Notes under the pieces: generated by a model
Seen by the model: only the letters and a program-made list of their open reading frames with translations
Told to the model about the DNA's origin: nothing
Databases searched by the model: none
Source: an uncultured bacterium
GTDB taxonomy: Bacteria > Verrucomicrobiota > Kiritimatiellia > RFP12 > UBA1067
Assembly (NCBI GenBank): GCA_902801025.1
Contig: CADCGZ010000028.1
Span: 2,264-66,263 of the forward strand
Direction: 5' to 3'
DNA: 64,000 nt
Translations under genes and position numbers: made by a program
Shown: one piece after another, positions 1-64,000 of the stretch
Position numbering within the stretch: the first letter of the stretch is position 1
Layout: each line of letters opens with the position of its first letter

Positions 1-935
1 AGATTGAAAAAGAACGTAAGGTCATTCTTGAGGAAATCAAAATGGATGAAGACGATTCGGTGAACAGGTTTCTCAGGGCGGCGTGCGTGGGACTGTGGCC
101 ACTCCATCCTCTCAGCAAACTGGTTACCGGAACGCCTAAATCCATAGCGCCCATCGACGCCGAATCGCTCAAAGAGTTCCACCGCTCCCGCTACACGTCG
201 CGCGGTGCGATGTTCCTCGCCACCGGGAAGGTTGACCACGACGAAATCGTAGAGCGGGTGCGCCCTGTGTTCGATGCACTCACGCACGCCCCTGAGCCGC
301 GCTACCGTCCTGCGTCCCCGGATTGGCCCATCAGCCCTATGGTAGTCGAGCGCTGCGGCGAGTCTCAGGCGAGATTTATAATCTCGTTTCGCGGAGTGAA
401 GGGTGCCGATCCCCGCAGACATGCGCAGCAGCTTCTTTCGACCATACTCGGCGGCGATTCTAGTTCACGCCTGTTCCGGAGCGTACGTGAACGGCATGGT
501 CTTGCGTATTCGGTCGGAGCTTATTCTAGCTCTTATGAGGATCACGGCGAGTTCTCTGTTTCTGCCGGGGTGTCGGCAGATTCGCTTGAGAAGGCACTTT
601 CGCTCTGTGGCCGCGAACTCAAAGAACTTATACGAAAGCCAGTTGGAAGGCAGGAGTTGGCGTCACGAAGAGATAAGTTTGCAAGTCTGTATGTCTTGAC
701 GAGTGAAGGTGACTGCGAAAGCGAATATGATGTGCTTGACATGTGCCTGAAAGTCTTCAAGAAGATGGTTCCTCCCGAGGAGGAGGAAGCGCGCATTCGG
801 AGCATCTCTGCCGCCGAGTTGCAGTCGCTTGCCGCGGAGATCTTCCGTCCGGAGAACTGCTCGCTGGCGCTGAGCCTTCCGAGAGGCTGCAAGGCGTCGC
901 CGGAGAAGCTCCGCGAGGTGCTGCTCAACGGGTAG
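1..935 (+). CDS. M16-family zinc peptidase (insulinase/pitrilysin-like), C-terminal part; 5' end lies outside the window
   Basis: Reading frame is open from nt 3 (IEKERKVILEEIKMDED...). The sequence looks like an M16 peptidase inactive/C-terminal domain; stop at 933-935. Confidence 0.55.
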   Translation, partial: IEKERKVILEEIKMDEDDSVNRFLRAACVGLWPLHPLSKLVTGTPKSIAPIDAESLKEFHRSRYTSRGAMFLATGKVDHDEIVERVRPVFDALTHAPEPRYRPASPDWPISPMVVERCGESQARFIISFRGVKGADPRRHAQQLLSTILGGDSSSRLFRSVRERHGLAYSVGAYSSSYEDHGEFSVSAGVSADSLEKALSLCGRELKELIRKPVGRQELASRRDKFASLYVLTSEGDCESEYDVLDMCLKVFKKMVPPEEEEARIRSISAAELQSLAAEIFRPENCSLALSLPRGCKASPEKLREVLLNG

Positions 936-1036
936 CAGGCAGAAATGTCGAGAATGGGCATTGTCAGAATTTTGCGGGAGTATTCGTGTAAGATTTTGGA
1001 TTGAAGGGCGAGTATCACATAGAAAGGAACGCAAGT

Positions 1037-2131
1037 ATGAGCATCATGTCAAAGCTGTTTTGTCGCGATGATATTGGAATCGACCTCGGGGCCGCGAACA
1101 TGCGTGTCTGGATTAGTGGCGAGGGGCTTGTGCTGGAAGAGCCGTCGGCTGTCGCGCTGGACATCACCCATGAGGAAGTGAAGGAGCAGGGACAACAGGA
1201 ATCCAAAGACAGCGGCAAACCTCGCGAGCATCGCGTTCTTGCCATTGGTGCGGCGGCAGGTGACATGCTCGGCAAAACGCCTGGCAGTATTGTCGTTATA
1301 CAGCCGATGAAGGGTGGCGTTATATGTGACTACGACATTACCAAGAAACTGCTCCGCTACTGCTTTTCTCATGAAAAAGTCAAGAAAGCCCGCAAGGGCG
1401 GATTCAGGAGACCTCGTGTGGTGTTTGCCGTTCCTTCAGGCATTACGGAGGTCGAGAAACGGGCCTTGGAGGATGCGGCGCAGTCCGCCGGAGCGGGGGA
1501 TGTCTTCCTGATTGAGGCGCCGATGTCGGCCGCGATAGGGGCTGGGCTTCCGGTCTCTGAGCCGGAAGGATGCATGCTCATGGACATCGGCGCCTCGGAA
1601 ACGGAAATGGTGGTTATCTCGCTCGCTGGCATCGTTCACTCCAATGTCCTTCGTGTCGGCGGCAACGAGATGAACAGCGCCATCATGACTTATCTCCGGG
1701 ACAAGTACAGCCTTGTCATCGGCGAGAGGGAGGCGGAGGACATCAAGATCAAGATTGGCACCGCTTGCAGACCGGAGAAGGAACTTGAATATGAAATCAA
1801 GGGCATTGATGCAACTGAAGGTCGCAAACTTGTCGTCAAGATCGATTCCAAAGAAATTCGCGAGGAGGCGCTTGCCGGGTTGCTCGGGCAGCTTGAAGAT
1901 ACGCTGAGGGGGTTTATCACGCGCATTGAACCGGAACTTGCCGCTGACCTTGTGGAGAATGGCATCGTCCTGACGGGCGGTGGTGCGCTGCTGCGTGGGC
2001 TGGGCAAGTATATTGCTGCTGCGACGGGCCTGCCCGTCCGTGTGGCCAACGATCCTGCGCATGCCACCATTGAGGGTTGCGGCGTTGTTATCGGCGAACT
2101 CGAATACCTGTCGAAAGCGAAGAGGCGATAG
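1037..2131 (+). CDS. mreB: Rod shape-determining protein MreB (actin-like ATPase), divergent, with a ~15-aa insertion near the N-terminus
   Basis: IGIDLG..N..V, GRTPG, PMKGGVI.D, FLIEAPMSAAIGAGLPV, GIVLTGGGALLRGL motifs. ATG at 1037 is preceded by an aaagga RBS; the ORF track starts at 1001. Confidence 0.8.
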   Translation: MSIMSKLFCRDDIGIDLGAANMRVWISGEGLVLEEPSAVALDITHEEVKEQGQQESKDSGKPREHRVLAIGAAAGDMLGKTPGSIVVIQPMKGGVICDYDITKKLLRYCFSHEKVKKARKGGFRRPRVVFAVPSGITEVEKRALEDAAQSAGAGDVFLIEAPMSAAIGAGLPVSEPEGCMLMDIGASETEMVVISLAGIVHSNVLRVGGNEMNSAIMTYLRDKYSLVIGEREAEDIKIKIGTACRPEKELEYEIKGIDATEGRKLVVKIDSKEIREEALAGLLGQLEDTLRGFITRIEPELAADLVENGIVLTGGGALLRGLGKYIAAATGLPVRVANDPAHATIEGCGVVIGELEYLSKAKRR

Positions 2132-2169
2132 AATAACAATTTGCGCTGTTCAAGACAAGGAACAAGACT

Positions 2170-2505
2170 ATGAGACTTGGGATGGTAATGTCGATTGGAT
2201 GCTTGATGATTGCAGGCTTGTCGGGGTGTTGCAATTATGCGACGCGTACGGAAGGCAAAGTTGCGCCGTATGCTTGCGCCCCGCATCCATACTATTGCAC
2301 GGCAGAAGTCTGGCAGGATGTGGCATTTACCCGCAAATACGACTGCGGCCTGGCCGCCACATGCGCGTTGATGGTGTGGCCGATAACTGTTGTTGACGAG
2401 GTATGCGAAGTCGCATTTGACACGGTTTTCCTGCCAGTGGATTTGACGTACCTATTTGTGAAGGATGATGGCGAAGGGGAGTCGCCTCCAGCGACAGCGC
2501 TATAA
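2170..2505 (+). CDS. Small cysteine-rich putative lipoprotein
   Basis: N-terminal hydrophobic segment ending in LSGC (lipobox-like); no recognisable domain. Confidence 0.4.
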   Translation: MRLGMVMSIGCLMIAGLSGCCNYATRTEGKVAPYACAPHPYYCTAEVWQDVAFTRKYDCGLAATCALMVWPITVVDEVCEVAFDTVFLPVDLTYLFVKDDGEGESPPATAL

Positions 2506-2693
2506 TTTAATGGTGAATTGACGGAAGTAAGGATTACCATCCTCCTGTCGTCTCCTGTTCTTTGTGGCCTACATCATTCTCAGCTGTTGATTTTTTGGCA
2601 GAGAGTGTGATACAATTCGTCGCGAAATAGGGTGTTGCGCCGGATAAGGGCCTTGCGTGATCCAAACGTGGATTATCGCTGGATTGAATAAAA

Positions 2694-3503
2694 ATGATAA
2701 ACATCGACAGGGAGAAATGCGTAGCGTGCGGCGCGTGTGTGCGCGACTGCATAGTTCACGTTCTGACGGCTGGAGCCGACGGAGTGCCGACCGTCAGGGC
2801 AGAGGATGAACAGTTTTGCATAAACTGTCAGCACTGCCTTGCCGTGTGCGCGCGCGGGGCGGTCACTTGCAATGGCGTCGGATTCGCCGATACGCTTGAT
2901 GTCGAGCCGGTTTCCGACGGCGCTGCGGAGGCGGCGCTCATTCGACAGCGTCGGAGCGTCCGCCACTGGGGGAAGGGGCCGATTCCCGAGGACGTCTGGA
3001 AACGACTTGTTGATACCCTCGCATGGATGCCTACCGGGTGTAACGACCACAAGCTCCATTTCACCGTTGTGCGGGATGCGGAGCGCATGGAGTGGTTTCG
3101 TCGCGAGACGTCGAAGAAGCTGAAGATGCTTGTCCGCACAGGCGTCCTTCAGTTGCTCTATCCCGTGTTTCGCCGCTATGTGGATGAAATCCTGCGCGGC
3201 GATGACATCGTCTTCCGCAATGCGCCCTGCATGATTGTCGCCTCTACGCCCAAGAAGGCGCCTTGCAAGGAGGCGGATCCGTGGATTGCCCTCAGCTATT
3301 TCGATTTGCTGGCGCAGGCAAACGGCCTTGGCACCTGCTGGGGCGGCTTTGCGGTTCACGCCTTCAAGTTATCGAGGGGATTCCAACGCGCCCTGAAGAT
3401 TCCCAAGGGACATTCGGTGGGCGCGGTTCTCCTGTTTGGCCCTCCCGCCTTTAAATACCCCCGCGTAACGCATCCTCGTCCTATGCCGGTGGACATCCTG
3501 TAA
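2694..3503 (+). CDS. 4Fe-4S ferredoxin domain fused to a nitroreductase-family domain
   Basis: CxxCxxCxxxC and CxxCxxC motifs at the N-terminus; nitroreductase-like core (SVRHW...TGCNDHKLHF...GTCWGGF). Confidence 0.7.
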   Translation: MINIDREKCVACGACVRDCIVHVLTAGADGVPTVRAEDEQFCINCQHCLAVCARGAVTCNGVGFADTLDVEPVSDGAAEAALIRQRRSVRHWGKGPIPEDVWKRLVDTLAWMPTGCNDHKLHFTVVRDAERMEWFRRETSKKLKMLVRTGVLQLLYPVFRRYVDEILRGDDIVFRNAPCMIVASTPKKAPCKEADPWIALSYFDLLAQANGLGTCWGGFAVHAFKLSRGFQRALKIPKGHSVGAVLLFGPPAFKYPRVTHPRPMPVDIL

Positions 3504-3587
3504 AGCGCCTTTAGAACAAATACTGCCGAATGCGGTTATTGAAAGGCGTAAAACAATGACACGCTCGCGTTGAATGTGAAGACAATT

Positions 3588-3710
3588 TGTTCCCGAATGG
3601 GAATAAATGAGCGACAAGGTAAGCCAATGTTCAAAAATTTTCCCGAACGGGTAAAATCACTTATCTTGGTGGGTTGGATTGAGTTTTCTTACCCGAACGG
3701 GTAAAATTCT
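3588..3710 (+). promoter_or_regulatory. Three direct repeats cccgaa(t/c)ggg(a/t)aaaat upstream of hipB; candidate HipB operator/promoter
   Basis: ttcccgaatgggaataaat at ~3590, ttcccgaacgggtaaaat at ~3640, tacccgaacgggtaaaat at ~3690, immediately 5' of the HTH gene. Confidence 0.45.
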
Positions 3711-3712
3711 CG

Positions 3713-3970
3713 TTGCGCACTCACATTAATATTTGGTACAATTCCACAATCATGAAAGAAATCAAGTCAACATCAGACCTTGCAAGCATTGTCCGAGCGA
3801 CTCGTAAAAAGCAAGGAATCTCGCAGACTGTCTTGGCACAACTGTCAAATGTTGGGGTCAGATTTGTGTTCGATGTTGAAAATGGCAAGCCAACAGTCCA
3901 GTTTGACAAAGTGCTGTCCATTCTGCGCACGATGGGTGTAACGATGAAGTTTGAACTTCCACCGGAGTGA
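3713..3970 (+). CDS. hipB: XRE-family HTH antitoxin (HipB-like)
   Basis: 85-aa HTH_XRE (QGISQTVLAQLSNVGVRFVFDVENGK); 4 nt upstream of a HipA-like gene. Confidence 0.8.
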   Translation: MRTHINIWYNSTIMKEIKSTSDLASIVRATRKKQGISQTVLAQLSNVGVRFVFDVENGKPTVQFDKVLSILRTMGVTMKFELPPE

Positions 3971-3974
3971 TAGC

Positions 3975-5225
3975 ATGTACGGAGTGCTTAATGTCTATTT
4001 GCTGAACCGGTTTGTCGGCAGGTTCTCGCATGAGTCTGTCGGTGACATATATGCATTTCAATACGACCCAGAATATCTGGCGAATCCAGCGGAGGGTGCG
4101 CTCTCGCATTCCTTGCCGCTGCAGTCGGATGTGTTCGAGTCGGAGGCGGCCTATGGATATTTTGCCAATCTTCTGCCGCCGGCGTACATTCGCAAGAAGC
4201 TCGAGAAGTGTGTGCATATATCTGCAGGAAATGTTTTCGGCTTTCTGCGTGCGCTTGGCGGAGACTGCGCCGGGGCGGTGGCGTTGTACAGAGAAGGCGT
4301 TCGTCCGAATCCGCCGGAGAAGGAGATTCTCCGACCGCTTGAAGAGTCCGAGGCGGTTCGGATACTGAAGTCTCTTCGCATTCGTCCGCTTTATGCGGAT
4401 GGCGAAACTGGATATCGTTATTCAGGCGCCGGTGCCCAGGACAAGCTCATTGCGCGAGTGGCAGAGGGCAAGGTCATTCTTCCGTTGTATGGCACGCCAT
4501 CGACTCATATCGTGAAGCCTGCGACAGGCGATTTCCAGAATTCCGTCGAGAATGAGTGCTTTTGCCAGAAATTGGCGGCTCGCCTTGGGCTGAATTCGTC
4601 GGAATGCGAGATACTGGTTCTGGAGGGGGATCGCTATTTCGTTTCGAAGCGATATGACCGCGCGATGTCGGATGGACGTGTTGCACGCCTTCACCAAGAG
4701 GATTTCTGCCAGATGTTGTCCATTGATCCGGAGCAGAAGTACGAGGAACAGGGCGGGCCTTCTGCCGCCATGTGCATGGAGACGCTTCGAGACGTGAAGG
4801 CTAGTCCTCAGGATCAAATAGCGTTCATTGACGCACTCGTGTACAATTTTCTCGTCGGCAATGCCGACGCGCATGGGAAAAACTATTCGGTTTTGTATCA
4901 TGGCGGACGTGCGTCGTTTTCTCCGCTCTATGATGTGGTTTCGACGGCTGTGTATCCACAGCTCTCGCGGGCGATGGCCATGTCTATCGGCGGCGTGTCT
5001 CGGATTGACGATATCCAAAGGGAATGTTTTTCCCGAATGGCGGAAGAATTCCAGATGTCGCCCAAGTTGGTTCTTTCCAGACTTGACGAGATGGCACGGC
5101 GCATCATGCCTGTCGCTCAGAACCTTGCCGACGAGCTCTCGTTGACGTTCCCATCACCCGTGTACCAAGCGATAATCGACGTGATCGCTGCGCATTCGTC
5201 CCAAGTCGCATCAGATCGCACCTGA
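3975..5225 (+). CDS. hipA: HipA-like serine/threonine kinase toxin
   Basis: HipA N-terminal and C-terminal kinase motifs (AGAQDKL, VGNADAHGKNYSVLY). Preferred start is ATG 3975; the ORF track starts at 3951 overlapping hipB. Confidence 0.8.
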   Translation: MYGVLNVYLLNRFVGRFSHESVGDIYAFQYDPEYLANPAEGALSHSLPLQSDVFESEAAYGYFANLLPPAYIRKKLEKCVHISAGNVFGFLRALGGDCAGAVALYREGVRPNPPEKEILRPLEESEAVRILKSLRIRPLYADGETGYRYSGAGAQDKLIARVAEGKVILPLYGTPSTHIVKPATGDFQNSVENECFCQKLAARLGLNSSECEILVLEGDRYFVSKRYDRAMSDGRVARLHQEDFCQMLSIDPEQKYEEQGGPSAAMCMETLRDVKASPQDQIAFIDALVYNFLVGNADAHGKNYSVLYHGGRASFSPLYDVVSTAVYPQLSRAMAMSIGGVSRIDDIQRECFSRMAEEFQMSPKLVLSRLDEMARRIMPVAQNLADELSLTFPSPVYQAIIDVIAAHSSQVASDRT

Positions 5226-5446
5226 CTTTTCTTCTGTCAGATTCTCCCCGCTCGCCCGTATACTAGCATGCTCATAGCGAGCGTCCTGTCTTCTCCTGTG
5301 GCTCATATCATTCTCGACTGCGAATTTTAGCGATACGGCGCTTTTACATTTTCTGTAATTCCGCTGGAGACATGTCGACAAAATGTGTCGCGGGCATTTT
5401 GGTCGTTACATCGTATTACCCTTTAAAATCAGGCTTTTTCAGGTTT

Positions 5447-5462
5447 TGGCATGGCGTGTGCT
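5447..5462 (+). promoter_or_regulatory. Candidate sigma-54 (-24/-12) promoter for glnN
   Basis: TTGGCATggcgtGTGCT fits TGGCAC-N5-TTGCW spacing (GG...N10...GC), ~60 nt upstream of the glnN ATG. Confidence 0.35.
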
Positions 5463-5520
5463 AATTGTTCGGCGGCGGATGCGATGGACGCGTTCGACAA
5501 ACCAAACAAGGAACAAGACA

Positions 5521-7623
5521 ATGACGGAAGAGACAAAGGCCGCAACCGACTTCGGCGCCGATGTGTTCGGCGAAGAGGCGATCAACAAGTATTTGAGCAA
5601 GGACACGGCGAAGAAGCTCCAGGCGACGATTCGGGAAGGGAAGCCGCTCGATCCGTCGATCGCGGGCGAAGTCGCACATGGCATCCGCCACTGGGCGATG
5701 GATCGCGGCGCGACGCACTACACGCACTGGTTCCTCCCGATGACCGGCTCCACCGCCGAGAAGCACGACTCGTTCTTGGAACTCAAGGACGGCGAGCCGA
5801 TCATGCAGTTCAGCGGCAAGAACCTGATCGTCGGCGAGCCCGACGCATCGTCTTTCCCGTCTGGCGGCATCCGCTCCACCTTCGAGGCGCGCGGCTACAC
5901 CGCGTGGGATCCGACGTCGCCGGCGTTCATCAAGCGCCACTCGAACGGCGCCACCTTGTGCATCCCGACCGCGTTCTGCGCATACACGGGCGAGTCGCTC
6001 GACAAAAAGACGCCGCTTCTCCGCTCGATGCAGGCGCTCGACAAGTCGCTAAAGCGCCTCATGAAGCTCTTTGGGCGCGCCGAAGGCCATGCCGCGTGCA
6101 CGCTCGGCGCGGAGCAGGAATACTTCCTCATCGACAAGGGATACTGGAAGAAGCGTCCCGACCTCGTGCTTACGGGTCGGACGCTCTTCGGTGCTCCGTC
6201 CGCTAAGGGCCAGCAGCTCGAAGACCACTACTTCGGCACGATTCCAGATCGCGTCATTTCCTTCATGAACGACGTCGAGCGCGAGCTCTGGAAGCTCGGC
6301 ATCCCGGCGAAGACGCGCCACAACGAAGTCGCGCCCGCGCAGTTCGAGCTTGCGCCGCAGTTCGAGGAGCTCAACCTCGCGAGTGACCACAACATGCTCG
6401 TGATGGATACCTTGCGGAACGTCGCCGAAAAGCACGGAATGAAGTGCCTTCTCCACGAGAAGCCCTACGCGGGCGTCAACGGCTCTGGTAAGCACAACAA
6501 CTGGTCCGTCGCCTTCGGCGGCAGGAACCTCCTCGACCCGGGCAACGACCCGCACGAGAACGCCGTGTTCCTCACGATGCTCTGCGCCGTCATCGAGGCG
6601 GTAGACAAGCATGCCGACCTCCTTAGGGCCTCCGTCGCTGGTGCGGGCAACGACCACCGTCTCGGCGCAAACGAAGCGCCGCCCGCTGTCATCTCGATCT
6701 ATGTCGGCGACCAGCTCGCGGAAGTGCTCGACCGCATCGAGAATCCAAAGGGCGCGAAGCACGAGGAAAAGGGCTCCCTCAAGATCGGCGTCGACACGCT
6801 CCCCGCGATTCCGAAGGACGCGACCGACCGCAACCGCACTTCGCCTTTCGCGTTCACCGGCAACAAGTTCGAGTTCCGCGCTCCGGGATCGAGCGTCTGC
6901 TGCTCCGGCCCGATGACGGTCCTCAACACAATCGTCGCCGAGGCGGTAGACAGGATTGCCGCCGAGCTCGACGCCGCCAAGGTCGCCGGAAAGGCGAAGC
7001 CGGGCGAGCACACCGCGGCGTTCCACGTGGCTCTCCAGAAGATACTGCAGGCCTCGCTCAAGACGCACAAGCGCGTCGTGTTCAACGGCAACGGCTATGA
7101 GGCCGACTGGCCGAAGGAAGCCGAGAAGCGCGGTCTTCCCAATGCGCCAGACACGCTCTCCGCCCTGGCCGCGCTTTCGAAGAAGGAGAACGTCTCCCTC
7201 TTCGAGAAGTACGGCGTCATGACGAAGCGCGAGCTCAAGAGCCGCCACGAGATATTCCTCGAGGAATACGCCAACAAGGTGCGCATCGAAGGCAACACGG
7301 CGCTCGACATCGCAAAGACGATGATCCTCCCAGCCGTCCGCGCCGAGTATCTCGAGGTTGCGAAGGCCTACAACGAGACGGATTCCAGCAACGTGAAAAT
7401 CGCAATCGACATGCTTCACGGGCAGATGACGGAACTTGGCAGCGGACTCGTAAAGATGAAGGAGGCGATAGACTACTTGCAGGACGCGCTGAAGAACTAC
7501 GACACTGCGGACACCCTTGCGAGGATGGCCGAGCTCAGGAAGATCGCAGACTCGCTCGAGGCGGTCATCACGAGCGAAAAGTGGCCGCTTCCGAAGTACC
7601 GCGAAATGCTGTTCTTGTATTAG
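5521..7623 (+). CDS. glnN: Glutamine synthetase type III (GlnN)
   Basis: ~700 aa; GSIII N-terminal signature (YTHWFLPMTGSTAEKHDSF) and catalytic-domain motifs. The upstream in-frame extension to 5383 was rejected (implausible Arg-rich leader). Confidence 0.85.
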   Translation: MTEETKAATDFGADVFGEEAINKYLSKDTAKKLQATIREGKPLDPSIAGEVAHGIRHWAMDRGATHYTHWFLPMTGSTAEKHDSFLELKDGEPIMQFSGKNLIVGEPDASSFPSGGIRSTFEARGYTAWDPTSPAFIKRHSNGATLCIPTAFCAYTGESLDKKTPLLRSMQALDKSLKRLMKLFGRAEGHAACTLGAEQEYFLIDKGYWKKRPDLVLTGRTLFGAPSAKGQQLEDHYFGTIPDRVISFMNDVERELWKLGIPAKTRHNEVAPAQFELAPQFEELNLASDHNMLVMDTLRNVAEKHGMKCLLHEKPYAGVNGSGKHNNWSVAFGGRNLLDPGNDPHENAVFLTMLCAVIEAVDKHADLLRASVAGAGNDHRLGANEAPPAVISIYVGDQLAEVLDRIENPKGAKHEEKGSLKIGVDTLPAIPKDATDRNRTSPFAFTGNKFEFRAPGSSVCCSGPMTVLNTIVAEAVDRIAAELDAAKVAGKAKPGEHTAAFHVALQKILQASLKTHKRVVFNGNGYEADWPKEAEKRGLPNAPDTLSALAALSKKENVSLFEKYGVMTKRELKSRHEIFLEEYANKVRIEGNTALDIAKTMILPAVRAEYLEVAKAYNETDSSNVKIAIDMLHGQMTELGSGLVKMKEAIDYLQDALKNYDTADTLARMAELRKIADSLEAVITSEKWPLPKYREMLFLY

Positions 7624-7668
7624 GGGTCAGGGGTTAGGAGTCAGGAGTCAGTGAGTAGTGATTAGTGA
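7622..7668 (+). repeat. Family E tandem heptamer repeat (aggagtc)n at the glnN 3' end / purF leader
   Basis: gtattaggggtcaggggttaggagtcaggagtcagtgagtagtgattagtga. Related copies at 9573-9626 and 57611-57650, each immediately after a stop codon and 20-40 nt before the next start. Confidence 0.7.
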
Positions 7669-7674
7669 TATCAA

Positions 7675-9039
7675 ATGACTGATGAACTAAAGCACGAATG
7701 TGCCGTGGCGATGGTGGTCTTGAGAAAGTCCGCCGTCGCCACCGGCGATTTCGGTGGGACAAAGCTTTCGCTCCTTCTCGAAAAACAGCACAATCGCGGG
7801 CAGGACGGCGCGGGCGCGGCAATACTCTCGGCCAATCCCGAACCTGGCGAGACACCGTACTGGATCGCCAAGTCTGCGTCCGCTACACCGCTCACGGATG
7901 TGCTTGGAATGATCGGGAAGAGAAGCAGTGTTCAGACAGGATTTGAAAGGGTCTTTCTCGGTCATCTTCGCTACGCCACGTTCGGGAAAAACGACGTGGC
8001 GTTCTGTCATCCATTCGTGCACGAGTCGAGCGAACTGAATCATACGCTTCTTCTCGCCGGAAACTTCAACCTCACAAACGCCCACGAGCTTTTCGACGAC
8101 TACCGCCACCGCGGTTCATTCCCGACGAGCAAGTCGGACGGCTATCTCATCTGCGAGATTATTGCACAGGCGCTGAAAAATATTAGCCGTGTAGAACATG
8201 TAGAGCATGTAGAATTAGAACCGAATCTACATGATTCTACATGTTCTGCATGGTCAGAATCTGCTTTGTCACGCGCTATCTCCACGGCATTGAAGAACGC
8301 CGACGGCGCATGGACGCTCTGCGGCATGACCGCAGACGGATGGGCGTTTGCGACGCGCGACCCGCACGGCATCAGGCCTGGCTGGCACTACATCGACGAC
8401 GATGTCGTTGTCGTCGCCTCCGAGCGTGCCGCCATACAGGCGGCGTTCGACGTGCCGCCCGAAGCCGTGAAGGAGCTTCCGCCTGGCGAAGCGCTTGTCG
8501 TCTCGCCGGAAGGGGAAGTCAAGTTTGTTGATTTGAACCGTGCAGAACATGTAGAACGTGTAGAAAGCAATACTTCTGATCTACATGTTTCTACATGTTC
8601 TACACGGCTTGAAAAACCACTTGCCCGTCCCTGCTCTTTCGAGCGCATCTACTTCTCCCGTGCGAACGATGCCGACATCCACCGCGAGCGCAAGGCGCTT
8701 GGCGCGGCACTTGTGCCGCGGATCCTCGAGGCCGCCAATGCGCCGATGGACCGCATCTTCTTCAGCTACATTCCCAACTCCGCGCGCATCGCCTTTCATG
8801 GACTTCTGGAAGATTTGTTCAAGAGATGTGTTTCACCGCAGAGCCGCGTTAATAATATCCCGCGCTTTGGAGAGGTGGCGGTGAAGGACGCGAAGTTCCG
8901 CACGTTCATCGCTGACGCTGCGGCAAGGCGCGAGTTCTACAAGCATGTCTACGACGTGACCTACGGGCTCGTCAAGAAGGACGATACGCTCGTCGTGCTC
9001 GACGATTCGATCGTGCGCTTGGGCCGAAGAGAATCGTGA
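7675..9039 (+). CDS. purF: Amidophosphoribosyltransferase (PurF), N-terminal/major part; ends prematurely at a frameshift/deletion inside the PRPP-binding motif
   Basis: Propeptide plus catalytic Cys (MTDELKHECAV..), RGQDGAG, Fe-S ligand CSFERIYFSRAND, VVLDDSIVR then stop. Contains two in-frame family B repeat insertions (8186-8252, 8538-8608). Confidence 0.7.
   Translation: MTDELKHECAVAMVVLRKSAVATGDFGGTKLSLLLEKQHNRGQDGAGAAILSANPEPGETPYWIAKSASATPLTDVLGMIGKRSSVQTGFERVFLGHLRYATFGKNDVAFCHPFVHESSELNHTLLLAGNFNLTNAHELFDDYRHRGSFPTSKSDGYLICEIIAQALKNISRVEHVEHVELEPNLHDSTCSAWSESALSRAISTALKNADGAWTLCGMTADGWAFATRDPHGIRPGWHYIDDDVVVVASERAAIQAAFDVPPEAVKELPPGEALVVSPEGEVKFVDLNRAEHVERVESNTSDLHVSTCSTRLEKPLARPCSFERIYFSRANDADIHRERKALGAALVPRILEAANAPMDRIFFSYIPNSARIAFHGLLEDLFKRCVSPQSRVNNIPRFGEVAVKDAKFRTFIADAAARREFYKHVYDVTYGLVKKDDTLVVLDDSIVRLGRRES
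8186..8252 (+). repeat. Family B palindromic element (gtagaacatgtagaa / ttctacatgttctac arms), copy 1, in frame inside purF
   Basis: Imperfect 66-bp hairpin; translated as SRVEHVEHVELEPNLHDSTCSAW. Confidence 0.75.
8538..8608 (+). repeat. Family B palindromic element, copy 2, in frame inside purF
   Basis: ccgtgcagaacatgtagaacgtgtagaaag...ctacatgtttctacatgttctacacgg; translated NRAEHVERVESNTSDLHVSTCSTRLEKP. Confidence 0.75.
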
Positions 9040-9572
9040 TCGCCTCTTCCGCGCCACCAATCCGCTACCCAGACTGCTATGGCATCGACATGTCGACGCT
9101 GGGAGAGCTTGTAGCATTCAAGGCGCTTGTAAATTTGCTGGATGGGGAACGGGGAACGTATCCCCCGAGCGAAGCGAGCGCCGAAGGCGGCTCAATGCGG
9201 GGTGGGAACGGGGAACGGGAGTTGCGCGAAGCGCTTGCCGAAATTGAACATCTACACGTTTCTACATGTTCTACACGGTTAAAATCATTAAACCCTCTCG
9301 CATCCCTCTATGCGCGCTTCACTGAAAAGCAACACGCTGCAGAAATTGCCCGACTTCTTACCCCTCCGGGAATGAAGGCCGAAGTCGTTGTGGTCTATCA
9401 GACGATTGAAGACTTGCATAAGTCTCTTGCTCCCGTTCCCGGTTCCCGGTTCCCCGTTCCCCGAATTGGTGACTGGTATTTCACTGGCGACTATCCGACA
9501 CCTGGCGGATACAAGGTGCTGCGAAAGGCGCTTCTGAATTACTTGGATAAGAATTCGGAAAGGTCGTATTAG
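9036..9572 (+). CDS. purF: PurF C-terminal fragment in a different frame (GTG 9036 overlaps the upstream stop); carries three repeat insertions
   Basis: SAPPIRYPDCYGIDM ... GDWYFTGDYPT match the PurF C-terminus. In-frame family A (9144-9221, 9430-9465) and family B half-unit (9250-9278) insertions. Confidence 0.6.
   Translation: MIASSAPPIRYPDCYGIDMSTLGELVAFKALVNLLDGERGTYPPSEASAEGGSMRGGNGERELREALAEIEHLHVSTCSTRLKSLNPLASLYARFTEKQHAAEIARLLTPPGMKAEVVVVYQTIEDLHKSLAPVPGSRFPVPRIGDWYFTGDYPTPGGYKVLRKALLNYLDKNSERSY
9144..9221 (+). repeat. Family A element (ggggaacggggaacg terminal direct repeats flanking a gtatcccccgagcgaagcgagcgccgaaggcgg core), in frame in purF
   Basis: Translated [26 protein letters not shown]. 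The same unit occurs in pyrG (12768-12838) and, reversed and duplicated, in carB (15488-15627). Confidence 0.75.
9250..9278 (+). repeat. Family B half-element (right arm only) in frame in the purF C-terminal fragment
   Basis: atctacacgtttctacatgttctacacgg followed by ttaaaat, as in other copies. Confidence 0.6.
9430..9465 (+). repeat. Family A core oligomer, reverse orientation (cccgttcccggttcccggttccccgttcccc), in frame in purF
   Basis: Translated APVPGSRFPVPRI. Confidence 0.6.
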
Positions 9573-9626
9573 GGGTCAGTAATTAGGAGTCAGGAGTCAG
9601 TAGTCAGGGGTCAGGAGTCAGAGAAA
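9573..9626 (+). repeat. Family E tandem heptamer repeat between purF and carA
   Basis: gtattaggggtcagtaattaggagtcaggagtcagtagtcaggggtcaggagtcagag. Confidence 0.7.
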
Positions 9627-9633
9627 GGAATTT

Positions 9634-10827
9634 ATGAACTATAGTGAAAAGTGGAAGGTGGAACGCGAACGCAAGGCGTATCTCGCACTTGCGGACGGCA
9701 CTGTGTTCCACGGCGTCGCTTTTGGCGCTAAGAAGGACGCGCTTGGCGAAGTCGTCTTCAACACCGGTATGTGCGGCTATCAGGAAATACTAACCGATCC
9801 AAGCTACGCCGGGCAGTTCGTCACGCTTACCCCCGCAGAAGTCGGTAACTACGGCATAAATGCCGAAGACATAGAAAGCCGCAAGTTGTTCTTATCGGGT
9901 CTTGTCATTGGCGATTTGACCGCGCCTAGCAACTGGCGCTCCGAAAAGAGCTTGGACGACTACCTGAAGGAGAACGGCGTACCTGGCATTTATGGCGTCG
10001 ATACGCGCGCTCTAACGTTGCACTTGAGAGATCATGGTAACCAGAAAGCCTTTCTGTACGTTGGGGAACGGGGAATGGGGAACGGGGAACGGGAGGCGGT
10101 TGCCAAGGCGCGTGAATGGGAAGGGCTCGACGGCCAGGACTATGCGGCAAAGGTGACATGCGAGAAGGGGTATGAGTTTAAGACAGGATTAACAGGATTA
10201 ACAAGATTATCTGGGGACATGTCCACAGACCCCAAAAATCCTGTAAATCTTGTAAATCCTGTCAAAAGAATAGTCTGCTACGACTTCGGCGTGAAGACAA
10301 ATATCCTCCGTTCGCTTGCGTCGTGGGCAAAGGTCACCGTCGTTCCCGCGAAGACGCCTGCTGAAGAAGTCCTCAAGATGAAACCTGACGGCGTGTTCCT
10401 CTCAAACGGCCCCGCCGACCCCGCGGCAGTTACCTACGCCATAGAGAACATCAAAAAGTTGTTGGGGCCACTTCCCATAATGGGAATTTGTTTGGGGCAT
10501 CAGTTGCTCTCGCTTGCCTGTGGTGCGAAGACTGGGCGGCTAAAGTTCGGTCACCACGGCTGTAACCATCCAGTGAAGAACCTTGCGACAGGCCATGTGG
10601 AGATAACGAGTCAGAACCACAACTTCGCAGTCTTGCCAGAGACGGTTCCGGATTGCCTTGAAGTCACGCACATAAACCTCAACGACAACTCTATCGAGGG
10701 TGTCAGGCACAAGACGCTTCCCGCGTTCTCGGTGCAGTACCACCCCGAGTCTTGCCCCGGTCCGCACGACTCAAAGTATCTCTTCGACGAATTCAGAAAG
10801 ATGGTATTAGCCGTGCAGAACGTGTAG
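9634..10827 (+). CDS. carA: Carbamoyl-phosphate synthase small (glutamine amidotransferase) subunit, with two in-frame repeat insertions in the inter-domain linker
   Basis: GEVVFNTGMCGYQEILTDPSY, CLGHQLL, GHHGCNHPV, YHPES motifs. Insertions: family A 10063-10095 (GERGMGNGERE) and family D 10183-10264. Confidence 0.9.
   Translation: MNYSEKWKVERERKAYLALADGTVFHGVAFGAKKDALGEVVFNTGMCGYQEILTDPSYAGQFVTLTPAEVGNYGINAEDIESRKLFLSGLVIGDLTAPSNWRSEKSLDDYLKENGVPGIYGVDTRALTLHLRDHGNQKAFLYVGERGMGNGEREAVAKAREWEGLDGQDYAAKVTCEKGYEFKTGLTGLTRLSGDMSTDPKNPVNLVNPVKRIVCYDFGVKTNILRSLASWAKVTVVPAKTPAEEVLKMKPDGVFLSNGPADPAAVTYAIENIKKLLGPLPIMGICLGHQLLSLACGAKTGRLKFGHHGCNHPVKNLATGHVEITSQNHNFAVLPETVPDCLEVTHINLNDNSIEGVRHKTLPAFSVQYHPESCPGPHDSKYLFDEFRKMVLAVQNV
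10063..10095 (+). repeat. Family A oligomer (ggggaacggggaatggggaacggggaacggg) in frame in carA
   Basis: Direct sequence identity to other family A cores. Confidence 0.65.
10183..10264 (+). repeat. Family D 82-bp palindromic element (acaggattaacaggattaacaagatt ... aatcctgtaaatcttgtaaatcctgt) in frame in carA
   Basis: Near-perfect inverted repeat around the ggggacatgtccacagacccc centre; translated KTGLTGLTRLSGDMSTDPKNPVNLVNPV where E. coli CarA has only a short linker. Confidence 0.7.
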
Positions 10828-10925
10828 ATCGTGTAGAAAGGAGAAATTTAACCATGTGGAACATGTAAAACATCCAGTAGAAAGTGAATATGCAAATCTA
10901 CATGTTTCTACATGTTCTACACGGT
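10811..10925 (+). repeat. Family B element, long copy (~115 bp), at the carA stop / carA-pyrG intergenic region
   Basis: ccgtgcagaacgtgtagatcgtgtagaaag....ctacatgtttctacatgttctacacgg; supplies the last codons and stop of carA. May also act as a terminator-like hairpin. Confidence 0.75.
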
Positions 10926-10938
10926 TAAATAAACAGCC

Positions 10939-12872
10939 ATGAAAAAGCAAGTCAAATACGTATTTATCACCGGCGGCGTGGTTAGCTCGCTTGGAAAGGG
11001 CGTCACAAGCGCGTCACTTGCGCTTCTCTTGAAGAGTCGCGGCTACAGGGTCTTCATGCAGAAGCTCGACCCGTATCTCAACGTCGATCCCGGCACGATG
11101 TCGCCCTACCAGCACGGCGAGGTGTTCGTGACAGACGACGGCGCAGAGACAGACCTCGACCTCGGCCACTACGAGCGTTTCGCGGGCGTGACGTGCTCTA
11201 AGGCGTCGAACTACACCTCTGGCCGTATCTACTCAGCCGTCCTCGCGCGCGAACGCGCGGGCGGCTACCTCGGCGGAACGGTGCAGGTCGTGCCGCACAT
11301 CACCGACGAAATCAAGGCGGCGATCAGGAGTGCCGGCGAAGCGCATGGCGACGAGCCCGCGCCAGACATCGTCCTCTGCGAAATAGGCGGAGTATCGGGC
11401 GACATCGAGTCGCTCCCGTTCCTCGAGGCCGCGCGCCAGTTCCGCTTCGAAGAGGGAAATGAGAACACTTGCTTCGTGCACCTGACGCTCGTTCCCTATC
11501 TCAAGGCGGCGGGCGAGCTCAAGACAAAACCGTCGCAGCACTCCGTCGGCATGCTGCGAAACATCGGCATCATCCCTGACATCCTTGTCTGCCGCACCGA
11601 AATGACGATTCCCGAGGAGCACCTCAAGAAGCTCGCCATGTTCTGCAACGTGAAGCGCGAGTGCGTAATCGAGGAAAAGGATGTCGCAGACTCTGTCTAT
11701 GCCGTGCCGCGCGAACTGCGCGAGCAGGGTCTCGACGAGCAGGTCTTGAGGCAGGTGCGTCTCGACCTTTGGCCGATTAAGCACACGGTCTGGGACACGC
11801 TCGTCCGCAAGGCGACGCAGCCGAAGAAGCGCTGCCGTATCGCCCTTGTCGGGAAGTACATCTCGATACGCGACGCCTACAAGTCAGTTCACGAGGCCTT
11901 GCAGCACGCCGGCATGGCAAACGACTGCAAGGTCGAAGTCGTGCCTATCGAAGCGGAAGAAATCTTAACGCAGAGGCGCAGAGGCGCAGAGGCGGGGAAA
12001 GAATCGTCCTCGTCTGCATCTGACGGCCAGCAAGCCGGCAAATCATCAAAATCTCTCTGCGACTCTGCGTCTCTGCGTTTAAAAAATATCGACGGCATTC
12101 TCGTCCCCGGCGGCTTTGGGTCGAGGGGTGTAGAGGGCAAGATCGCCGCGATCAAGTATGCACGCGAGAAGAAGATTCCGTTCCTCGGCATCTGCCTCGG
12201 CATGCAGTGCACTGTCATCGAGTATGCGCGCGATGTCCTCGGCTGGAAAGACGCCAACTCGACGGAGTTCGACGAGAACACCACGCACCCCGTGATCGAC
12301 TTGATGGAAGAGCAGCGCGGCGTCACGCAGAAGGGCGGCACGATGCGCCTCGGCGCTTATCCGTGCGTCCTCGAGAAGGGCTCTCTCGCTGATAAGCTGT
12401 ATAGCCACAAAGAACACAAAGATAACTCTGCGCCTCTCGGCACTCGCTTCGCTCGGCTTGGCTCGCTACAAAACGCGAGCCCCGCTTCCGCGGCGGTTAC
12501 GCGACTCTGCGTTAAAAACAAAGACGCGCCCATTATTTCCGAGCGACATCGCCACCGCTACGAGCTTGCGAATGGCGGCAAAGTGCAGAAGGCGCTGACG
12601 GCCGCAGGGCTCAATGTAAGCGGCACGTCGCCTGACGGAAAACTCGTCGAGATAGTGGAGCTGCCGGGCCACCCCTACTTCATCGCCTCGCAGTTCCACC
12701 CCGAGTTCAAGTCGCGCCCGACAATCCCGCATCCGCTGTTCAACGGCCTTGTAAAAGCCGCGTTGAGGAACGGGAAACGGGGAACGGGTAACGGGGAACG
12801 TATCCCCCGAGCGAAGCGAGTCGCCGAAGGCGATGCCCTAGCAGGGGTGGTAACGGGAAGAGGGAGTGAAGA

Positions 12873-12876
<4 letters not shown>
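10939..12876 (+). CDS. pyrG: CTP synthase (645 aa versus ~545 typical) with two large in-frame repeat insertions and a repeat-derived C-terminal extension
   Basis: N-terminal synthetase and GATase motifs ([31 protein letters not shown]). Insertions at 11964-12088 and 12422-12528 (family C) and a family A tail at 12768-12838. Confidence 0.9.
11964..12088 (+). repeat. Family C palindromic element (aacgcagaggcgcagaggcgcagagg ... ctctctgcgactctgcgtctctgcgtt), ~125 bp, in frame in pyrG
   Basis: Translated [36 protein letters not shown] in a surface loop relative to E. coli PyrG. Confidence 0.75.
12422..12528 (+). repeat. Composite family C/A-like insertion in pyrG (ctctgcgcctct...cgcttcgctcgg...cgactctgcgttaaaaa)
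   Basis: ~42-aa insertion ([43 protein letters not shown]) immediately before the conserved ERHRHRYE. Confidence 0.6.
12768..12838 (+). repeat. Family A element forming the pyrG C-terminal extension
   Basis: gggaaacggggaacgggtaacggggaacgtatcccccgagcgaagcgagtcgccgaaggcg, translated [21 protein letters not shown]. Confidence 0.7.
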
Positions 12877-16199
<3,323 letters not shown>

Positions 16200-16265
16200 C
16201 AACTTTCTCCACGCCGAAGTCGGCGATTTTTGGTAGACTATTGCGTGTTACAAGGGGAATGGCAG

Positions 16266-16802
16266 ATGCACGCAAGTCTTTCAGATATCATAGCAGATGT
16301 CGCGGCCAATTCGATCGAGGCCCGCGCCAAGAAGGTTGTTGTCGAAGTTCTCGAAGAAAACGGAACGATTGTCCTTCGCGTCGAGGACAACGGGAAGGGC
16401 ATGCCGCCCGAAATCGTCGCCAAGGCGTTTGATCCGTTCTACACGGAGCCGGGAAAGCACGACAAGCGCAAGGTCGGCATGGGGCTTCCGTTCGTAAAGC
16501 AGACGTGCGACGGCTGTGGCGGCTCTGTAAAGCTCGAAAGCACGCAAGGGGTGGGAACCACGCTCGTCTGCACGTTCAAGGCCGACAACATAGACTTGCC
16601 GCCGATGGGGAGTCTCCCGCAGGCGGTTCTTTCGCTCTTCAACTTCGACGGAGACTTCGATCTCGTATTCCGTCACCGTAAGAATGGAGAGGAGTACGAG
16701 ATCTCTCGCCTTGAACTTATGGAAGCGGTCGGCGGCTTTGATTCCGTCGAGGGGCTTTCGCTCGCCCGCGAGTTTCTCGAGGGTCAGGAAGAGTCGCTTT
16801 AG
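16266..16802 (+). CDS. Stand-alone histidine-kinase-like ATPase (HATPase_c) domain protein
   Basis: N-box/G-box-like motifs (EDNGKGMP, GMGLPFV, GVGTTL); no sensor, DHp or receiver domain. Confidence 0.5.
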   Translation: MHASLSDIIADVAANSIEARAKKVVVEVLEENGTIVLRVEDNGKGMPPEIVAKAFDPFYTEPGKHDKRKVGMGLPFVKQTCDGCGGSVKLESTQGVGTTLVCTFKADNIDLPPMGSLPQAVLSLFNFDGDFDLVFRHRKNGEEYEISRLELMEAVGGFDSVEGLSLAREFLEGQEESL

Positions 16803-17272
16803 CCAAATGCGGCGCGGATGAAGATGATCGCGAAATAGGCGACGGCGACTAGCTTCATCGCAAGGGTGGCGACATATCCGACAAGTGCGCCCACGCCGCC
16901 CTTAAGCGCATGCCCGAAGCGTCGTCCGGCGATGAGCTCGCCTGCGACCGTGCCGAGAAATGGTCCTGCGATAAGACCAATTGGCAGGAAGAAGAGCCCG
17001 ACAATCGTTCCGACAGCGCAGCCGAAAACTCCCCATCCTGAACACTTGAATTTCTTTGCGAAGAAAGTCGGGAGGACATAGTCCACAATCGAGACGATTA
17101 CAACGATGGCCGCACCAAACGCCAGAATACTGGTGGAAGGGGCTTTGGCCGTTGGCACAAGCGTCCAGAGAGCGGCGTATCCTAGAATAGGCCCAGGCAG
17201 AACAGGAACGGCGCTCCCGATAAAACCGCAGACGAGTAGCAGCGCTCCGAGCGTTATCAGGAAATAATCCAT
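16799..17272 (-). CDS. DUF456-family small membrane protein
   Basis: Four predicted TM helices and a DUF456-like sequence; convergent with the upstream gene. Confidence 0.6.
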   Translation of the reverse strand: MDYFLITLGALLLVCGFIGSAVPVLPGPILGYAALWTLVPTAKAPSTSILAFGAAIVVIVSIVDYVLPTFFAKKFKCSGWGVFGCAVGTIVGLFFLPIGLIAGPFLGTVAGELIAGRRFGHALKGGVGALVGYVATLAMKLVAVAYFAIIFIRAAFG

Positions 17273-17276
17273 TTTG

Positions 17277-17612
17277 CTATCTTGCCGAAGGCCGCAAGTC
17301 CGCGAGCTTGACCGACACCTCGAACTGTGAAAGCGAGGTCGTCATTATGCCGATTCCTTCGCGGCGTGCGGCTTCAACCATGTCTTCCGGCGGCTGGCGG
17401 TCGTGGCAGAGGACGATGCCCTCTATCCCTGCGAGTGTGCAGACGGCGATTGCATTGAGGTGGTTCTGGATCGTAATGAGAACCGATTCGTCTCCGCAAT
17501 GTCCCATGACGTCCGACAGGAGATCTGACGTGTAGGCCGAGGTAATCTCGCCATCTTTGTTCTCCACGACTACCGTTCCGCCGAGGCGCTCCACTATTTC
17601 ACCAAATTTCAT
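17277..17612 (-). CDS. DRTGG-domain protein (111 aa)
   Basis: The C-terminal third of the 346-aa minus-strand ORF is a clean DRTGG-like domain starting at MKFGEIVERL. The upstream extension overlaps kdsB and was discarded. Confidence 0.55.
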   Translation of the reverse strand: MKFGEIVERLGGTVVVENKDGEITSAYTSDLLSDVMGHCGDESVLITIQNHLNAIAVCTLAGIEGIVLCHDRQPPEDMVEAARREGIGIMTTSLSQFEVSVKLADLRPSAR

Positions 17613-17774
17613 GACATAATTATACCATAAATTCGGCGGGGACCTAAGCAGAGTCGGGGTTGGGCGCAATTCGGCGGGGTCCGAAGGCTCCTCCTCGGGG
17701 AGCCCTCGGCGAATACGCCGAATCCCCTCGCTCGGACCTTCGCTCCCCCACCGAATTATGGTATAATTATACCT
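17613..17774. repeat. ~160-bp dyad-symmetric element between divergent DRTGG and kdsB genes; terminal inverted repeats ataattataccataaattcgg / ccgaattatggtataattat each carry an outward-facing extended -10 box
   Basis: Perfect 20-bp terminal inverted repeats; internal attcggcgggg repeats and a ggctcctcctcggggagcc hairpin. The -10 boxes sit 6 nt from each start codon. Confidence 0.6.
17760..17768 (+). promoter_or_regulatory. Extended -10 promoter box TGGTATAAT, 6 nt upstream of the kdsB ATG (leaderless)
   Basis: tggtataat at 17760-17768; ATG at 17775. Confidence 0.45.
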
Positions 17775-18572
17775 ATGAAAGTCTATGGAATAATTCCGTC
17801 GCGGTTCGGGTCTAGCCGTTTCCCAGGGAAGCCACTTGCGATTCTCGCTGGGAAGCCCCTTGTTGCATGGGTTGTCGAGGCAGTCAAGAAGGCGAAAGGA
17901 CTCGACGAAGTTCTCGTTGCGACAGACGATGAGCGCATAGTCAAAGCCGTGGAGGAACATGGCGGCAAGGCGGTGATGACGCCGTCGGAGCTTCCGAGCG
18001 GGACTGACCGCATCGCGTGCGCTGCGCGAAATTTCCTCGGCGCCGATTTCGCTGACGATGACATTCTCGTCAACATCCAGGGCGACGAGCCGCTTATCGA
18101 CCCTGCGCTCATTGAACAACTTGCGGCGAAGCTTAAGGACGACCCCCGCTGGTCCATGGCGACGGCGGTGACGCCTATCAGGAATGCCTCCGATTTTGCG
18201 GCTAAGACTGTGGTAAAGGTCGTGCTTGATCGCGACGACGGCGCTCTTTATTTCTCCCGTGCGTCTATTCCCTGCGATCGCGACAACGAGCCCGACTTCT
18301 CCAAACCTTTCAACCATTCAACTTTTCAACCTTTTAACTTTCTTTACGTCCGGCACCTCGGCATCTACGCCTACCGCGGCGCGTTTCTGAAGAAGTATAT
18401 CGCAGAGCCGCCGTGCCAATTGGAGAAGACTGAGAAGCTTGAGCAGCTTCGCGCGCTCTGGATGGGCGCGAAGATCGCCGTCGTCCGCACCGAGGACGAA
18501 GGCGTCGGCGTCGATACACCCGAAGACGCCGTCCGCGTCGGGAAGATACTGGAGTCTCGCACCGCGAAATGA
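17775..18572 (+). CDS. kdsB: 3-deoxy-manno-octulosonate cytidylyltransferase (CMP-KDO synthetase) with an in-frame family F repeat insertion
   Basis: Conserved KdsB motifs (IIPSRFGSSRFPGKPL, GTDR, VNIQGDEP, HLGIYAYR); insertion at 18297-18345. Confidence 0.85.
   Translation: MKVYGIIPSRFGSSRFPGKPLAILAGKPLVAWVVEAVKKAKGLDEVLVATDDERIVKAVEEHGGKAVMTPSELPSGTDRIACAARNFLGADFADDDILVNIQGDEPLIDPALIEQLAAKLKDDPRWSMATAVTPIRNASDFAAKTVVKVVLDRDDGALYFSRASIPCDRDNEPDFSKPFNHSTFQPFNFLYVRHLGIYAYRGAFLKKYIAEPPCQLEKTEKLEQLRALWMGAKIAVVRTEDEGVGVDTPEDAVRVGKILESRTAK
18297..18345 (+). repeat. Family F tandem repeat (ctttcaacc/ctttcaact units) in frame in kdsB
   Basis: cctttcaaccattcaacttttcaaccttttaactttc, translated KPFNHSTFQPFNFL. 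The related copy in lpxB at 45530-45592 translates as [18 protein letters not shown]. Confidence 0.65.
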
Positions 18573-19279
18573 AGGGAGAAATCCTATATATGCTCGGCAT
18601 CGTGGCCGTCGGGTTCCTCGTGAACTACGCGCTGCGGGCCTTGCCGTTCGTCCTCTTCGCCAGCCGCGACAGGGAGCTTCCGAAGTGGGTTTCGCGCTTT
18701 GGCGATCTCGTCTCTCCGGTGATAATTGCCGCCTTGATTTTCTATTCGTATTCCGGACTTCAGTGGAAGACGGCCTGGCCCTATCTCGCCGGCTCGCTCG
18801 TTGTCGCGCTTCAGATCTGGCGGCGCAACGCGCTTCTCAGCATCGTCGCGGGCACGGTCCTCTACATGTGCCTCGTCTGCACCGGGTGCTTTTCGCCGGA
18901 CTACGGCGACATCGTGCTTGACGCCGCACATCCCTCGATACGCTATTCGTCCCAGGGGTTTCTCATAGGCGAGCGCTATGTCGACCCAAGGAAGGTCCCC
19001 TCAATTCTCGAGAGCTACGACGTGCCGCACGACCGCGTGATACACATACTCATCGACGAGGAAGCCGAACGCGACTTGAAACCGGCCCGTGCGTTCATGG
19101 GCCTTCTCGCCCACGACGGCTACCGCCGATCCGTCCTCGTCTCAAAGAAGCGCGCCGAAAGCCACGTCCGCACAGAGGAGGAAATGGCTCTCGAGCGCCA
19201 GCAGCGCGCCACCCAGTCTTCCCGCCACGCCTCTCCCCCCGGCAAGTGCAAAATCCGCTACAAGGGAGCAAGCGATTGA
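18569..19279 (+). CDS. AzlD-family (branched-chain amino acid transport) membrane domain with a ~130-aa C-terminal extension of unknown function
   Basis: N-terminal ~100 aa resemble AzlD (LRALPFVLF...); no azlC nearby. Start overlaps the kdsB stop (ATGA). Confidence 0.5.
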   Translation: MKGEILYMLGIVAVGFLVNYALRALPFVLFASRDRELPKWVSRFGDLVSPVIIAALIFYSYSGLQWKTAWPYLAGSLVVALQIWRRNALLSIVAGTVLYMCLVCTGCFSPDYGDIVLDAAHPSIRYSSQGFLIGERYVDPRKVPSILESYDVPHDRVIHILIDEEAERDLKPARAFMGLLAHDGYRRSVLVSKKRAESHVRTEEEMALERQQRATQSSRHASPPGKCKIRYKGASD

Positions 19280-21411
19280 TGGACAAGGCAAACGCAAAGG
19301 CGCGGATTGAGGAACTGAGGGCCCTCATAGAGAAGGCCAACCACGACTATTACGACCTTCACCAGCCGACGGTAGGCGACCGCGACTACGATATGTGGGA
19401 GCAGGAGCTCCTGAAGCTCGAGGCGGATTTCCCCGAGTTTGCCGACGCGTCGTCGCCAGTTCAGAATGTCGCGGGCGGTCTTCTCGAGGGCTTTGCGAAA
19501 GTCAAGCACGACCCGCCGATGCAGTCGCTCGACAAGACACATGCGAAAAGCGAACTTGCCGAGTTCGACGCGTTTGTCAGGAAGACTGTCGAGGGCTTCA
19601 CCTATCTCGTCGAACCGAAGATTGATGGTATCTCGCTTTCGCTTCGCTATTCAGGTGGGCGGCTCGTCCGCGCCGCAACGCGCGGCAACGGTCTTGTAGG
19701 CGATGACATAACTGCGAACGTAAACACGATAAAGACCGTTCCAAAAGTCCTCCCGCCTGATGCGCCGCGCGAGCTTGAAGTGCGTGGCGAGGCGTTCATG
19801 ACGCGTGAGGGCTTTGTCGAGCTTAACGCTCGTCAGGAGGCCGCAGGTCTCGAGACCTTTGCGAACCCGAGGAACGCCTGCGCCGGTTCCTTGAAGCAGC
19901 TCGACTCGCGCGTCACCGCCGAACGTCCTTTGGATGTCGTCATCTACAACGCGGGCGGCGTCGGTTGCGACGGCTTCGCCTCGCACAGCGAGATGATCGC
20001 GGCGTTTGCGAAGTGGGGCTTCCCCGTCGCGCCGTGGTCGAAGTTCTGCAAGACGATAGACGAGGTGTTTGCTGCGATCGACGAACTTCAGACGCTTCGC
20101 CACACCTTCCGATTCGAGATCGACGGCGCGGTCATCAAGATCGACGAGCGCAAGTTCTACGACATCCTCGGCGCGACTGCTCACGGCCCTCGCTGGGCGC
20201 GCGCATACAAGTACGCGCCCGAGCGCGCTGAAACGACCGTCGAGGCGATTACAGTCCAGGTTGGTAGAACTGGCATCCTTACGCCTGTTGCTGAACTGAA
20301 GCCAGTTCCGCTCGCCGGCTCTGTCATCTCCCGCGCCACTTTGCACAACGCCGACCAGATCGCGCGTCAGGACATTCGCATAGGCGACCGCGTCTGGCTC
20401 GTCAAGGCGGGCGATGTAATTCCCGCCATCGAATCTTCTATCCCAGAAAAGCGTACTGGTGCTGAAATCGTTTTCACGATGCCTACTGCTTGTCCCGTCT
20501 GTGGCGGTGCGGTTGCGCGTCTTGAAGGAGAGGTGGCGACGCGCTGCATGAATCCTGCGTGCCCCGCGCAGCTTTGCCGTCGGCTTGAACATTTTGCGAG
20601 TCGCAACGCACTCGACTTGAAAGCGCTCGGCGGCAAGATCGCGGACATCCTTGTTGACAAGGGTGTTGTAAAGGATCCTCTCGATCTTTTCACACTCGAC
20701 TATTCTGAACTCGCAGGTCTCGATGTCGGCGAAAAAGACGCACCTCGCAAGTTTGGCAAGAACGCGCTCAACCTAAAGAATGCCGTTGTCGATGCAAAGG
20801 AGTTGCCACTTGAGAGATGGCTATTTGCCGTCGGCATTCCGCAGGTTGGCGTCACGGTTGCGAAGGATATCGCGGCAGAACACGAGAAGTTCAGCGACCT
20901 CAAGGACAGCCCTGTTCTCAAGAATGTCATCGAGAACGATACGAAGAAGGGCAAGGAGCGCAAGATTCTCGCCATCAAGGTCGAGGCGGCGAAGGCGGTT
21001 CTCTCTTTCTTCGCGAGCGAATACGGAAGTGCGTTTCTTGATCGCATGCTTTCGCTTGGTATCGACCCTCAGCGCGGCGCACGTGCCGCGGTCGCTACGA
21101 CAGGTCCGCTCGTAGGCGCCGGTTGCGTCCTTACAGGGGCGTTAAGCCGTCCCCGCGGCGAATATGCCGCGCTAATCGAGAAGGCGGGCGGCATTGTCCA
21201 AAGCGCTGTCACTTCAAAGACGAAATACCTGATCGCTGGCGCGAACGTCGGCGCAACGAAGACGGAAAAAGCGCGTGCGCTCGGCACAGAGGTGATAGAC
21301 GAAGCGCGGCTTCTCGAACTTCTTGGGGAGACTTCATCTGACAAGGCGGAGCAGCCTGCCGACGAAAAGCCGTCGGCCGCCGCTCCAGTTCAAGGAGATC
21401 TTTTTGGCTAA
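19279..21411 (+). CDS. ligA: NAD-dependent DNA ligase
   Basis: Ia domain, adenylation motif KIDG(V/I)S, OB, Zn finger CPVCG...C..C, HhH and BRCT. Confidence 0.9.
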   Translation: MDKANAKARIEELRALIEKANHDYYDLHQPTVGDRDYDMWEQELLKLEADFPEFADASSPVQNVAGGLLEGFAKVKHDPPMQSLDKTHAKSELAEFDAFVRKTVEGFTYLVEPKIDGISLSLRYSGGRLVRAATRGNGLVGDDITANVNTIKTVPKVLPPDAPRELEVRGEAFMTREGFVELNARQEAAGLETFANPRNACAGSLKQLDSRVTAERPLDVVIYNAGGVGCDGFASHSEMIAAFAKWGFPVAPWSKFCKTIDEVFAAIDELQTLRHTFRFEIDGAVIKIDERKFYDILGATAHGPRWARAYKYAPERAETTVEAITVQVGRTGILTPVAELKPVPLAGSVISRATLHNADQIARQDIRIGDRVWLVKAGDVIPAIESSIPEKRTGAEIVFTMPTACPVCGGAVARLEGEVATRCMNPACPAQLCRRLEHFASRNALDLKALGGKIADILVDKGVVKDPLDLFTLDYSELAGLDVGEKDAPRKFGKNALNLKNAVVDAKELPLERWLFAVGIPQVGVTVAKDIAAEHEKFSDLKDSPVLKNVIENDTKKGKERKILAIKVEAAKAVLSFFASEYGSAFLDRMLSLGIDPQRGARAAVATTGPLVGAGCVLTGALSRPRGEYAALIEKAGGIVQSAVTSKTKYLIAGANVGATKTEKARALGTEVIDEARLLELLGETSSDKAEQPADEKPSAAAPVQGDLFG

Positions 21412-21427
21412 CTATAAACCATGTAGA

Positions 21428-21485
21428 ACATGCAGAACATGAAGAAATCTACACGATCTACACGTTCTACACGGCTAAATAACTG
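21428..21485 (+). repeat. Family B palindromic element between ligA and pyrC
   Basis: accatgtagaacatgcagaacatgaagaaatctacacgatctacacgttctacacgg followed by ctaaataa. Confidence 0.7.
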
Positions 21486-21489
21486 ACCA

Positions 21490-22620
21490 ATGAATAAAAT
21501 ACTGACATTTCCCGGCTTCGTTGACGTCCACGTCCATTTCCGCGACCCTGGCATTCCAGAGGCGGAGACAACGGCGTCTGGCCTTGAGGCGGCGCGGCGC
21601 GGCGGATTTGCCGCGGTCGTCACGATGCCCAACACGACTCCCGCCTGCGACTCGCCGGAGTGGATGGACTATCAGCGCAAGGCCGCGCAATGTGCTGGTG
21701 CTGGGACACTGCTTCTGCCATCGGCCTGCATCACCAAAGGTCGGCTTGGACGCGAAGTCGCCGATCTTGAAGCGCTTGCCGAGGCGGGAGCCGCGTTCTT
21801 CACCGACGACGGCTCGTATGTCGCGGACGACAAGGTGATGGAAGAGGCAATGCGCCGCGCTGCCGCGCTTGGGATGTGCATTTGCGAACACGCGATGGAT
21901 CCGAAGGAAGTCAAGGATGGCGTGATCCGCGACTGCAATCTCGCGAGGACTCATCATTTGCCCATCATTCCCGTCTCTGCCGAGACGATGGCAATTCGCC
22001 GCGATCTTGCGATTTGCCGCGTGACAGGATGCCGTCTTCACATTCAGCACATTTCCACGGCCGAGGGCGTTTCGCTCGTTCGCGACGCGCAGAAAGAAGG
22101 ACTACCTGTTACCGCCGAAGCGACACCTCACCATCTTCTTCTTTCGTGCGAGGAGATCCCGCGCGACGACGCGAACTACAAGATGGCGCCGCCTCTCGGG
22201 AATAACGAAGACCGCGCAGAGCTTCGCCGCGCCGTGAAGGACGGCGTTCTAATGTTTGCGACCGATCACGCGCCGCACCCTGCGGCGAAGAAAGCGCTTG
22301 GCTTTGCCGGGAGCGCGAACGGCATTATCGGACTTGAGGCGGCTATACCGCTTACTTGGGTCACGATGGTCGAGGGCGAGGGAATGTCGCCCGACGCCTG
22401 GGCGCAGGCGTGGTGGAAGATGTCGCGTGGGATTCTCTCGCCTCGTGCGGCCGCTCGTCTCGACGATGCGCGGCAAACTGTGGTCGAGATCGGTGAGCGG
22501 CGCGTCATCGATATAGCGAAGTTTGCCTCGCTCTCGCGCAATTGCCCATACGACGGCTTTGAATCTAACTGCTGGCCAGTCGCCGTTACCCATTGTCCGG
22601 CGCAAGGAATTGTGGTATAA
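21490..22620 (+). CDS. pyrC: Dihydroorotase-like cyclic amidohydrolase
   Basis: PGFVDVHVHFRDPG metal-binding motif; amidohydrolase fold; sits in a pyrimidine gene neighbourhood. Confidence 0.75.
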   Translation: MNKILTFPGFVDVHVHFRDPGIPEAETTASGLEAARRGGFAAVVTMPNTTPACDSPEWMDYQRKAAQCAGAGTLLLPSACITKGRLGREVADLEALAEAGAAFFTDDGSYVADDKVMEEAMRRAAALGMCICEHAMDPKEVKDGVIRDCNLARTHHLPIIPVSAETMAIRRDLAICRVTGCRLHIQHISTAEGVSLVRDAQKEGLPVTAEATPHHLLLSCEEIPRDDANYKMAPPLGNNEDRAELRRAVKDGVLMFATDHAPHPAAKKALGFAGSANGIIGLEAAIPLTWVTMVEGEGMSPDAWAQAWWKMSRGILSPRAAARLDDARQTVVEIGERRVIDIAKFASLSRNCPYDGFESNCWPVAVTHCPAQGIVV

Positions 22621-22621
22621 T
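22613..22621 (+). promoter_or_regulatory. Extended -10 box TGGTATAAT overlapping the pyrC stop codon, 8 nt upstream of the FHA-protein ATG
   Basis: attgtggtataattgctggcATG. Confidence 0.35.
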
Positions 22622-22628
22622 TGCTGGC

Positions 22629-23501
22629 ATGAAAATCAAGTTCATCGCCAACATCAAGGGCATATATCTTGGGTATTCGTTTGAACAGTCCGACGTAGTG
22701 ACCATAGGGCGCGAAATCGGAAACACCATAGCGCCCATAAACGTAGATGGCTTTTCGCGCCACCACGCGCGCATCTTCTTCAAGGACGGAGCATGGTATG
22801 TCGAGGACGTAGGCAGCACAAACGGCACCTACCGCAACCGCGTCAAGGTCGAGGCCCCGACAAAGATCGAGAAGGGTGATTCGATAAGGTGCGGGCTCAT
22901 GGAACTTGCTTCGTTTGACTTCGAGGAGTCGGCATCTCCAGCTCCCGTGACGGCAGTCGAACCGCCGAAACCGGTTGCGCCAGTCGCGCCGACGGAGCCG
23001 CCCAAGCCCGCCACGCCAGTGGAGCCGCCTAAGCCGATTGAGCCAGTCAAGCCCGTGGAACCGGTCAAGCCCGTGGAACCGACCAAGCCAGTTGAGCCGG
23101 TCAAGCCGGTTGCCGAACTCGAGCCGGTCGTTCCACTTGAGCCCGTAGCGCCGCTTGAGCCGATTACTCCGCTTGAACCGATCACTCCTCTCGAGCCGAT
23201 TACGCCTCTCGAGCCGATTACGCCTCTTGAGCCAGTCGAGGAACTCAAGCCGGTTTCGCCCACCAAGACGGCGAAGGTCCCCACGCCAGTTGCGCCAGCG
23301 GCTCCTGCGGCTCTCCGCCGTCCGACTATACCAGGGCTTAAGCCCGGGCTAAAGCCAGGTCTCAAGCTTCCGCAAAAGGGCGGTTCGTTGCCAAGCGGTC
23401 TAAAGCTTCCGCCCAAGGGAGGTGCGTTGCCGAGTGGCCTCAAGCTCCCGCCAAAGCCAGGGTTGAAGCCAGGGCTCAAGGTTCCCGGCAAGGGCGCTTG
23501 A
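22629..23501 (+). CDS. FHA-domain protein with a long Pro/Val/Glu/Lys-rich tandem-repeat tail
   Basis: FHA motifs (GR..N.I....VSR.HA.I...DG.W.V.D.GSTNGT..N); then PxEPxKP and ITPLEP repeats and a GLKPGLKLP tail. Confidence 0.75.
22960..23250 (+). repeat. Coding tandem repeats (9- and 15-nt units: ccgattacgcctctcgagccg etc.) within the FHA-protein gene
   Basis: Visible nucleotide-level tandem periodicity; encodes the EPxKPV / ITPLEP arrays. Confidence 0.65.
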
Positions 23502-23533
23502 TTCTTGCGCTACATTTTTCAAGGAGAAAGAAC

Positions 23534-26500
23534 ATGAATTGTAGACTTGTAGGCCTGTCGGCGATTGCCGCCATGACTTCGTTTGCCACATACGCCGAAC
23601 TCGTTTCGCGCGACATCGGCGATCCCGAGATGAACGCATGGGAAGCCGGCACTTGGGTTACATGCGGCGGCGATGTGATTACGCTTGACGAGCGTCCGTC
23701 CGATGCGCCGACGAAGGCCAAGTCGGTGCGCTTTGAGACGCGATACGGCGATCACGTTTTCGGCGGCTGGAACGCTTCGCTCAAGAAGAACGTCCTTCCC
23801 GGGAAGCCGGTGAAATTCACCGGCTGGGCACGGCTTGGCAACGACGATTCGTGGGGCATGGAGTTTGCGTTCGTCGATGCGCACACGAACAACTTCTCCC
23901 TGTCCATACACCCTGTGGGCGATCCGAAGGGCAAGCTCAAGCTTACGCGCAACTGGCAGCAGTTTGAGATGACCTTCCCAGAAACCGTCGGCAAGAACAA
24001 GGAGCCGATTGCGCTTCCCGTCAAGTTCGACTGCGTCAAGCAGAACAACTGGGGCGACCGCAACTCGCCGCCGAAGACGCGCCAGTTCGACATGTACGAC
24101 TTCCGTCTTTGGACGGACATGGAAGGCGTCACCGACAGGCCTTACGAGCTTTCCGTCAGGTATCCCGTCGTGGGCAACACGTTTTATGATGCCGAGGGCG
24201 AACCTGCGGTCATAATCTCCGCCGGCAGCTGGATTGGCGAGGAGAAGACGCTTACCTTCAAGGCGAAGGCCGTATCGGCGGCAGGCGAGGAGAGGAAGAT
24301 CGACATTCCGCCGCTGAAGGTCCTCGACGGCGCGAGCCAGATGGTGAAGCTGCCGTTTGACGAGCCGGGCGCGTACAAGGTCGAGATAGCGGTCGACGGC
24401 TTTCCGAAGCCTTTTGTCGAGAAGTCCCGCTACGTCGTCTGTCTCCATCCGCGGGACCTGACCGACGAGGAAAAGGAGGCGTCGCCCTACGGAATCAACG
24501 TCCACGGCGGCGGCTATGTCGGCTACGAAAAGTTCGCCCGCCTTGGCTTCACCTGGGTGCGCGACTACGCGTTCAACTTCCACTGGATGCGTCGCGCGCG
24601 CGGCGACGGCAAGTACGCCGGCTGGCCGTGGTACCCGAAGATCGTGAAGGCTGCGGAGGATGTCGGGATCAAGACGCTTCCATGTCTCATGGGAGCGGTC
24701 GAGGTCAAGAGAGACGCGACAGGCGACAATGACCCGAGCTTCACTCCCAACAAGGAATGGCGCCGCCAAATGGCGCTCGCCGTGTCGACGTTCGACACGC
24801 TGACTGCGTTCGAGCTCGACAACGAGGTGGACGGACTCATGTTCAAGACTCTTGATGGCTACGGGCGCTACTGCCAGGCGTTCGGCGACATCGTCAAGGC
24901 CGCTCGTCCCGATGCGCGCGCCGTCGCGCCTGGCCTTGCCGGCATCTACGTCGAGCAGTCGCAGAAGCTCGTCGAGAAGGGGTATTTCCGCAACATCGAC
25001 GTGGTGAACGGCCATCGCTACTGCGGCAAGGACGGCCCTGAATACTCCAAGGCGAACCTCAACACCGGCATGAGCGAGGCGAAGCCCGCGTACTTGCGCG
25101 ACGTGTGGCGCCACTGGAAGAAGGCCGCGACATGCGACGGCAAGTTCCGCGAGCTCTGGGTCACCGAATGGGGCTGGGACACTCTCGCGGGCCAGCCCGT
25201 CAGCGAGTGGGAGCAGGCCGCCTACCTCCAGCGCAAGTGGGTGCTCGCGATGGGCAACGGCGTCGAGAAGATGTTCTGGTACTGGTACTACGACGACGAC
25301 ACCGACACTCCCAACTACTTCTTCGCCGGCTGCGGCATTTTCGACCGCAGGCGCAACCCGAAGCCGTCGGCGGCGTCCTTTGCCGCGATGAGGACGTTCA
25401 TCCCGGGGAAATACGAGTATCTTGGCACGGCCAACCTCGGGCCCAACCACATGGTTCAGCTCCTCCGCGCCGAGGGCAAGGTCGTCGCGCTTGCGTACAA
25501 GGTGAGGAAGGACGGCCCGGACCTTGAAATCAAGGACGAGAAGGCCGAGCTCGTCACCGACATGTTCGGCCGCACTCTCAAGCCGACTGGCACCTTCGGC
25601 AAGCGCAAGCTCGACATCGCGCCGACATGGTACGTTGGCCTCGACGAGGACAGCGACTGGCTCAAGCAATGCCCGCTCGACATCGAGAGCGACTTCTATG
25701 TCCGCAACGTCGGCGGCGAACCGGTTCGCGTCGAGGTCGCGCAGCCTGACAAGTTCGAGTACTCCGTCGAGCCGCCGAAGGGATGGACGGTCGAGAAGAA
25801 ACCCTACGGCTTCGACGTGATGGGCCCCGCCGGGCTCAAGCGCGGCAACACCTCTTTCACCGTCACCGGCAAGAACGGCAAGGTCTCGAAGACGATGGCG
25901 ATCGAGGTCGATATCGTTCCGCAGGCCTACGCGAAGTCCAAGGCCGCGAATTTCGACGGCGAGTTCACGATGGATGTCACGAACCAGTCCGCCGAGAATC
26001 AGGACTTCACAGTCAAGGCGGAGCTCCCGGATGGCTGGGCGATCGATCCTGCCGTCATGCAGACTGGCAAGCTCAAGCCAGAGGAGACCAAGACTCTCTC
26101 GTTCAAGCTGGTCAAGTCCGCGCCGGTCGACCCGGCTGCGAAGGGCGCCGCGAATCCGAAGCTCTCCATCGTCAACGCGAAGGGCATGCAGGTCGACTAC
26201 GCGCCTGTCATTCCGCGCACCTGGACGATGCGCAGCGTAGACCTCAAGAAGATCAAGTTCGACGGCGATCTTTCCGACTGGGACGACCGCAACCTCGTCA
26301 ACAGCTTCATGATCGGTCCGAACGGCGACAAGGACCCGACGAAGGTGTATCTCGCGTACTGCCCGGAGGGACTCGTTGCGGCGCTTGACGTCGACGACTC
26401 GCGCTGCTTCACGGCCGACCCCGGCAGCTTCTGGCGCGCTGCCGACTGCCTCGAAATCATGATCACGACTCCCGACGGCGTCAAGTTCAAGCCAGACGAG

Positions 26501-26902
26501 CCGTGGTCACTCTTCGACCACCAGATGTGGTTCTGCCCGATGCTGAAGGACAAGAACGTGTTCTGCGGCTACTGGAGCAACTGCAAGGGGCAGAAGGTCT
26601 ACAAGAAGTCTGGCGAGGATGTAAACGCCAAGTGGACTGGAAACGCATCAAAGAGCGTGCCTGATGGCTCTCGCTCTGGCCTCGTAAAGACGCCGCGCGG
26701 CTATCGCGCCGAGATGTTCATTCCTGCCGAGCAGCTCAAGGGCTGGGACAAGATGAAGCCCGGCGCCACGATAGGCCTTTCGTTCACGCTCGTCGTCGAA
26801 GACCTCAAGAATTCGCAGCACGAACTCTACTGGCCTAACTCCAAGCGTGACAACCTCATGAAGAAGCCGTGGACTTGGGCAAAGGTCAAGCTCGAGAAGT
26901 AA
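23534..26902 (+). CDS. Secreted glycoside hydrolase (GH5-like TIM barrel) with C-terminal Ig-like and CBM9-like domains
   Basis: Signal peptide; putative acid/base FELDNEVD and nucleophile WVTEWGWDT; C-terminal CBM9-like segment. RBS aaggagaaagaacATG. Confidence 0.65.
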   Translation: MNCRLVGLSAIAAMTSFATYAELVSRDIGDPEMNAWEAGTWVTCGGDVITLDERPSDAPTKAKSVRFETRYGDHVFGGWNASLKKNVLPGKPVKFTGWARLGNDDSWGMEFAFVDAHTNNFSLSIHPVGDPKGKLKLTRNWQQFEMTFPETVGKNKEPIALPVKFDCVKQNNWGDRNSPPKTRQFDMYDFRLWTDMEGVTDRPYELSVRYPVVGNTFYDAEGEPAVIISAGSWIGEEKTLTFKAKAVSAAGEERKIDIPPLKVLDGASQMVKLPFDEPGAYKVEIAVDGFPKPFVEKSRYVVCLHPRDLTDEEKEASPYGINVHGGGYVGYEKFARLGFTWVRDYAFNFHWMRRARGDGKYAGWPWYPKIVKAAEDVGIKTLPCLMGAVEVKRDATGDNDPSFTPNKEWRRQMALAVSTFDTLTAFELDNEVDGLMFKTLDGYGRYCQAFGDIVKAARPDARAVAPGLAGIYVEQSQKLVEKGYFRNIDVVNGHRYCGKDGPEYSKANLNTGMSEAKPAYLRDVWRHWKKAATCDGKFRELWVTEWGWDTLAGQPVSEWEQAAYLQRKWVLAMGNGVEKMFWYWYYDDDTDTPNYFFAGCGIFDRRRNPKPSAASFAAMRTFIPGKYEYLGTANLGPNHMVQLLRAEGKVVALAYKVRKDGPDLEIKDEKAELVTDMFGRTLKPTGTFGKRKLDIAPTWYVGLDEDSDWLKQCPLDIESDFYVRNVGGEPVRVEVAQPDKFEYSVEPPKGWTVEKKPYGFDVMGPAGLKRGNTSFTVTGKNGKVSKTMAIEVDIVPQAYAKSKAANFDGEFTMDVTNQSAENQDFTVKAELPDGWAIDPAVMQTGKLKPEETKTLSFKLVKSAPVDPAAKGAANPKLSIVNAKGMQVDYAPVIPRTWTMRSVDLKKIKFDGDLSDWDDRNLVNSFMIGPNGDKDPTKVYLAYCPEGLVAALDVDDSRCFTADPGSFWRAADCLEIMITTPDGVKFKPDEPWSLFDHQMWFCPMLKDKNVFCGYWSNCKGQKVYKKSGEDVNAKWTGNASKSVPDGSRSGLVKTPRGYRAEMFIPAEQLKGWDKMKPGATIGLSFTLVVEDLKNSQHELYWPNSKRDNLMKKPWTWAKVKLEK

Positions 26903-26908
26903 AAAGAC

Positions 26909-28864
26909 ATGCGTAGGGCTCTTCTTGTTTTTTCGGTCGCCGCCGTGGCAGAACTCGCCTTGGCCGGCATTGTTCTCGAAAAACCATCGTCGGTTTCCAG
27001 AACGGATGACGGATGGCGTATCGTCTATGCGCTTGGCGAGCCGGTGAAAGCCGATTTCTTCGCACTGGAGAACAATCCTGCCGGGGCGTGGAAGCTTACG
27101 GTGGACTCGTGGGAGTTCGCGCATGGGGAGGGCCTGTGCAAGAATCTCGTCACGAATCTGCCGAAGGCCGTGTTCGCTTCGCGCTTCCAGTTCGAAGTCA
27201 AAGGCGACGCCGACCCGAAGATGGGAGGCCTTGCGCTCGAGCTCCGGCCGCGCGCAGAAACGGAAATACGCAAGGCGATGGATGGCCGACTGCCGCAGCG
27301 CCTCGAGAAAAGGGCCGATTGCATCTTTGCAGATTTCGGCGGCGAGACGGCAGTGCGCGGCGTCTATGTGCCTGCTGGCTCGAGCGTCGAAGTCTACGGT
27401 TCGTGGTCGCCTTCGCTTGCCGATGGCGGTCTTGGTTCCCCGATTCTCGCCTCGCGCACGGAGAAGGATGGACGCCTTTACGTCGAGTTCCACGATGTCC
27501 AGAGGTTCTGCTACTTCGCCGTGACGGGTGTAGACGCGCCGAAGGATGTCAATTTCGACGTCGTTCCCTACAATTACGCGAAGCACCTGACGAAGGAGAC
27601 GTGGGAGCAGAAGCTTGAGCGCATGAAGTGGTGGACGGATGCGCGATTCGGCATGTTCATCCATTTCGGGCTATACGCCGTTCCCGCGCGTCACGAGTGG
27701 GTGAAGTCGAACGAGCGCATTAGCGACGAGCAGTATCGCGAATACTTTGAGACGTTCAACCCGTCTCGCTTCGACGCGAAGGCGTGGGCGAAGGCCGCGA
27801 AGGAAGCAGGCATGAAGTATGCCGTCCTCACCTCGCGCCACCACGAGGGCTTCTCGCTTTTCGACACGAAGTTCTCAGACTACAAGATCACCAACACACC
27901 GTTCGGCCGCGACTTAGTCCGGGAGTTTGTTGACGCGTTTCGCGCCGAGGGGCTTAAGGTCGGCTTCTACTACTCCCTGCTCGACTGGCATCATCCCGAC
28001 TACACGATAGACAGGATACATCCTCGTCGCAAGAACCCCGAGCAGTTCGGCGCAGGAGGGGAGAACGTCGACTACTCGAAGGAGAACGCTGGCCGCGACA
28101 TGGCGAAGTACCGCCAGTTCATGAAGAACCAGGTGACGGAGCTTCTTACGAACTACGGCAAGATCGACATAATCTGGTTTGACTTCTCCTTCCCCGGGAA
28201 GAACGGCAAGAGTCGCTACGACTGGGATTCAGAAGGGCTCCTCCGTCTCGCGAAGAAGCTTCAGCCGGAAATCATCATCGACAACCGCCTCGACCTCACG
28301 GACTGGGAGGACGGCTGGGATTTCGCGACGCCCGAGCAGAGCAGGCCCGCTGGATGTGTCGAAGTGCATGGCAAAAAGGTTCCGTGGGAGACATGCCAGA
28401 CCTTCTCCGGCAGCTGGGGCTATGCGCGAGACGAGTCGAGCTGGAAGAGCGCCTACCAGTGCATCGAGCAGCTGATCGACGCCGTTTCCAAGGGCGGCAA
28501 CGTCATCATGAACGTCGGGCCGATGGCGACGGGCGAGTTCGACTACCGCGCTCTCGAGCGTCTTGCGGACTACGGCAAGTGGCTTAGAGTCAACGGCGAG
28601 TCCATCTACGGGTGCGGTCCCGCGCCCGAGGAATTCAAGCCGCTTCCCGGTACGACCCTGACCTACAACCCCAAGACGAACCGCCTCTACATGCACATGC
28701 TCTCCTGGAGGTTTGGTGCGTTCCAGGTTCCGTTTGGAGAGCGCGTGAAGTGCTGCCGGCTTCTTAACGACGGAAGCGAACTCAGGTTCCGCTGGAACAC
28801 TCTTCATCTTCCCGTCGAGAAACCGCCGGTGGAGATACCGGTCGTGGAATTCATCTTAAAATAG
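26909..28864 (+). CDS. Alpha-L-fucosidase (GH29) with an N-terminal accessory domain
   Basis: GH29 core (WWTDARFGMFIHFGLYAV...LTSRHHEGFSLFDT...DWHHPDY); signal peptide. Confidence 0.8.
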   Translation: MRRALLVFSVAAVAELALAGIVLEKPSSVSRTDDGWRIVYALGEPVKADFFALENNPAGAWKLTVDSWEFAHGEGLCKNLVTNLPKAVFASRFQFEVKGDADPKMGGLALELRPRAETEIRKAMDGRLPQRLEKRADCIFADFGGETAVRGVYVPAGSSVEVYGSWSPSLADGGLGSPILASRTEKDGRLYVEFHDVQRFCYFAVTGVDAPKDVNFDVVPYNYAKHLTKETWEQKLERMKWWTDARFGMFIHFGLYAVPARHEWVKSNERISDEQYREYFETFNPSRFDAKAWAKAAKEAGMKYAVLTSRHHEGFSLFDTKFSDYKITNTPFGRDLVREFVDAFRAEGLKVGFYYSLLDWHHPDYTIDRIHPRRKNPEQFGAGGENVDYSKENAGRDMAKYRQFMKNQVTELLTNYGKIDIIWFDFSFPGKNGKSRYDWDSEGLLRLAKKLQPEIIIDNRLDLTDWEDGWDFATPEQSRPAGCVEVHGKKVPWETCQTFSGSWGYARDESSWKSAYQCIEQLIDAVSKGGNVIMNVGPMATGEFDYRALERLADYGKWLRVNGESIYGCGPAPEEFKPLPGTTLTYNPKTNRLYMHMLSWRFGAFQVPFGERVKCCRLLNDGSELRFRWNTLHLPVEKPPVEIPVVEFILK

Positions 28865-28880
28865 ACAAGGAGGAAACAAA

Positions 28881-31238
28881 ATGGACATGGTAACCCTGCT
28901 GCTTGCGGCTACAATCGCATTGCCGCCTTTTGGAGACGTCAAGGTCGTCGACGAGGTCGACTGCACCAAGACCGATCACCGCTTCGCGGACTGGCCGAAG
29001 GGCGCAAGCCGCGTGGAGACGGTTCTCGGAAAGCCCTGCCGCGTCCTCGACGTGCAGTCGGAGACGGCGTCCTACCTCGACTGGCGACTTGGCGAGGGCA
29101 AGGGGCTCAAGCCGAACGCCGCCTACGTCGTAGTGATCGAGTATCCGGACGACAAGCCGCGCGCGTTCCATGTCCGCAACTACGGCAACAACTCGCGCCG
29201 TTCGTTCTACACCGGGCGTTCCAACGGCGACGCCTTCGAGGGACCGATCGTCCACCACAAGCCAGAGTCGCTCAATATTCCCCAGTCCGGCAAATATGAG
29301 AGGTGGACGTCGCTCACCTTCCTCGGCGAGAAGGCCGCGAACCGCCGCGACCTCGGGAAAGACATGGCTGCGAAGACAGGCGAGAAGCCGCAGCTCGACA
29401 TTGCGACCGACGGCTTCGAAGTCGCGATCTCCCAGTACAAGCGCCATTGGCATCCTTGCTCCGAGGGCATCGCGGTCTCCCGCATCCAGCTTTGCGAAAT
29501 TCTCGACGAGAAGGCGGCTTGGGCCAAGCTCAACCTGCCGCCCGCCCCGTTGCCGCGCCGACATATCTTCTGGCGCGAAGAGATGGCCGACGGCGTGATG
29601 GCCAAGGACAGTCTCTGCCCTGGCAACGGCGGCGTCGATTGGATCGAGCAGAAATTCCGCGCGATGAAGATCTTCGGCCAGAACACCTACTGCAAGGACC
29701 TTCTCGAGTTCGGCCACAACCAGCACTGGGACTGCAATTGGAAGCACGGCAAGCCGGGCGGCAAGAGCTGGAAGTGGATGTGGGCGTGCGACGCCTACTA
29801 CGCCGATCTTTGGACGAAGGTCGTTGCACTCGCCGTGGAGAAGTATGGGTTTGACCTCCTTCCCTACTACGAGTACGGCGGGGCGGCCGGAGATCCCAAG
29901 GAGGCACTTGGCCCCCAGAAGCGCGCCGAACCGCTCGACATCGACAACAAGCCCGACCGCAAGGCACGGGGCGCGAACTACACGCACATCTGGTGGTCCG
30001 AGGGCAAGCTTCGTGTCGACATCACCGACCCAGACACTCTCGAAGAGCTCAAGTACATCCTCGAAGGCACGATACTCCGCTACAAGGATCTGGTCGACAA
30101 GGGGGCTTTCGTGGGCGCACTGATGCGTCCGCGTCCTGGGCACTGGGCGATCAGCTTCTCCGACAAGACGCGCGCGCGCTTTGCGAAGGAGGAGAACGGC
30201 GGCAAGGCCGTCTCGCGCCAGGACCTCAAGAAGAACCGCGCACTCTACGACAAGTACATCGCCTGGTACGGCAAGAAGCGCGCGCAGTTCATGGACGAGA
30301 TACGCAAATACCTCGAGGAAAATGGCGTCAAGAACGCGATCTCCATTCTCGAGAACGACGATTCCGAGACCGGCTATCCCCTTGCGGACGGCGGCAGCAT
30401 GACGACCGACGATCTTGCCTACTGGAAGGAGAAGCTTCCCGGCAAGAAGATTGTCGACGTCAACGATCCGAGCGTCGTCGGGCAGCATCGCTACCTCAAG
30501 GCGCTTAGGACCCCGGCCAGCACCTGGGGTCCGTGGGAATGGCAGCATGCCTCGCCTGCCTGCGACCCGGAGCACTACAACGACCTCAAGAACGTCTGGA
30601 TAGCGCTGCCGTTCCACGCTCTCTTCACCGTGACCGACCCCGAATGCCTCTCCGCGTTTGCAAACGGCAACGGCACGGCGACGCTGATCCGCCACTACGA
30701 CCTCAACGAAGGCACTTTCGACAGCGAGCCGCTGCTCGATCCTAACGGCAATCCAGTCAAGAACGGGAAGGGCGAAGTCGAGAAGAAACCGATCACAGGC
30801 TACGCGATGGCCGACTGGGAACACGCCGGACGCGCCTGCATGATCGCCGAGATCAACGCGATGGCGAACGGCGACCCCGTAAACCTCGGCTATTTGATGG
30901 GCTCGAACTATACGCGCGGCTTCCCTGGACCGGTCAGGGAGTTCAACCAGAACTTCCTCGCGCTTCCTGCGCTTCCTTCGAAGGTCGTGAAGGGCGCATG
31001 CTCTGACCCAGAGGTGGTCTTGCGCGAGATCGACTGCTCGAAGCTTGGAGTCAAGGCGAAGTACTATGCCCTCGTCCACACTGGATGGAAGGAGAAGAGC
31101 GACGTCAAGGTCAAGATCCCCGGGGCGAAGGGCGAAGTCGAATTCGTCGCCTACGGCAAGACGAGGTCGCTCAAGGACGGTGCGCTTGCGTTCAAGACGC
31201 TGAAGCCGCTCCAGCTCATTGCGATCAAGGTGAAGTAG
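28881..31238 (+). CDS. Large hypothetical protein (785 aa), probably secreted/carbohydrate-active by context
   Basis: Protein-like composition on the + strand; the overlapping 817-aa minus-strand ORF is R/L/A-rich antisense. RBS aaggagg 8 nt upstream. Confidence 0.55.
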   Translation: MDMVTLLLAATIALPPFGDVKVVDEVDCTKTDHRFADWPKGASRVETVLGKPCRVLDVQSETASYLDWRLGEGKGLKPNAAYVVVIEYPDDKPRAFHVRNYGNNSRRSFYTGRSNGDAFEGPIVHHKPESLNIPQSGKYERWTSLTFLGEKAANRRDLGKDMAAKTGEKPQLDIATDGFEVAISQYKRHWHPCSEGIAVSRIQLCEILDEKAAWAKLNLPPAPLPRRHIFWREEMADGVMAKDSLCPGNGGVDWIEQKFRAMKIFGQNTYCKDLLEFGHNQHWDCNWKHGKPGGKSWKWMWACDAYYADLWTKVVALAVEKYGFDLLPYYEYGGAAGDPKEALGPQKRAEPLDIDNKPDRKARGANYTHIWWSEGKLRVDITDPDTLEELKYILEGTILRYKDLVDKGAFVGALMRPRPGHWAISFSDKTRARFAKEENGGKAVSRQDLKKNRALYDKYIAWYGKKRAQFMDEIRKYLEENGVKNAISILENDDSETGYPLADGGSMTTDDLAYWKEKLPGKKIVDVNDPSVVGQHRYLKALRTPASTWGPWEWQHASPACDPEHYNDLKNVWIALPFHALFTVTDPECLSAFANGNGTATLIRHYDLNEGTFDSEPLLDPNGNPVKNGKGEVEKKPITGYAMADWEHAGRACMIAEINAMANGDPVNLGYLMGSNYTRGFPGPVREFNQNFLALPALPSKVVKGACSDPEVVLREIDCSKLGVKAKYYALVHTGWKEKSDVKVKIPGAKGEVEFVAYGKTRSLKDGALAFKTLKPLQLIAIKVK

Positions 31239-31271
31239 TGCCTGCCTGACGCCGCGCCGCCATGAAACTTT

Positions 31272-31280
31272 TGGTATAAT
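31272..31280 (+). promoter_or_regulatory. Extended -10 box TGGTATAAT ~22 nt upstream of nusB
   Basis: cttttggtataatatgcatcaaaaggttctttgacATG. Confidence 0.4.
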
Positions 31281-31302
31281 ATGCATCAAAAGGTTCTTTG
31301 AC

Positions 31303-31755
31303 ATGGCGGCTACGCGCAGACAGGCCCGCGAATGGGCGATTCAGATGCTGACGGCGGCGGATCTGACGGCGGCGGATCTAAATCCGCCGGACGACGTCGG
31401 GCAGTTCATGGTTTCCTTCTGGGAAGAGCTTTCCTCTCTCGACAGCGAAGAGGGGAGAGCCAGTCCCAAGGGCGAGATGAAGGATTTCGCTGAAGCGCGC
31501 GTAGTTGGCGTCCTTGCTAACCAAAAGGAGATAGACGAGATACTTGTCCCGCTTCTTGCGAAATGGGATCTCTACCGCCTCGGCACAATCGAACGCGCCG
31601 TCCTCAGGATGGGTGTATGGGAAATGAAGTGGTCGGATGTTCCGAAGCCCGTAGTCATCAACGAGGCGATCGACCTTGCCAACTGGTTCTCTACCCCAAA
31701 GTCGAGGACGCTTATCAACGCCGTCCTCGACAAGTACGGTAAGGAACTGAAATAG
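31303..31755 (+). CDS. nusB: Transcription antitermination factor NusB
   Basis: ARE.A.Q.LY ... N..I.... family signature. Confidence 0.8.
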   Translation: MAATRRQAREWAIQMLTAADLTAADLNPPDDVGQFMVSFWEELSSLDSEEGRASPKGEMKDFAEARVVGVLANQKEIDEILVPLLAKWDLYRLGTIERAVLRMGVWEMKWSDVPKPVVINEAIDLANWFSTPKSRTLINAVLDKYGKELK

Positions 31756-31773
31756 TTCTTTCTGGTGATTTTT

Positions 31774-31800
31774 AACGCAGAGACGCAGAGGCGCAGAGAA
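31774..31800 (+). repeat. Family C half-element (taacgcagagacgcagaggcgcagag) in the nusB-ribD spacer
   Basis: Same arm as the in-frame pyrG/carB copies. Confidence 0.6.
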
Positions 31801-31802
31801 AA

Positions 31803-32819
31803 TTGGAGAGGGATGCTGAGTTTATGGAGAGGGCAGTCAAGCTTGCGGCGCGCGGGCTTGGACACACAAGGCCTAATCCCGCAGTCGGCGCAGTGATAGT
31901 GAAGGGCGGCAAGATAATCGGCGAGGGTTGGCACAAGAAAGCCGGAAAGGACCATGCTGAAGTCGCCGCGATCAAGAACGCGGCGCGGCGCGGCGCAAAG
32001 ATTCTCAAGGGCGCTACGATTTATGTGACATTGGAGCCGTGCTCGAAGCCGGGGCGAGTTGGCGCGTGCACAGACGCGATTGTCACCGCCGGAATCTCGC
32101 GCGTCGTATATGCGGTTCCCGATCCAAATCCGAAGAACCGCGGCAAGGCGAAGCGCGCTCTCGCGAAGCACGGGATTAAGTGCGAGCGGTTCAAGGGCGA
32201 TGCAGACATCTTGAAGTTGGCAGACGACTTGATTTGCGATTTCCGAAAGCACGTGACGACGGGGCTTCCGTATGTGATCGTGAAAATCGCCATGTCCCTC
32301 GACGGAAAGATCTGCGACGACTTTGGCAACGCGAAGTGGATATCGTCGGCGGACTCTCGCCGACTGACTGGCAGCACCTTGCGTGAAATCAACGATGCCA
32401 TCATGGTCGGTGCCGAGACGGTTCGCAAGGACAATCCTTCTCTGCTTTCGCATGGCCGGCGCAACAACGACCTTGTGCGCGTGATAATCTCGAAGAGCGG
32501 GAGACTCCCGAAAAACGCGCAGGTGTTCACTGACGGCGCTCCGAACAAGACGCTTGTCTTTGACGACGCGGCAAAGGCCGTTCGTGAGCTTGGCAAGATG
32601 GGAATCGTGTCCGTTCTCTGTGAAGGAGGCCTTAAGCTCGCGCGTTCTCTTGCGGAGGTCGGATTGGTCGACCAGTGGATAACGATAGTCGCGCCTGTCG
32701 TAATCGGGTCGCGTCCTATCGGCAAGGCCATTCGCGGCAGGCTCAACGTCGACGAAAGCTTCATTGCGTGCGGGGATTCGTTTGTGACGGTTGACTTTGA
32801 AAGGAGGGGAAGGCCATGA
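31803..32819 (+). CDS. ribD: Bifunctional riboflavin biosynthesis deaminase/reductase RibD
   Basis: CMP/dCMP deaminase zinc motif (HAEV...LEPCS..G) plus RibD C-terminal reductase domain. Confidence 0.85.
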   Translation: MERDAEFMERAVKLAARGLGHTRPNPAVGAVIVKGGKIIGEGWHKKAGKDHAEVAAIKNAARRGAKILKGATIYVTLEPCSKPGRVGACTDAIVTAGISRVVYAVPDPNPKNRGKAKRALAKHGIKCERFKGDADILKLADDLICDFRKHVTTGLPYVIVKIAMSLDGKICDDFGNAKWISSADSRRLTGSTLREINDAIMVGAETVRKDNPSLLSHGRRNNDLVRVIISKSGRLPKNAQVFTDGAPNKTLVFDDAAKAVRELGKMGIVSVLCEGGLKLARSLAEVGLVDQWITIVAPVVIGSRPIGKAIRGRLNVDESFIACGDSFVTVDFERRGRP

Positions 32820-34114
32820 CAATTAGGTTTTCAACAAGGGTCGCGCTGGCGGCCGCTGCGCTTGCCATGCTAGGTTGCACAGGTGGCTGCCTTTTTGTGG
32901 ATGGCGTGGAGATGCGCTCCATTTCCGTTGCCGAATACCGCGACAAGATGGCCGGCGCCTGGATAGGCCAGTCCGTTGGCGTTGCCTATGGGTGGCCGAC
33001 CGAGTTCAAGAGAAGCGGCGAGCTCTTCGACTGGGACGCGCTGCCGATCTGGAAGCCCGAGCTTGTAAACGAGACGTTTAACCAGGACGACCTCTACGTC
33101 GAGATGACCTTCATCAACACGCTTGATACGCGCGGCATCGACGTTGGCGTTCGCGAGGCAGGAATCGACTTCGCCAATTCGCGCTATCGGCTCTGGTGTG
33201 CGAATGCGAACGCGCGCGACAACTTGCGCCGCGGCATTGCCGCGCCGTCGTCTTCCCATCCGAAGAACCATCCGTCGACGGACGACATCGACTACCAGAT
33301 CGAAGCCGACTTCTCGGGAATTCTCGTCCCCGGCATGCCCTGGCGTGCGGTGAAGTTTGGCGAACAGTTCGGGCGCATAATGAACTATGGCGATGGACTT
33401 TATGCCGGCCAGTTCGTCGGCGCGCTTTACTCGATTGCATACTTCGAGACCGACCGCGTAAAGACTGTCGAAGCCGCTCTCCGTTGCATTCCCGCGGAAT
33501 CGCGTTACGCGAAGATGGTGCGCGACATGCTCGCGTGGTACGCCGCCGACCCAAAGGACTGGCGCAAGGCGTGGAAGCTCGCCGTCGACGCATACGGTCG
33601 CGACAAGGGCCCGAACATGGGCAAGGTCAGCTATTCAGCCATAGACGTGAAGATCAACGGTGCGATGGTGCTGCTTGGATACCTCTGGGGCGATGGCGAC
33701 ATCGAGAAGACGATGAAGATCTCCACATGCGGCGGGTACGATTCCGACTGCAATCCTTCAACCGCGCTCGGCATCCTCGGCGTGCAGATCGGCGCGAAGG
33801 CGTTTGGCGAGCAGTATGTCGGCAAACTCGACCACTCCAAGAAATGGGAGTTTACCGACTACACTTATGACGGGCTCCTCGCCGTGTGCGAGAAACTGAC
33901 GCGCCAACTCGTCGTCGCAGAAGGCGGCAAGATCAAAGGAAGCGGCGCCGACGAGCGCTTCCTCGTTCCTGTCCGCGACGTAGAAGTCGGACCGTTGCTC
34001 GATTCCTTCAAGCCTGGGCCAGGTGGCGATGAGCGCCTGACCGCCGAGGAGGCCGCGTCCATCCGTTACATTCCGTGCAAGAAGTGGGGCGGGCAGTCCG
34101 AGGAGAAGAAGTGA
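32816..34114 (+). CDS. ADP-ribosylglycohydrolase-family protein with an N-terminal signal/lipobox-like sequence, translationally coupled between ribD and ribE
   Basis: ARH-fold motifs (DDLYVEMTF, NYGDGLYAGQF, GGYDSDCN); ATGA overlaps at both ends (32816-32819 and 34112-34116). Confidence 0.7.
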   Translation: MTIRFSTRVALAAAALAMLGCTGGCLFVDGVEMRSISVAEYRDKMAGAWIGQSVGVAYGWPTEFKRSGELFDWDALPIWKPELVNETFNQDDLYVEMTFINTLDTRGIDVGVREAGIDFANSRYRLWCANANARDNLRRGIAAPSSSHPKNHPSTDDIDYQIEADFSGILVPGMPWRAVKFGEQFGRIMNYGDGLYAGQFVGALYSIAYFETDRVKTVEAALRCIPAESRYAKMVRDMLAWYAADPKDWRKAWKLAVDAYGRDKGPNMGKVSYSAIDVKINGAMVLLGYLWGDGDIEKTMKISTCGGYDSDCNPSTALGILGVQIGAKAFGEQYVGKLDHSKKWEFTDYTYDGLLAVCEKLTRQLVVAEGGKIKGSGADERFLVPVRDVEVGPLLDSFKPGPGGDERLTAEEAASIRYIPCKKWGGQSEEKK

Positions 34115-34770
34115 TGTTTACAGGTCTTGTCCAGCGAATCGGAACGGTCAAGCGTGTCTCGCGCGGGGTTGGGCTCGTTGTCGAGATCGCGGCGGATACG
34201 CCGCGTGACCGTCGTAGCCTTGGCGGAGACGGTTGGACGAAGCCGCTCGAAGAGGGCGAGTCGGTCGCAGTGAACGGCGTGTGCCTCACGGTAGTCAAGT
34301 GCGACGGCTCGCGATTCACGGCGGACGTCCTGAGAGAAACAGAGTCGCGCACGGGGCTCGGCGAGCTCGTGCCGGGTGCGAAGGTGAACCTTGAGCGCGC
34401 GCTTAGGGCGGGCGACGCGATGGGCGGGCATATCGTCCAGGGACATGTCGACTGTCGCGGCACAATTGCCGCGAAAGCGCCGAAGGGCCGCGACTTCCAA
34501 CTCAAGGTCAGGTGTGGCCGCGTTCTTGCGTCGCAATCGGTTCTCAAGGGCTCGATCGCAATCGACGGCGTGTCGCTCACGATTTCGGGGCTCGGCGACG
34601 ACTGGCTTGCGGTCGATCTCATTCCGACTACTGCGAAGGAGACGACGCTTGGCTCAAAGAAGGTCGGAGATTTCGTCAACCTCGAAGGCGACATAGTAGG
34701 GAAGTACGTGGCGAAGCAAACTGCCAGACAGGGCCTTACTGAAGAGGCGCTTCATGAGGCCGGTTTTTGA
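34114..34770 (+). CDS. ribE: Riboflavin synthase alpha subunit
   Basis: Duplicated lumazine-binding repeats (MFTGLVQ..G, NGVCLTV, GHVD..G, AIDGVSLTI). Confidence 0.85.
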   Translation: MFTGLVQRIGTVKRVSRGVGLVVEIAADTPRDRRSLGGDGWTKPLEEGESVAVNGVCLTVVKCDGSRFTADVLRETESRTGLGELVPGAKVNLERALRAGDAMGGHIVQGHVDCRGTIAAKAPKGRDFQLKVRCGRVLASQSVLKGSIAIDGVSLTISGLGDDWLAVDLIPTTAKETTLGSKKVGDFVNLEGDIVGKYVAKQTARQGLTEEALHEAGF

Positions 34771-34810
34771 TGCAGGACTGATTTTGACATAAAACGAAGG
34801 GGACAGGACA

Positions 34811-36670
34811 ATGAAAACGATAACAATTCTTGCCGCAGTCATGTCTGTTTCGAGTGTGGCTTCGGCTGGAACGATGCTTACTACCTGGGGAGAGAAGGTT
34901 ACGAGCGAGAACGCCTGGCGTGACTATCCACGCCCTCAGATGGTGCGCCAGAACTGGACCAACCTCAACGGAGAATGGGAGTATGCGGTGACGAGCGTGA
35001 CCAATACGCCCGGACGCCCCGAGCAATGGGACGGGAAGATCCGCGTACCGTTCTGCATCGAGTCTGCGCTTTCCGGCGTCGGGCGGCTTCTGGAACCCGA
35101 CGAGTTCCTTTGGTACACGCGCAAGATATCATGCGACCCGAAACCCGGCGAAAGAATGCTGCTCCACTTCGGCGGCGTAGACTTCCGCACGATGGTGTTC
35201 ATCGGGCATGACGAGGTGACGGATGTTCCGCACGAAGGCGGGCAGAATCCCTTTACGCTCGATATCACGGACTTCGTGAAGAAAGGCGAGAACGAGCTTA
35301 CCGTCTGCGTGTGGGATCCAACCGAGAGATTCATCAACTCCCGAGGCAAGCAGTGCTTCAAGCCCCACGGATGCTTCTACACGCGCGTCTCCGGAATCTG
35401 GCAGACGGTGTGGATGGAGACGGTGCCCGAGAAGTACATCTCCGGCTACAGCGTAGTTGCAGACATCGACAAGGGGGAAGTGACGCTAAGTTTTCGGGGA
35501 ACGGGGAACGGGGAACGGGGAACGGTTGAAATCGAGACCTCTGCGTCTCCGCGCCTCTGCGTTGAAAAGACATTTGCCCCCAACGAGCCGGTTACAGTCA
35601 AGTTGCCCAAGCCAGTTGAATTGTGGTCGCCGGAGAACCCGAAGCTCTACAACTTCACCGCGAAGTACGGCAAGGACGAGATCAAGGGCTACTTCGGCAT
35701 GCGCAAGTTCGAGAAGCGGGCTGACGCGAAGGGGATTCTTCGGTTCTTTCTCAACAACGAGCCATATTACGTGATGGGCACTCTCGACCAGGGATGGTGG
35801 CCGGACGGGCTCTTGACGCCGCCTTCGGAAGAGGCGATGGCGTTCGACATCAAGACCCTCAAGGACTGCGGCTTCAACACCATGCGCAAGCACATCAAGG
35901 TCGAGCCGTTCCGCTACTATGCACTCTGCGACAGGATGGGCCTTCTCGTGATACAGGACCTCCCGAGCGGCAACGGAAACGCGGTCGATCCAATTGGGGT
36001 TGGCGTCGTTCCGCGCTATGGCCTGCAGCGCCAGGAGATGAAAGAGATGATGGACGTCCTCCAGACATTCCCCTCGATCGTGATGTGGAACCCCTACAAC
36101 GAGGGATGGTCGCAGCCAGGCGAATTCCTTACTCATTCCATGCTTGACTTCGTGCGCCGCTACGACCGTACGCGTCTCGTGAACGGTCCAAGCGGGTGGT
36201 GGGACTGGGAAGGCGGGCATCTCCTTCCAAATGGCTGGGACTGGAACAGGCGTGTTCTTACGAATCACAGGCCGGAGGGCGAATGCGAGGCGGCTGACAC
36301 GGTGGATCTCCATCTCTACCGCGGCCCCGACATGCTTGCGGTGAATCCGCGCCGCATAAGTTTCCTTGGCGAGTTCGGCGGGCTCGGACATCCCGTAGAA
36401 GGGCATCTATGGAAGGAGGCCAAGGGCAGCTGGGGATATGGCGGCATTTCGGACACGAAGAATCGCGAAGGTCTTGAAAAGGCATATCTCGGCCTCATGA
36501 AAAAACTCGGCGATCTCGCGGAGAAGGGACTTGGCGGTTCTATCTACACGCAGACGACCGACGTTGAGATCGAGATCAACGGTCTCCTAACATACGACCG
36601 AAAGGTACTGAAGTACAATCCAGAAGTCCTCAAGGCCGCACATGAGGCGGTCATCAGGCGCACAAAATGA
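34811..36670 (+). CDS. Glycoside hydrolase family 2-like (beta-galactosidase/mannosidase/glucuronidase type), secreted, with in-frame family A and family C repeat insertions
   Basis: GH2 sugar-binding N-domain (NLNGEWEY.., LLHFGGVDF...VFIGHDEV) and catalytic TIM region (NEPYY..., MWNPYNEGW). Repeat insertion at 35496-35563 (GTGNGERGTVEIETSASPRLCVEK). Confidence 0.7.
   Translation: MKTITILAAVMSVSSVASAGTMLTTWGEKVTSENAWRDYPRPQMVRQNWTNLNGEWEYAVTSVTNTPGRPEQWDGKIRVPFCIESALSGVGRLLEPDEFLWYTRKISCDPKPGERMLLHFGGVDFRTMVFIGHDEVTDVPHEGGQNPFTLDITDFVKKGENELTVCVWDPTERFINSRGKQCFKPHGCFYTRVSGIWQTVWMETVPEKYISGYSVVADIDKGEVTLSFRGTGNGERGTVEIETSASPRLCVEKTFAPNEPVTVKLPKPVELWSPENPKLYNFTAKYGKDEIKGYFGMRKFEKRADAKGILRFFLNNEPYYVMGTLDQGWWPDGLLTPPSEEAMAFDIKTLKDCGFNTMRKHIKVEPFRYYALCDRMGLLVIQDLPSGNGNAVDPIGVGVVPRYGLQRQEMKEMMDVLQTFPSIVMWNPYNEGWSQPGEFLTHSMLDFVRRYDRTRLVNGPSGWWDWEGGHLLPNGWDWNRRVLTNHRPEGECEAADTVDLHLYRGPDMLAVNPRRISFLGEFGGLGHPVEGHLWKEAKGSWGYGGISDTKNREGLEKAYLGLMKKLGDLAEKGLGGSIYTQTTDVEIEINGLLTYDRKVLKYNPEVLKAAHEAVIRRTK
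35496..35525 (+). repeat. Family A oligomer (ggggaacggggaacggggaacgggg) in frame in the GH2 gene
   Basis: Identical core to the purF/carA/pyrG/carB copies. Confidence 0.65.
35538..35563 (+). repeat. Family C arm (cctctgcgtctccgcgcctctgcgtt) in frame in the GH2 gene, adjacent to the family A unit
   Basis: Matches the ctctgcgtctctgcgtt arm of the pyrG element. Confidence 0.55.
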
Positions 36671-36683
36671 CGAGGTGTTGTCA

Positions 36684-39098
36684 ATGAAGAGTGTCTGCAT
36701 CATGGCGGCCACCGCTGTCGCCGCTTTTGCCGCAACTGCGGCGGAATTCAGGGTCACTGCGCTTACGCCTGAATACATACTCGTTCAGGGCGACTGCTCG
36801 GCGGACGAAAACGCCGCGTTCTTCGCGGACCCTCGTTTCGAGGAGTCGAAGAGCGCCGGCGCGGACTGGCAGATAAGGCGCAAGCGCGTCGCCCTGCACG
36901 AAGACATCGTGAAAAAGGTTCGCGAACCGTTTGCGGAGAAGCTTAAGGCGATACAGGGTGTCGTCTCGTATTGGCCAGAGGCGGACGGCATGAAGCACTA
37001 CGTCGCCCCAGACGGCGACCACTTCAACCTGACGGCTGGCGAAGTGATACACAACGTCTTCGTGAAAGTCATGCCGATGAAGAAGGGTGACAGCGTAGAC
37101 CTCGGGGTGGCGGGCAAGTTTACCTACGACCCCGACGTGCCGTCGCCAGTCTTCAAGGTCAACCAAGTTGGCTATGCGCCAGATGCGCGCAAGTACGCGT
37201 ATGTCGGCGCATGGCTTGGAACGGCAGGCCCCTTGCCGCTTGCCGCGTTCAATGGAAAGCCGTTCGCCGTCGTCGACGCAAAGAGCGGCGCGAAGGTTCT
37301 CGAGGGGAAGCTTGCGCCGCGTGTAGCCGATCCGGTAAACAAGGATGGTACGCCTTTCACCGGCGAGGAGACGTTTGAGGCAGATCTGACGCAGCTCGAA
37401 AAGGAAGGGCGCTATTACATTTCCGTGGACGGCATAGGGCGCTCGATGGAGTTCTCCGTGTCGCGCGACGCGATCGCCGAGGCGTGGGGCCACCATATGC
37501 TTGGGCTTTTCAACAAGCGCTGCGGGATAGAGAAGAAGCCGCCTTGCACGCAGTGGACTTGCCCCGCCTGCCACCTTGACGTGATCCGTGGCGTACAGCC
37601 GCCGGACGAGTGGCAGTACGACAAGTACGTCGTTCCCGCGGACGGTCAGCCAATCGTCGGCAAAGACGGCAAGCCCTTCAAGTTCAAGCACTTCAACGTA
37701 ATAACCTCGAGCCGCGAGATGTGCGCGACTAACGAGCATCTTTCGCTCCCGGGCGGCTACCACGACGCGGCCGACTACGACCGCCGTCCGATGCACTTGC
37801 AGATTCCGCGTTCGCTCGCGCTCGACTATTTGCTAAAGCCGGGCAATTTCACCGACGGGCAGCTCTGCATTCCAGAGTCGGGAAACGGAATCCCCGACAT
37901 CCTCGACGAGGCGATGTGGGGCATAAAGCACCTTCTTGCCGCGCAGCAGAAGGACGGCGGCGTCGGCACGTGGATCGAGACGACGGGGCATCCCGGCGGC
38001 GAACATGCCGCGCCTCAGCACGAGGGGCTTCAGTACTATCTTTCGATTCCGACCCACAACTCGTGCTACGATTTCGCGGGAACTGTCGCGCTCGTCGCTC
38101 GCGCATTCAAGGCGGCGGGCCAGAAGAAGACAGCCGACATGCTTCTCGAACGGGCGATACAGGCGTGGAAATGGGCCGAGACGCACGGCCCCGTCGTGCA
38201 GCAGATGAAGGGATGCACAACCACCAAGTGGAAGGAAGGCCCGTGGGTCGATCTCGTCTACCGCGAGCCCGAGAACTGGTCGCCGCGTTACATGCTCACC
38301 GCCGCCCTCAACCTTTCCGCGCTCACGGGCGACATGCACTATTTCAATTCGGTGGCGAAGCGAAAGGACGACCTCCAGAAGGAGATCAACAAGTCGAGCT
38401 GGGGGTGGAGCGCGTACACGTTCCTCGAATTCGCCTTGAAGGACCAGCGCATTCCAGACGAACTTGAGCAGATCAGGAAGGACTGGATTCGCCGCCGCGT
38501 CAACACTGCGAACGAGTATCTTGACGAGCTCGAGAACGCCTATCCATACCGCACGCCGTGGTTTTCTGCGAAGCACGGTTTCGTCCACACGATGAGCTGG
38601 GGCAACAGCCATCCGCTTCGGCGCGCGGAGAGCTTTGTCGCGGCGCATGCGCTCACCGGCGATGCAAAGTATCTTGAGGGCGTGTATCTCGCAAACGACT
38701 TCCACAACGGGTGCAACCCGCGCGGCGAGTCTCTGACGAGCGGAATGGGCGTCGTCTATCCGGCGCGGTTCCTGGACCTTCAGAGCATGGACGACGGCAT
38801 CGCCGAATACGTCGGCGGCATAACGCCCTACAGGTGGACGTATGGCGTCGCGCAGGACGCGAAGAAGTACGTCTACGGCAACGACGTCGTGAAGCACTGG
38901 CCGATCTGGCGCCGTTTCGCGAACGTCGAGAGCTATTCCGTCGCGGCGAGCGAATACACGGTGTGGGAGACGATCCTTCCGCCAGCGGCCGTTCTTGGCT
39001 ACATGCTCGACGGCCCACGCAAAGTCCCAGCGGCTGTCTACTCGCGCAAACCCGCTGAACGGCTCTCAGACCTCCCTGGATACTGGGTAAAGCCGTAG
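36684..39098 (+). CDS. Glycoside hydrolase family 9-like endoglucanase with an N-terminal Ig-like domain, secreted
   Basis: Signal peptide; GH9-like GGYHDAADY and DEAMWGIKHL motifs; (alpha/alpha)6 barrel length. Confidence 0.6.
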   Translation: MKSVCIMAATAVAAFAATAAEFRVTALTPEYILVQGDCSADENAAFFADPRFEESKSAGADWQIRRKRVALHEDIVKKVREPFAEKLKAIQGVVSYWPEADGMKHYVAPDGDHFNLTAGEVIHNVFVKVMPMKKGDSVDLGVAGKFTYDPDVPSPVFKVNQVGYAPDARKYAYVGAWLGTAGPLPLAAFNGKPFAVVDAKSGAKVLEGKLAPRVADPVNKDGTPFTGEETFEADLTQLEKEGRYYISVDGIGRSMEFSVSRDAIAEAWGHHMLGLFNKRCGIEKKPPCTQWTCPACHLDVIRGVQPPDEWQYDKYVVPADGQPIVGKDGKPFKFKHFNVITSSREMCATNEHLSLPGGYHDAADYDRRPMHLQIPRSLALDYLLKPGNFTDGQLCIPESGNGIPDILDEAMWGIKHLLAAQQKDGGVGTWIETTGHPGGEHAAPQHEGLQYYLSIPTHNSCYDFAGTVALVARAFKAAGQKKTADMLLERAIQAWKWAETHGPVVQQMKGCTTTKWKEGPWVDLVYREPENWSPRYMLTAALNLSALTGDMHYFNSVAKRKDDLQKEINKSSWGWSAYTFLEFALKDQRIPDELEQIRKDWIRRRVNTANEYLDELENAYPYRTPWFSAKHGFVHTMSWGNSHPLRRAESFVAAHALTGDAKYLEGVYLANDFHNGCNPRGESLTSGMGVVYPARFLDLQSMDDGIAEYVGGITPYRWTYGVAQDAKKYVYGNDVVKHWPIWRRFANVESYSVAASEYTVWETILPPAAVLGYMLDGPRKVPAAVYSRKPAERLSDLPGYWVKP

Positions 39099-39128
39099 TG
39101 TCGTTATCATTGCAACTCTCCGAGTTTT

Positions 39129-39137
39129 TGGTATAAT
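39129..39137 (+). promoter_or_regulatory. Extended -10 box TGGTATAAT 7 nt upstream of the ATG at 39145 (leaderless)
   Basis: gagtttttggtataatttacttcATG. Confidence 0.45.
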
Positions 39138-39144
39138 TTACTTC

Positions 39145-42100
39145 ATGAAAAAGATGCTCCTTCCTTTTCTGGCCATTGTGGCCGTATTCTTTTGCTTCGC
39201 CGACGACGGCGAGAATCGTACTTCACCGGACGGGTTGAAGGTCCTGATGATCGGGAACAGCTTCTCGATCAGCTGCACGCGGCAGCTGCCGCTGGTCGCC
39301 GAGGCGAACGGGCACAAGCTCGACCTCGCCTCGCTCTATATCGGCGGATGCTCGCTCGAGCGCCACTGGCGGAACGTCGAGGCCGCCGCGACGAACGCGA
39401 CGTTCAAGCCCTACCGGTTCGACAGGTTTGTGGAAGGGCGGTGCGTCGTCGAGAAGGGTGCGGCGAACATCCCGGACGCGCTCGCGATGGACAAGTGGGA
39501 TGTCGTGACGCTCCAGCAGGCGAGCCACTTCAGCTGGGATCCAGCGACCTACCATCCGTGGGGCGACAATCTTGTCGCGAAGATCCGCGAGCTTGCGCCG
39601 CAGGCGAAGATCGTCGTGCAGGAGACGTGGAGCTATCCTCCGTGGGACAAGCGGCTCAAGAAGTTTGGCTTCGACCAGGTCGAGATGTATGCGCGCCTGC
39701 ACGACGCATACGCCGCCTTCGCGAAGAAGTACGGATTCGGCATAATCCCCGTCGGCACCGCGGCGGAGATATGCGCCGACCGCAACTCGCTCTTCACGAA
39801 GCCAGACTTCCATTTCAACCACGAGGAGGGCGAGTACCTCCAGGCGCTTGTCTGGGACGCTGCTATTTTCGGATTCAAAATCAACCAGTCGTGCGATTAC
39901 AGGCCGGAGGGCATGTCCGAAGCGAGGGCGGACGAACTGATGACGGCGGCAATTCTCGCGAACATTCATCGGCTTGGCGACGGCAAGGCCATGTCCGTCG
40001 ACCGCGCCTTCCGCGACGCGCGTGTGACGCGTGGCAACACCAACATCCTCCGCGTCCAGCCGATAGACGAGGCGTCGTGGGTGTGGCATCCAGGCGTGGG
40101 CGAGCCGAAAGCCGGAACGACTGATTTCTGGGACGGCGAGAGACACGGCAACCTGGTCGACGCGGGCTTGACGATACTCAAGTTCCGTAAGTCGTTCGAT
40201 GTCGCAGACGGCGACGGGACGCTTGTCTTCGATGTCTCGGCCGACGAGAGGTTCGTCCTGTTCCTCGATGGCAAGTTCGTTGCCCGCGGACCGAATCGCG
40301 GAACCGTGGAGAACTGGCAGTACCAGACATATATTGCCACGGACCTTAAGCCGGGGCGCCATATCTTCGAGGCGTATGTCCAACGGCTTGGCGACTTTGC
40401 GCCTCTTGCTCAGCTTTCGTATCGCGGCGGATTTGTCTTCAAGGCGAACGGCGCGTATGACGCTAAGCTGACGACAGGCAAGGCCGATTGGGAGGTAGGG
40501 CTTGTTCCCGGTGTCCGCTCCATTGGCAAGGCCGCTGGCGCGTGGGGCACGGGCTCGCAGTTCGAGATTGTTGGATGTGGGCCTTATTCTGGCGAGCCGA
40601 CGGAATGGAAGAAGTCCGTCATTGTGCGTGGCGCCGCAGGGTCAAAAGGGCCGCGGATCTATGGTGGACGGACGAGCGGCTGGATGCTTTTCCCGTCGCA
40701 GATTCCCGATCAGACTGAATATCCATGTGTCCCAGGGCACGTCAAGGCGGTTGCGAAGGGCGCCGAGTTCCGCAGTCAGCATGTATACACTGAGGACGAG
40801 GCGAAGGAGACGGTTGACCTAACTAAGCCGTTCACCGTTCCCGCGAACACGAAGATGCAGCTCGCATGGGATCTCGGGCGCTACTACTGCGCATATCCAG
40901 ATGTCGTTCTCTCCGGCGGCAAGGGGGCAAAGTTCGCGATCTGCTTCGCTGAGGCATCGCATCGTGGCGACAATCACCTCAAGACAAGCGAGCCGAATGC
41001 ACGCGACTTGATCGTCGGTCGCTATCTTCCCGCGTTCGGCGATACGTTTGTGAGCGACGGACGGAAGGACGCAAAGTTTTCCGCGCCGTGGTTCCGCTGC
41101 GGAAAGTGGGTTCGCATCGACATCGAGACGAAGGACGAGCCGCTGACGGTCGACGCCGTAGGGCTCGTCGAAAGCCGCTATCCCGTCGAGATGGAGAGCG
41201 TCTTTTCGTCGCCCGACGATCCGTCGCTCGGCGCCATACGCGACATATCGGCGCGCGCGATGCAGATGTGCTGCCACGAAATGCTTTTCGACTGCCCGTT
41301 CTACGAACAGCAGATGTATCCGGGCGACACGCGCGTCCAGCTGAACGTCCTTTCGGCGATGTCGCGCGACGACCGCATCGTCAAGCGCGCGATCGAGATA
41401 TACGACCTCAATACGCGCGACGACGGGCAGTGTCCGTTCAACTTCCCGACGCGCGGTACGCAGGAGGGCGCGAGCTACACGCTTTGCTATCTTCTTATGT
41501 ACGGCGACTACGTGATGAACCATGCCGACCGCGAATGGCTGAGGGCGCGTCTCCCTGGCTTAAGGAAGTCGATGGCGGGAATGGAATACTACGAGAACAA
41601 GGACGGCCTTCTCGAGGATATCCCCGGGTGGAACTTCATGGACTGGGTCGTTGGCTGGGATGGCGACGGAACCGCGCCCGGCTGCCGGTTCGGCGACGGC
41701 GTGAACGCGGAACTCAATCTCTATTGGAACCTTGCGATGCGTTCCGCTGCCGCAGTTGAGCGCGCGCTTGGCAACGAGTTGCAGGCGAAATACTGGGAAG
41801 AGAAGTCGGACAAGCTCAAGCAGGCGGTTGTCAAGACGTTCTGGGACGAGAAGCGCGGCATTTTCGCCGACACGCCTGCGAAGAAGGATTTCTCGGAACA
41901 CGCTCAGGCGCTTGCGCTTCTTGGCGACGTCCTCCCTGCGGGCAAGGCCGAGACGACGTTCCGGCATCTCGTCGATGACAAGGACCTCAAGCGCTGCACC
42001 GTGTATTTCTCTTACTACCTCTTCGAGACATATTTCAAGTTCGGGCGCGGCGACCTTTTCTTGAAGCGCCTCGACCTCTGGCGCGACTACGTCAAGAAGG

Positions 42101-42441
42101 GGCTTACGACGACGCAGGAAGCACCCGATTCCGGAAAGAACGGGCAGAACGAGTCGAGGAGCGACTGCCACGCTTGGGGCGCGCATCCGATCTGGTTCAT
42201 GCAGACGGGGCTTGCGGGCATCAAGCCGGCCGCGCCATTCTTTGCGAAGGTCCGCGTCGCGCCGTGCCCGGGAGGGCTTAAGTCGCTCAAGGCGACGCAT
42301 CCCCACCCAAAGGGCTGGATCGAGGTCGACCTCAAGTTCGACGGCGACAAGGCGACGGGAACGGTTGTCACGCCTGTTCCGGGGACATTTGAGTTTGGCG
42401 GAAAGACGGTCGAGCTGAAGGCGGGAATCAACGCCCTGTGA
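39145..42441 (+). CDS. Fusion protein: N-terminal DUF4886 (SGNH-hydrolase-like) domain plus C-terminal alpha-L-rhamnosidase-like (GH78 six-hairpin) domain
   Basis: LMIGNSFS...VVTLQQASHFS (DUF4886/SGNH); GH78-like C-terminal half (MCCHEMLFDCPFYEQQMYPGD, SDCHAWGAHP). Confidence 0.65.
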   Translation: MKKMLLPFLAIVAVFFCFADDGENRTSPDGLKVLMIGNSFSISCTRQLPLVAEANGHKLDLASLYIGGCSLERHWRNVEAAATNATFKPYRFDRFVEGRCVVEKGAANIPDALAMDKWDVVTLQQASHFSWDPATYHPWGDNLVAKIRELAPQAKIVVQETWSYPPWDKRLKKFGFDQVEMYARLHDAYAAFAKKYGFGIIPVGTAAEICADRNSLFTKPDFHFNHEEGEYLQALVWDAAIFGFKINQSCDYRPEGMSEARADELMTAAILANIHRLGDGKAMSVDRAFRDARVTRGNTNILRVQPIDEASWVWHPGVGEPKAGTTDFWDGERHGNLVDAGLTILKFRKSFDVADGDGTLVFDVSADERFVLFLDGKFVARGPNRGTVENWQYQTYIATDLKPGRHIFEAYVQRLGDFAPLAQLSYRGGFVFKANGAYDAKLTTGKADWEVGLVPGVRSIGKAAGAWGTGSQFEIVGCGPYSGEPTEWKKSVIVRGAAGSKGPRIYGGRTSGWMLFPSQIPDQTEYPCVPGHVKAVAKGAEFRSQHVYTEDEAKETVDLTKPFTVPANTKMQLAWDLGRYYCAYPDVVLSGGKGAKFAICFAEASHRGDNHLKTSEPNARDLIVGRYLPAFGDTFVSDGRKDAKFSAPWFRCGKWVRIDIETKDEPLTVDAVGLVESRYPVEMESVFSSPDDPSLGAIRDISARAMQMCCHEMLFDCPFYEQQMYPGDTRVQLNVLSAMSRDDRIVKRAIEIYDLNTRDDGQCPFNFPTRGTQEGASYTLCYLLMYGDYVMNHADREWLRARLPGLRKSMAGMEYYENKDGLLEDIPGWNFMDWVVGWDGDGTAPGCRFGDGVNAELNLYWNLAMRSAAAVERALGNELQAKYWEEKSDKLKQAVVKTFWDEKRGIFADTPAKKDFSEHAQALALLGDVLPAGKAETTFRHLVDDKDLKRCTVYFSYYLFETYFKFGRGDLFLKRLDLWRDYVKKGLTTTQEAPDSGKNGQNESRSDCHAWGAHPIWFMQTGLAGIKPAAPFFAKVRVAPCPGGLKSLKATHPHPKGWIEVDLKFDGDKATGTVVTPVPGTFEFGGKTVELKAGINAL

Positions 42442-42464
42442 CGGTTCCAAACCCGCCGAATTTT

Positions 42465-42473
42465 TGGTAAAAT
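42465..42473 (+). promoter_or_regulatory. Extended -10-like box TGGTAAAAT 7 nt upstream of the SMC-like ATG (leaderless)
   Basis: gaatttttggtaaaatatccccaATG. Confidence 0.4.
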
Positions 42474-42480
42474 ATCCCCA

Positions 42481-44874
42481 ATGTATCTAAAGCAGCTCGA
42501 CATAGTCGGATTTAAGAGTTTCGCCGACAAGACGAAGCTCACCTTCGATCCTGGCCTTATCGCCATCGTGGGTCCGAATGGCTGCGGCAAATCCAACGTC
42601 TCCGATGCGATCCGCTGGGTGCTTGGCGAGCAGCGTCCTACGGCGCTCAGGTGCTCGAAGCTCGTTGATGTCGTCTTCAACGGCACCGACACGAGAAAGC
42701 CCCTTGGCCTTGCGGAAGTAACGATCACCTTTGCGGACTGCGAGAAGGAGCTTGGCACCGACTACCACGAGGTGACGATACAGCGCCGCGTCTATCGCGA
42801 CGGCTCGGGCGAATATTTCCTAAACAAGCAGCCGTGCCGTCTCAGGGACATCCAGCACCTCCTGATGGGCACCGGCATCGGCACGTCGTCCTACTCCGTC
42901 ATGGCCCAGGGCCAGATCGACGCGATTCTCTCTTCAAAGCCGGAGGACCGCCGCGGCGTGTTCGAGGAAGCGGCTGGGATCACGAAGTTCAAGGCCGACC
43001 GCAAGGAGGCCCTGAGGAAGATCGAGCAGACCGAGCAGAACCTGCTGCGCGAAGCCGACGTCCTCAAGGAGATGAAGCGCCAGATCGGCTCTCTCCAGCG
43101 TCAGGTCGGCAAGGCGAAGAAGTACAAGGAACTTCACGACGAGCTGCGCGTCCTCGATATCTACGTTTCTCGGCAGAAGATCAAGGCCTTCGACGAGGAG
43201 CTTGTTCAGAACGCGTCGAACAGGCGCGACATCGACAAGTCGATTGAAGAAGCGTCTGGTGCCGTGGCCGAGGCGGAGCGCGGACAGCAGGAACTTCACG
43301 CCCAGGTACACGAGCTCGAGGAGCGTCTCCAGTCGCTCGCGTCACGCCAGGCGGCGGCGGACAACGCCTACAGCCGCGCCAACGAAGTCATCGGCGTGAA
43401 CGCGCAGCGCATCGAGGAGTACGGCCAGTTCGCGGAGCGCGACGAGCGCGAGATAGCCGACGCAAAGGCGCAGCTCGAGGAAATCGCGATGCAGGTCGAT
43501 TCCCTCGACCAGAAGACGCGTCTTCTTACCGAGTCGCTTGCCACGGCGAAGGATGCGCTCGCCGAGAGCGAGGCCGCGTTTTCCGAGATTCAGGCGAAGA
43601 TCGACGAGAAGCGCAGCGACGTACAGCGCCGCAGGCACGAAATCGCGAACACTACGCTTACGGGCATTCTCGCGGAGGACGCTAAAGTCTCGCGCGAGGG
43701 CAAGACTGAGACTTGGCCCGCCGGCACAAAGGTCACGACGGCCGACAGGCGCGAGATACTCATGGCCGAGATCGCTGCGAGCGAGGACGAACTGCGGACG
43801 CTTGAAGTCTCCACGATGTCGGTTTCCCAGCAGCTCACGGAGCGTCGTATCGCGACGAGCCAGATGGAGCAGGAACTTTCGTTCGTCGGCCAGCAGAACG
43901 ATTCTGCGCGCCGTCGCCGCGACGAGCTGCAGAGGGCGGTCGACGGGCGTCTCGAGGGCATACAGCGCTATCATGACTCCATAGCGCGTCTCAAGGAGGA
44001 GTCGGGCGATCTTCTCGGACAGCTCGAGGAACTGAAGGCCGCGGCTGCGGACTGCCGCGCCGAGATGGAAGACGAGCGAGCCCGTCGCCAGACGATGTTC
44101 GAGAGGATTGCCGAAGTCGACCGCGACGTAGCGGCGAAGCGCGCCGAGCTCGACCGTGCGCGCGACTTCAGGGGCAAACTCGAAGTCGCCGCAGCAGAGG
44201 CGACGATGCGCCGCCAGAACATCTACGACCACCTTCAGGACGAATACGGCCTATTTGCCGACGCGGTCCTGCGCGAGCCCGACCCCAAGTGGGAGGACGG
44301 CGTGGAGCCGCCGCATGCAGAGCTCGAGGCCAAGGTGGCGCGGCTCCAGTCCGAAATCGCCGCGCTCGGGCCGGTCAACATGGTTGCAATCGACGAGTGC
44401 CGCGAGCTCGAGGAACGCTATGCGAAGGAGAAGGCCCAGGAAGAGGACCTCTTGGCGGCGAAGGCGCAGATACTTTCGCTCATCGACAACCTGAACCTCA
44501 CGTCGAGCGAGATGTTCAAGAAGACGTTCGAGCAGGCGAACGCCAACTTCCAGACGATGTTCACGCGGCTTTTCGGCGGCGGCGAGGCGCGGCTCGTGCT
44601 TTTGGACAACGAGGAGGACCCGCTTGAATGCGGCATCGACATCATTGCGCGTCCTCCGGGCAAGCGTCCGCAGAGCGTGACGCTGCTTTCCGGCGGCGAA
44701 CGCACGATGACGGCCGTCGCGCTTCTCTTCTCGATCTTCATGATCAAGCCCGCGCCGTTCTGCATGCTCGACGAGCTCGACGCCGCGCTTGACGATGCGA
44801 ACATCGGCAGGTTCCGTCAGCCGCGTAATCTCCATGAAGCTCAGCGACCTCGGCGCAGGTGCAGGCAAGAAGAA
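42481..44874 (+). CDS. smc: SMC-family chromosome segregation ATPase, atypically short (~798 aa): no recognisable hinge, C-terminus truncated after Walker B, and continuous in frame with lpxB in this sequence
   Basis: N-terminal head (GPNGCGKSN, FEEAAGITKFK), long coiled coil, signature LSGGERTM and Walker B LDELDAALD. Then only ~20 residues before the lpxB Met; the H-loop (QFIVITH) is missing. A -1/+1 alternative frame would terminate at a TGA overlapping the lpxB ATG. Confidence 0.6.
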
Positions 44875-45978
44875 ATGAAGCTGCTCGTTCTCGCCGGTGA
44901 GGAGTCGGGTGTCCACTACGCGGAGCGGATATCTGCGGCAGTCCGCACGCGCCGCCCCGATGTGGAGATACGCGGCTATTCCGACTACGGGTTCAAGACC
45001 GCCGACCTCGCGGTGTTCGGGATATGGGCGGTCTTGAGGCGGATATTCTTCTTTCTCAGGGTGAAGCGCACGATGGTTCGTGCTATCGACGAGTGGAAGC
45101 CAGATGTCGTCTGCACGATAGACTATCCCGGCATGAACCTGAAGCTCGCGGCCTACGCTAAGTCGAAGGGCATCAAGGCGGTTCACGTAGTCTGTCCGCA
45201 GGTCTGGGCTTGGCACCAGGGCCGCATACCGCGCATAGAACGCTCTCTAGACAAGATCTGCTGCTTTTTCCCGTTTGAACCGGCGATATTCCGCCCTGGG
45301 CTCGCCGAGTTCGTCGGCCATCCTCTCGCGCAGGAATTTGAAGGCGGTGCGAACGGCGGCGAGGGGAGGCGCGAGAAGGGTCTTGTTGCGCTACTCCCCG
45401 GTTCGCGTCTCGGCGAGATCGAAAAGCACCTCCCGACGCTTCTTGAGGCAGTCGCGACGCTTGAGGGGATTCGCGTTGCGATTCCTGCCGCGAACGAACG
45501 CGCACGTGCCGCGATTGAAAGAATCGTGGCCAATTTCAAAACCAAGCTTTCAACTTTAAACTTTAAACTTTCAACTCTAACTGTCCAGTCGGGTGGCGCA
45601 CGCGAACTTCTTCGCCGTGCCGATGTCGCTGCAGTGGCGAGCGGAACGGCGACGCTTGAGGCCGCGCTTGCCCGTTGCCCGACTGTTCTCGTCTACAAGG
45701 TAGGTCCCATTCTCGCAGCGTTCCTGCGACGCGCGATAAACGGCGTGAAGCATGTCGGGCTTGCGAACATCATCGCCGAGAAGTCTGGCGCGGAATGTCC
45801 GATGCCAGAGCTCCTTCAGGAGAATTTCACCGTCGAGGCCGTGCGCGGCTATCTTGAACGCTGGCTGGGCGACCCTGCGTCGCGAGCGGAAGCGGCAAAG
45901 AAGCTCGACAAGACGCTTGAAATGCTCGAGAGTAGCGGCGACGCCTACGCTCGCATTGCCGATGCGCTACTGGCGTAA
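44875..45978 (+). CDS. lpxB: Lipid-A-disaccharide synthase LpxB, with an in-frame family F repeat insertion
   Basis: [12 protein letters not shown]..., [21 protein letters not shown] motifs; insertion at 45530-45592. Confidence 0.8.
45530..45592 (+). repeat. Family F tandem repeat (ctttcaact / ctttaaact units) in frame in lpxB
   Basis: aatttcaaaaccaagctttcaactttaaactttaaactttcaactctaactg. Confidence 0.65.
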
Positions 45979-45992
45979 AAGGAGTGCTAAAT

Positions 45993-46934
45993 ATGGAACT
46001 GGTAAAGAAAATAAAGGCGAAGGCGCGGGAGAGCGTCAAGCGCATTGTGCTGCCTGAGGGCGACGAGCCGCGCACGGTTGCGGCGGCGAAGATCATTCGT
46101 GACGAGGGGATTGCGGAGCCGATCTTGCTTACGAAGGATTTTATCGAAGCTCCTTCCAACAAGCCAAAGCTTGACGCCTATGCCGCGGCACTCTATGAAC
46201 TTCGCAAGGCGAAGGGGCTTACTGAGGATGCGGCGGCAAAGCTTGCGACGGATCCGATGTACTATGGCATGATGATGGTCAAGCTTGGCGACGCCGACGG
46301 GCTTGTCTCCGGCGCAGTGCATTCGACTGGCGACATGCTGCGGCCGGCGCTACAGATAATAAAGACTGCGCCCGGTATGAAGCTCGTCTCGTCGAGCTTC
46401 CTCATGGAGTGTCCAAACCGGGAGATTGGCGAAGACGGGCTTCTCGTCTATGCCGACTGCGTGGTGAATCCCTGCCCGAATGCCGAGGAGCTCGCCAATA
46501 TCGCCGTTGCCACAGCCGAAACGGCTCGTAAGCTCTGCGGCATTGCAGAGCCGCGCGTCGCGATGCTATCTTTTTCCACGAAGGGCAGCGCGAACCATGC
46601 GCTCGTCGATAAGGTGCAGGAGGCGACGCGTATCGCCCGCGAGCTCGCGCCAGATCTTGCTCTCGACGGCGAATTACAGTTTGACGCGGCGCTCGTTCCA
46701 GCAGTTGCCGCGCAGAAGGCCCCTGGGAGCCCTGTCGCCGGACGTGCGAACGTGCTCGTCTTTCCGGACCTCCAGGCGGGCAACATCGGCTACAAGATCA
46801 CGCAGCGTCTCGGAGGCGCGAAGTGTTTCGCCGTCCTGCAGGGACTCGCGATGCCGTGCAACGACCTCTCGCGCGGATGCTCTGTCGACGACATCGTGAA
46901 CACTGTCGCCGCTACTGCCGTCCAGGCAGGGTAA
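45993..46934 (+). CDS. Phosphate acetyl/butyryl-transferase family protein (PTA_PTB)
   Basis: C-terminal catalytic domain motifs ([25 protein letters not shown]). RBS aaaggag 9 nt upstream of ATG 45993; the ORF track uses GTG 45984. Confidence 0.7.
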
Positions 46935-46974
46935 GACGATCAAGTCGGGGTGGCATTGACTAACGACCGCAAAA

Positions 46975-46985
46975 TGCGGTATAAT
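46975..46985 (+). promoter_or_regulatory. -10 region TGcGGTATAAT upstream of secG, with RBS aaaggaaag
   Basis: atgcggtataatatcacttcataagcgaaaggaaagcaaaATG. Confidence 0.4.
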
Positions 46986-47013
46986 ATCACTTCATAAGCG
47001 AAAGGAAAGCAAA

Positions 47014-47487
47014 ATGTCTATTCTCATCGGTTTTCTCTATGTAGTCGAAGTCCTGGTCTGCATCCTTCTGGCGATGGTCGTTATGCTCCAGAAGCCGAAA
47101 GAGGGCGGCCTTGGCGGTGCGTTCGGCGGCGGCATGCTCGAGGCGTCTCTCGGTGCCGATGCGGGCAACGTCCTGATCCGCACGACGGCGATCCTCGGCG
47201 CGATTTTCCTTCTTAACACGCTCGTTCTCGCGCGTCTTACCTCGACCGTCCACTCCCGCAGCCTGATGGCGCGCGAGGCGGAGCCTGCGGCCGAGACCGC
47301 GCCCGCGCTTCCCGCGGCTCCCGAGCTTCCTGCGGTTCCCGAAGTGCCCGCTGCTGCGCCCCAGGCGCCTGCAGCACCCGCGCCCGCTGCCCCTGCAGCT
47401 GCTCCCGCGCCCGCTCCTGCGGCGCCGGCTCCTGCTGCCCCTGCGGCGCCGGCTCCTGCGGCTCCTGCCGCGCCTGAAGCTAAGTGA
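47014..47487 (+). CDS. secG: Preprotein translocase subunit SecG with a low-complexity Ala/Pro-rich C-terminal tail
   Basis: Two TM helices and the LGGAFGGG glycine-rich SecG motif; tail of (A/P) repeats encoded by tandem DNA repeats at 47290-47470. Confidence 0.8.
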   Translation: MSILIGFLYVVEVLVCILLAMVVMLQKPKEGGLGGAFGGGMLEASLGADAGNVLIRTTAILGAIFLLNTLVLARLTSTVHSRSLMAREAEPAAETAPALPAAPELPAVPEVPAAAPQAPAAPAPAAPAAAPAPAPAAPAPAAPAAPAPAAPAAPEAK

Positions 47488-47495
47488 GGTGCACG

Positions 47496-48539
47496 ATGAA
47501 GGTCCTCGTCACAGGCGGTTCGGGCTTTCTCGGCATCAATCTCATTCGTTTCCTCCGCACCAAGGGTGTGGAGGAAATTCGCGTCCTCGACATAGCCGAC
47601 TTCGACTATCCAGAGAAGTCTGAGCCGTGGCTCAAGTTCACACTTGGCGACGTGCGCGACATTCCGGCGGTCGAGAAGTGCGTCGAGGGCTGCGATATTG
47701 TCGTTCACTGCGCTGCGGCGCTTCCGCTTTACTCCGAGAAAGATATCTTCACGACCGAGGTTGACGGCTGCCGCAACGTCCTCGCCGCGTGCCGCAAGTT
47801 CGGCTGCGACAGGATGGTGCAGATTTCGTCTACCGCCGTCTACGGCGTTCCGAAAAAGCACCCGATCTACGAGACCGATCCGCTGATTGGCGTCGGACCA
47901 TACGGACAGGCCAAGATCGACGCCGAGGAAATCTGCCGCGCGGCGATCAAGGAAGGGTACTGCGTCTCGATAATCCGTCCGAAGAGTTTCATCGGCCCCG
48001 AGCGCCTTGGCGTTTTCGCGCTCTTCTACGACTGGGCGTACACCGGCCACGGCTTCCCGATGATCGGCAGCGGCAACAACCGCTATCAGCTGATGGACGT
48101 CGACGACCTCGACCATGCGATCTGGAACGCGATGACTTATCCGAAGGACAAGGTCTCGACCGAGTTCAACATCGGCGCGAAGGAGTTCACGACGATGAAG
48201 GAGGACTACCAAGCTGTCCTCGACCATGCGGGGCACGGTAAGAAGATTCGCGGCACTCCTGTGAAGCCGATAGTCTTCATCCTTCGCATACTCGAAAAAT
48301 TGCACCTCTCGCCGCTCTATCCGTGGGTCTACGAGACGGCCTCCACCGACTCGTTCGTCTCAATCGAGAAGGCCGAGAAGATACTCGACTTCAAGCCCCA
48401 GCACTCAAACAAGCAGGCGCTTATCCGCAACTACGACTGGTACGTCGAGCACCTCTCGGAGTTCCAGGGCAAGTCTGGCGTCTCCCACCGTGTTCCGTGG
48501 AAGCAGGGACTTCTCGCCGTCGCGAAGTGGTTCTTCTGA
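47496..48539 (+). CDS. NAD-dependent epimerase/dehydratase (extended SDR family)
   Basis: Rossmann GxxGxxG (VTGGSGFLG) and Y-x3-K region. ATG 47496 is preferred over GTG 47484, which overlaps the secG stop. Confidence 0.7.
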   Translation: MKVLVTGGSGFLGINLIRFLRTKGVEEIRVLDIADFDYPEKSEPWLKFTLGDVRDIPAVEKCVEGCDIVVHCAAALPLYSEKDIFTTEVDGCRNVLAACRKFGCDRMVQISSTAVYGVPKKHPIYETDPLIGVGPYGQAKIDAEEICRAAIKEGYCVSIIRPKSFIGPERLGVFALFYDWAYTGHGFPMIGSGNNRYQLMDVDDLDHAIWNAMTYPKDKVSTEFNIGAKEFTTMKEDYQAVLDHAGHGKKIRGTPVKPIVFILRILEKLHLSPLYPWVYETASTDSFVSIEKAEKILDFKPQHSNKQALIRNYDWYVEHLSEFQGKSGVSHRVPWKQGLLAVAKWFF

Positions 48540-48585
48540 TACTCGCCACGCATTTCCCTTCCTAGGCGACCGTTCCAGCCGGAAA

Positions 48586-49905
48586 ATGAAGTTTCACATC
48601 CATACGTACGGCTGCCAGATGAACGTCCGCGACTCGGAAGCCGTCGAATCGCTGCTTCTTGCCGCAGGGCACGAAAAGGCGGTTGGCGAAGACGACGCGG
48701 AGCTAGTCATCGTCAACAGTTGCACCGTCCGGCAGAAGGCCGAGGAGAAGGCCGTCGGCAAGGCGGGGAATCTAATTGCCGCGAAGAAGCTGACGGGGCT
48801 TATGGGGTGCGCCGTAAAGCGTCTTGGGGCGGATGTCTTCAAGAAGCTTCCAAAACTCGATTTTGCAGTCGGTCCGCGCGCCATCGGGCTCATCCCGAAG
48901 ATCCTCGCCGACGGGCGGTTTCCGCGGCTCGAGCTTGGTGAGGACATGATGGGCGAGGCGCTTGCCGCGCACACAAACGGCGGATTTCAGGCGTTCGTCA
49001 CCGTTCTTGTCGGTTGCGACAACCGCTGCAGCTACTGCATTGTCCCCGACGTGCGCGGGCACGAGTATTCGCGACCTGCGCGTGAAATCGTCGCCGAAGT
49101 GCGTTCGCTCGCCGCCCACGGCGTCCGCGAAGTCTGCCTTCTCGGTCAGAGCGTTCTCCGCTACGGAATGCGCAACGCGGCATGGGACCCAGCCGACGCG
49201 CCGAGTCCAGGCGGCTACAAGGAGCCATTTCCGCGGCTTCTTGAGTCGATAGCTTCAATCCCCGGCATTAGTCGCATCCGCTTCACATCGGCGCATCCGA
49301 AGGGCTGCACTGACGAACTCGTGCGGGCCTATCGCGAATTCCCGCAGGTCTGCCGCCATCTCCATCTCCCGGTGCAGTCGGGTTCGGACCGCATTCTCGC
49401 CGACATGGGCCGCCGCTACACGCGGGCTGAATATCTCGCCGCAGTGAAGAAACTGCGCGACTTCGATCCGGAGTTTGCCATAACTACCGATGTCATCGTC
49501 GGCTATCCCGGCGAGACCGAGGCGGACTTCGAGGAGACGCGTTCCCTCATGGAGGAGGCCGGCTTCGACAATGCTTTCGTGTTCAAGTATTCCCCTCGCC
49601 CCGGAACGCGCTCCGCGTCGCTGCCCGACGACGTTCCTGTTGCGGAGAAGGAACGGCGTGACCAGGTTCTCCTTGCGGATCAGGAGCTTCGCGGTCAGCG
49701 ACGCAACGACGCGCTCGTCGGCACCGTGCGCGAAGTCATGGTCGAGGGGCCGTCGAAGCGCAACAAGTCGCGCTGGTCGGGGCGCGACGGCGGCAACCGT
49801 ATCGTCGTGTGGGACGACGCAGACGGGGTTTCCGCGGCCGTCGGCGACGTCGTCAGGGTCGCGATAATCGAGGCCCACCCGCAGATTCTTGTCGGTAGGA
49901 TATAG
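48586..49905 (+). CDS. miaB: tRNA methylthiotransferase MiaB (radical SAM + TRAM)
   Basis: MTTase N-domain (TYGCQMN), radical SAM CxxxCxxC (CDNRCSYC), C-terminal TRAM. ATG 48586. Confidence 0.8.
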   Translation: MKFHIHTYGCQMNVRDSEAVESLLLAAGHEKAVGEDDAELVIVNSCTVRQKAEEKAVGKAGNLIAAKKLTGLMGCAVKRLGADVFKKLPKLDFAVGPRAIGLIPKILADGRFPRLELGEDMMGEALAAHTNGGFQAFVTVLVGCDNRCSYCIVPDVRGHEYSRPAREIVAEVRSLAAHGVREVCLLGQSVLRYGMRNAAWDPADAPSPGGYKEPFPRLLESIASIPGISRIRFTSAHPKGCTDELVRAYREFPQVCRHLHLPVQSGSDRILADMGRRYTRAEYLAAVKKLRDFDPEFAITTDVIVGYPGETEADFEETRSLMEEAGFDNAFVFKYSPRPGTRSASLPDDVPVAEKERRDQVLLADQELRGQRRNDALVGTVREVMVEGPSKRNKSRWSGRDGGNRIVVWDDADGVSAAVGDVVRVAIIEAHPQILVGRI

Positions 49906-49906
49906 G

Positions 49907-49945
49907 GCGCCTGCCCTTGCGGCCTTGCGGCAAGGCGGCGATTGC
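49907..49945 (+). terminator. GC-rich hairpin after miaB (weak intrinsic-terminator candidate)
   Basis: gccttgcggcaaggc inverted repeat inside cgcctgcccttgcggccttgcggcaaggcggcg, followed by a T-containing tract. Confidence 0.3.
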
Positions 49946-49965
49946 GTTTGTAATCCTGCCGATGG

Positions 49966-49976
49966 ATTTGGTATAA
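49966..49976 (+). promoter_or_regulatory. Extended -10 box TTTGGTATAAT ~25 nt upstream of the Gfo/Idh/MocA gene, with RBS aaggagga
   Basis: atggatttggtataatctcctctacacaaggaggaagtgcATG. Confidence 0.45.
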
Positions 49977-50001
49977 TCTCCTCTACACAAGGAGGAAGTG
50001 C

Positions 50002-51462
50002 ATGAATAGGCGACAGTTCTTGTCCGGCATGGTTGCAGGTGGCGCCGCACCGCTGCTTTTCAATGGCTGCATTGGGGGCTTTGCGGCGAACAGGAAAATC
50101 AATGTCGGCGTGATTGGCTATGGACGCATCGCGCATACGATGGACGTCCCGGGAGTCCAGCAGTTTACCGACCGCTGCGTCGTTACCGCCGTCGCGGAGT
50201 ATGACGCCGAGCGAGCGGCCTATGGCAAGAAGGTGATCGAGGAGCGCTACGCGAAGAAGGGAATCGTCCAGGAGGTCAAGACCTACGGCGACTACCGCGA
50301 GATGATTGCAGACAAGTCGATTGACGCCGTTCTTCTCTGCATCCCCGACCACCAGCACGCCATCGTCGCGACCGACTGCCTTCTCGCCGGGAAGCACATC
50401 TACCTCCAGAAGCCGTTCGCGCAGACGGTTCAGGAAGGGCGCATTGTCGCCAACATCGCGAAAAAGAAGGGTCTCGTCGTGCAGGTCGGCGCGTGGCAGC
50501 GTTCGCGGCCGCAGTTCCGCAAGGTCGTGAACCTCGTCCGCAACGGACGTCTTGGCAAGATTGCGCGCGTCGAAGTCGGCATCGGCTGCGACCGTTCCGG
50601 AGGAGACCGCCGTCCCGAGCCGGTTCCAGCGACGTTCAACTACGATGCGTGGCTCGGCCCGACGGACCCGACCGCACCTTACAACTGGACGCGCTGCCAC
50701 AACCGCGACCTCAAGCATATCGGTGATCGTCCGGGATGGATACAGCTTGCGCCCTACGGCTGGGGCATGATCACCAACTGGGGCGCGCACCACCTCGACA
50801 TCACCGCGTGGGGCCTCGGCTGCGACCCGTCGTCGGTGCGCGGCACTTGCGAGTGGATGGACCTCTCGGGCAACAAGCTCTGGAACGTCCACACGACCTA
50901 TGACCTCCACTACGATTGCGGCGGTGCCGACGTCCACGTCAACAACAAGTTCCAGATGGGCGTCAAGTTCATCGGCGAGAACGGCGACTGGCTCTGGTGC
51001 ACGCGCGGCGCAATGAAGGTGACGCCGAGCGATCCCGACCCGAAGGTCGCTCCAGGGCAGCTGGGGCCAATCGAGGCCTCGAAGCCGTCGCTTCTCGCGG
51101 ACCTCCTGCCGTGCGAGATCAAGGACAACGTTCTCGCGCATGGCGGCGAGCGGTTCCTCACGTCAGACGACCACTTCCTCAACTTCCTCGAAGCCGTCGC
51201 GCGCGAGGACCCGCAGTACACGGTCTGCGACGCGGAGGGCGCGCACAGGTCCACGGCGTTCTGCTCGCTCGGCCGCATGTGCATGGAGCTCGGCCGCGGC
51301 AAGTCCGAAGGCCGGCTCTCTTGGAATGCCGCGAAGGAGACGACGGGCAACGCAGAGGCCGACAAGATGCTCGTTCCGTTCGCGCGCGGGCGCTTCGACC
51401 TCAAGCTTTCGCTCAAGGCGGCGGGGCTCGACTACGCGAAGTTCCTGAAGCCGATGGCGTGA
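50002..51462 (+). CDS. Gfo/Idh/MocA-family oxidoreductase with a twin-arginine (TAT) signal peptide
   Basis: MNRRQFLSG..AA TAT motif; Rossmann INVGVIGYGRIA; GFO_IDH_MocA C-terminal domain. Confidence 0.75.
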   Translation: MNRRQFLSGMVAGGAAPLLFNGCIGGFAANRKINVGVIGYGRIAHTMDVPGVQQFTDRCVVTAVAEYDAERAAYGKKVIEERYAKKGIVQEVKTYGDYREMIADKSIDAVLLCIPDHQHAIVATDCLLAGKHIYLQKPFAQTVQEGRIVANIAKKKGLVVQVGAWQRSRPQFRKVVNLVRNGRLGKIARVEVGIGCDRSGGDRRPEPVPATFNYDAWLGPTDPTAPYNWTRCHNRDLKHIGDRPGWIQLAPYGWGMITNWGAHHLDITAWGLGCDPSSVRGTCEWMDLSGNKLWNVHTTYDLHYDCGGADVHVNNKFQMGVKFIGENGDWLWCTRGAMKVTPSDPDPKVAPGQLGPIEASKPSLLADLLPCEIKDNVLAHGGERFLTSDDHFLNFLEAVAREDPQYTVCDAEGAHRSTAFCSLGRMCMELGRGKSEGRLSWNAAKETTGNAEADKMLVPFARGRFDLKLSLKAAGLDYAKFLKPMA

Positions 51463-51489
51463 GGGGCGAATTCAAAGTTTTAGTCAAAA

Positions 51490-53094
51490 GTGAAAGGGAA
51501 AAACATGAAGAAAATCCTGTTTGTTGTTGCGGCGGTGGCTTCTATTGGGGCTTTCGCGGCTGTTCCGTTCAAGCTCGGCGTGGCCGGGTACACCTTCCAC
51601 AAGCGTACGCTCGACGACGCGCTCGCGATCATGCAGAAGGCCGACGTCCACTATCTCTGCGTAAAGGACTTCCACCTCCCGTTCACCGCGACGGACGCCG
51701 ATATCGCCGCGTTCAAGGAAAAGTGCGCGTCATACGGCGTCACACCCTACGCGCTTGGCCCCGTCTACGTCAAGGATGCCGCGAAGCTGCGCGAGCAGTT
51801 CGAGTTCGCGAGGCGCCTCGGCGTCAAGACGCTGGTGGGCGTGCCATACGATGTGGCCGACGAAAAGGATTCGTGGAACAAGCGCCGCGGTTCGCGCAAG
51901 CTTCTCCTTGAGATTGACAAGCTGGTGAAGGAGTTCGACATCAGGTACGCGATCCACAACCACGGTCCGTCTTCGCCTGAGATGTTCCCCGACGTGGAGT
52001 ACGGGTGGAACCTCATCAAGGACCTCGACCCGCGCATCGGCTTCTGCATCGATGTCGGCTGGGAGTATGGCAGCGGCAAGGCCCCTGCCGCGACAATCCG
52101 CAAGTACGCCAACCGCATCTTCGACGCGCACATCAAGAACTTCCCGATTGGCGAGAAGAACGGAGGGTCCATTCCGCTCCCGCGCGGCAAGATCGACCTC
52201 GTGCCCGTATTCCAGGCGTTCGCCGATGTTGGCTACGAGGGCGTTTGCTCGCTTGAGTACGAGAAAGACTTCGAAGACAACCTCCTCGCCGTCGTAGAGT
52301 GCATCGGCTACGAGCGCGGCGTATGCGACGCGATCAAGGCGAAGGCGAAGATGATGCCGGCGCCCGCGGGCGCAAATACGCTCACCGATGCCGAGAAGGC
52401 CGAGGGCTGGACGCTCGTGTGGGACGGCAAGACCCTCGACGGCTGGCTCGCCGTCAAGAGCGGCTGCAAGGCGCCGCCGGAGAAGGGTTGGGTCATCAAG
52501 GACGGCACGCTCACGATGCGCCCCGTCAACGGCATCGCGAACGGAAAATGGTTCCCGCTTCCTCCTGAGGATCAGAAGCTCGGCGGCGGAGGCGACATCG
52601 TGACTGTAAAGAAGTATCGCGATTTTGCGTTCAAGTTCGACTTCCGCCTCACCGAGAGCGCCAACTCCGGCGTCAAGTACTTCTACGACGAGAATCTCAA
52701 CAAGGGAACGTGCGAGGAGTACCAGATTCTCGAGAACGGGCATCCCGACTCGGACAAGGGCAAGGACGGCAACCGCAAGTCAGCTTCGCTCTACGACATC
52801 ATCCCCGCGAACGCCGACAGCATCCTGAAGGGGCCCGGCGAGTGGAACAGCGGCATGATCGTCTCCAAGGGTGCGCATGTCGAGCACTGGCTCAATGGCG
52901 TCAAGGTTCTCGAGTACGACCGCGGCACGCCTGAGTTCAAGGCGGCGGTGAAGGCGTCGAAGTATGCCGATTGGGGCAAGACGGCCGACGGCAAGCCGCA
53001 GGACTGGGGCGAGATTCCCGAAGGGCGCATCCTTCTCCAGGATCACAGCGACTCGACCGTCTCCTTCTGCAACCTGAAGGTCAAGGAACTCTGA
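51490..53094 (+). CDS. Xylose-isomerase-like TIM-barrel (sugar phosphate isomerase/epimerase) fused to a C-terminal DUF1080 (3-keto-disaccharide hydrolase-like) domain, secreted
   Basis: Signal peptide; AP_endonuc_2/XylA-like TIM barrel; DUF1080 motifs (GWTLVWDGKTLDGW, GWVIKDGTL, ILLQDHSD). Confidence 0.65.
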   Translation: MKGKNMKKILFVVAAVASIGAFAAVPFKLGVAGYTFHKRTLDDALAIMQKADVHYLCVKDFHLPFTATDADIAAFKEKCASYGVTPYALGPVYVKDAAKLREQFEFARRLGVKTLVGVPYDVADEKDSWNKRRGSRKLLLEIDKLVKEFDIRYAIHNHGPSSPEMFPDVEYGWNLIKDLDPRIGFCIDVGWEYGSGKAPAATIRKYANRIFDAHIKNFPIGEKNGGSIPLPRGKIDLVPVFQAFADVGYEGVCSLEYEKDFEDNLLAVVECIGYERGVCDAIKAKAKMMPAPAGANTLTDAEKAEGWTLVWDGKTLDGWLAVKSGCKAPPEKGWVIKDGTLTMRPVNGIANGKWFPLPPEDQKLGGGGDIVTVKKYRDFAFKFDFRLTESANSGVKYFYDENLNKGTCEEYQILENGHPDSDKGKDGNRKSASLYDIIPANADSILKGPGEWNSGMIVSKGAHVEHWLNGVKVLEYDRGTPEFKAAVKASKYADWGKTADGKPQDWGEIPEGRILLQDHSDSTVSFCNLKVKEL

Positions 53095-53107
53095 GACGCG
53101 CTTATTT

Positions 53108-53116
53108 TGATATAAT
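53108..53116 (+). promoter_or_regulatory. Extended -10 box TGATATAAT upstream of prs
   Basis: ttattttgatataatatacgtaatttgtgacaggaaggacttttATG. Confidence 0.4.
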
Positions 53117-53145
53117 ATACGTAATTTGTGACAGGAAGGACTTTT

Positions 53146-54105
53146 ATGAACGATGACTTCATGGTGTTTTCCGGGACGGCGAACCTGCCGCTCGCGGAGA
53201 AGGTTGCGAACTACCTCGGGCATCCGCTCGACAAGATCGACATCAAGCACTTCCCCGATGGCGAGACGTTCTGTCAGGTGATCGACTCGGTCCGCGGCCG
53301 CGACGTGTTCGTGATTCAGTCGGGAAGCCCAGCACCGAACGAGGCGTACATGGAGCTCTTCATCATCATGGACGCCCTGAAGCGCGGCTCGGCAGCGAGA
53401 ATCACGGCGATCCTCCCGTACTACGGCTATGCGCGCCAGGACCGCAAGGACCAGCCGCGCGTCCCGATCACCGCGCGCCTCATCGCGAACCTCCTGCAGA
53501 AGGCGGGCGCTGACCGCGTCATCGCGATGGACCTCCACGCGAACCAGATCCAGGGCTTCTTCGACATTCCGCTCGACCACCTCAAGGCCGAGCCCGTGAT
53601 CCTCAAGTACATCCGCGACCAGCACTGGGCGAGCCCCATCGTCGTCGCGCCCGACACCGGCGGGGCGAAGACGGCCTACGGCTACAGCCGCAAGCTGAAG
53701 TGCGGGCTCGCGATCGTCGCGAAGCAGCGCACGGGCGGAGACACCGTAGACGCGTTCTCGGTAGTCGGCGACGTCAAGGGCCACGACGTCATCATGATCG
53801 ACGACATGACCGCGACGGGCGGCACGCTTTCCGCCGCGGCGAAGATGTGCCGCGACAACGGCGCAAAGTCGGTGCATGCGTTCGTCTCCCATTTCCCGCT
53901 CACCGAGAAGGGCGTGGAGCGGCTTATGAAGGAAGTGCAGCTCGACGAGCTCGTCGTCACCGATTCGATTCCGCTCCGCGCGGGCTTCGACCCGGCGAAG
54001 CTTCCCTTCAAGCTCACGCAGCTTTCCGTCGCGCCCCTCATCGGCGAGGCGATACGCCGCACCCACCTGAACGAATCGATCAACGATCTTTTCAACCACG
54101 AATGA
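53146..54105 (+). CDS. prs: Ribose-phosphate pyrophosphokinase (PRPP synthetase)
   Basis: PRPP-binding loop (DDMTATGGTL), flag region, N-terminal FSGTANLPLAEKVA. ATG 53146 with RBS aggaagga. Confidence 0.85.
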   Translation: MNDDFMVFSGTANLPLAEKVANYLGHPLDKIDIKHFPDGETFCQVIDSVRGRDVFVIQSGSPAPNEAYMELFIIMDALKRGSAARITAILPYYGYARQDRKDQPRVPITARLIANLLQKAGADRVIAMDLHANQIQGFFDIPLDHLKAEPVILKYIRDQHWASPIVVAPDTGGAKTAYGYSRKLKCGLAIVAKQRTGGDTVDAFSVVGDVKGHDVIMIDDMTATGGTLSAAAKMCRDNGAKSVHAFVSHFPLTEKGVERLMKEVQLDELVVTDSIPLRAGFDPAKLPFKLTQLSVAPLIGEAIRRTHLNESINDLFNHE

Positions 54106-54109
54106 TCGA

Positions 54110-54688
54110 ATGAAGGTCGTAGTCGGACTTGGGAACCCTGGTGCGCAGTACGCTAATACTCCGCACTCGGTAGGTTTCGAAGTTGTTGACCGCATTGCCG
54201 CCGAGTGTGGTGCGGTCTGGGAGGAGAAGCGGCAGTTCAAGTGCCTCATGACGCGGGCGACTCTTGCGGGCCAGAGCATCTTGCTTGTAAAGCCCCAGAC
54301 CTTCATGAACCTCTCGGGCGAGTCGGTCGCGCCGGTCGTCAAGTACCATAACGCGACTGCGGCCGACCTTGTCGTAGTCCAAGACGATATCGATCTCGCC
54401 GTCGGCAAGCTCCGCATCCGCAAGGCGGGCTCCTGCGGCGGGCACAACGGCATCCGCAACATAATCGAGCGCCTCGGCACGCAGGCGTTCGTGCGGATCA
54501 AGCTCGGCGTCGGCAAGGACAAGTCGAACGTGGTCGGGCACGTTCTCGGGAAGTTCGATCCTGAGACGCGCACAGTCATGGATCGCGTCGTAGAGGCGGC
54601 TGCGAAGGCGGTGGCTTCCGTCATCTCCGATGGGTCCGACAAGGCCATGAACGCCTACAACGGATTTGATGCAAAAATCCCTGTGTAG
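54110..54688 (+). CDS. pth: Peptidyl-tRNA hydrolase
   Basis: GLGNPG..Y..T.HS.GF; catalytic His/Asp positions conserved. Confidence 0.85.
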   Translation: MKVVVGLGNPGAQYANTPHSVGFEVVDRIAAECGAVWEEKRQFKCLMTRATLAGQSILLVKPQTFMNLSGESVAPVVKYHNATAADLVVVQDDIDLAVGKLRIRKAGSCGGHNGIRNIIERLGTQAFVRIKLGVGKDKSNVVGHVLGKFDPETRTVMDRVVEAAAKAVASVISDGSDKAMNAYNGFDAKIPV

Positions 54689-54702
54689 GGTAGGGCTGTT
54701 TT

Positions 54703-54711
54703 TGGTATAAT
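54703..54711 (+). promoter_or_regulatory. Extended -10 box TGGTATAAT upstream of the trpB-like gene (GTG start, RBS aaggaga)
   Basis: gtttttggtataatcatatcttaaggagaagtttGTG. Confidence 0.4.
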
Positions 54712-54731
54712 CATATCTTAAGGAGAAGTTT

Positions 54732-56102
54732 GTGAATACGATCCCATATAAGACATATCTCGAAGAAAGCGAGCTGCCTGAATGTTGGTACAACGTGCGC
54801 GCGGACATGAAAAAGAAGCCCGCTCCGCTCCTTAATCCCGCGACAGGGGCGCCTTGCACTGCAGAGGACCTTTCGCACGTCTTTTGCGACGAACTTGTCG
54901 CGCAGGAGCTTGACGAGACAACGCCGCTTTTCAAGATACCGAAATCAATTCGCGACTTCTACAGGATGTTCCGTCCTTCGCCGCTAGTGAGGGCGTACTT
55001 CCTCGAAGAAGCGCTCGGTACTCCTGCAAAGATCTACTATAAGTTTGAGGGCAACAACACCTCGGGCTCCCACAAGCTCAATTCAGCCGTCGCGCAGGCA
55101 TACTACGCGAAGGCGCAGGGGCTCAAGGGCGTTACGACCGAGACGGGCGCGGGCCAGTGGGGAACGGCGCTTTCTATGGCATGCGCGTTTTTCGGGCTCG
55201 ACTGTCGCGTTTTCATGGTAAAGTGCTCGTATGAGCAAAAGCCGTTCCGCCGCGAGGTGATGCGCACCTACGGAGCGGCCGTGACGCCTTCGCCGTCGAT
55301 GGAGACCGATGTCGGACGCCTCATCAATGCCGAGCATCCCGGCACGACCGGCTCGCTCGGCTGCGCGATTTCCGAGGCCGTCGAAGTTGCGGTCAAGACG
55401 CCCGGCTACCGCTATGTCCTCGGTTCCGTCTTGAATCAGGTTCTCCTGCACCAGTCGATTATCGGCCTAGAGGCGCGCGCAGCGTTCAGGAAGCTTGGCG
55501 TGAAGCCAGATGTGATCATCGGCTGCGCCGGCGGCGGCTCGAACCTCGGCGGCCTCATCGCGCCGTTCATGGGCGAGAAGCTGCGCGGCGAGGCGGACTA
55601 CCGCATTGTCGCCGTCGAGCCCTCGAGTTGCCCGTCGTTCACGCGCGGCAAGTACGCCTACGACTTCTGCGACACAGGCCGCATCTGCCCGCTTGCGAAG
55701 ATGTACACGCTCGGCGCCGACTTCATCCCGTCGCCGAGCCACGCCGGCGGACTTCGCTTTCACGGCATGAGCTCGACTCTTTCCGAGCTCTACGACCAGA
55801 AGCTCATGGAGGCGGTGAGTGTGAAGCAGACCGACGTGTTCGCGGCCGCCCAGCAGTTCGCGCGAGTCGAGGGAATTCTCCCCGCGCCAGAGTCGAGCCA
55901 CGCGATCCGCGCCGCGATCGACGAGGCGCTAAAGTGCAAGGCCGAGGGCAGGGAGGAGACGATCCTTTTCGGGCTCACCGGCACCGGCTATTTCGACATG
56001 AAGGCGTACGAGGCGTTCAACGACGGAACGTTGAGCGATTACGAGCCGACGGACGAGGATCTCGAACGCAGCTTCGCGAAGCTGCCCACTGTATCTGCAT
56101 GA
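54732..56102 (+). CDS. TrpB2-type tryptophan synthase beta-like PLP-dependent enzyme (stand-alone)
   Basis: PLP-lysine region (EGNNTSGSHKLNSA), GAGQWG, GGGSN glycine loop; ~450-aa length typical of TrpB2; no trpA nearby. Confidence 0.65.
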   Translation: MNTIPYKTYLEESELPECWYNVRADMKKKPAPLLNPATGAPCTAEDLSHVFCDELVAQELDETTPLFKIPKSIRDFYRMFRPSPLVRAYFLEEALGTPAKIYYKFEGNNTSGSHKLNSAVAQAYYAKAQGLKGVTTETGAGQWGTALSMACAFFGLDCRVFMVKCSYEQKPFRREVMRTYGAAVTPSPSMETDVGRLINAEHPGTTGSLGCAISEAVEVAVKTPGYRYVLGSVLNQVLLHQSIIGLEARAAFRKLGVKPDVIIGCAGGGSNLGGLIAPFMGEKLRGEADYRIVAVEPSSCPSFTRGKYAYDFCDTGRICPLAKMYTLGADFIPSPSHAGGLRFHGMSSTLSELYDQKLMEAVSVKQTDVFAAAQQFARVEGILPAPESSHAIRAAIDEALKCKAEGREETILFGLTGTGYFDMKAYEAFNDGTLSDYEPTDEDLERSFAKLPTVSA

Positions 56103-56211
56103 ACCACGTAATACACAGAATACGCGAAATTGCCCGGAATCTGAATCAGCGTTCCGTATGTTCCGTGTATTCGGTGGCCCCGAAACAATTTCAACCTGAA
56201 GGGAAACGAAA

Positions 56212-57609
<1,398 letters not shown>

Positions 57610-57610
57610 T

Positions 57611-57650
57611 TGTCAGGGGTCAGTGCATAGGAGTCAGGAGTCAGTTGTAA
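57611..57650 (+). repeat. Family E tandem repeat after the FHA-MoxR gene / before the DUF58 gene
   Basis: gtcaggggtcagtgcataggagtcaggagtcagttgtaag. Confidence 0.65.
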
Positions 57651-57656
57651 GGTGAG

Positions 57657-58586
57657 ATGAAAAGTCCAGGATATATGAAGTGGCTGCCGCCGAAGACGAC
57701 GGCTACCATTTCGCGCTGCGAGTTCTTCGGGCGCACGATGAAGTCCGGATTCATATCCGGGCGTCACCGTTCGCCCAAGAAGGGCAACTCCGTCGAGTTC
57801 GCCGAGCATCGCCAGTACATGCCTGGCGACGACTTGAGAACGCTCGACTGGAAAGTGCTTGGCAGAAAAGACCGCCTCTACATCCGCCAGTACGAGGAAG
57901 AGACGAATCTCCGCACGACGATCCTCCTTGACTGCTCGGGGTCGATGGCCTACGGCGGTGACGCTGCGGCCGAGCTCGACGGACAGAAGCTCACCAAGTT
58001 CGACTACGCGAGGTATCTCGCAGCCGGCATCACCTACATGTTCGCGGGCCAGCAGGACGCAATAGGGCTAGTCACCTTCGACACGAAGATACGCGAGTAC
58101 CTTCCCGCGAAATCGTCTGCGTCTCAGACGCGGCGCATCCTCGAGTTCCTCGACAAGTCGAAGCCGGGCGGCGAGACCGATCCCGCGCCGGTCATCAACG
58201 ATATCGCGGAGCGGATTCCCTCTCGCGGGCTCGTGATCGTCATCTCCGACCTCTTTACCTCGGACGCCGACGGGCTCATAAAGGCGCTCCACCACTTCAC
58301 GTACCGCAAGCACGAGATCGTCGTCCTTCACGTGATGGCCGAGGAGGAGCTTACTTTCGGCTTTGACGGGCATGTCCATTTCGAGAACCTCGAGGGGCCC
58401 GACGAGATGATGATCGACGCGAAGTCGATCAGGGCGAGCTACCTCGAGCAGGTCAACGCGTTTCTCAAGAAGATCGGCGACGGCGTCAGGAAGACAGGCG
58501 CGGACTACGCGCCGATGAACACTAAAATACCGTTCGACAAGGCGCTCGTCGAGTATCTGTCGCGCAGGCGGAGCGGAGGGAGGTAG
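57657..58586 (+). CDS. DUF58-family protein (vWA-like partner of MoxR ATPases)
   Basis: DUF58 signature (EF.e.R.Y.PGDD.R.IDWK...R....YIR.YEEE) and vWA-like DxSxS (LLDCSGSM). Confidence 0.75.
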   Translation: MKSPGYMKWLPPKTTATISRCEFFGRTMKSGFISGRHRSPKKGNSVEFAEHRQYMPGDDLRTLDWKVLGRKDRLYIRQYEEETNLRTTILLDCSGSMAYGGDAAAELDGQKLTKFDYARYLAAGITYMFAGQQDAIGLVTFDTKIREYLPAKSSASQTRRILEFLDKSKPGGETDPAPVINDIAERIPSRGLVIVISDLFTSDADGLIKALHHFTYRKHEIVVLHVMAEEELTFGFDGHVHFENLEGPDEMMIDAKSIRASYLEQVNAFLKKIGDGVRKTGADYAPMNTKIPFDKALVEYLSRRRSGGR

Positions 58587-58589
58587 TCC

Positions 58590-61418
58590 ATGCAGTTCAT
58601 AAACATGGCGATGCTCTTCGCGCTCTCGGCCGTCGCGATACCGATCATCATCCAGCTCCTCACCCGCAAGAACGCGAGGAAGATCCAGTGGGGCGCGTGG
58701 CTGTTCCTCGACAAGACGATGAAGAAGCGCAAGAGGAAGGTGCTTCTCGAGGACATTCTCCTGCTTGCGAGCCGTTGCCTCGCGGTGGGGCTTCTCGCGC
58801 TCGCGTTCGCGCGTCCGTTCGTGAGGCCCGACTCTCCTGTCCCGTGGGCGGTCACGATGCCAATGATGCTCATCTCCATCGTCGCGATAGGAATCTCGTT
58901 CGCCCTCTGGCGCTATCCGAAGCACCGGCTCTGCATGATGGCGTTCGGCATTCTCCTCTTCGTCCTGTCGATAGCGACGATCGTGTTTGAGCGCCAGTTG
59001 AACCTCAAGCGCTTCGGCCTTGGTGCGACAAAGGACGTCGTTCTCATAATCGACGGATCCGCTTCGATGTCGATCGTGAACGACGGGAAGTCAAACTTCG
59101 AGCGCGCGATAGAGGAGGCGAAGAAGTACGTCGAGCTTGCCCCGCGCAACACGTCGTTCGCCGTGATCATCGGCGGCCCCGTTCCGCAGGTGATGAACCC
59201 CGTGCCGATCGCAGACAAGCGCGTGATCCTCTCGACGCTCGACCGCCTCTACATTGCGAACGGCACCATGCAGATCGCGGGCAACCTCACTGCGGCGGCG
59301 GTCACTCTCGCCGCAGGCCACAACGCCGTCAAGCAGATTGTCATCGTCGGAGACGGCCAGACCGTCGGATGGCAGCTTGAGGACAAGGAGCGCTGGAAGA
59401 CCATAGGGCGCGTCTTCTCGTCGCTCAAGACCCAGCCGATAGTCACGTGGCGCACACTGCCGCTTCCCACCTCCATGAGAAACCTCGCCGTCGGCGCCGT
59501 GCGCCCTTCGAGGGACATTGTCGGCACCGACCGCGAAGTGAATCTCCAGGTCACGGTTGTCAATGCCGGTACCGAGGCCGTGACGCCGAAGGGCGTGTCG
59601 CTCACGGCCGAAGGCGAAGTGAAGAAGGCGCACGACCTGAGGCAGCTGGAGCCAGGCGAATCGCAGACTTTTACGTTCACGCACCGCTTCAAGAAGCCCG
59701 GCGGCACAATCGTCTCGGCGAAGGTCGACTCTGGCGATGACCTGCCCGCCGACGATGTCTACAAGTACGCGATGCCGGTTCTCGACAGCCTGCGGGTCCT
59801 TCTCGTAGAAGGCAGCCCGGGCGCACCGCTGATGAAGCGCTCCGCAACTTACACGGGGCTTGCGCTCCGTCCCGAGATGGCGGCTCTCACGGGAGAGGCG
59901 CAGGGCAGGGAATTCCTTCTCGAGACAATTGTCGAGGACGTGACGACCGCCGGCAGGCGCCGCGGCTTCGGCGGGTTTTCCGCAGTCGTGCTCGCCGGCG
60001 TCAGGCGGCTTTCCGACGAGACGCGCGACGCGCTCGCGCGGTTTGTCTCGCTTGGAGGCGGGCTTCTCGTCATGCCTTCGCCAGGGATGGACGGCAAGTT
60101 CTTCGATGAATGGGAGTTCGAAGGCAGGAAGGTTCTCCCCGCGCCCTTCGGCAAGTGGCGCAAGAACGAGTCCGCGCTCGATCCCGACGGCTTCCGCGAG
60201 ATGTTCGCGAGGTTCCGCACCGGCACGGACCTCGGCTCCGCGACGCCGGAGAGGGTGATGGACTTCGGCGAAGGATGGTCGTCGAACGCCGTGGTGGTGG
60301 CGAAGCTCGCCGACGGGGCTCCGTTCGCCATCACGCACAACTTAGGGCGCGGCATGGTGGTCGAGACGGCCGCTCTCTTCGACGCCGCCTCCGGGCTAGT
60401 CTCGAAGCGCGGGTTTGTGCCGATGGTGCACGAGCTTGCCTATTCTCTTGCGCGCCCTGCGTCAGTCTCGCTCGACGTCCGTCCCGCAGAGGGTCTTACA
60501 CTGCTAGTCGCGAGCGGCGCGTCCGGTACCGAGGTGTCCGGCGAGTCGGGTATCATGGGGTACTACTTCCCGAAGATCGGCTGCCTCGGCAAACCAGTCT
60601 CTCGCGTCGACAAGAACATCGCGTTCAACTGGGGCGGCGGCGGGCCGATGCAGGAAATCCCCGGCGACAACTGGTCCGCGCGCTGGCGCGGCGTCCTCAA
60701 GGTTCCCGAGACGGGCAACTACAAGATATGGTGGGATGTAGACGACCGCTTCTGGCTCAAGATCGGCGGCAAGGACGTTCGCTCCCACTCGTCCGTCAAG
60801 CTTGAAAAGGACAAGCCCTACGCCATTGAAGGCCGATTCGAGGAGGACGGCGGAATCGCGTTTGTCAACCTCAATTGGCAGATGCCGAACGGCAAGCGCG
60901 GGCAAATCCCGTCTTCGGTGTTCTTTACGAGCGCGGCCGGCGTAGAAGGGGCGGGCGAGGTCGTGGAGATGTCCGATCCACACGGCGAGACGTTCTATGC
61001 CGAGATGTTCCAGGGCGACGAAGGGCTGTTCCTTCGCATAACTCGGAGCGTCATCCCAGGCGTATACACCGTAAACGCCATTCCCGACGTGCTGAAGGAT
61101 GCCTGCCGCGGCGTGATTGACTTCGAGGGCAAGATACGCTTCACGGTCTCGTCGGGAGTCGAGGAATCGACGATGACGGCCATCACTCAGAACGAGCTTT
61201 CAGACCTCTGCAACTACGTCCAGATATCGCAGGCCATCAAGGACGAAGACGTCATAAAGGCGATTGGCGGCCAGAGCTTCGGCAAGGAAGTCTGGCGCGT
61301 TCTCGCGTTCGTCGCGTTCCTGTTCCTCGTCGCGGAGCCTGCGATTGCGCGCTGGATCGCGATAAACAGGCGCACTGGCGACATAATCGACACGGAGGGA
61401 TCATGGATCAGAACGTAA
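58590..61418 (+). CDS. Large membrane protein: BatA-like aerotolerance-regulator N-terminal domain + vWA domain + PA14/GLEYA-like domain + C-terminal TM anchor
   Basis: N-terminal TM helices with the BatA-like MQFINMAMLFAL...LTRKNAR motif; vWA MIDAS (VLIIDGSASM); PA14-like block (GDNWSARWRGVLKVPETGNYKIWWDVDDRFWLKIGG). Confidence 0.65.
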   Translation: MQFINMAMLFALSAVAIPIIIQLLTRKNARKIQWGAWLFLDKTMKKRKRKVLLEDILLLASRCLAVGLLALAFARPFVRPDSPVPWAVTMPMMLISIVAIGISFALWRYPKHRLCMMAFGILLFVLSIATIVFERQLNLKRFGLGATKDVVLIIDGSASMSIVNDGKSNFERAIEEAKKYVELAPRNTSFAVIIGGPVPQVMNPVPIADKRVILSTLDRLYIANGTMQIAGNLTAAAVTLAAGHNAVKQIVIVGDGQTVGWQLEDKERWKTIGRVFSSLKTQPIVTWRTLPLPTSMRNLAVGAVRPSRDIVGTDREVNLQVTVVNAGTEAVTPKGVSLTAEGEVKKAHDLRQLEPGESQTFTFTHRFKKPGGTIVSAKVDSGDDLPADDVYKYAMPVLDSLRVLLVEGSPGAPLMKRSATYTGLALRPEMAALTGEAQGREFLLETIVEDVTTAGRRRGFGGFSAVVLAGVRRLSDETRDALARFVSLGGGLLVMPSPGMDGKFFDEWEFEGRKVLPAPFGKWRKNESALDPDGFREMFARFRTGTDLGSATPERVMDFGEGWSSNAVVVAKLADGAPFAITHNLGRGMVVETAALFDAASGLVSKRGFVPMVHELAYSLARPASVSLDVRPAEGLTLLVASGASGTEVSGESGIMGYYFPKIGCLGKPVSRVDKNIAFNWGGGGPMQEIPGDNWSARWRGVLKVPETGNYKIWWDVDDRFWLKIGGKDVRSHSSVKLEKDKPYAIEGRFEEDGGIAFVNLNWQMPNGKRGQIPSSVFFTSAAGVEGAGEVVEMSDPHGETFYAEMFQGDEGLFLRITRSVIPGVYTVNAIPDVLKDACRGVIDFEGKIRFTVSSGVEESTMTAITQNELSDLCNYVQISQAIKDEDVIKAIGGQSFGKEVWRVLAFVAFLFLVAEPAIARWIAINRRTGDIIDTEGSWIRT

Positions 61419-64000
61419 TACGCACGGATCTGCTCCCCGAGACGATGGCGCTGTGGATAATAGCGCTGCTCGCCGTCTTTGGCGTCGCGGCGTGGGTCGC
61501 CTGCCATCTGGCGGTGAAGCGCTTCGCCGCGAACAAGCTCAACGTATGGTACAGGGGGCTCTTGAGCGTGCCGCTCGGGACGATCGCGTGCTGGCTTGTC
61601 CTTCAGACGCTCGGACGCATGATGTTCCTGGCGACGCCCTGGTCGCTGTTCTTCGCGGCAGTCCTCGGTGCTTTCGCAATCGAGGCCGTGAGCGCCTTCT
61701 ACGGCCACGAATGCGCACGTGTTCCGCCGCGGACGGCGAAGATTCTCGTCGCGTGCCGAATGGCGGCCGTGGCTGTCACGCTCCTTGTCCTGATGCAGCC
61801 GGTCATCGTAGGCGAACGCGAACGCACAGTGAAGGAGCGCGTCCTCGTGCTTGTCGACGATTCCGCGTCGATGCACTTTAATGACACGCTCCTTACGGAT
61901 GCGGAGAAGAAGGACATCGTCTCCGCCCTCAAGCTCGACAAGTTCCCGGACGGCGGGATGACGCGCGCGGAGATGGTCCGACGCCTCCTCGCCGCCGGTG
62001 GCGACAACAGCTTCCTGAAGCGTACCGCCCGCAAGTACGAGGTCGACGTCTTCAGGTTCGGAAATGGGCTCCTGCGCGACGAGTCGATCGGCGAGGAGAA
62101 GCCGGTCGACGCAAAGGAAGAGAATTTCCGCTCGGTCACCGACGTAACCAAGGCGCTTGAACTTGCGATCAAGGAGGTCCCCGCCGAGGAGATTACCTCG
62201 ATAATAATCTTCAGCGACGGCATCCACAACGGCGACGCCGGCGTCGAGTCGATCTCCCGCAAGCTCGGCGGATACGGCATCCAGGTCTCCACGGTGCTTG
62301 TCGGCGGCAGCGTGAAGCCGTTCGACCTCGCGATAGCGACCGCCGACTCTCCCGAGTCCGTCTTTCTCGGCGACAAGGTGCGCTTCACAGTGCGCGTTGC
62401 GGCGACGCGCGCCAATGGGCGCAAGGCGAAGCTCCATTTCACCAACGAGAGCGGGCAGCTCGACGAGAAGGAGTTCACCGTAGAGGGCGACGACTGGTCG
62501 AAGGAGTTCAAGTTCACCGACGTGCCGAAGGACCAGGGGGTCTACAGCTACAACTTCTCGGTGACGCACTTGGATGGCGAGCTTTTCGAGGACAACAACG
62601 ACCGCCAGCTCGAAGTCGCAGTCTCAGACGACCGCGTGAACGTCCTTCTCGTCGACGGCCGCCCGCGCTGGGAATACCGATACCTAAGGAACCTCTTCTA
62701 CGGTCGCGACAAGTCGGTGCACCTGCAGGACTGGCTCGTCCATCCCGACTCAATCTACGGCATCCAGCCGAAGCTTCTCGAATATGCGAGTGCATCGCGT
62801 CCGTTCGGGCAGTCCGAGGCCGGCGGATGGCCGATACAGGACAACGACTGGCGCCAGTTCGACGTCATCATAGTGGGCGACATCGGCGAAGACGTGCTTA
62901 CGGAAGACGTCATCGAGCAGCTCAGGTACAATGTCGAGGACAGGGGTGCGCTTCTTGTTCTCATCTCCGGCTCGGAGTACATGCCGTACTCCATCACGAA
63001 CCAGAAGCTCCGCGATCTGATGCCGATAGAGTACGAGCCGTCGCCGCAGAGCCGACGTGTCGCGCCCGAAGACGCGTTCGTCTTCCAGCTTGCGGCGGCG
63101 GGGCGCGGCCACCCTGTCATGAACCAGAGTTCGTCGTCGTCCGAGAACGAGGACATCTGGGCCGAGATACCCGATTTCCACTGGCGGCTGCCGATCTCGG
63201 GCGTCAAGCCGGGCGCGGACATCCTTGCCTACGCGAAGACGAAGAAGGAGTCCGGCTCCGAGGTCGCCGGTGCCGTCGCAGAGTCGATCGCCGCCACTAT
63301 CGAGGAGGATCCAGAGGCCGCGCTGAAGCGCCTCGAGGACATGCGCGGCGAGCAGGGGCGCAACGCGCTCGTCGTGGCCGGCGCGAAAGGCAAGGGCAAA
63401 GTCCTGATGCTGACGACCGACTCGATGTGGCGTCTCCGCTCCAAGACCGGCGACCAGCTGCACCACCGCTTCTGGGGGCAGATAATGCGCTGGGGGGCCG
63501 GAGAGAAGCTCAGGAGCGGCAACATGTACGTCCGTCTCGGCACCGACCAGCTTAGATACGGCGCCGGCGAGCCCGTGAAGGCGCTCGTAAGGTTCCTCGA
63601 CGAGAAGCACAACGGAATCGACGGCCTCGATCCGCGCATCCTCGTCCGGGTCCCGAACAGTGGTGCGCGCGTCTCCGTGTTCAACGCAAAGAAGCGCCCC
63701 GACTCAAACGGGCTCTACGAAGTCGAGATCCACGGCTGCACGACGCCGGGGCTCTACGAGGTGCGGCTTGACTGCCCCAAGGCGCAGGAGATGCTTGGCC
63801 GCCGCTATCCGGCGGAAAAGCTAAAGACAAGCTTCGTCGTGGTCACGGCGAAGCAGCCCGCGGAGAAGGTCGACACTACGTCGACGCGCAACCATGTCGA
63901 GCGCGTTGCGGCCGCAACAGGGGGAAAGGTCCTCACGCCCTCCGAGTATATCGCCCTCAACAGCGACTTCGGCGGCGGCTCGAAGCGCATATCAGACCGC
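61403..64000 (+). CDS. Second large vWA-domain membrane protein (BatB-like), 3' end outside the window
   Basis: Uninterrupted frame from ATG 61403 to the window end, not listed in the ORF track (probably because no stop is reached). N-terminal TM helices and vWA MIDAS (VLVLVDDSASM); overlaps the upstream stop. Confidence 0.6.
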   Translation, partial: MDQNVIRTDLLPETMALWIIALLAVFGVAAWVACHLAVKRFAANKLNVWYRGLLSVPLGTIACWLVLQTLGRMMFLATPWSLFFAAVLGAFAIEAVSAFYGHECARVPPRTAKILVACRMAAVAVTLLVLMQPVIVGERERTVKERVLVLVDDSASMHFNDTLLTDAEKKDIVSALKLDKFPDGGMTRAEMVRRLLAAGGDNSFLKRTARKYEVDVFRFGNGLLRDESIGEEKPVDAKEENFRSVTDVTKALELAIKEVPAEEITSIIIFSDGIHNGDAGVESISRKLGGYGIQVSTVLVGGSVKPFDLAIATADSPESVFLGDKVRFTVRVAATRANGRKAKLHFTNESGQLDEKEFTVEGDDWSKEFKFTDVPKDQGVYSYNFSVTHLDGELFEDNNDRQLEVAVSDDRVNVLLVDGRPRWEYRYLRNLFYGRDKSVHLQDWLVHPDSIYGIQPKLLEYASASRPFGQSEAGGWPIQDNDWRQFDVIIVGDIGEDVLTEDVIEQLRYNVEDRGALLVLISGSEYMPYSITNQKLRDLMPIEYEPSPQSRRVAPEDAFVFQLAAAGRGHPVMNQSSSSSENEDIWAEIPDFHWRLPISGVKPGADILAYAKTKKESGSEVAGAVAESIAATIEEDPEAALKRLEDMRGEQGRNALVVAGAKGKGKVLMLTTDSMWRLRSKTGDQLHHRFWGQIMRWGAGEKLRSGNMYVRLGTDQLRYGAGEPVKALVRFLDEKHNGIDGLDPRILVRVPNSGARVSVFNAKKRPDSNGLYEVEIHGCTTPGLYEVRLDCPKAQEMLGRRYPAEKLKTSFVVVTAKQPAEKVDTTSTRNHVERVAAATGGKVLTPSEYIALNSDFGGGSKRISDR

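Follow-up and report, generated by a model that had tools for sequence, protein, structure and literature searches.

The 1165-aa SMC-LpxB reading frame is best explained by two things together: a natural hinge-less "mini-SMC" in the host lineage and a 113-nt loss specific to one assembly, most likely an artefact. We consider this joint explanation probable.

Organization of the fused ORF

The window (the whole 64,000-nt stretch of DNA analysed) contains a 1165-aa ORF at 42481..45978 on the + strand, uninterrupted for 1165 codons. Based on the Pfam annotation, SMC_N occupies residues 2-779, covering only profile positions 1-180 of 220, LpxB is located at residues 802-1123, and no match to SMC_hinge was found in the ORF. 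Against the NCBIfam model TIGR02168 (SMC_prok_B), the ORF scored 742 bits, with a cut-off of 567. Together with the motif positions, the Pfam matches confirm the predicted architecture, namely an SMC without a hinge fused to a complete LpxB. This product is on record from 1 contig only. The features of the ORF are as follows (the signature, Walker B and D-loop were assigned by aligning the ORF with 3ZGX, the head of B. subtilis Smc).

42481..44814, + strand: smc codons 1-778, comprising N-head, N-arm, apex, C-arm and C-head to the D-loop and IGRF
42571..42594, + strand: Walker A, GPNGCGKS, residues 31-38, invariant in the 115-sequence family alignment
43651..43740, + strand: 30-residue apex replacing the hinge, TTLTGILAEDAKVSREGKTETWPAGTKVTT, residues 391-420, a predicted small beta-hairpin unit
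44686-44700, + strand: ABC signature, LSGGE
44758-44775, + strand: Walker B, FCMLDE
44776-44793, + strand: D-loop, LDAALD
44803-44814, + strand: IGRF, the end of the SMC sequence in the fused ORF
44814/44815, + strand: deletion junction, at which 113 nt (GTCGAC...GAGAAGGG) kept in all relatives are absent
44815..44874, + strand: 20-residue out-of-frame read-through "linker", RQPRNLHEAQRPRRRCRQEE
44816..44878, + strand: authentic smc 3′ end in the original frame, last 20 residues, with the TGA overlapping the lpxB ATG (ATGA)
44875..45978, + strand: intact lpxB, 367 aa and stop, ATG at 44875

The 113-nt deletion

The smc part of the window is colinear with the intact 836-aa orthologue and shares 99% amino acid identity with P0001. 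When the DNA was aligned with that of a relative whose protein is 99% identical, a clean 113-nt gap was observed; the intact sequence at this site reads GTCGACCAG...GAGAAGGG, and the window junction reads GGTTC/CGTCAG. The missing nucleotides encode VDQLKEFLVNSQFLIITHNQHTIAGSDLVYGVSQQEKG, including the H-loop His796, and their loss takes out SMC residues 779-816 of 836, that is, the H-loop and two core beta-strands. The truncation and the fusion to LpxB both result from this deletion: it shifts the frame by +1, because of which the smc frame misses its own TGA and enters lpxB. Thus, of the causes originally put forward, a deletion/fusion event describes the sequence correctly, and a 1-nt error or frameshift is ruled out by the 113 nt absent from the alignment. 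No usable microhomology was found at the junction, where one extra C is retained. A microhomology-mediated in-frame deletion was also rejected, since the CGTC repeats predict a loss of 114 nt, yet the window keeps the extra C.

According to the original prediction, the H-loop and about 50 terminal SMC residues were missing in every frame. The loss of the H-loop was borne out, but exactly 38 residues (779-816) are gone, and the last 20 persist at 44816-44878 in a shifted frame, where the predicted TGA overlapping the lpxB ATG was indeed located. A complete C-head with the H-loop histidine and the terminal beta-strands is absent from the window (SMC_N ends at 180/220); in the 22 relatives with an intact smc, the C-head is complete (SMC_N 1-219/220) and H796 is invariant. 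Judging by its sequence, the window allele, lacking the H-loop and core head strands, could not form a working ATPase. The suggestion of a non-functional condensin is appropriate for this allele but not as far as it relied on the missing hinge, which is the conserved state of the clade.

Comparison with sibling and relative loci

The deletion site was compared in 23 loci: 11 near-identical siblings and 12 more distant relatives (nine GTDB species genomes, L001 and two JGI contigs). The 113 nt were retained in all 23, and the 836-aa smc was intact in 22 of them, including all 12 distant relatives, in which it ends in ATGA. On 17 other contigs, 11 of which were examined, a stand-alone gene encodes an LpxB protein identical to that of the window. 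The longer of the 11 siblings are 98-100% identical to the window at the nucleotide level over up to 21 kb, and L095, L096, L099 and L101 show zero mismatches. Nevertheless, private deletions were found in L095 (14 nt), L096 (42 and 68 nt, the latter in smc) and L101 (76-77 nt), and L001 has its own deletion of ~71 nt. Such private frameshifting deletions hit unrelated core genes (pta, GH genes and smc) across different assemblies.

The dN/dS value for the window smc versus nine relatives was 0.03. Furthermore, the displaced smc tail exhibited four differences from the more distant relatives, all of them synonymous in the original frame; therefore, selection acted in that frame. These data bear on the possibility that SMC-LpxB is an evolved bifunctional protein joining chromosome organisation to membrane lipid A synthesis. 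It would fit with a frame that stays open through the whole ORF, with the translational overlap (ATGA) of smc and lpxB in the clade and with the failure to find a promoter- or terminator-like site between the two genes. However, the fused ORF was found in 0 of the 23 related loci, 11 of them near-identical, the linker is frame-shifted smc sequence, the H-loop and core ATPase strands are deleted, and the displaced tail diverges only synonymously in its old frame. From the sequences compared, an evolved fusion protein is effectively refuted, and its probability appears negligible.

The lesion is most likely an assembly artefact, because it is private to one assembly and short private deletions also occur at other sites in the siblings. 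Scattered private deletions accompanied by zero SNPs would be expected of assembly errors rather than of biology. It is less likely that the deletion represents a very recent private loss-of-function mutation. In that case smc would be a fresh pseudogene in the sampled strain, and LpxB would come either from the SMC(delta-C)-LpxB fusion or from internal initiation at the lpxB ATG. Such an event would agree with a junction repeat too short for de Bruijn collapse, with one non-templated C at the junction, as real end-joining can leave, and with a different 68-nt lesion in the smc of a clonal sibling. In several bacteria, smc is dispensable at slow growth. At the same time, the window and its siblings differ by zero SNPs over 21 kb, whereas unrelated core genes contain several private deletions that shift the frame; the dN/dS of 0.03 gives no sign of relaxed constraint, and the allele occurs on one contig only. 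Hence, we regard a real deletion as unlikely.

It should be noted that some observations count against an artefact. There is no long repeat at the junction to explain a k-mer collapse, and without it the junction must come from at least some reads or from scaffolding. In addition, the smc lesion in sibling L096 can be read as recurrent real inactivation.

The fusion and truncation have no biological importance of their own, but they are a warning that metagenome assemblies can contain short private deletions, by which spurious fused or split genes arise. Here, the fusion also caused SMC sequences to be clustered with LpxB sequences at the 90% protein level.

LpxB and the smc-lpxB gene order

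The LpxB part matched Pfam PF02684 with 212 bits (cut-off 22.6) and TIGR00215 with 172.6 bits, just below the cut-off of 190, and was 92-96% identical to the 359-366-aa LpxB proteins of the clade. As a lipid-A-disaccharide synthase (PF02684, GT19), this 367-aa C-terminal part is complete and conserved, and the sole difference from a stand-alone LpxB is the upstream frame entering the gene, in this assembly only. The adjacency of smc and lpxB, with the 4-nt ATGA overlap, was present in 23/23 comparison loci. It had been considered unusual, but it is the normal gene order of one genus-level clade, to which it is confined; the remaining members of the family lack it.

Hinge-less SMC in gut and rumen Kiritimatiellia

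Gut and rumen Kiritimatiellia possess SMC orthologues of ~835, 886 or 1098 aa without a Pfam hinge. The hinge-less set includes 79 species-level loci in GTDB species genomes (~70 related species) and hundreds of metagenomic sequences, and the 79 loci fall into three monophyletic size classes. The best 120 database matches were 830-886 aa long, save one protein of 1115 aa. Further short SMC-like proteins of 948-995 aa (P0164, P0234, P0237, P0273 and P0278) represent clusters of only 1-4 sequences, mostly singletons.

No Pfam match to SMC_hinge (PF06470) was obtained even at E<=1 in P0001, P0094 and P0116, and no hinge-only PDB chains were matched by the family profile. The hinge-less SMC scored 815 bits against TIGR02168 (cut-off 567), and its best PDB match was the B. 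subtilis Smc head. On the basis of these searches, the absence of the hinge is genuine and lineage-wide, and the dN/dS estimate of ~0.03 indicates that the hinge-less SMC is under strong purifying selection. The prediction of no recognisable hinge was thus upheld, but its interpretation as a lesion or degeneration was not, given its conservation in the whole gut Kiritimatiellia clade. In full-text literature searches, we failed to find a description of a hinge-less SMC in PVC/Kiritimatiellia or of a stepwise series.

The nearest outgroup of the hinge-less proteins, P0135, is a 1188-aa SMC from a ruminant-gut Kiritimatiellia MAG, in which the Pfam hinge is present. This hinge-bearing sister shares 58% identity with the hinge-less SMC, and their heads are 85% identical. 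The alignment to P0135 reveals internal deletions in the hinge-less SMC, the apex of which corresponds to the last hinge hairpin. The existence of this canonical protein leaves some room for the ~835-aa protein being a specialised paralogue (e.g., for repair or defence) beside a canonical hinge-bearing SMC elsewhere in the genomes. However, the hinge-less proteins reach the TIGR02168 equivalog score, and P0135, with its similar heads, has the position of a long-branched outgroup and not of a co-resident copy. Moreover, the rpoZ-smpB upstream synteny is common to canonical and reduced smc genes in some lineages, and no defence-type neighbours were seen at the loci. A specialised paralogue therefore seems improbable, and the equivalog score, the head identity and the synteny also speak against the degenerate SMC paralogue proposed originally. 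Among the 39 ORFs of the window scanned with Pfam, none encoded ScpA or ScpB.

Arms and apex

The arms of the hinge-less SMC comprise ~236-240 aa per strand, roughly 110 below the nearest canonical relative. In the full-length AF2 model, which was used for helix boundaries only on account of its poor heads (pLDDT 69, pTM 0.31), helices span residues 155-390 and 421-589 onward. The apex lying between them is fixed in length, with W412, G415, T416 and T420 invariant, and has no cysteine pair in 115 sequences. An AF2 fragment model gave a helical hairpin (pLDDT 87.9) with strands at residues 401-405 and 408-412.

In canonical SMCs, the last hinge hairpin is a strand pair with a glycine-rich dimer-interface motif. 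The apex matches the terminal hairpin in the canonical hinges of P0135 and T. maritima 1GXL, which suggests that these 30 residues are what is left of this last hairpin. A Foldseek search of PDB with the apex fragment yielded nothing significant (best E 5.6e-3), the non-significant matches including prefoldin and V-ATPase D as topological analogues only.

Comparison with known SMC systems

The closest known system is the Smc of Smc-ScpAB (B. subtilis heads, PDB 3ZGX/5XG3), which is alike in head sequence, motifs and antiparallel coiled-coil arms; residues 1-217 and 627-827 of the query could be aligned with the B. subtilis head construct. Unlike B. subtilis Smc, the Kiritimatiellia protein has no hinge (PF06470), and its arms are ~236-240 aa long versus ~340. 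In B. subtilis Mini-Smc, arm windows of 253-267 aa support Smc function, with a natural mode at 238 aa (Burmann et al. 2017, PMC5344682), on which the Kiritimatiellia arms fall. A foreign non-hinge dimeriser, the Rad50 Zinc-hook, can also stand in for the hinge in B. subtilis Smc (PMC5344682). However, Mini-Smc and Smc(Zinc-hook) are laboratory constructs keeping a bona fide dimeriser, whereas the Kiritimatiellia apex has no CxxC and is a putative dimeriser.

A "hinge-less" SMC clade with heads and coiled coil, without a hinge or zinc hook, was reported from ocean metagenomes (Environ Microbiome 2025, PMC12153180); it is a coherent environmental clade, placed close to marine Actinobacteria and diverging strongly from reference sequences. 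The Kiritimatiellia clade differs from it in its gut/rumen origin, in its 1098- and 886-aa intermediates and in having a canonical sister at 58% identity. SMC-type motors without a toroidal hinge are also known among Wadjet JetC of types II/III and Rad50/SbcC (PMC12647877). Both belong to other families than the Kiritimatiellia SMC: the Rad50 NCBIfam models give 50-63 bits versus cut-offs of at least 700, the CxxC zinc hook of Rad50/SbcC is absent from the Kiritimatiellia apex, and JetABD-type neighbours are absent beside the Kiritimatiellia genes.

Proposed model and its significance

Based on the above results, we suggest that the normal SMC of the gut/rumen Kiritimatiellia host is a natural hinge-less 836-aa "mini-SMC". 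The canonical ATPase heads are kept, and the ~160-aa hinge is replaced by the conserved 30-residue beta-hairpin apex. The reduction may have proceeded from a canonical protein of 1188 aa through a degenerate half-hinge of ~1098 aa to the 30-aa hairpin of the ~835-886-aa proteins. In parallel, each arm strand would have lost roughly 100-115 residues, which corresponds to about one ~100-residue "allowed" length step. It is possible that the 836-aa SMC still acts as a chromosome organiser of the Smc-ScpAB type. Its dimerisation could be provided by the remnant hairpin and/or by head-kleisin contacts, as suggested by the homology of the hairpin to the hinge and by the non-significant prefoldin analogy; the hairpin would then serve as a minimal element for dimerisation, with a topology resembling that of prefoldin tips. 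The full proposal, that a hinge-less Smc is the sole SMC by which gut and rumen Kiritimatiellia organise their chromosomes, that the hinge was cut stepwise with shortening of the arms and that the hairpin serves as the minimal dimeriser, has in our estimation an even chance of being correct.

In SMC motors, dimerisation and DNA binding are attributed to the hinge, which is also viewed as a possible gate. If the above proposal is true, the toroidal hinge, with the DNA-binding and gate functions assigned to it, would be dispensable for native Smc-ScpAB. The phenomenon has a precedent in the hinge-less marine clade reported in 2025 (PMC12153180). In the Kiritimatiellia clade, intermediate forms exist, purifying selection is strong, the arms match the 238-aa mode and the remnant hairpin is conserved. 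As a well-sampled natural clade, it may provide material for testing the essential hinge functions and the natural quantisation of arm length.

The fused reading frame

One uninterrupted reading frame in the window joins an SMC protein to LpxB. Its parts are as follows.

42481–45978, + strand: SMC–LpxB ORF of 1165 aa, uninterrupted (window sequence)
44803–44814, + strand: IGRF, the last sensible SMC sequence of the ORF (frame translation)
44816–44878, + strand: authentic SMC C-terminus of 20 residues in the neighbouring frame, its TGA overlapping the lpxB ATG
44875, + strand: Met of the complete LpxB, twenty residues past IGRF

Pfam placed SMC_N on ORF residues 2–779, covering only profile positions 1–180 of 220, and the LpxB domain on residues 802–1123; SMC_hinge had no Pfam match in the 1165 aa. 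The NCBIfam model TIGR02168 (SMC_prok_B) scored 742 bits (cut-off 567), and Walker A, the signature motif, Walker B and the D-loop were each found in the SMC part. The ORF call and Pfam confirm the original prediction of SMC head halves without a hinge, followed some 20 residues on by a complete LpxB, and the SMC indeed ends in the neighbouring frame at a TGA overlapping the lpxB ATG. The claim that the H-loop and the last ~50 residues are absent in every frame was only partly right: residues 779–816, including the H-loop, are gone, but the final 20 residues are still encoded.

A protein search matched an intact SMC orthologue (P0001, 836 aa, 99% identical) with a complete C-terminal head, in whose contig (L001) smc meets a separate 360-aa lpxB at an ATGA overlap. 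According to the DNA alignment against L001, exactly 113 nt (GTCGAC...GAGAAGGG) are missing from the window between 44814 and 44815. The lost codons correspond to VDQLKEFLVNSQFLIITHNQHTIAGSDLVYGVSQQEKG (SMC residues 779–816). In an alignment with PDB 3ZGX, the Smc head of B. subtilis, these residues span the helix past the D-loop, the strand of the H-loop, where His796 is invariant, and the next strand. Since 113 = 3 × 37 + 2, the smc frame shifts, its own stop is bypassed and the frame enters lpxB. A CGTC direct repeat lies on both sides of the site; CGTC recombination would take out 114 nt and the window keeps one extra C, so the junction has no clean microhomology.

Distribution of the deletion

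Three tiers of sequence comparison agree that the deletion is private to the window's assembly. Nine GTDB species-representative genomes (L002–L008, L051) plus L001 (ENA), from the same genus-level clade and with 92–95% nucleotide identity, have smc intact at 836 aa and overlapping lpxB by ATGA. Both JGI contigs retrieved by a lineage-specific 32-mer out of the window's tail retain the 113 nt, and the JGI contig L082 has the same tail as the window. The window's exact LpxB protein is recorded on 17 other contigs, and the third comparison covered eleven of these. The eleven siblings share the upstream 1098-aa glycosidase gene with the window and match its nucleotide sequence with 98–100% identity across stretches of up to 21 kb, with zero mismatches in L095, L096, L099 and L101. 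The 113 nt are retained in 11/11, and smc is an intact 836-aa gene in ten, that of L096 being broken by its own 68-nt deletion.

An evolved SMC–LpxB fusion is extremely improbable, given that the 1165-aa product is on record from one contig only and the 113 nt are present in every comparison locus. The window smc gave a dN/dS of 0.03 against its relatives (dS 0.25–0.39), and in the displaced 20-codon tail four changes separate the window from more distant relatives, all synonymous in the original frame; thus, selection kept acting on an intact smc until essentially the present. A real lesion, private and very recent, is unlikely. The truncation and the LpxB fusion are almost certainly not biology, and the 113-nt deletion is probably an assembly artefact.

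Short private deletions were also found in related contigs over the regions homologous to window 34.9–55.9 kb. L095 lacks 14 nt of a GH2 gene; L096 lacks 42 nt of the glycosidase gene (window 41724–41765) besides the 68 nt of smc (window 44371–44438); L101 lacks 76–77 nt of pta (window 46376–46451); and L001, a ~94%-identical relative, lacks ~71 nt of pta. Frameshifting deletions in unrelated core genes together with zero SNPs are the pattern of assembly or scaffolding errors, not of evolution. These deletions resemble a type of assembly artefact that recurs and yields split or fused genes, and one misassembled ORF can corrupt protein clustering. The 90%-identity cluster of P0001 (417 members) contains 836-aa SMC and 360–367-aa LpxB proteins, joined through the presumably artefactual 1165-aa fusion.

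Two further hinge-less smc genes, both in GTDB MAGs, are broken: on L015, a contig with 7x coverage, by a TAG at the invariant Q461 (6688–6690), and on L050 by a frameshift located between residues 91 and 100 (~10273–10318). Counting both, the background of broken smc among these MAGs is ~3%. Nine Kiritimatiellia smc contigs (L025, L028, L040, L042, L043, L052, L068, L070, L079) have been assigned to bins named Lachnospira hominis, Azospirillum sp., Methanomethylophilaceae archaeon, Muribaculaceae, Faecalibacterium, Alistipes, Barnesiella and Anaerovoracaceae, which are evidently mislabelled or contaminated.

Gene order and other genes of the window

The smc–lpxB juxtaposition, originally considered unusual, is the norm within the genus-level clade (23/23 comparison loci, smc being intact in 22) but is absent from all 61 other family loci with enough downstream sequence. 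No promoter-like or terminator-like site was found between the two genes, and their ATGA overlap suggests translational coupling. The adjacency is a recent gene-order change with no functional linkage of note. A 7-aa tandem duplication in LpxB (window 45544–45582) is shared by the window and its clonal siblings as well as by L003, L004 and L051, while L001, L002 and L005–L008 lack it; it is an indel polymorphism within the clade.

A strong match to a sigma-70-like promoter (TTGACT-18-TATAAT, 11/12; window 46956–46985) lies just upstream of secG, and no comparable site was found among smc, lpxB and pta. SecG (157 aa, 47014–47487) has its Pfam domain at residues 7–73 only and, from ~47272, an Ala/Pro-rich low-complexity tail of ~70 aa (PAAPAPAAPAA...). 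The 645-aa CTP synthase (10939–12876), flanked by carA (9634–10827) and carB (12873–16199), matches the 190-position GATase profile over residues 310–606, implying an insertion of ~100 aa. Genes at 56212–61418 encode a MoxR-type AAA ATPase (465 aa, N-terminal FHA), then a protein with DUF58 and one of 942 aa with BatA/VWA/CARDB/PA14, a Bat/aerotolerance-like operon with an unusual FHA fusion. A HipA-like serine/threonine kinase (Couple_hipA + HipA_C; 3951–5225) is a candidate type II toxin.

The hinge-less SMC family

The hinge-less state itself is genuine, conserved and lineage-wide. The best 120 database matches, all at least 72% identical, are 830–886 aa long except one of 1115 aa, and none has a precomputed hinge domain; those with names belong to Kiritimatiellae/Kiritimatiellia MAGs and to 'Candidatus Colisoma equi'. 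Scanning the GTDB species genomes yielded 79 loci, and almost all of them come from MAGs of rumen, gut or faeces. By length, the translated genes form three groups, and a rough NJ tree recovers each group as monophyletic.

SMC size classes
~835 aa: 46 genes intact, another interrupted by a nonsense codon and a further one by a frameshift
~886 aa: 9 genes
~1098 aa: 15 genes

P0001 scored 815 bits on TIGR02168, and its best solved relatives are the Smc heads of B. subtilis and other prokaryotes. No hinge was detected in the family by Pfam at E ≤ 1 or by searching PDB with the family profile.

When the representatives of 50%-identity clusters were searched exhaustively, the nearest matches were mostly full-length SMCs of ~1100–1400 aa, with a few shorter ones. 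The closest, P0135 (1188 aa, 58% identical), belongs to a Kiritimatiellia MAG from ruminant gut, and Pfam places a hinge at its residues 525–630. Aligned with P0135, the short forms (P0001 and the other reduced members P0094 and P0116) are internal deletions: the 1098–1115-aa form keeps full-length arms and a partial, degenerate hinge, while in the 886-aa and 835-aa forms the hinge is gone and each arm strand is shorter by roughly 100–115 residues. The tip remnant KVSREGKTETWPAGTKV aligns with VVRADGISEVWMPGSAA at the extreme end of the P0135 hinge, and this segment of P0135 aligns with LISGRGAITGG in 1GXL, a hinge structure from T. maritima. We take this to be the glycine-rich terminal hairpin at the SMC hinge dimer interface. 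The arms of P0001 and P0135 are 52–61% identical. The rpoZ-smpB pair lies directly upstream of the canonical gene and 1–6 kb upstream of several reduced ones, supporting positional orthology.

The view that an SMC lacking its hinge is degenerate does not fit a fixed-length apex with invariant residues, P0001 heads 85% identical to those of P0135 and the shared rpoZ-smpB. The apex has a fixed 30 residues in 115 sequences, with W412, G415, T416 and T420 invariant, and AlphaFold2 modelled residues 340–470 as a helical hairpin with short beta-strands at the tip (mean pLDDT 87.9). Foldseek matched the apex fragment only to V-ATPase subunit D and to subunits of prefoldin, in all cases non-significantly. 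Prefoldin builds its oligomerisation barrel from hairpins at the tips of coiled coils; the prefoldin-like tip is a lead, not evidence, for apex oligomerisation.

The arm strands span about 236 aa (N) and about 240 aa (C), coinciding with the major mode of natural prokaryotic Smc arm lengths (238 aa), while P0135 is near another mode at 341 aa (PMC5344682); therefore, about one '~100-aa step' has been lost. In B. subtilis, the Smc hinge fold can be replaced by the Rad50 zinc hook with function kept (PMC5344682). Purifying selection acts on an SMC whose heads are canonical, whose arm is short and tuned, and whose hairpin apex is conserved. From apex conservation, the model, head identity, synteny, arm length and hinge replaceability, we argue that this is a working protein, not a decaying one. 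It would pair with ScpAB as other Smc proteins do, and may dimerise via the remnant hairpin, possibly through an intermolecular sheet, and/or via heads and kleisin.

A 2025 study of ocean metagenomes described a clade of 'hinge-less SMC' proteins (PMC12153180), and another paper discusses how the hinge 'donut' was lost in Wadjet types II and III (PMC12647877). Given these precedents, and as full-text searches found no description of a hinge-less SMC in Kiritimatiellia, the family adds to a known phenomenon. It is probably a second, independent natural hinge loss, and is much better sampled, with evolutionary intermediates.
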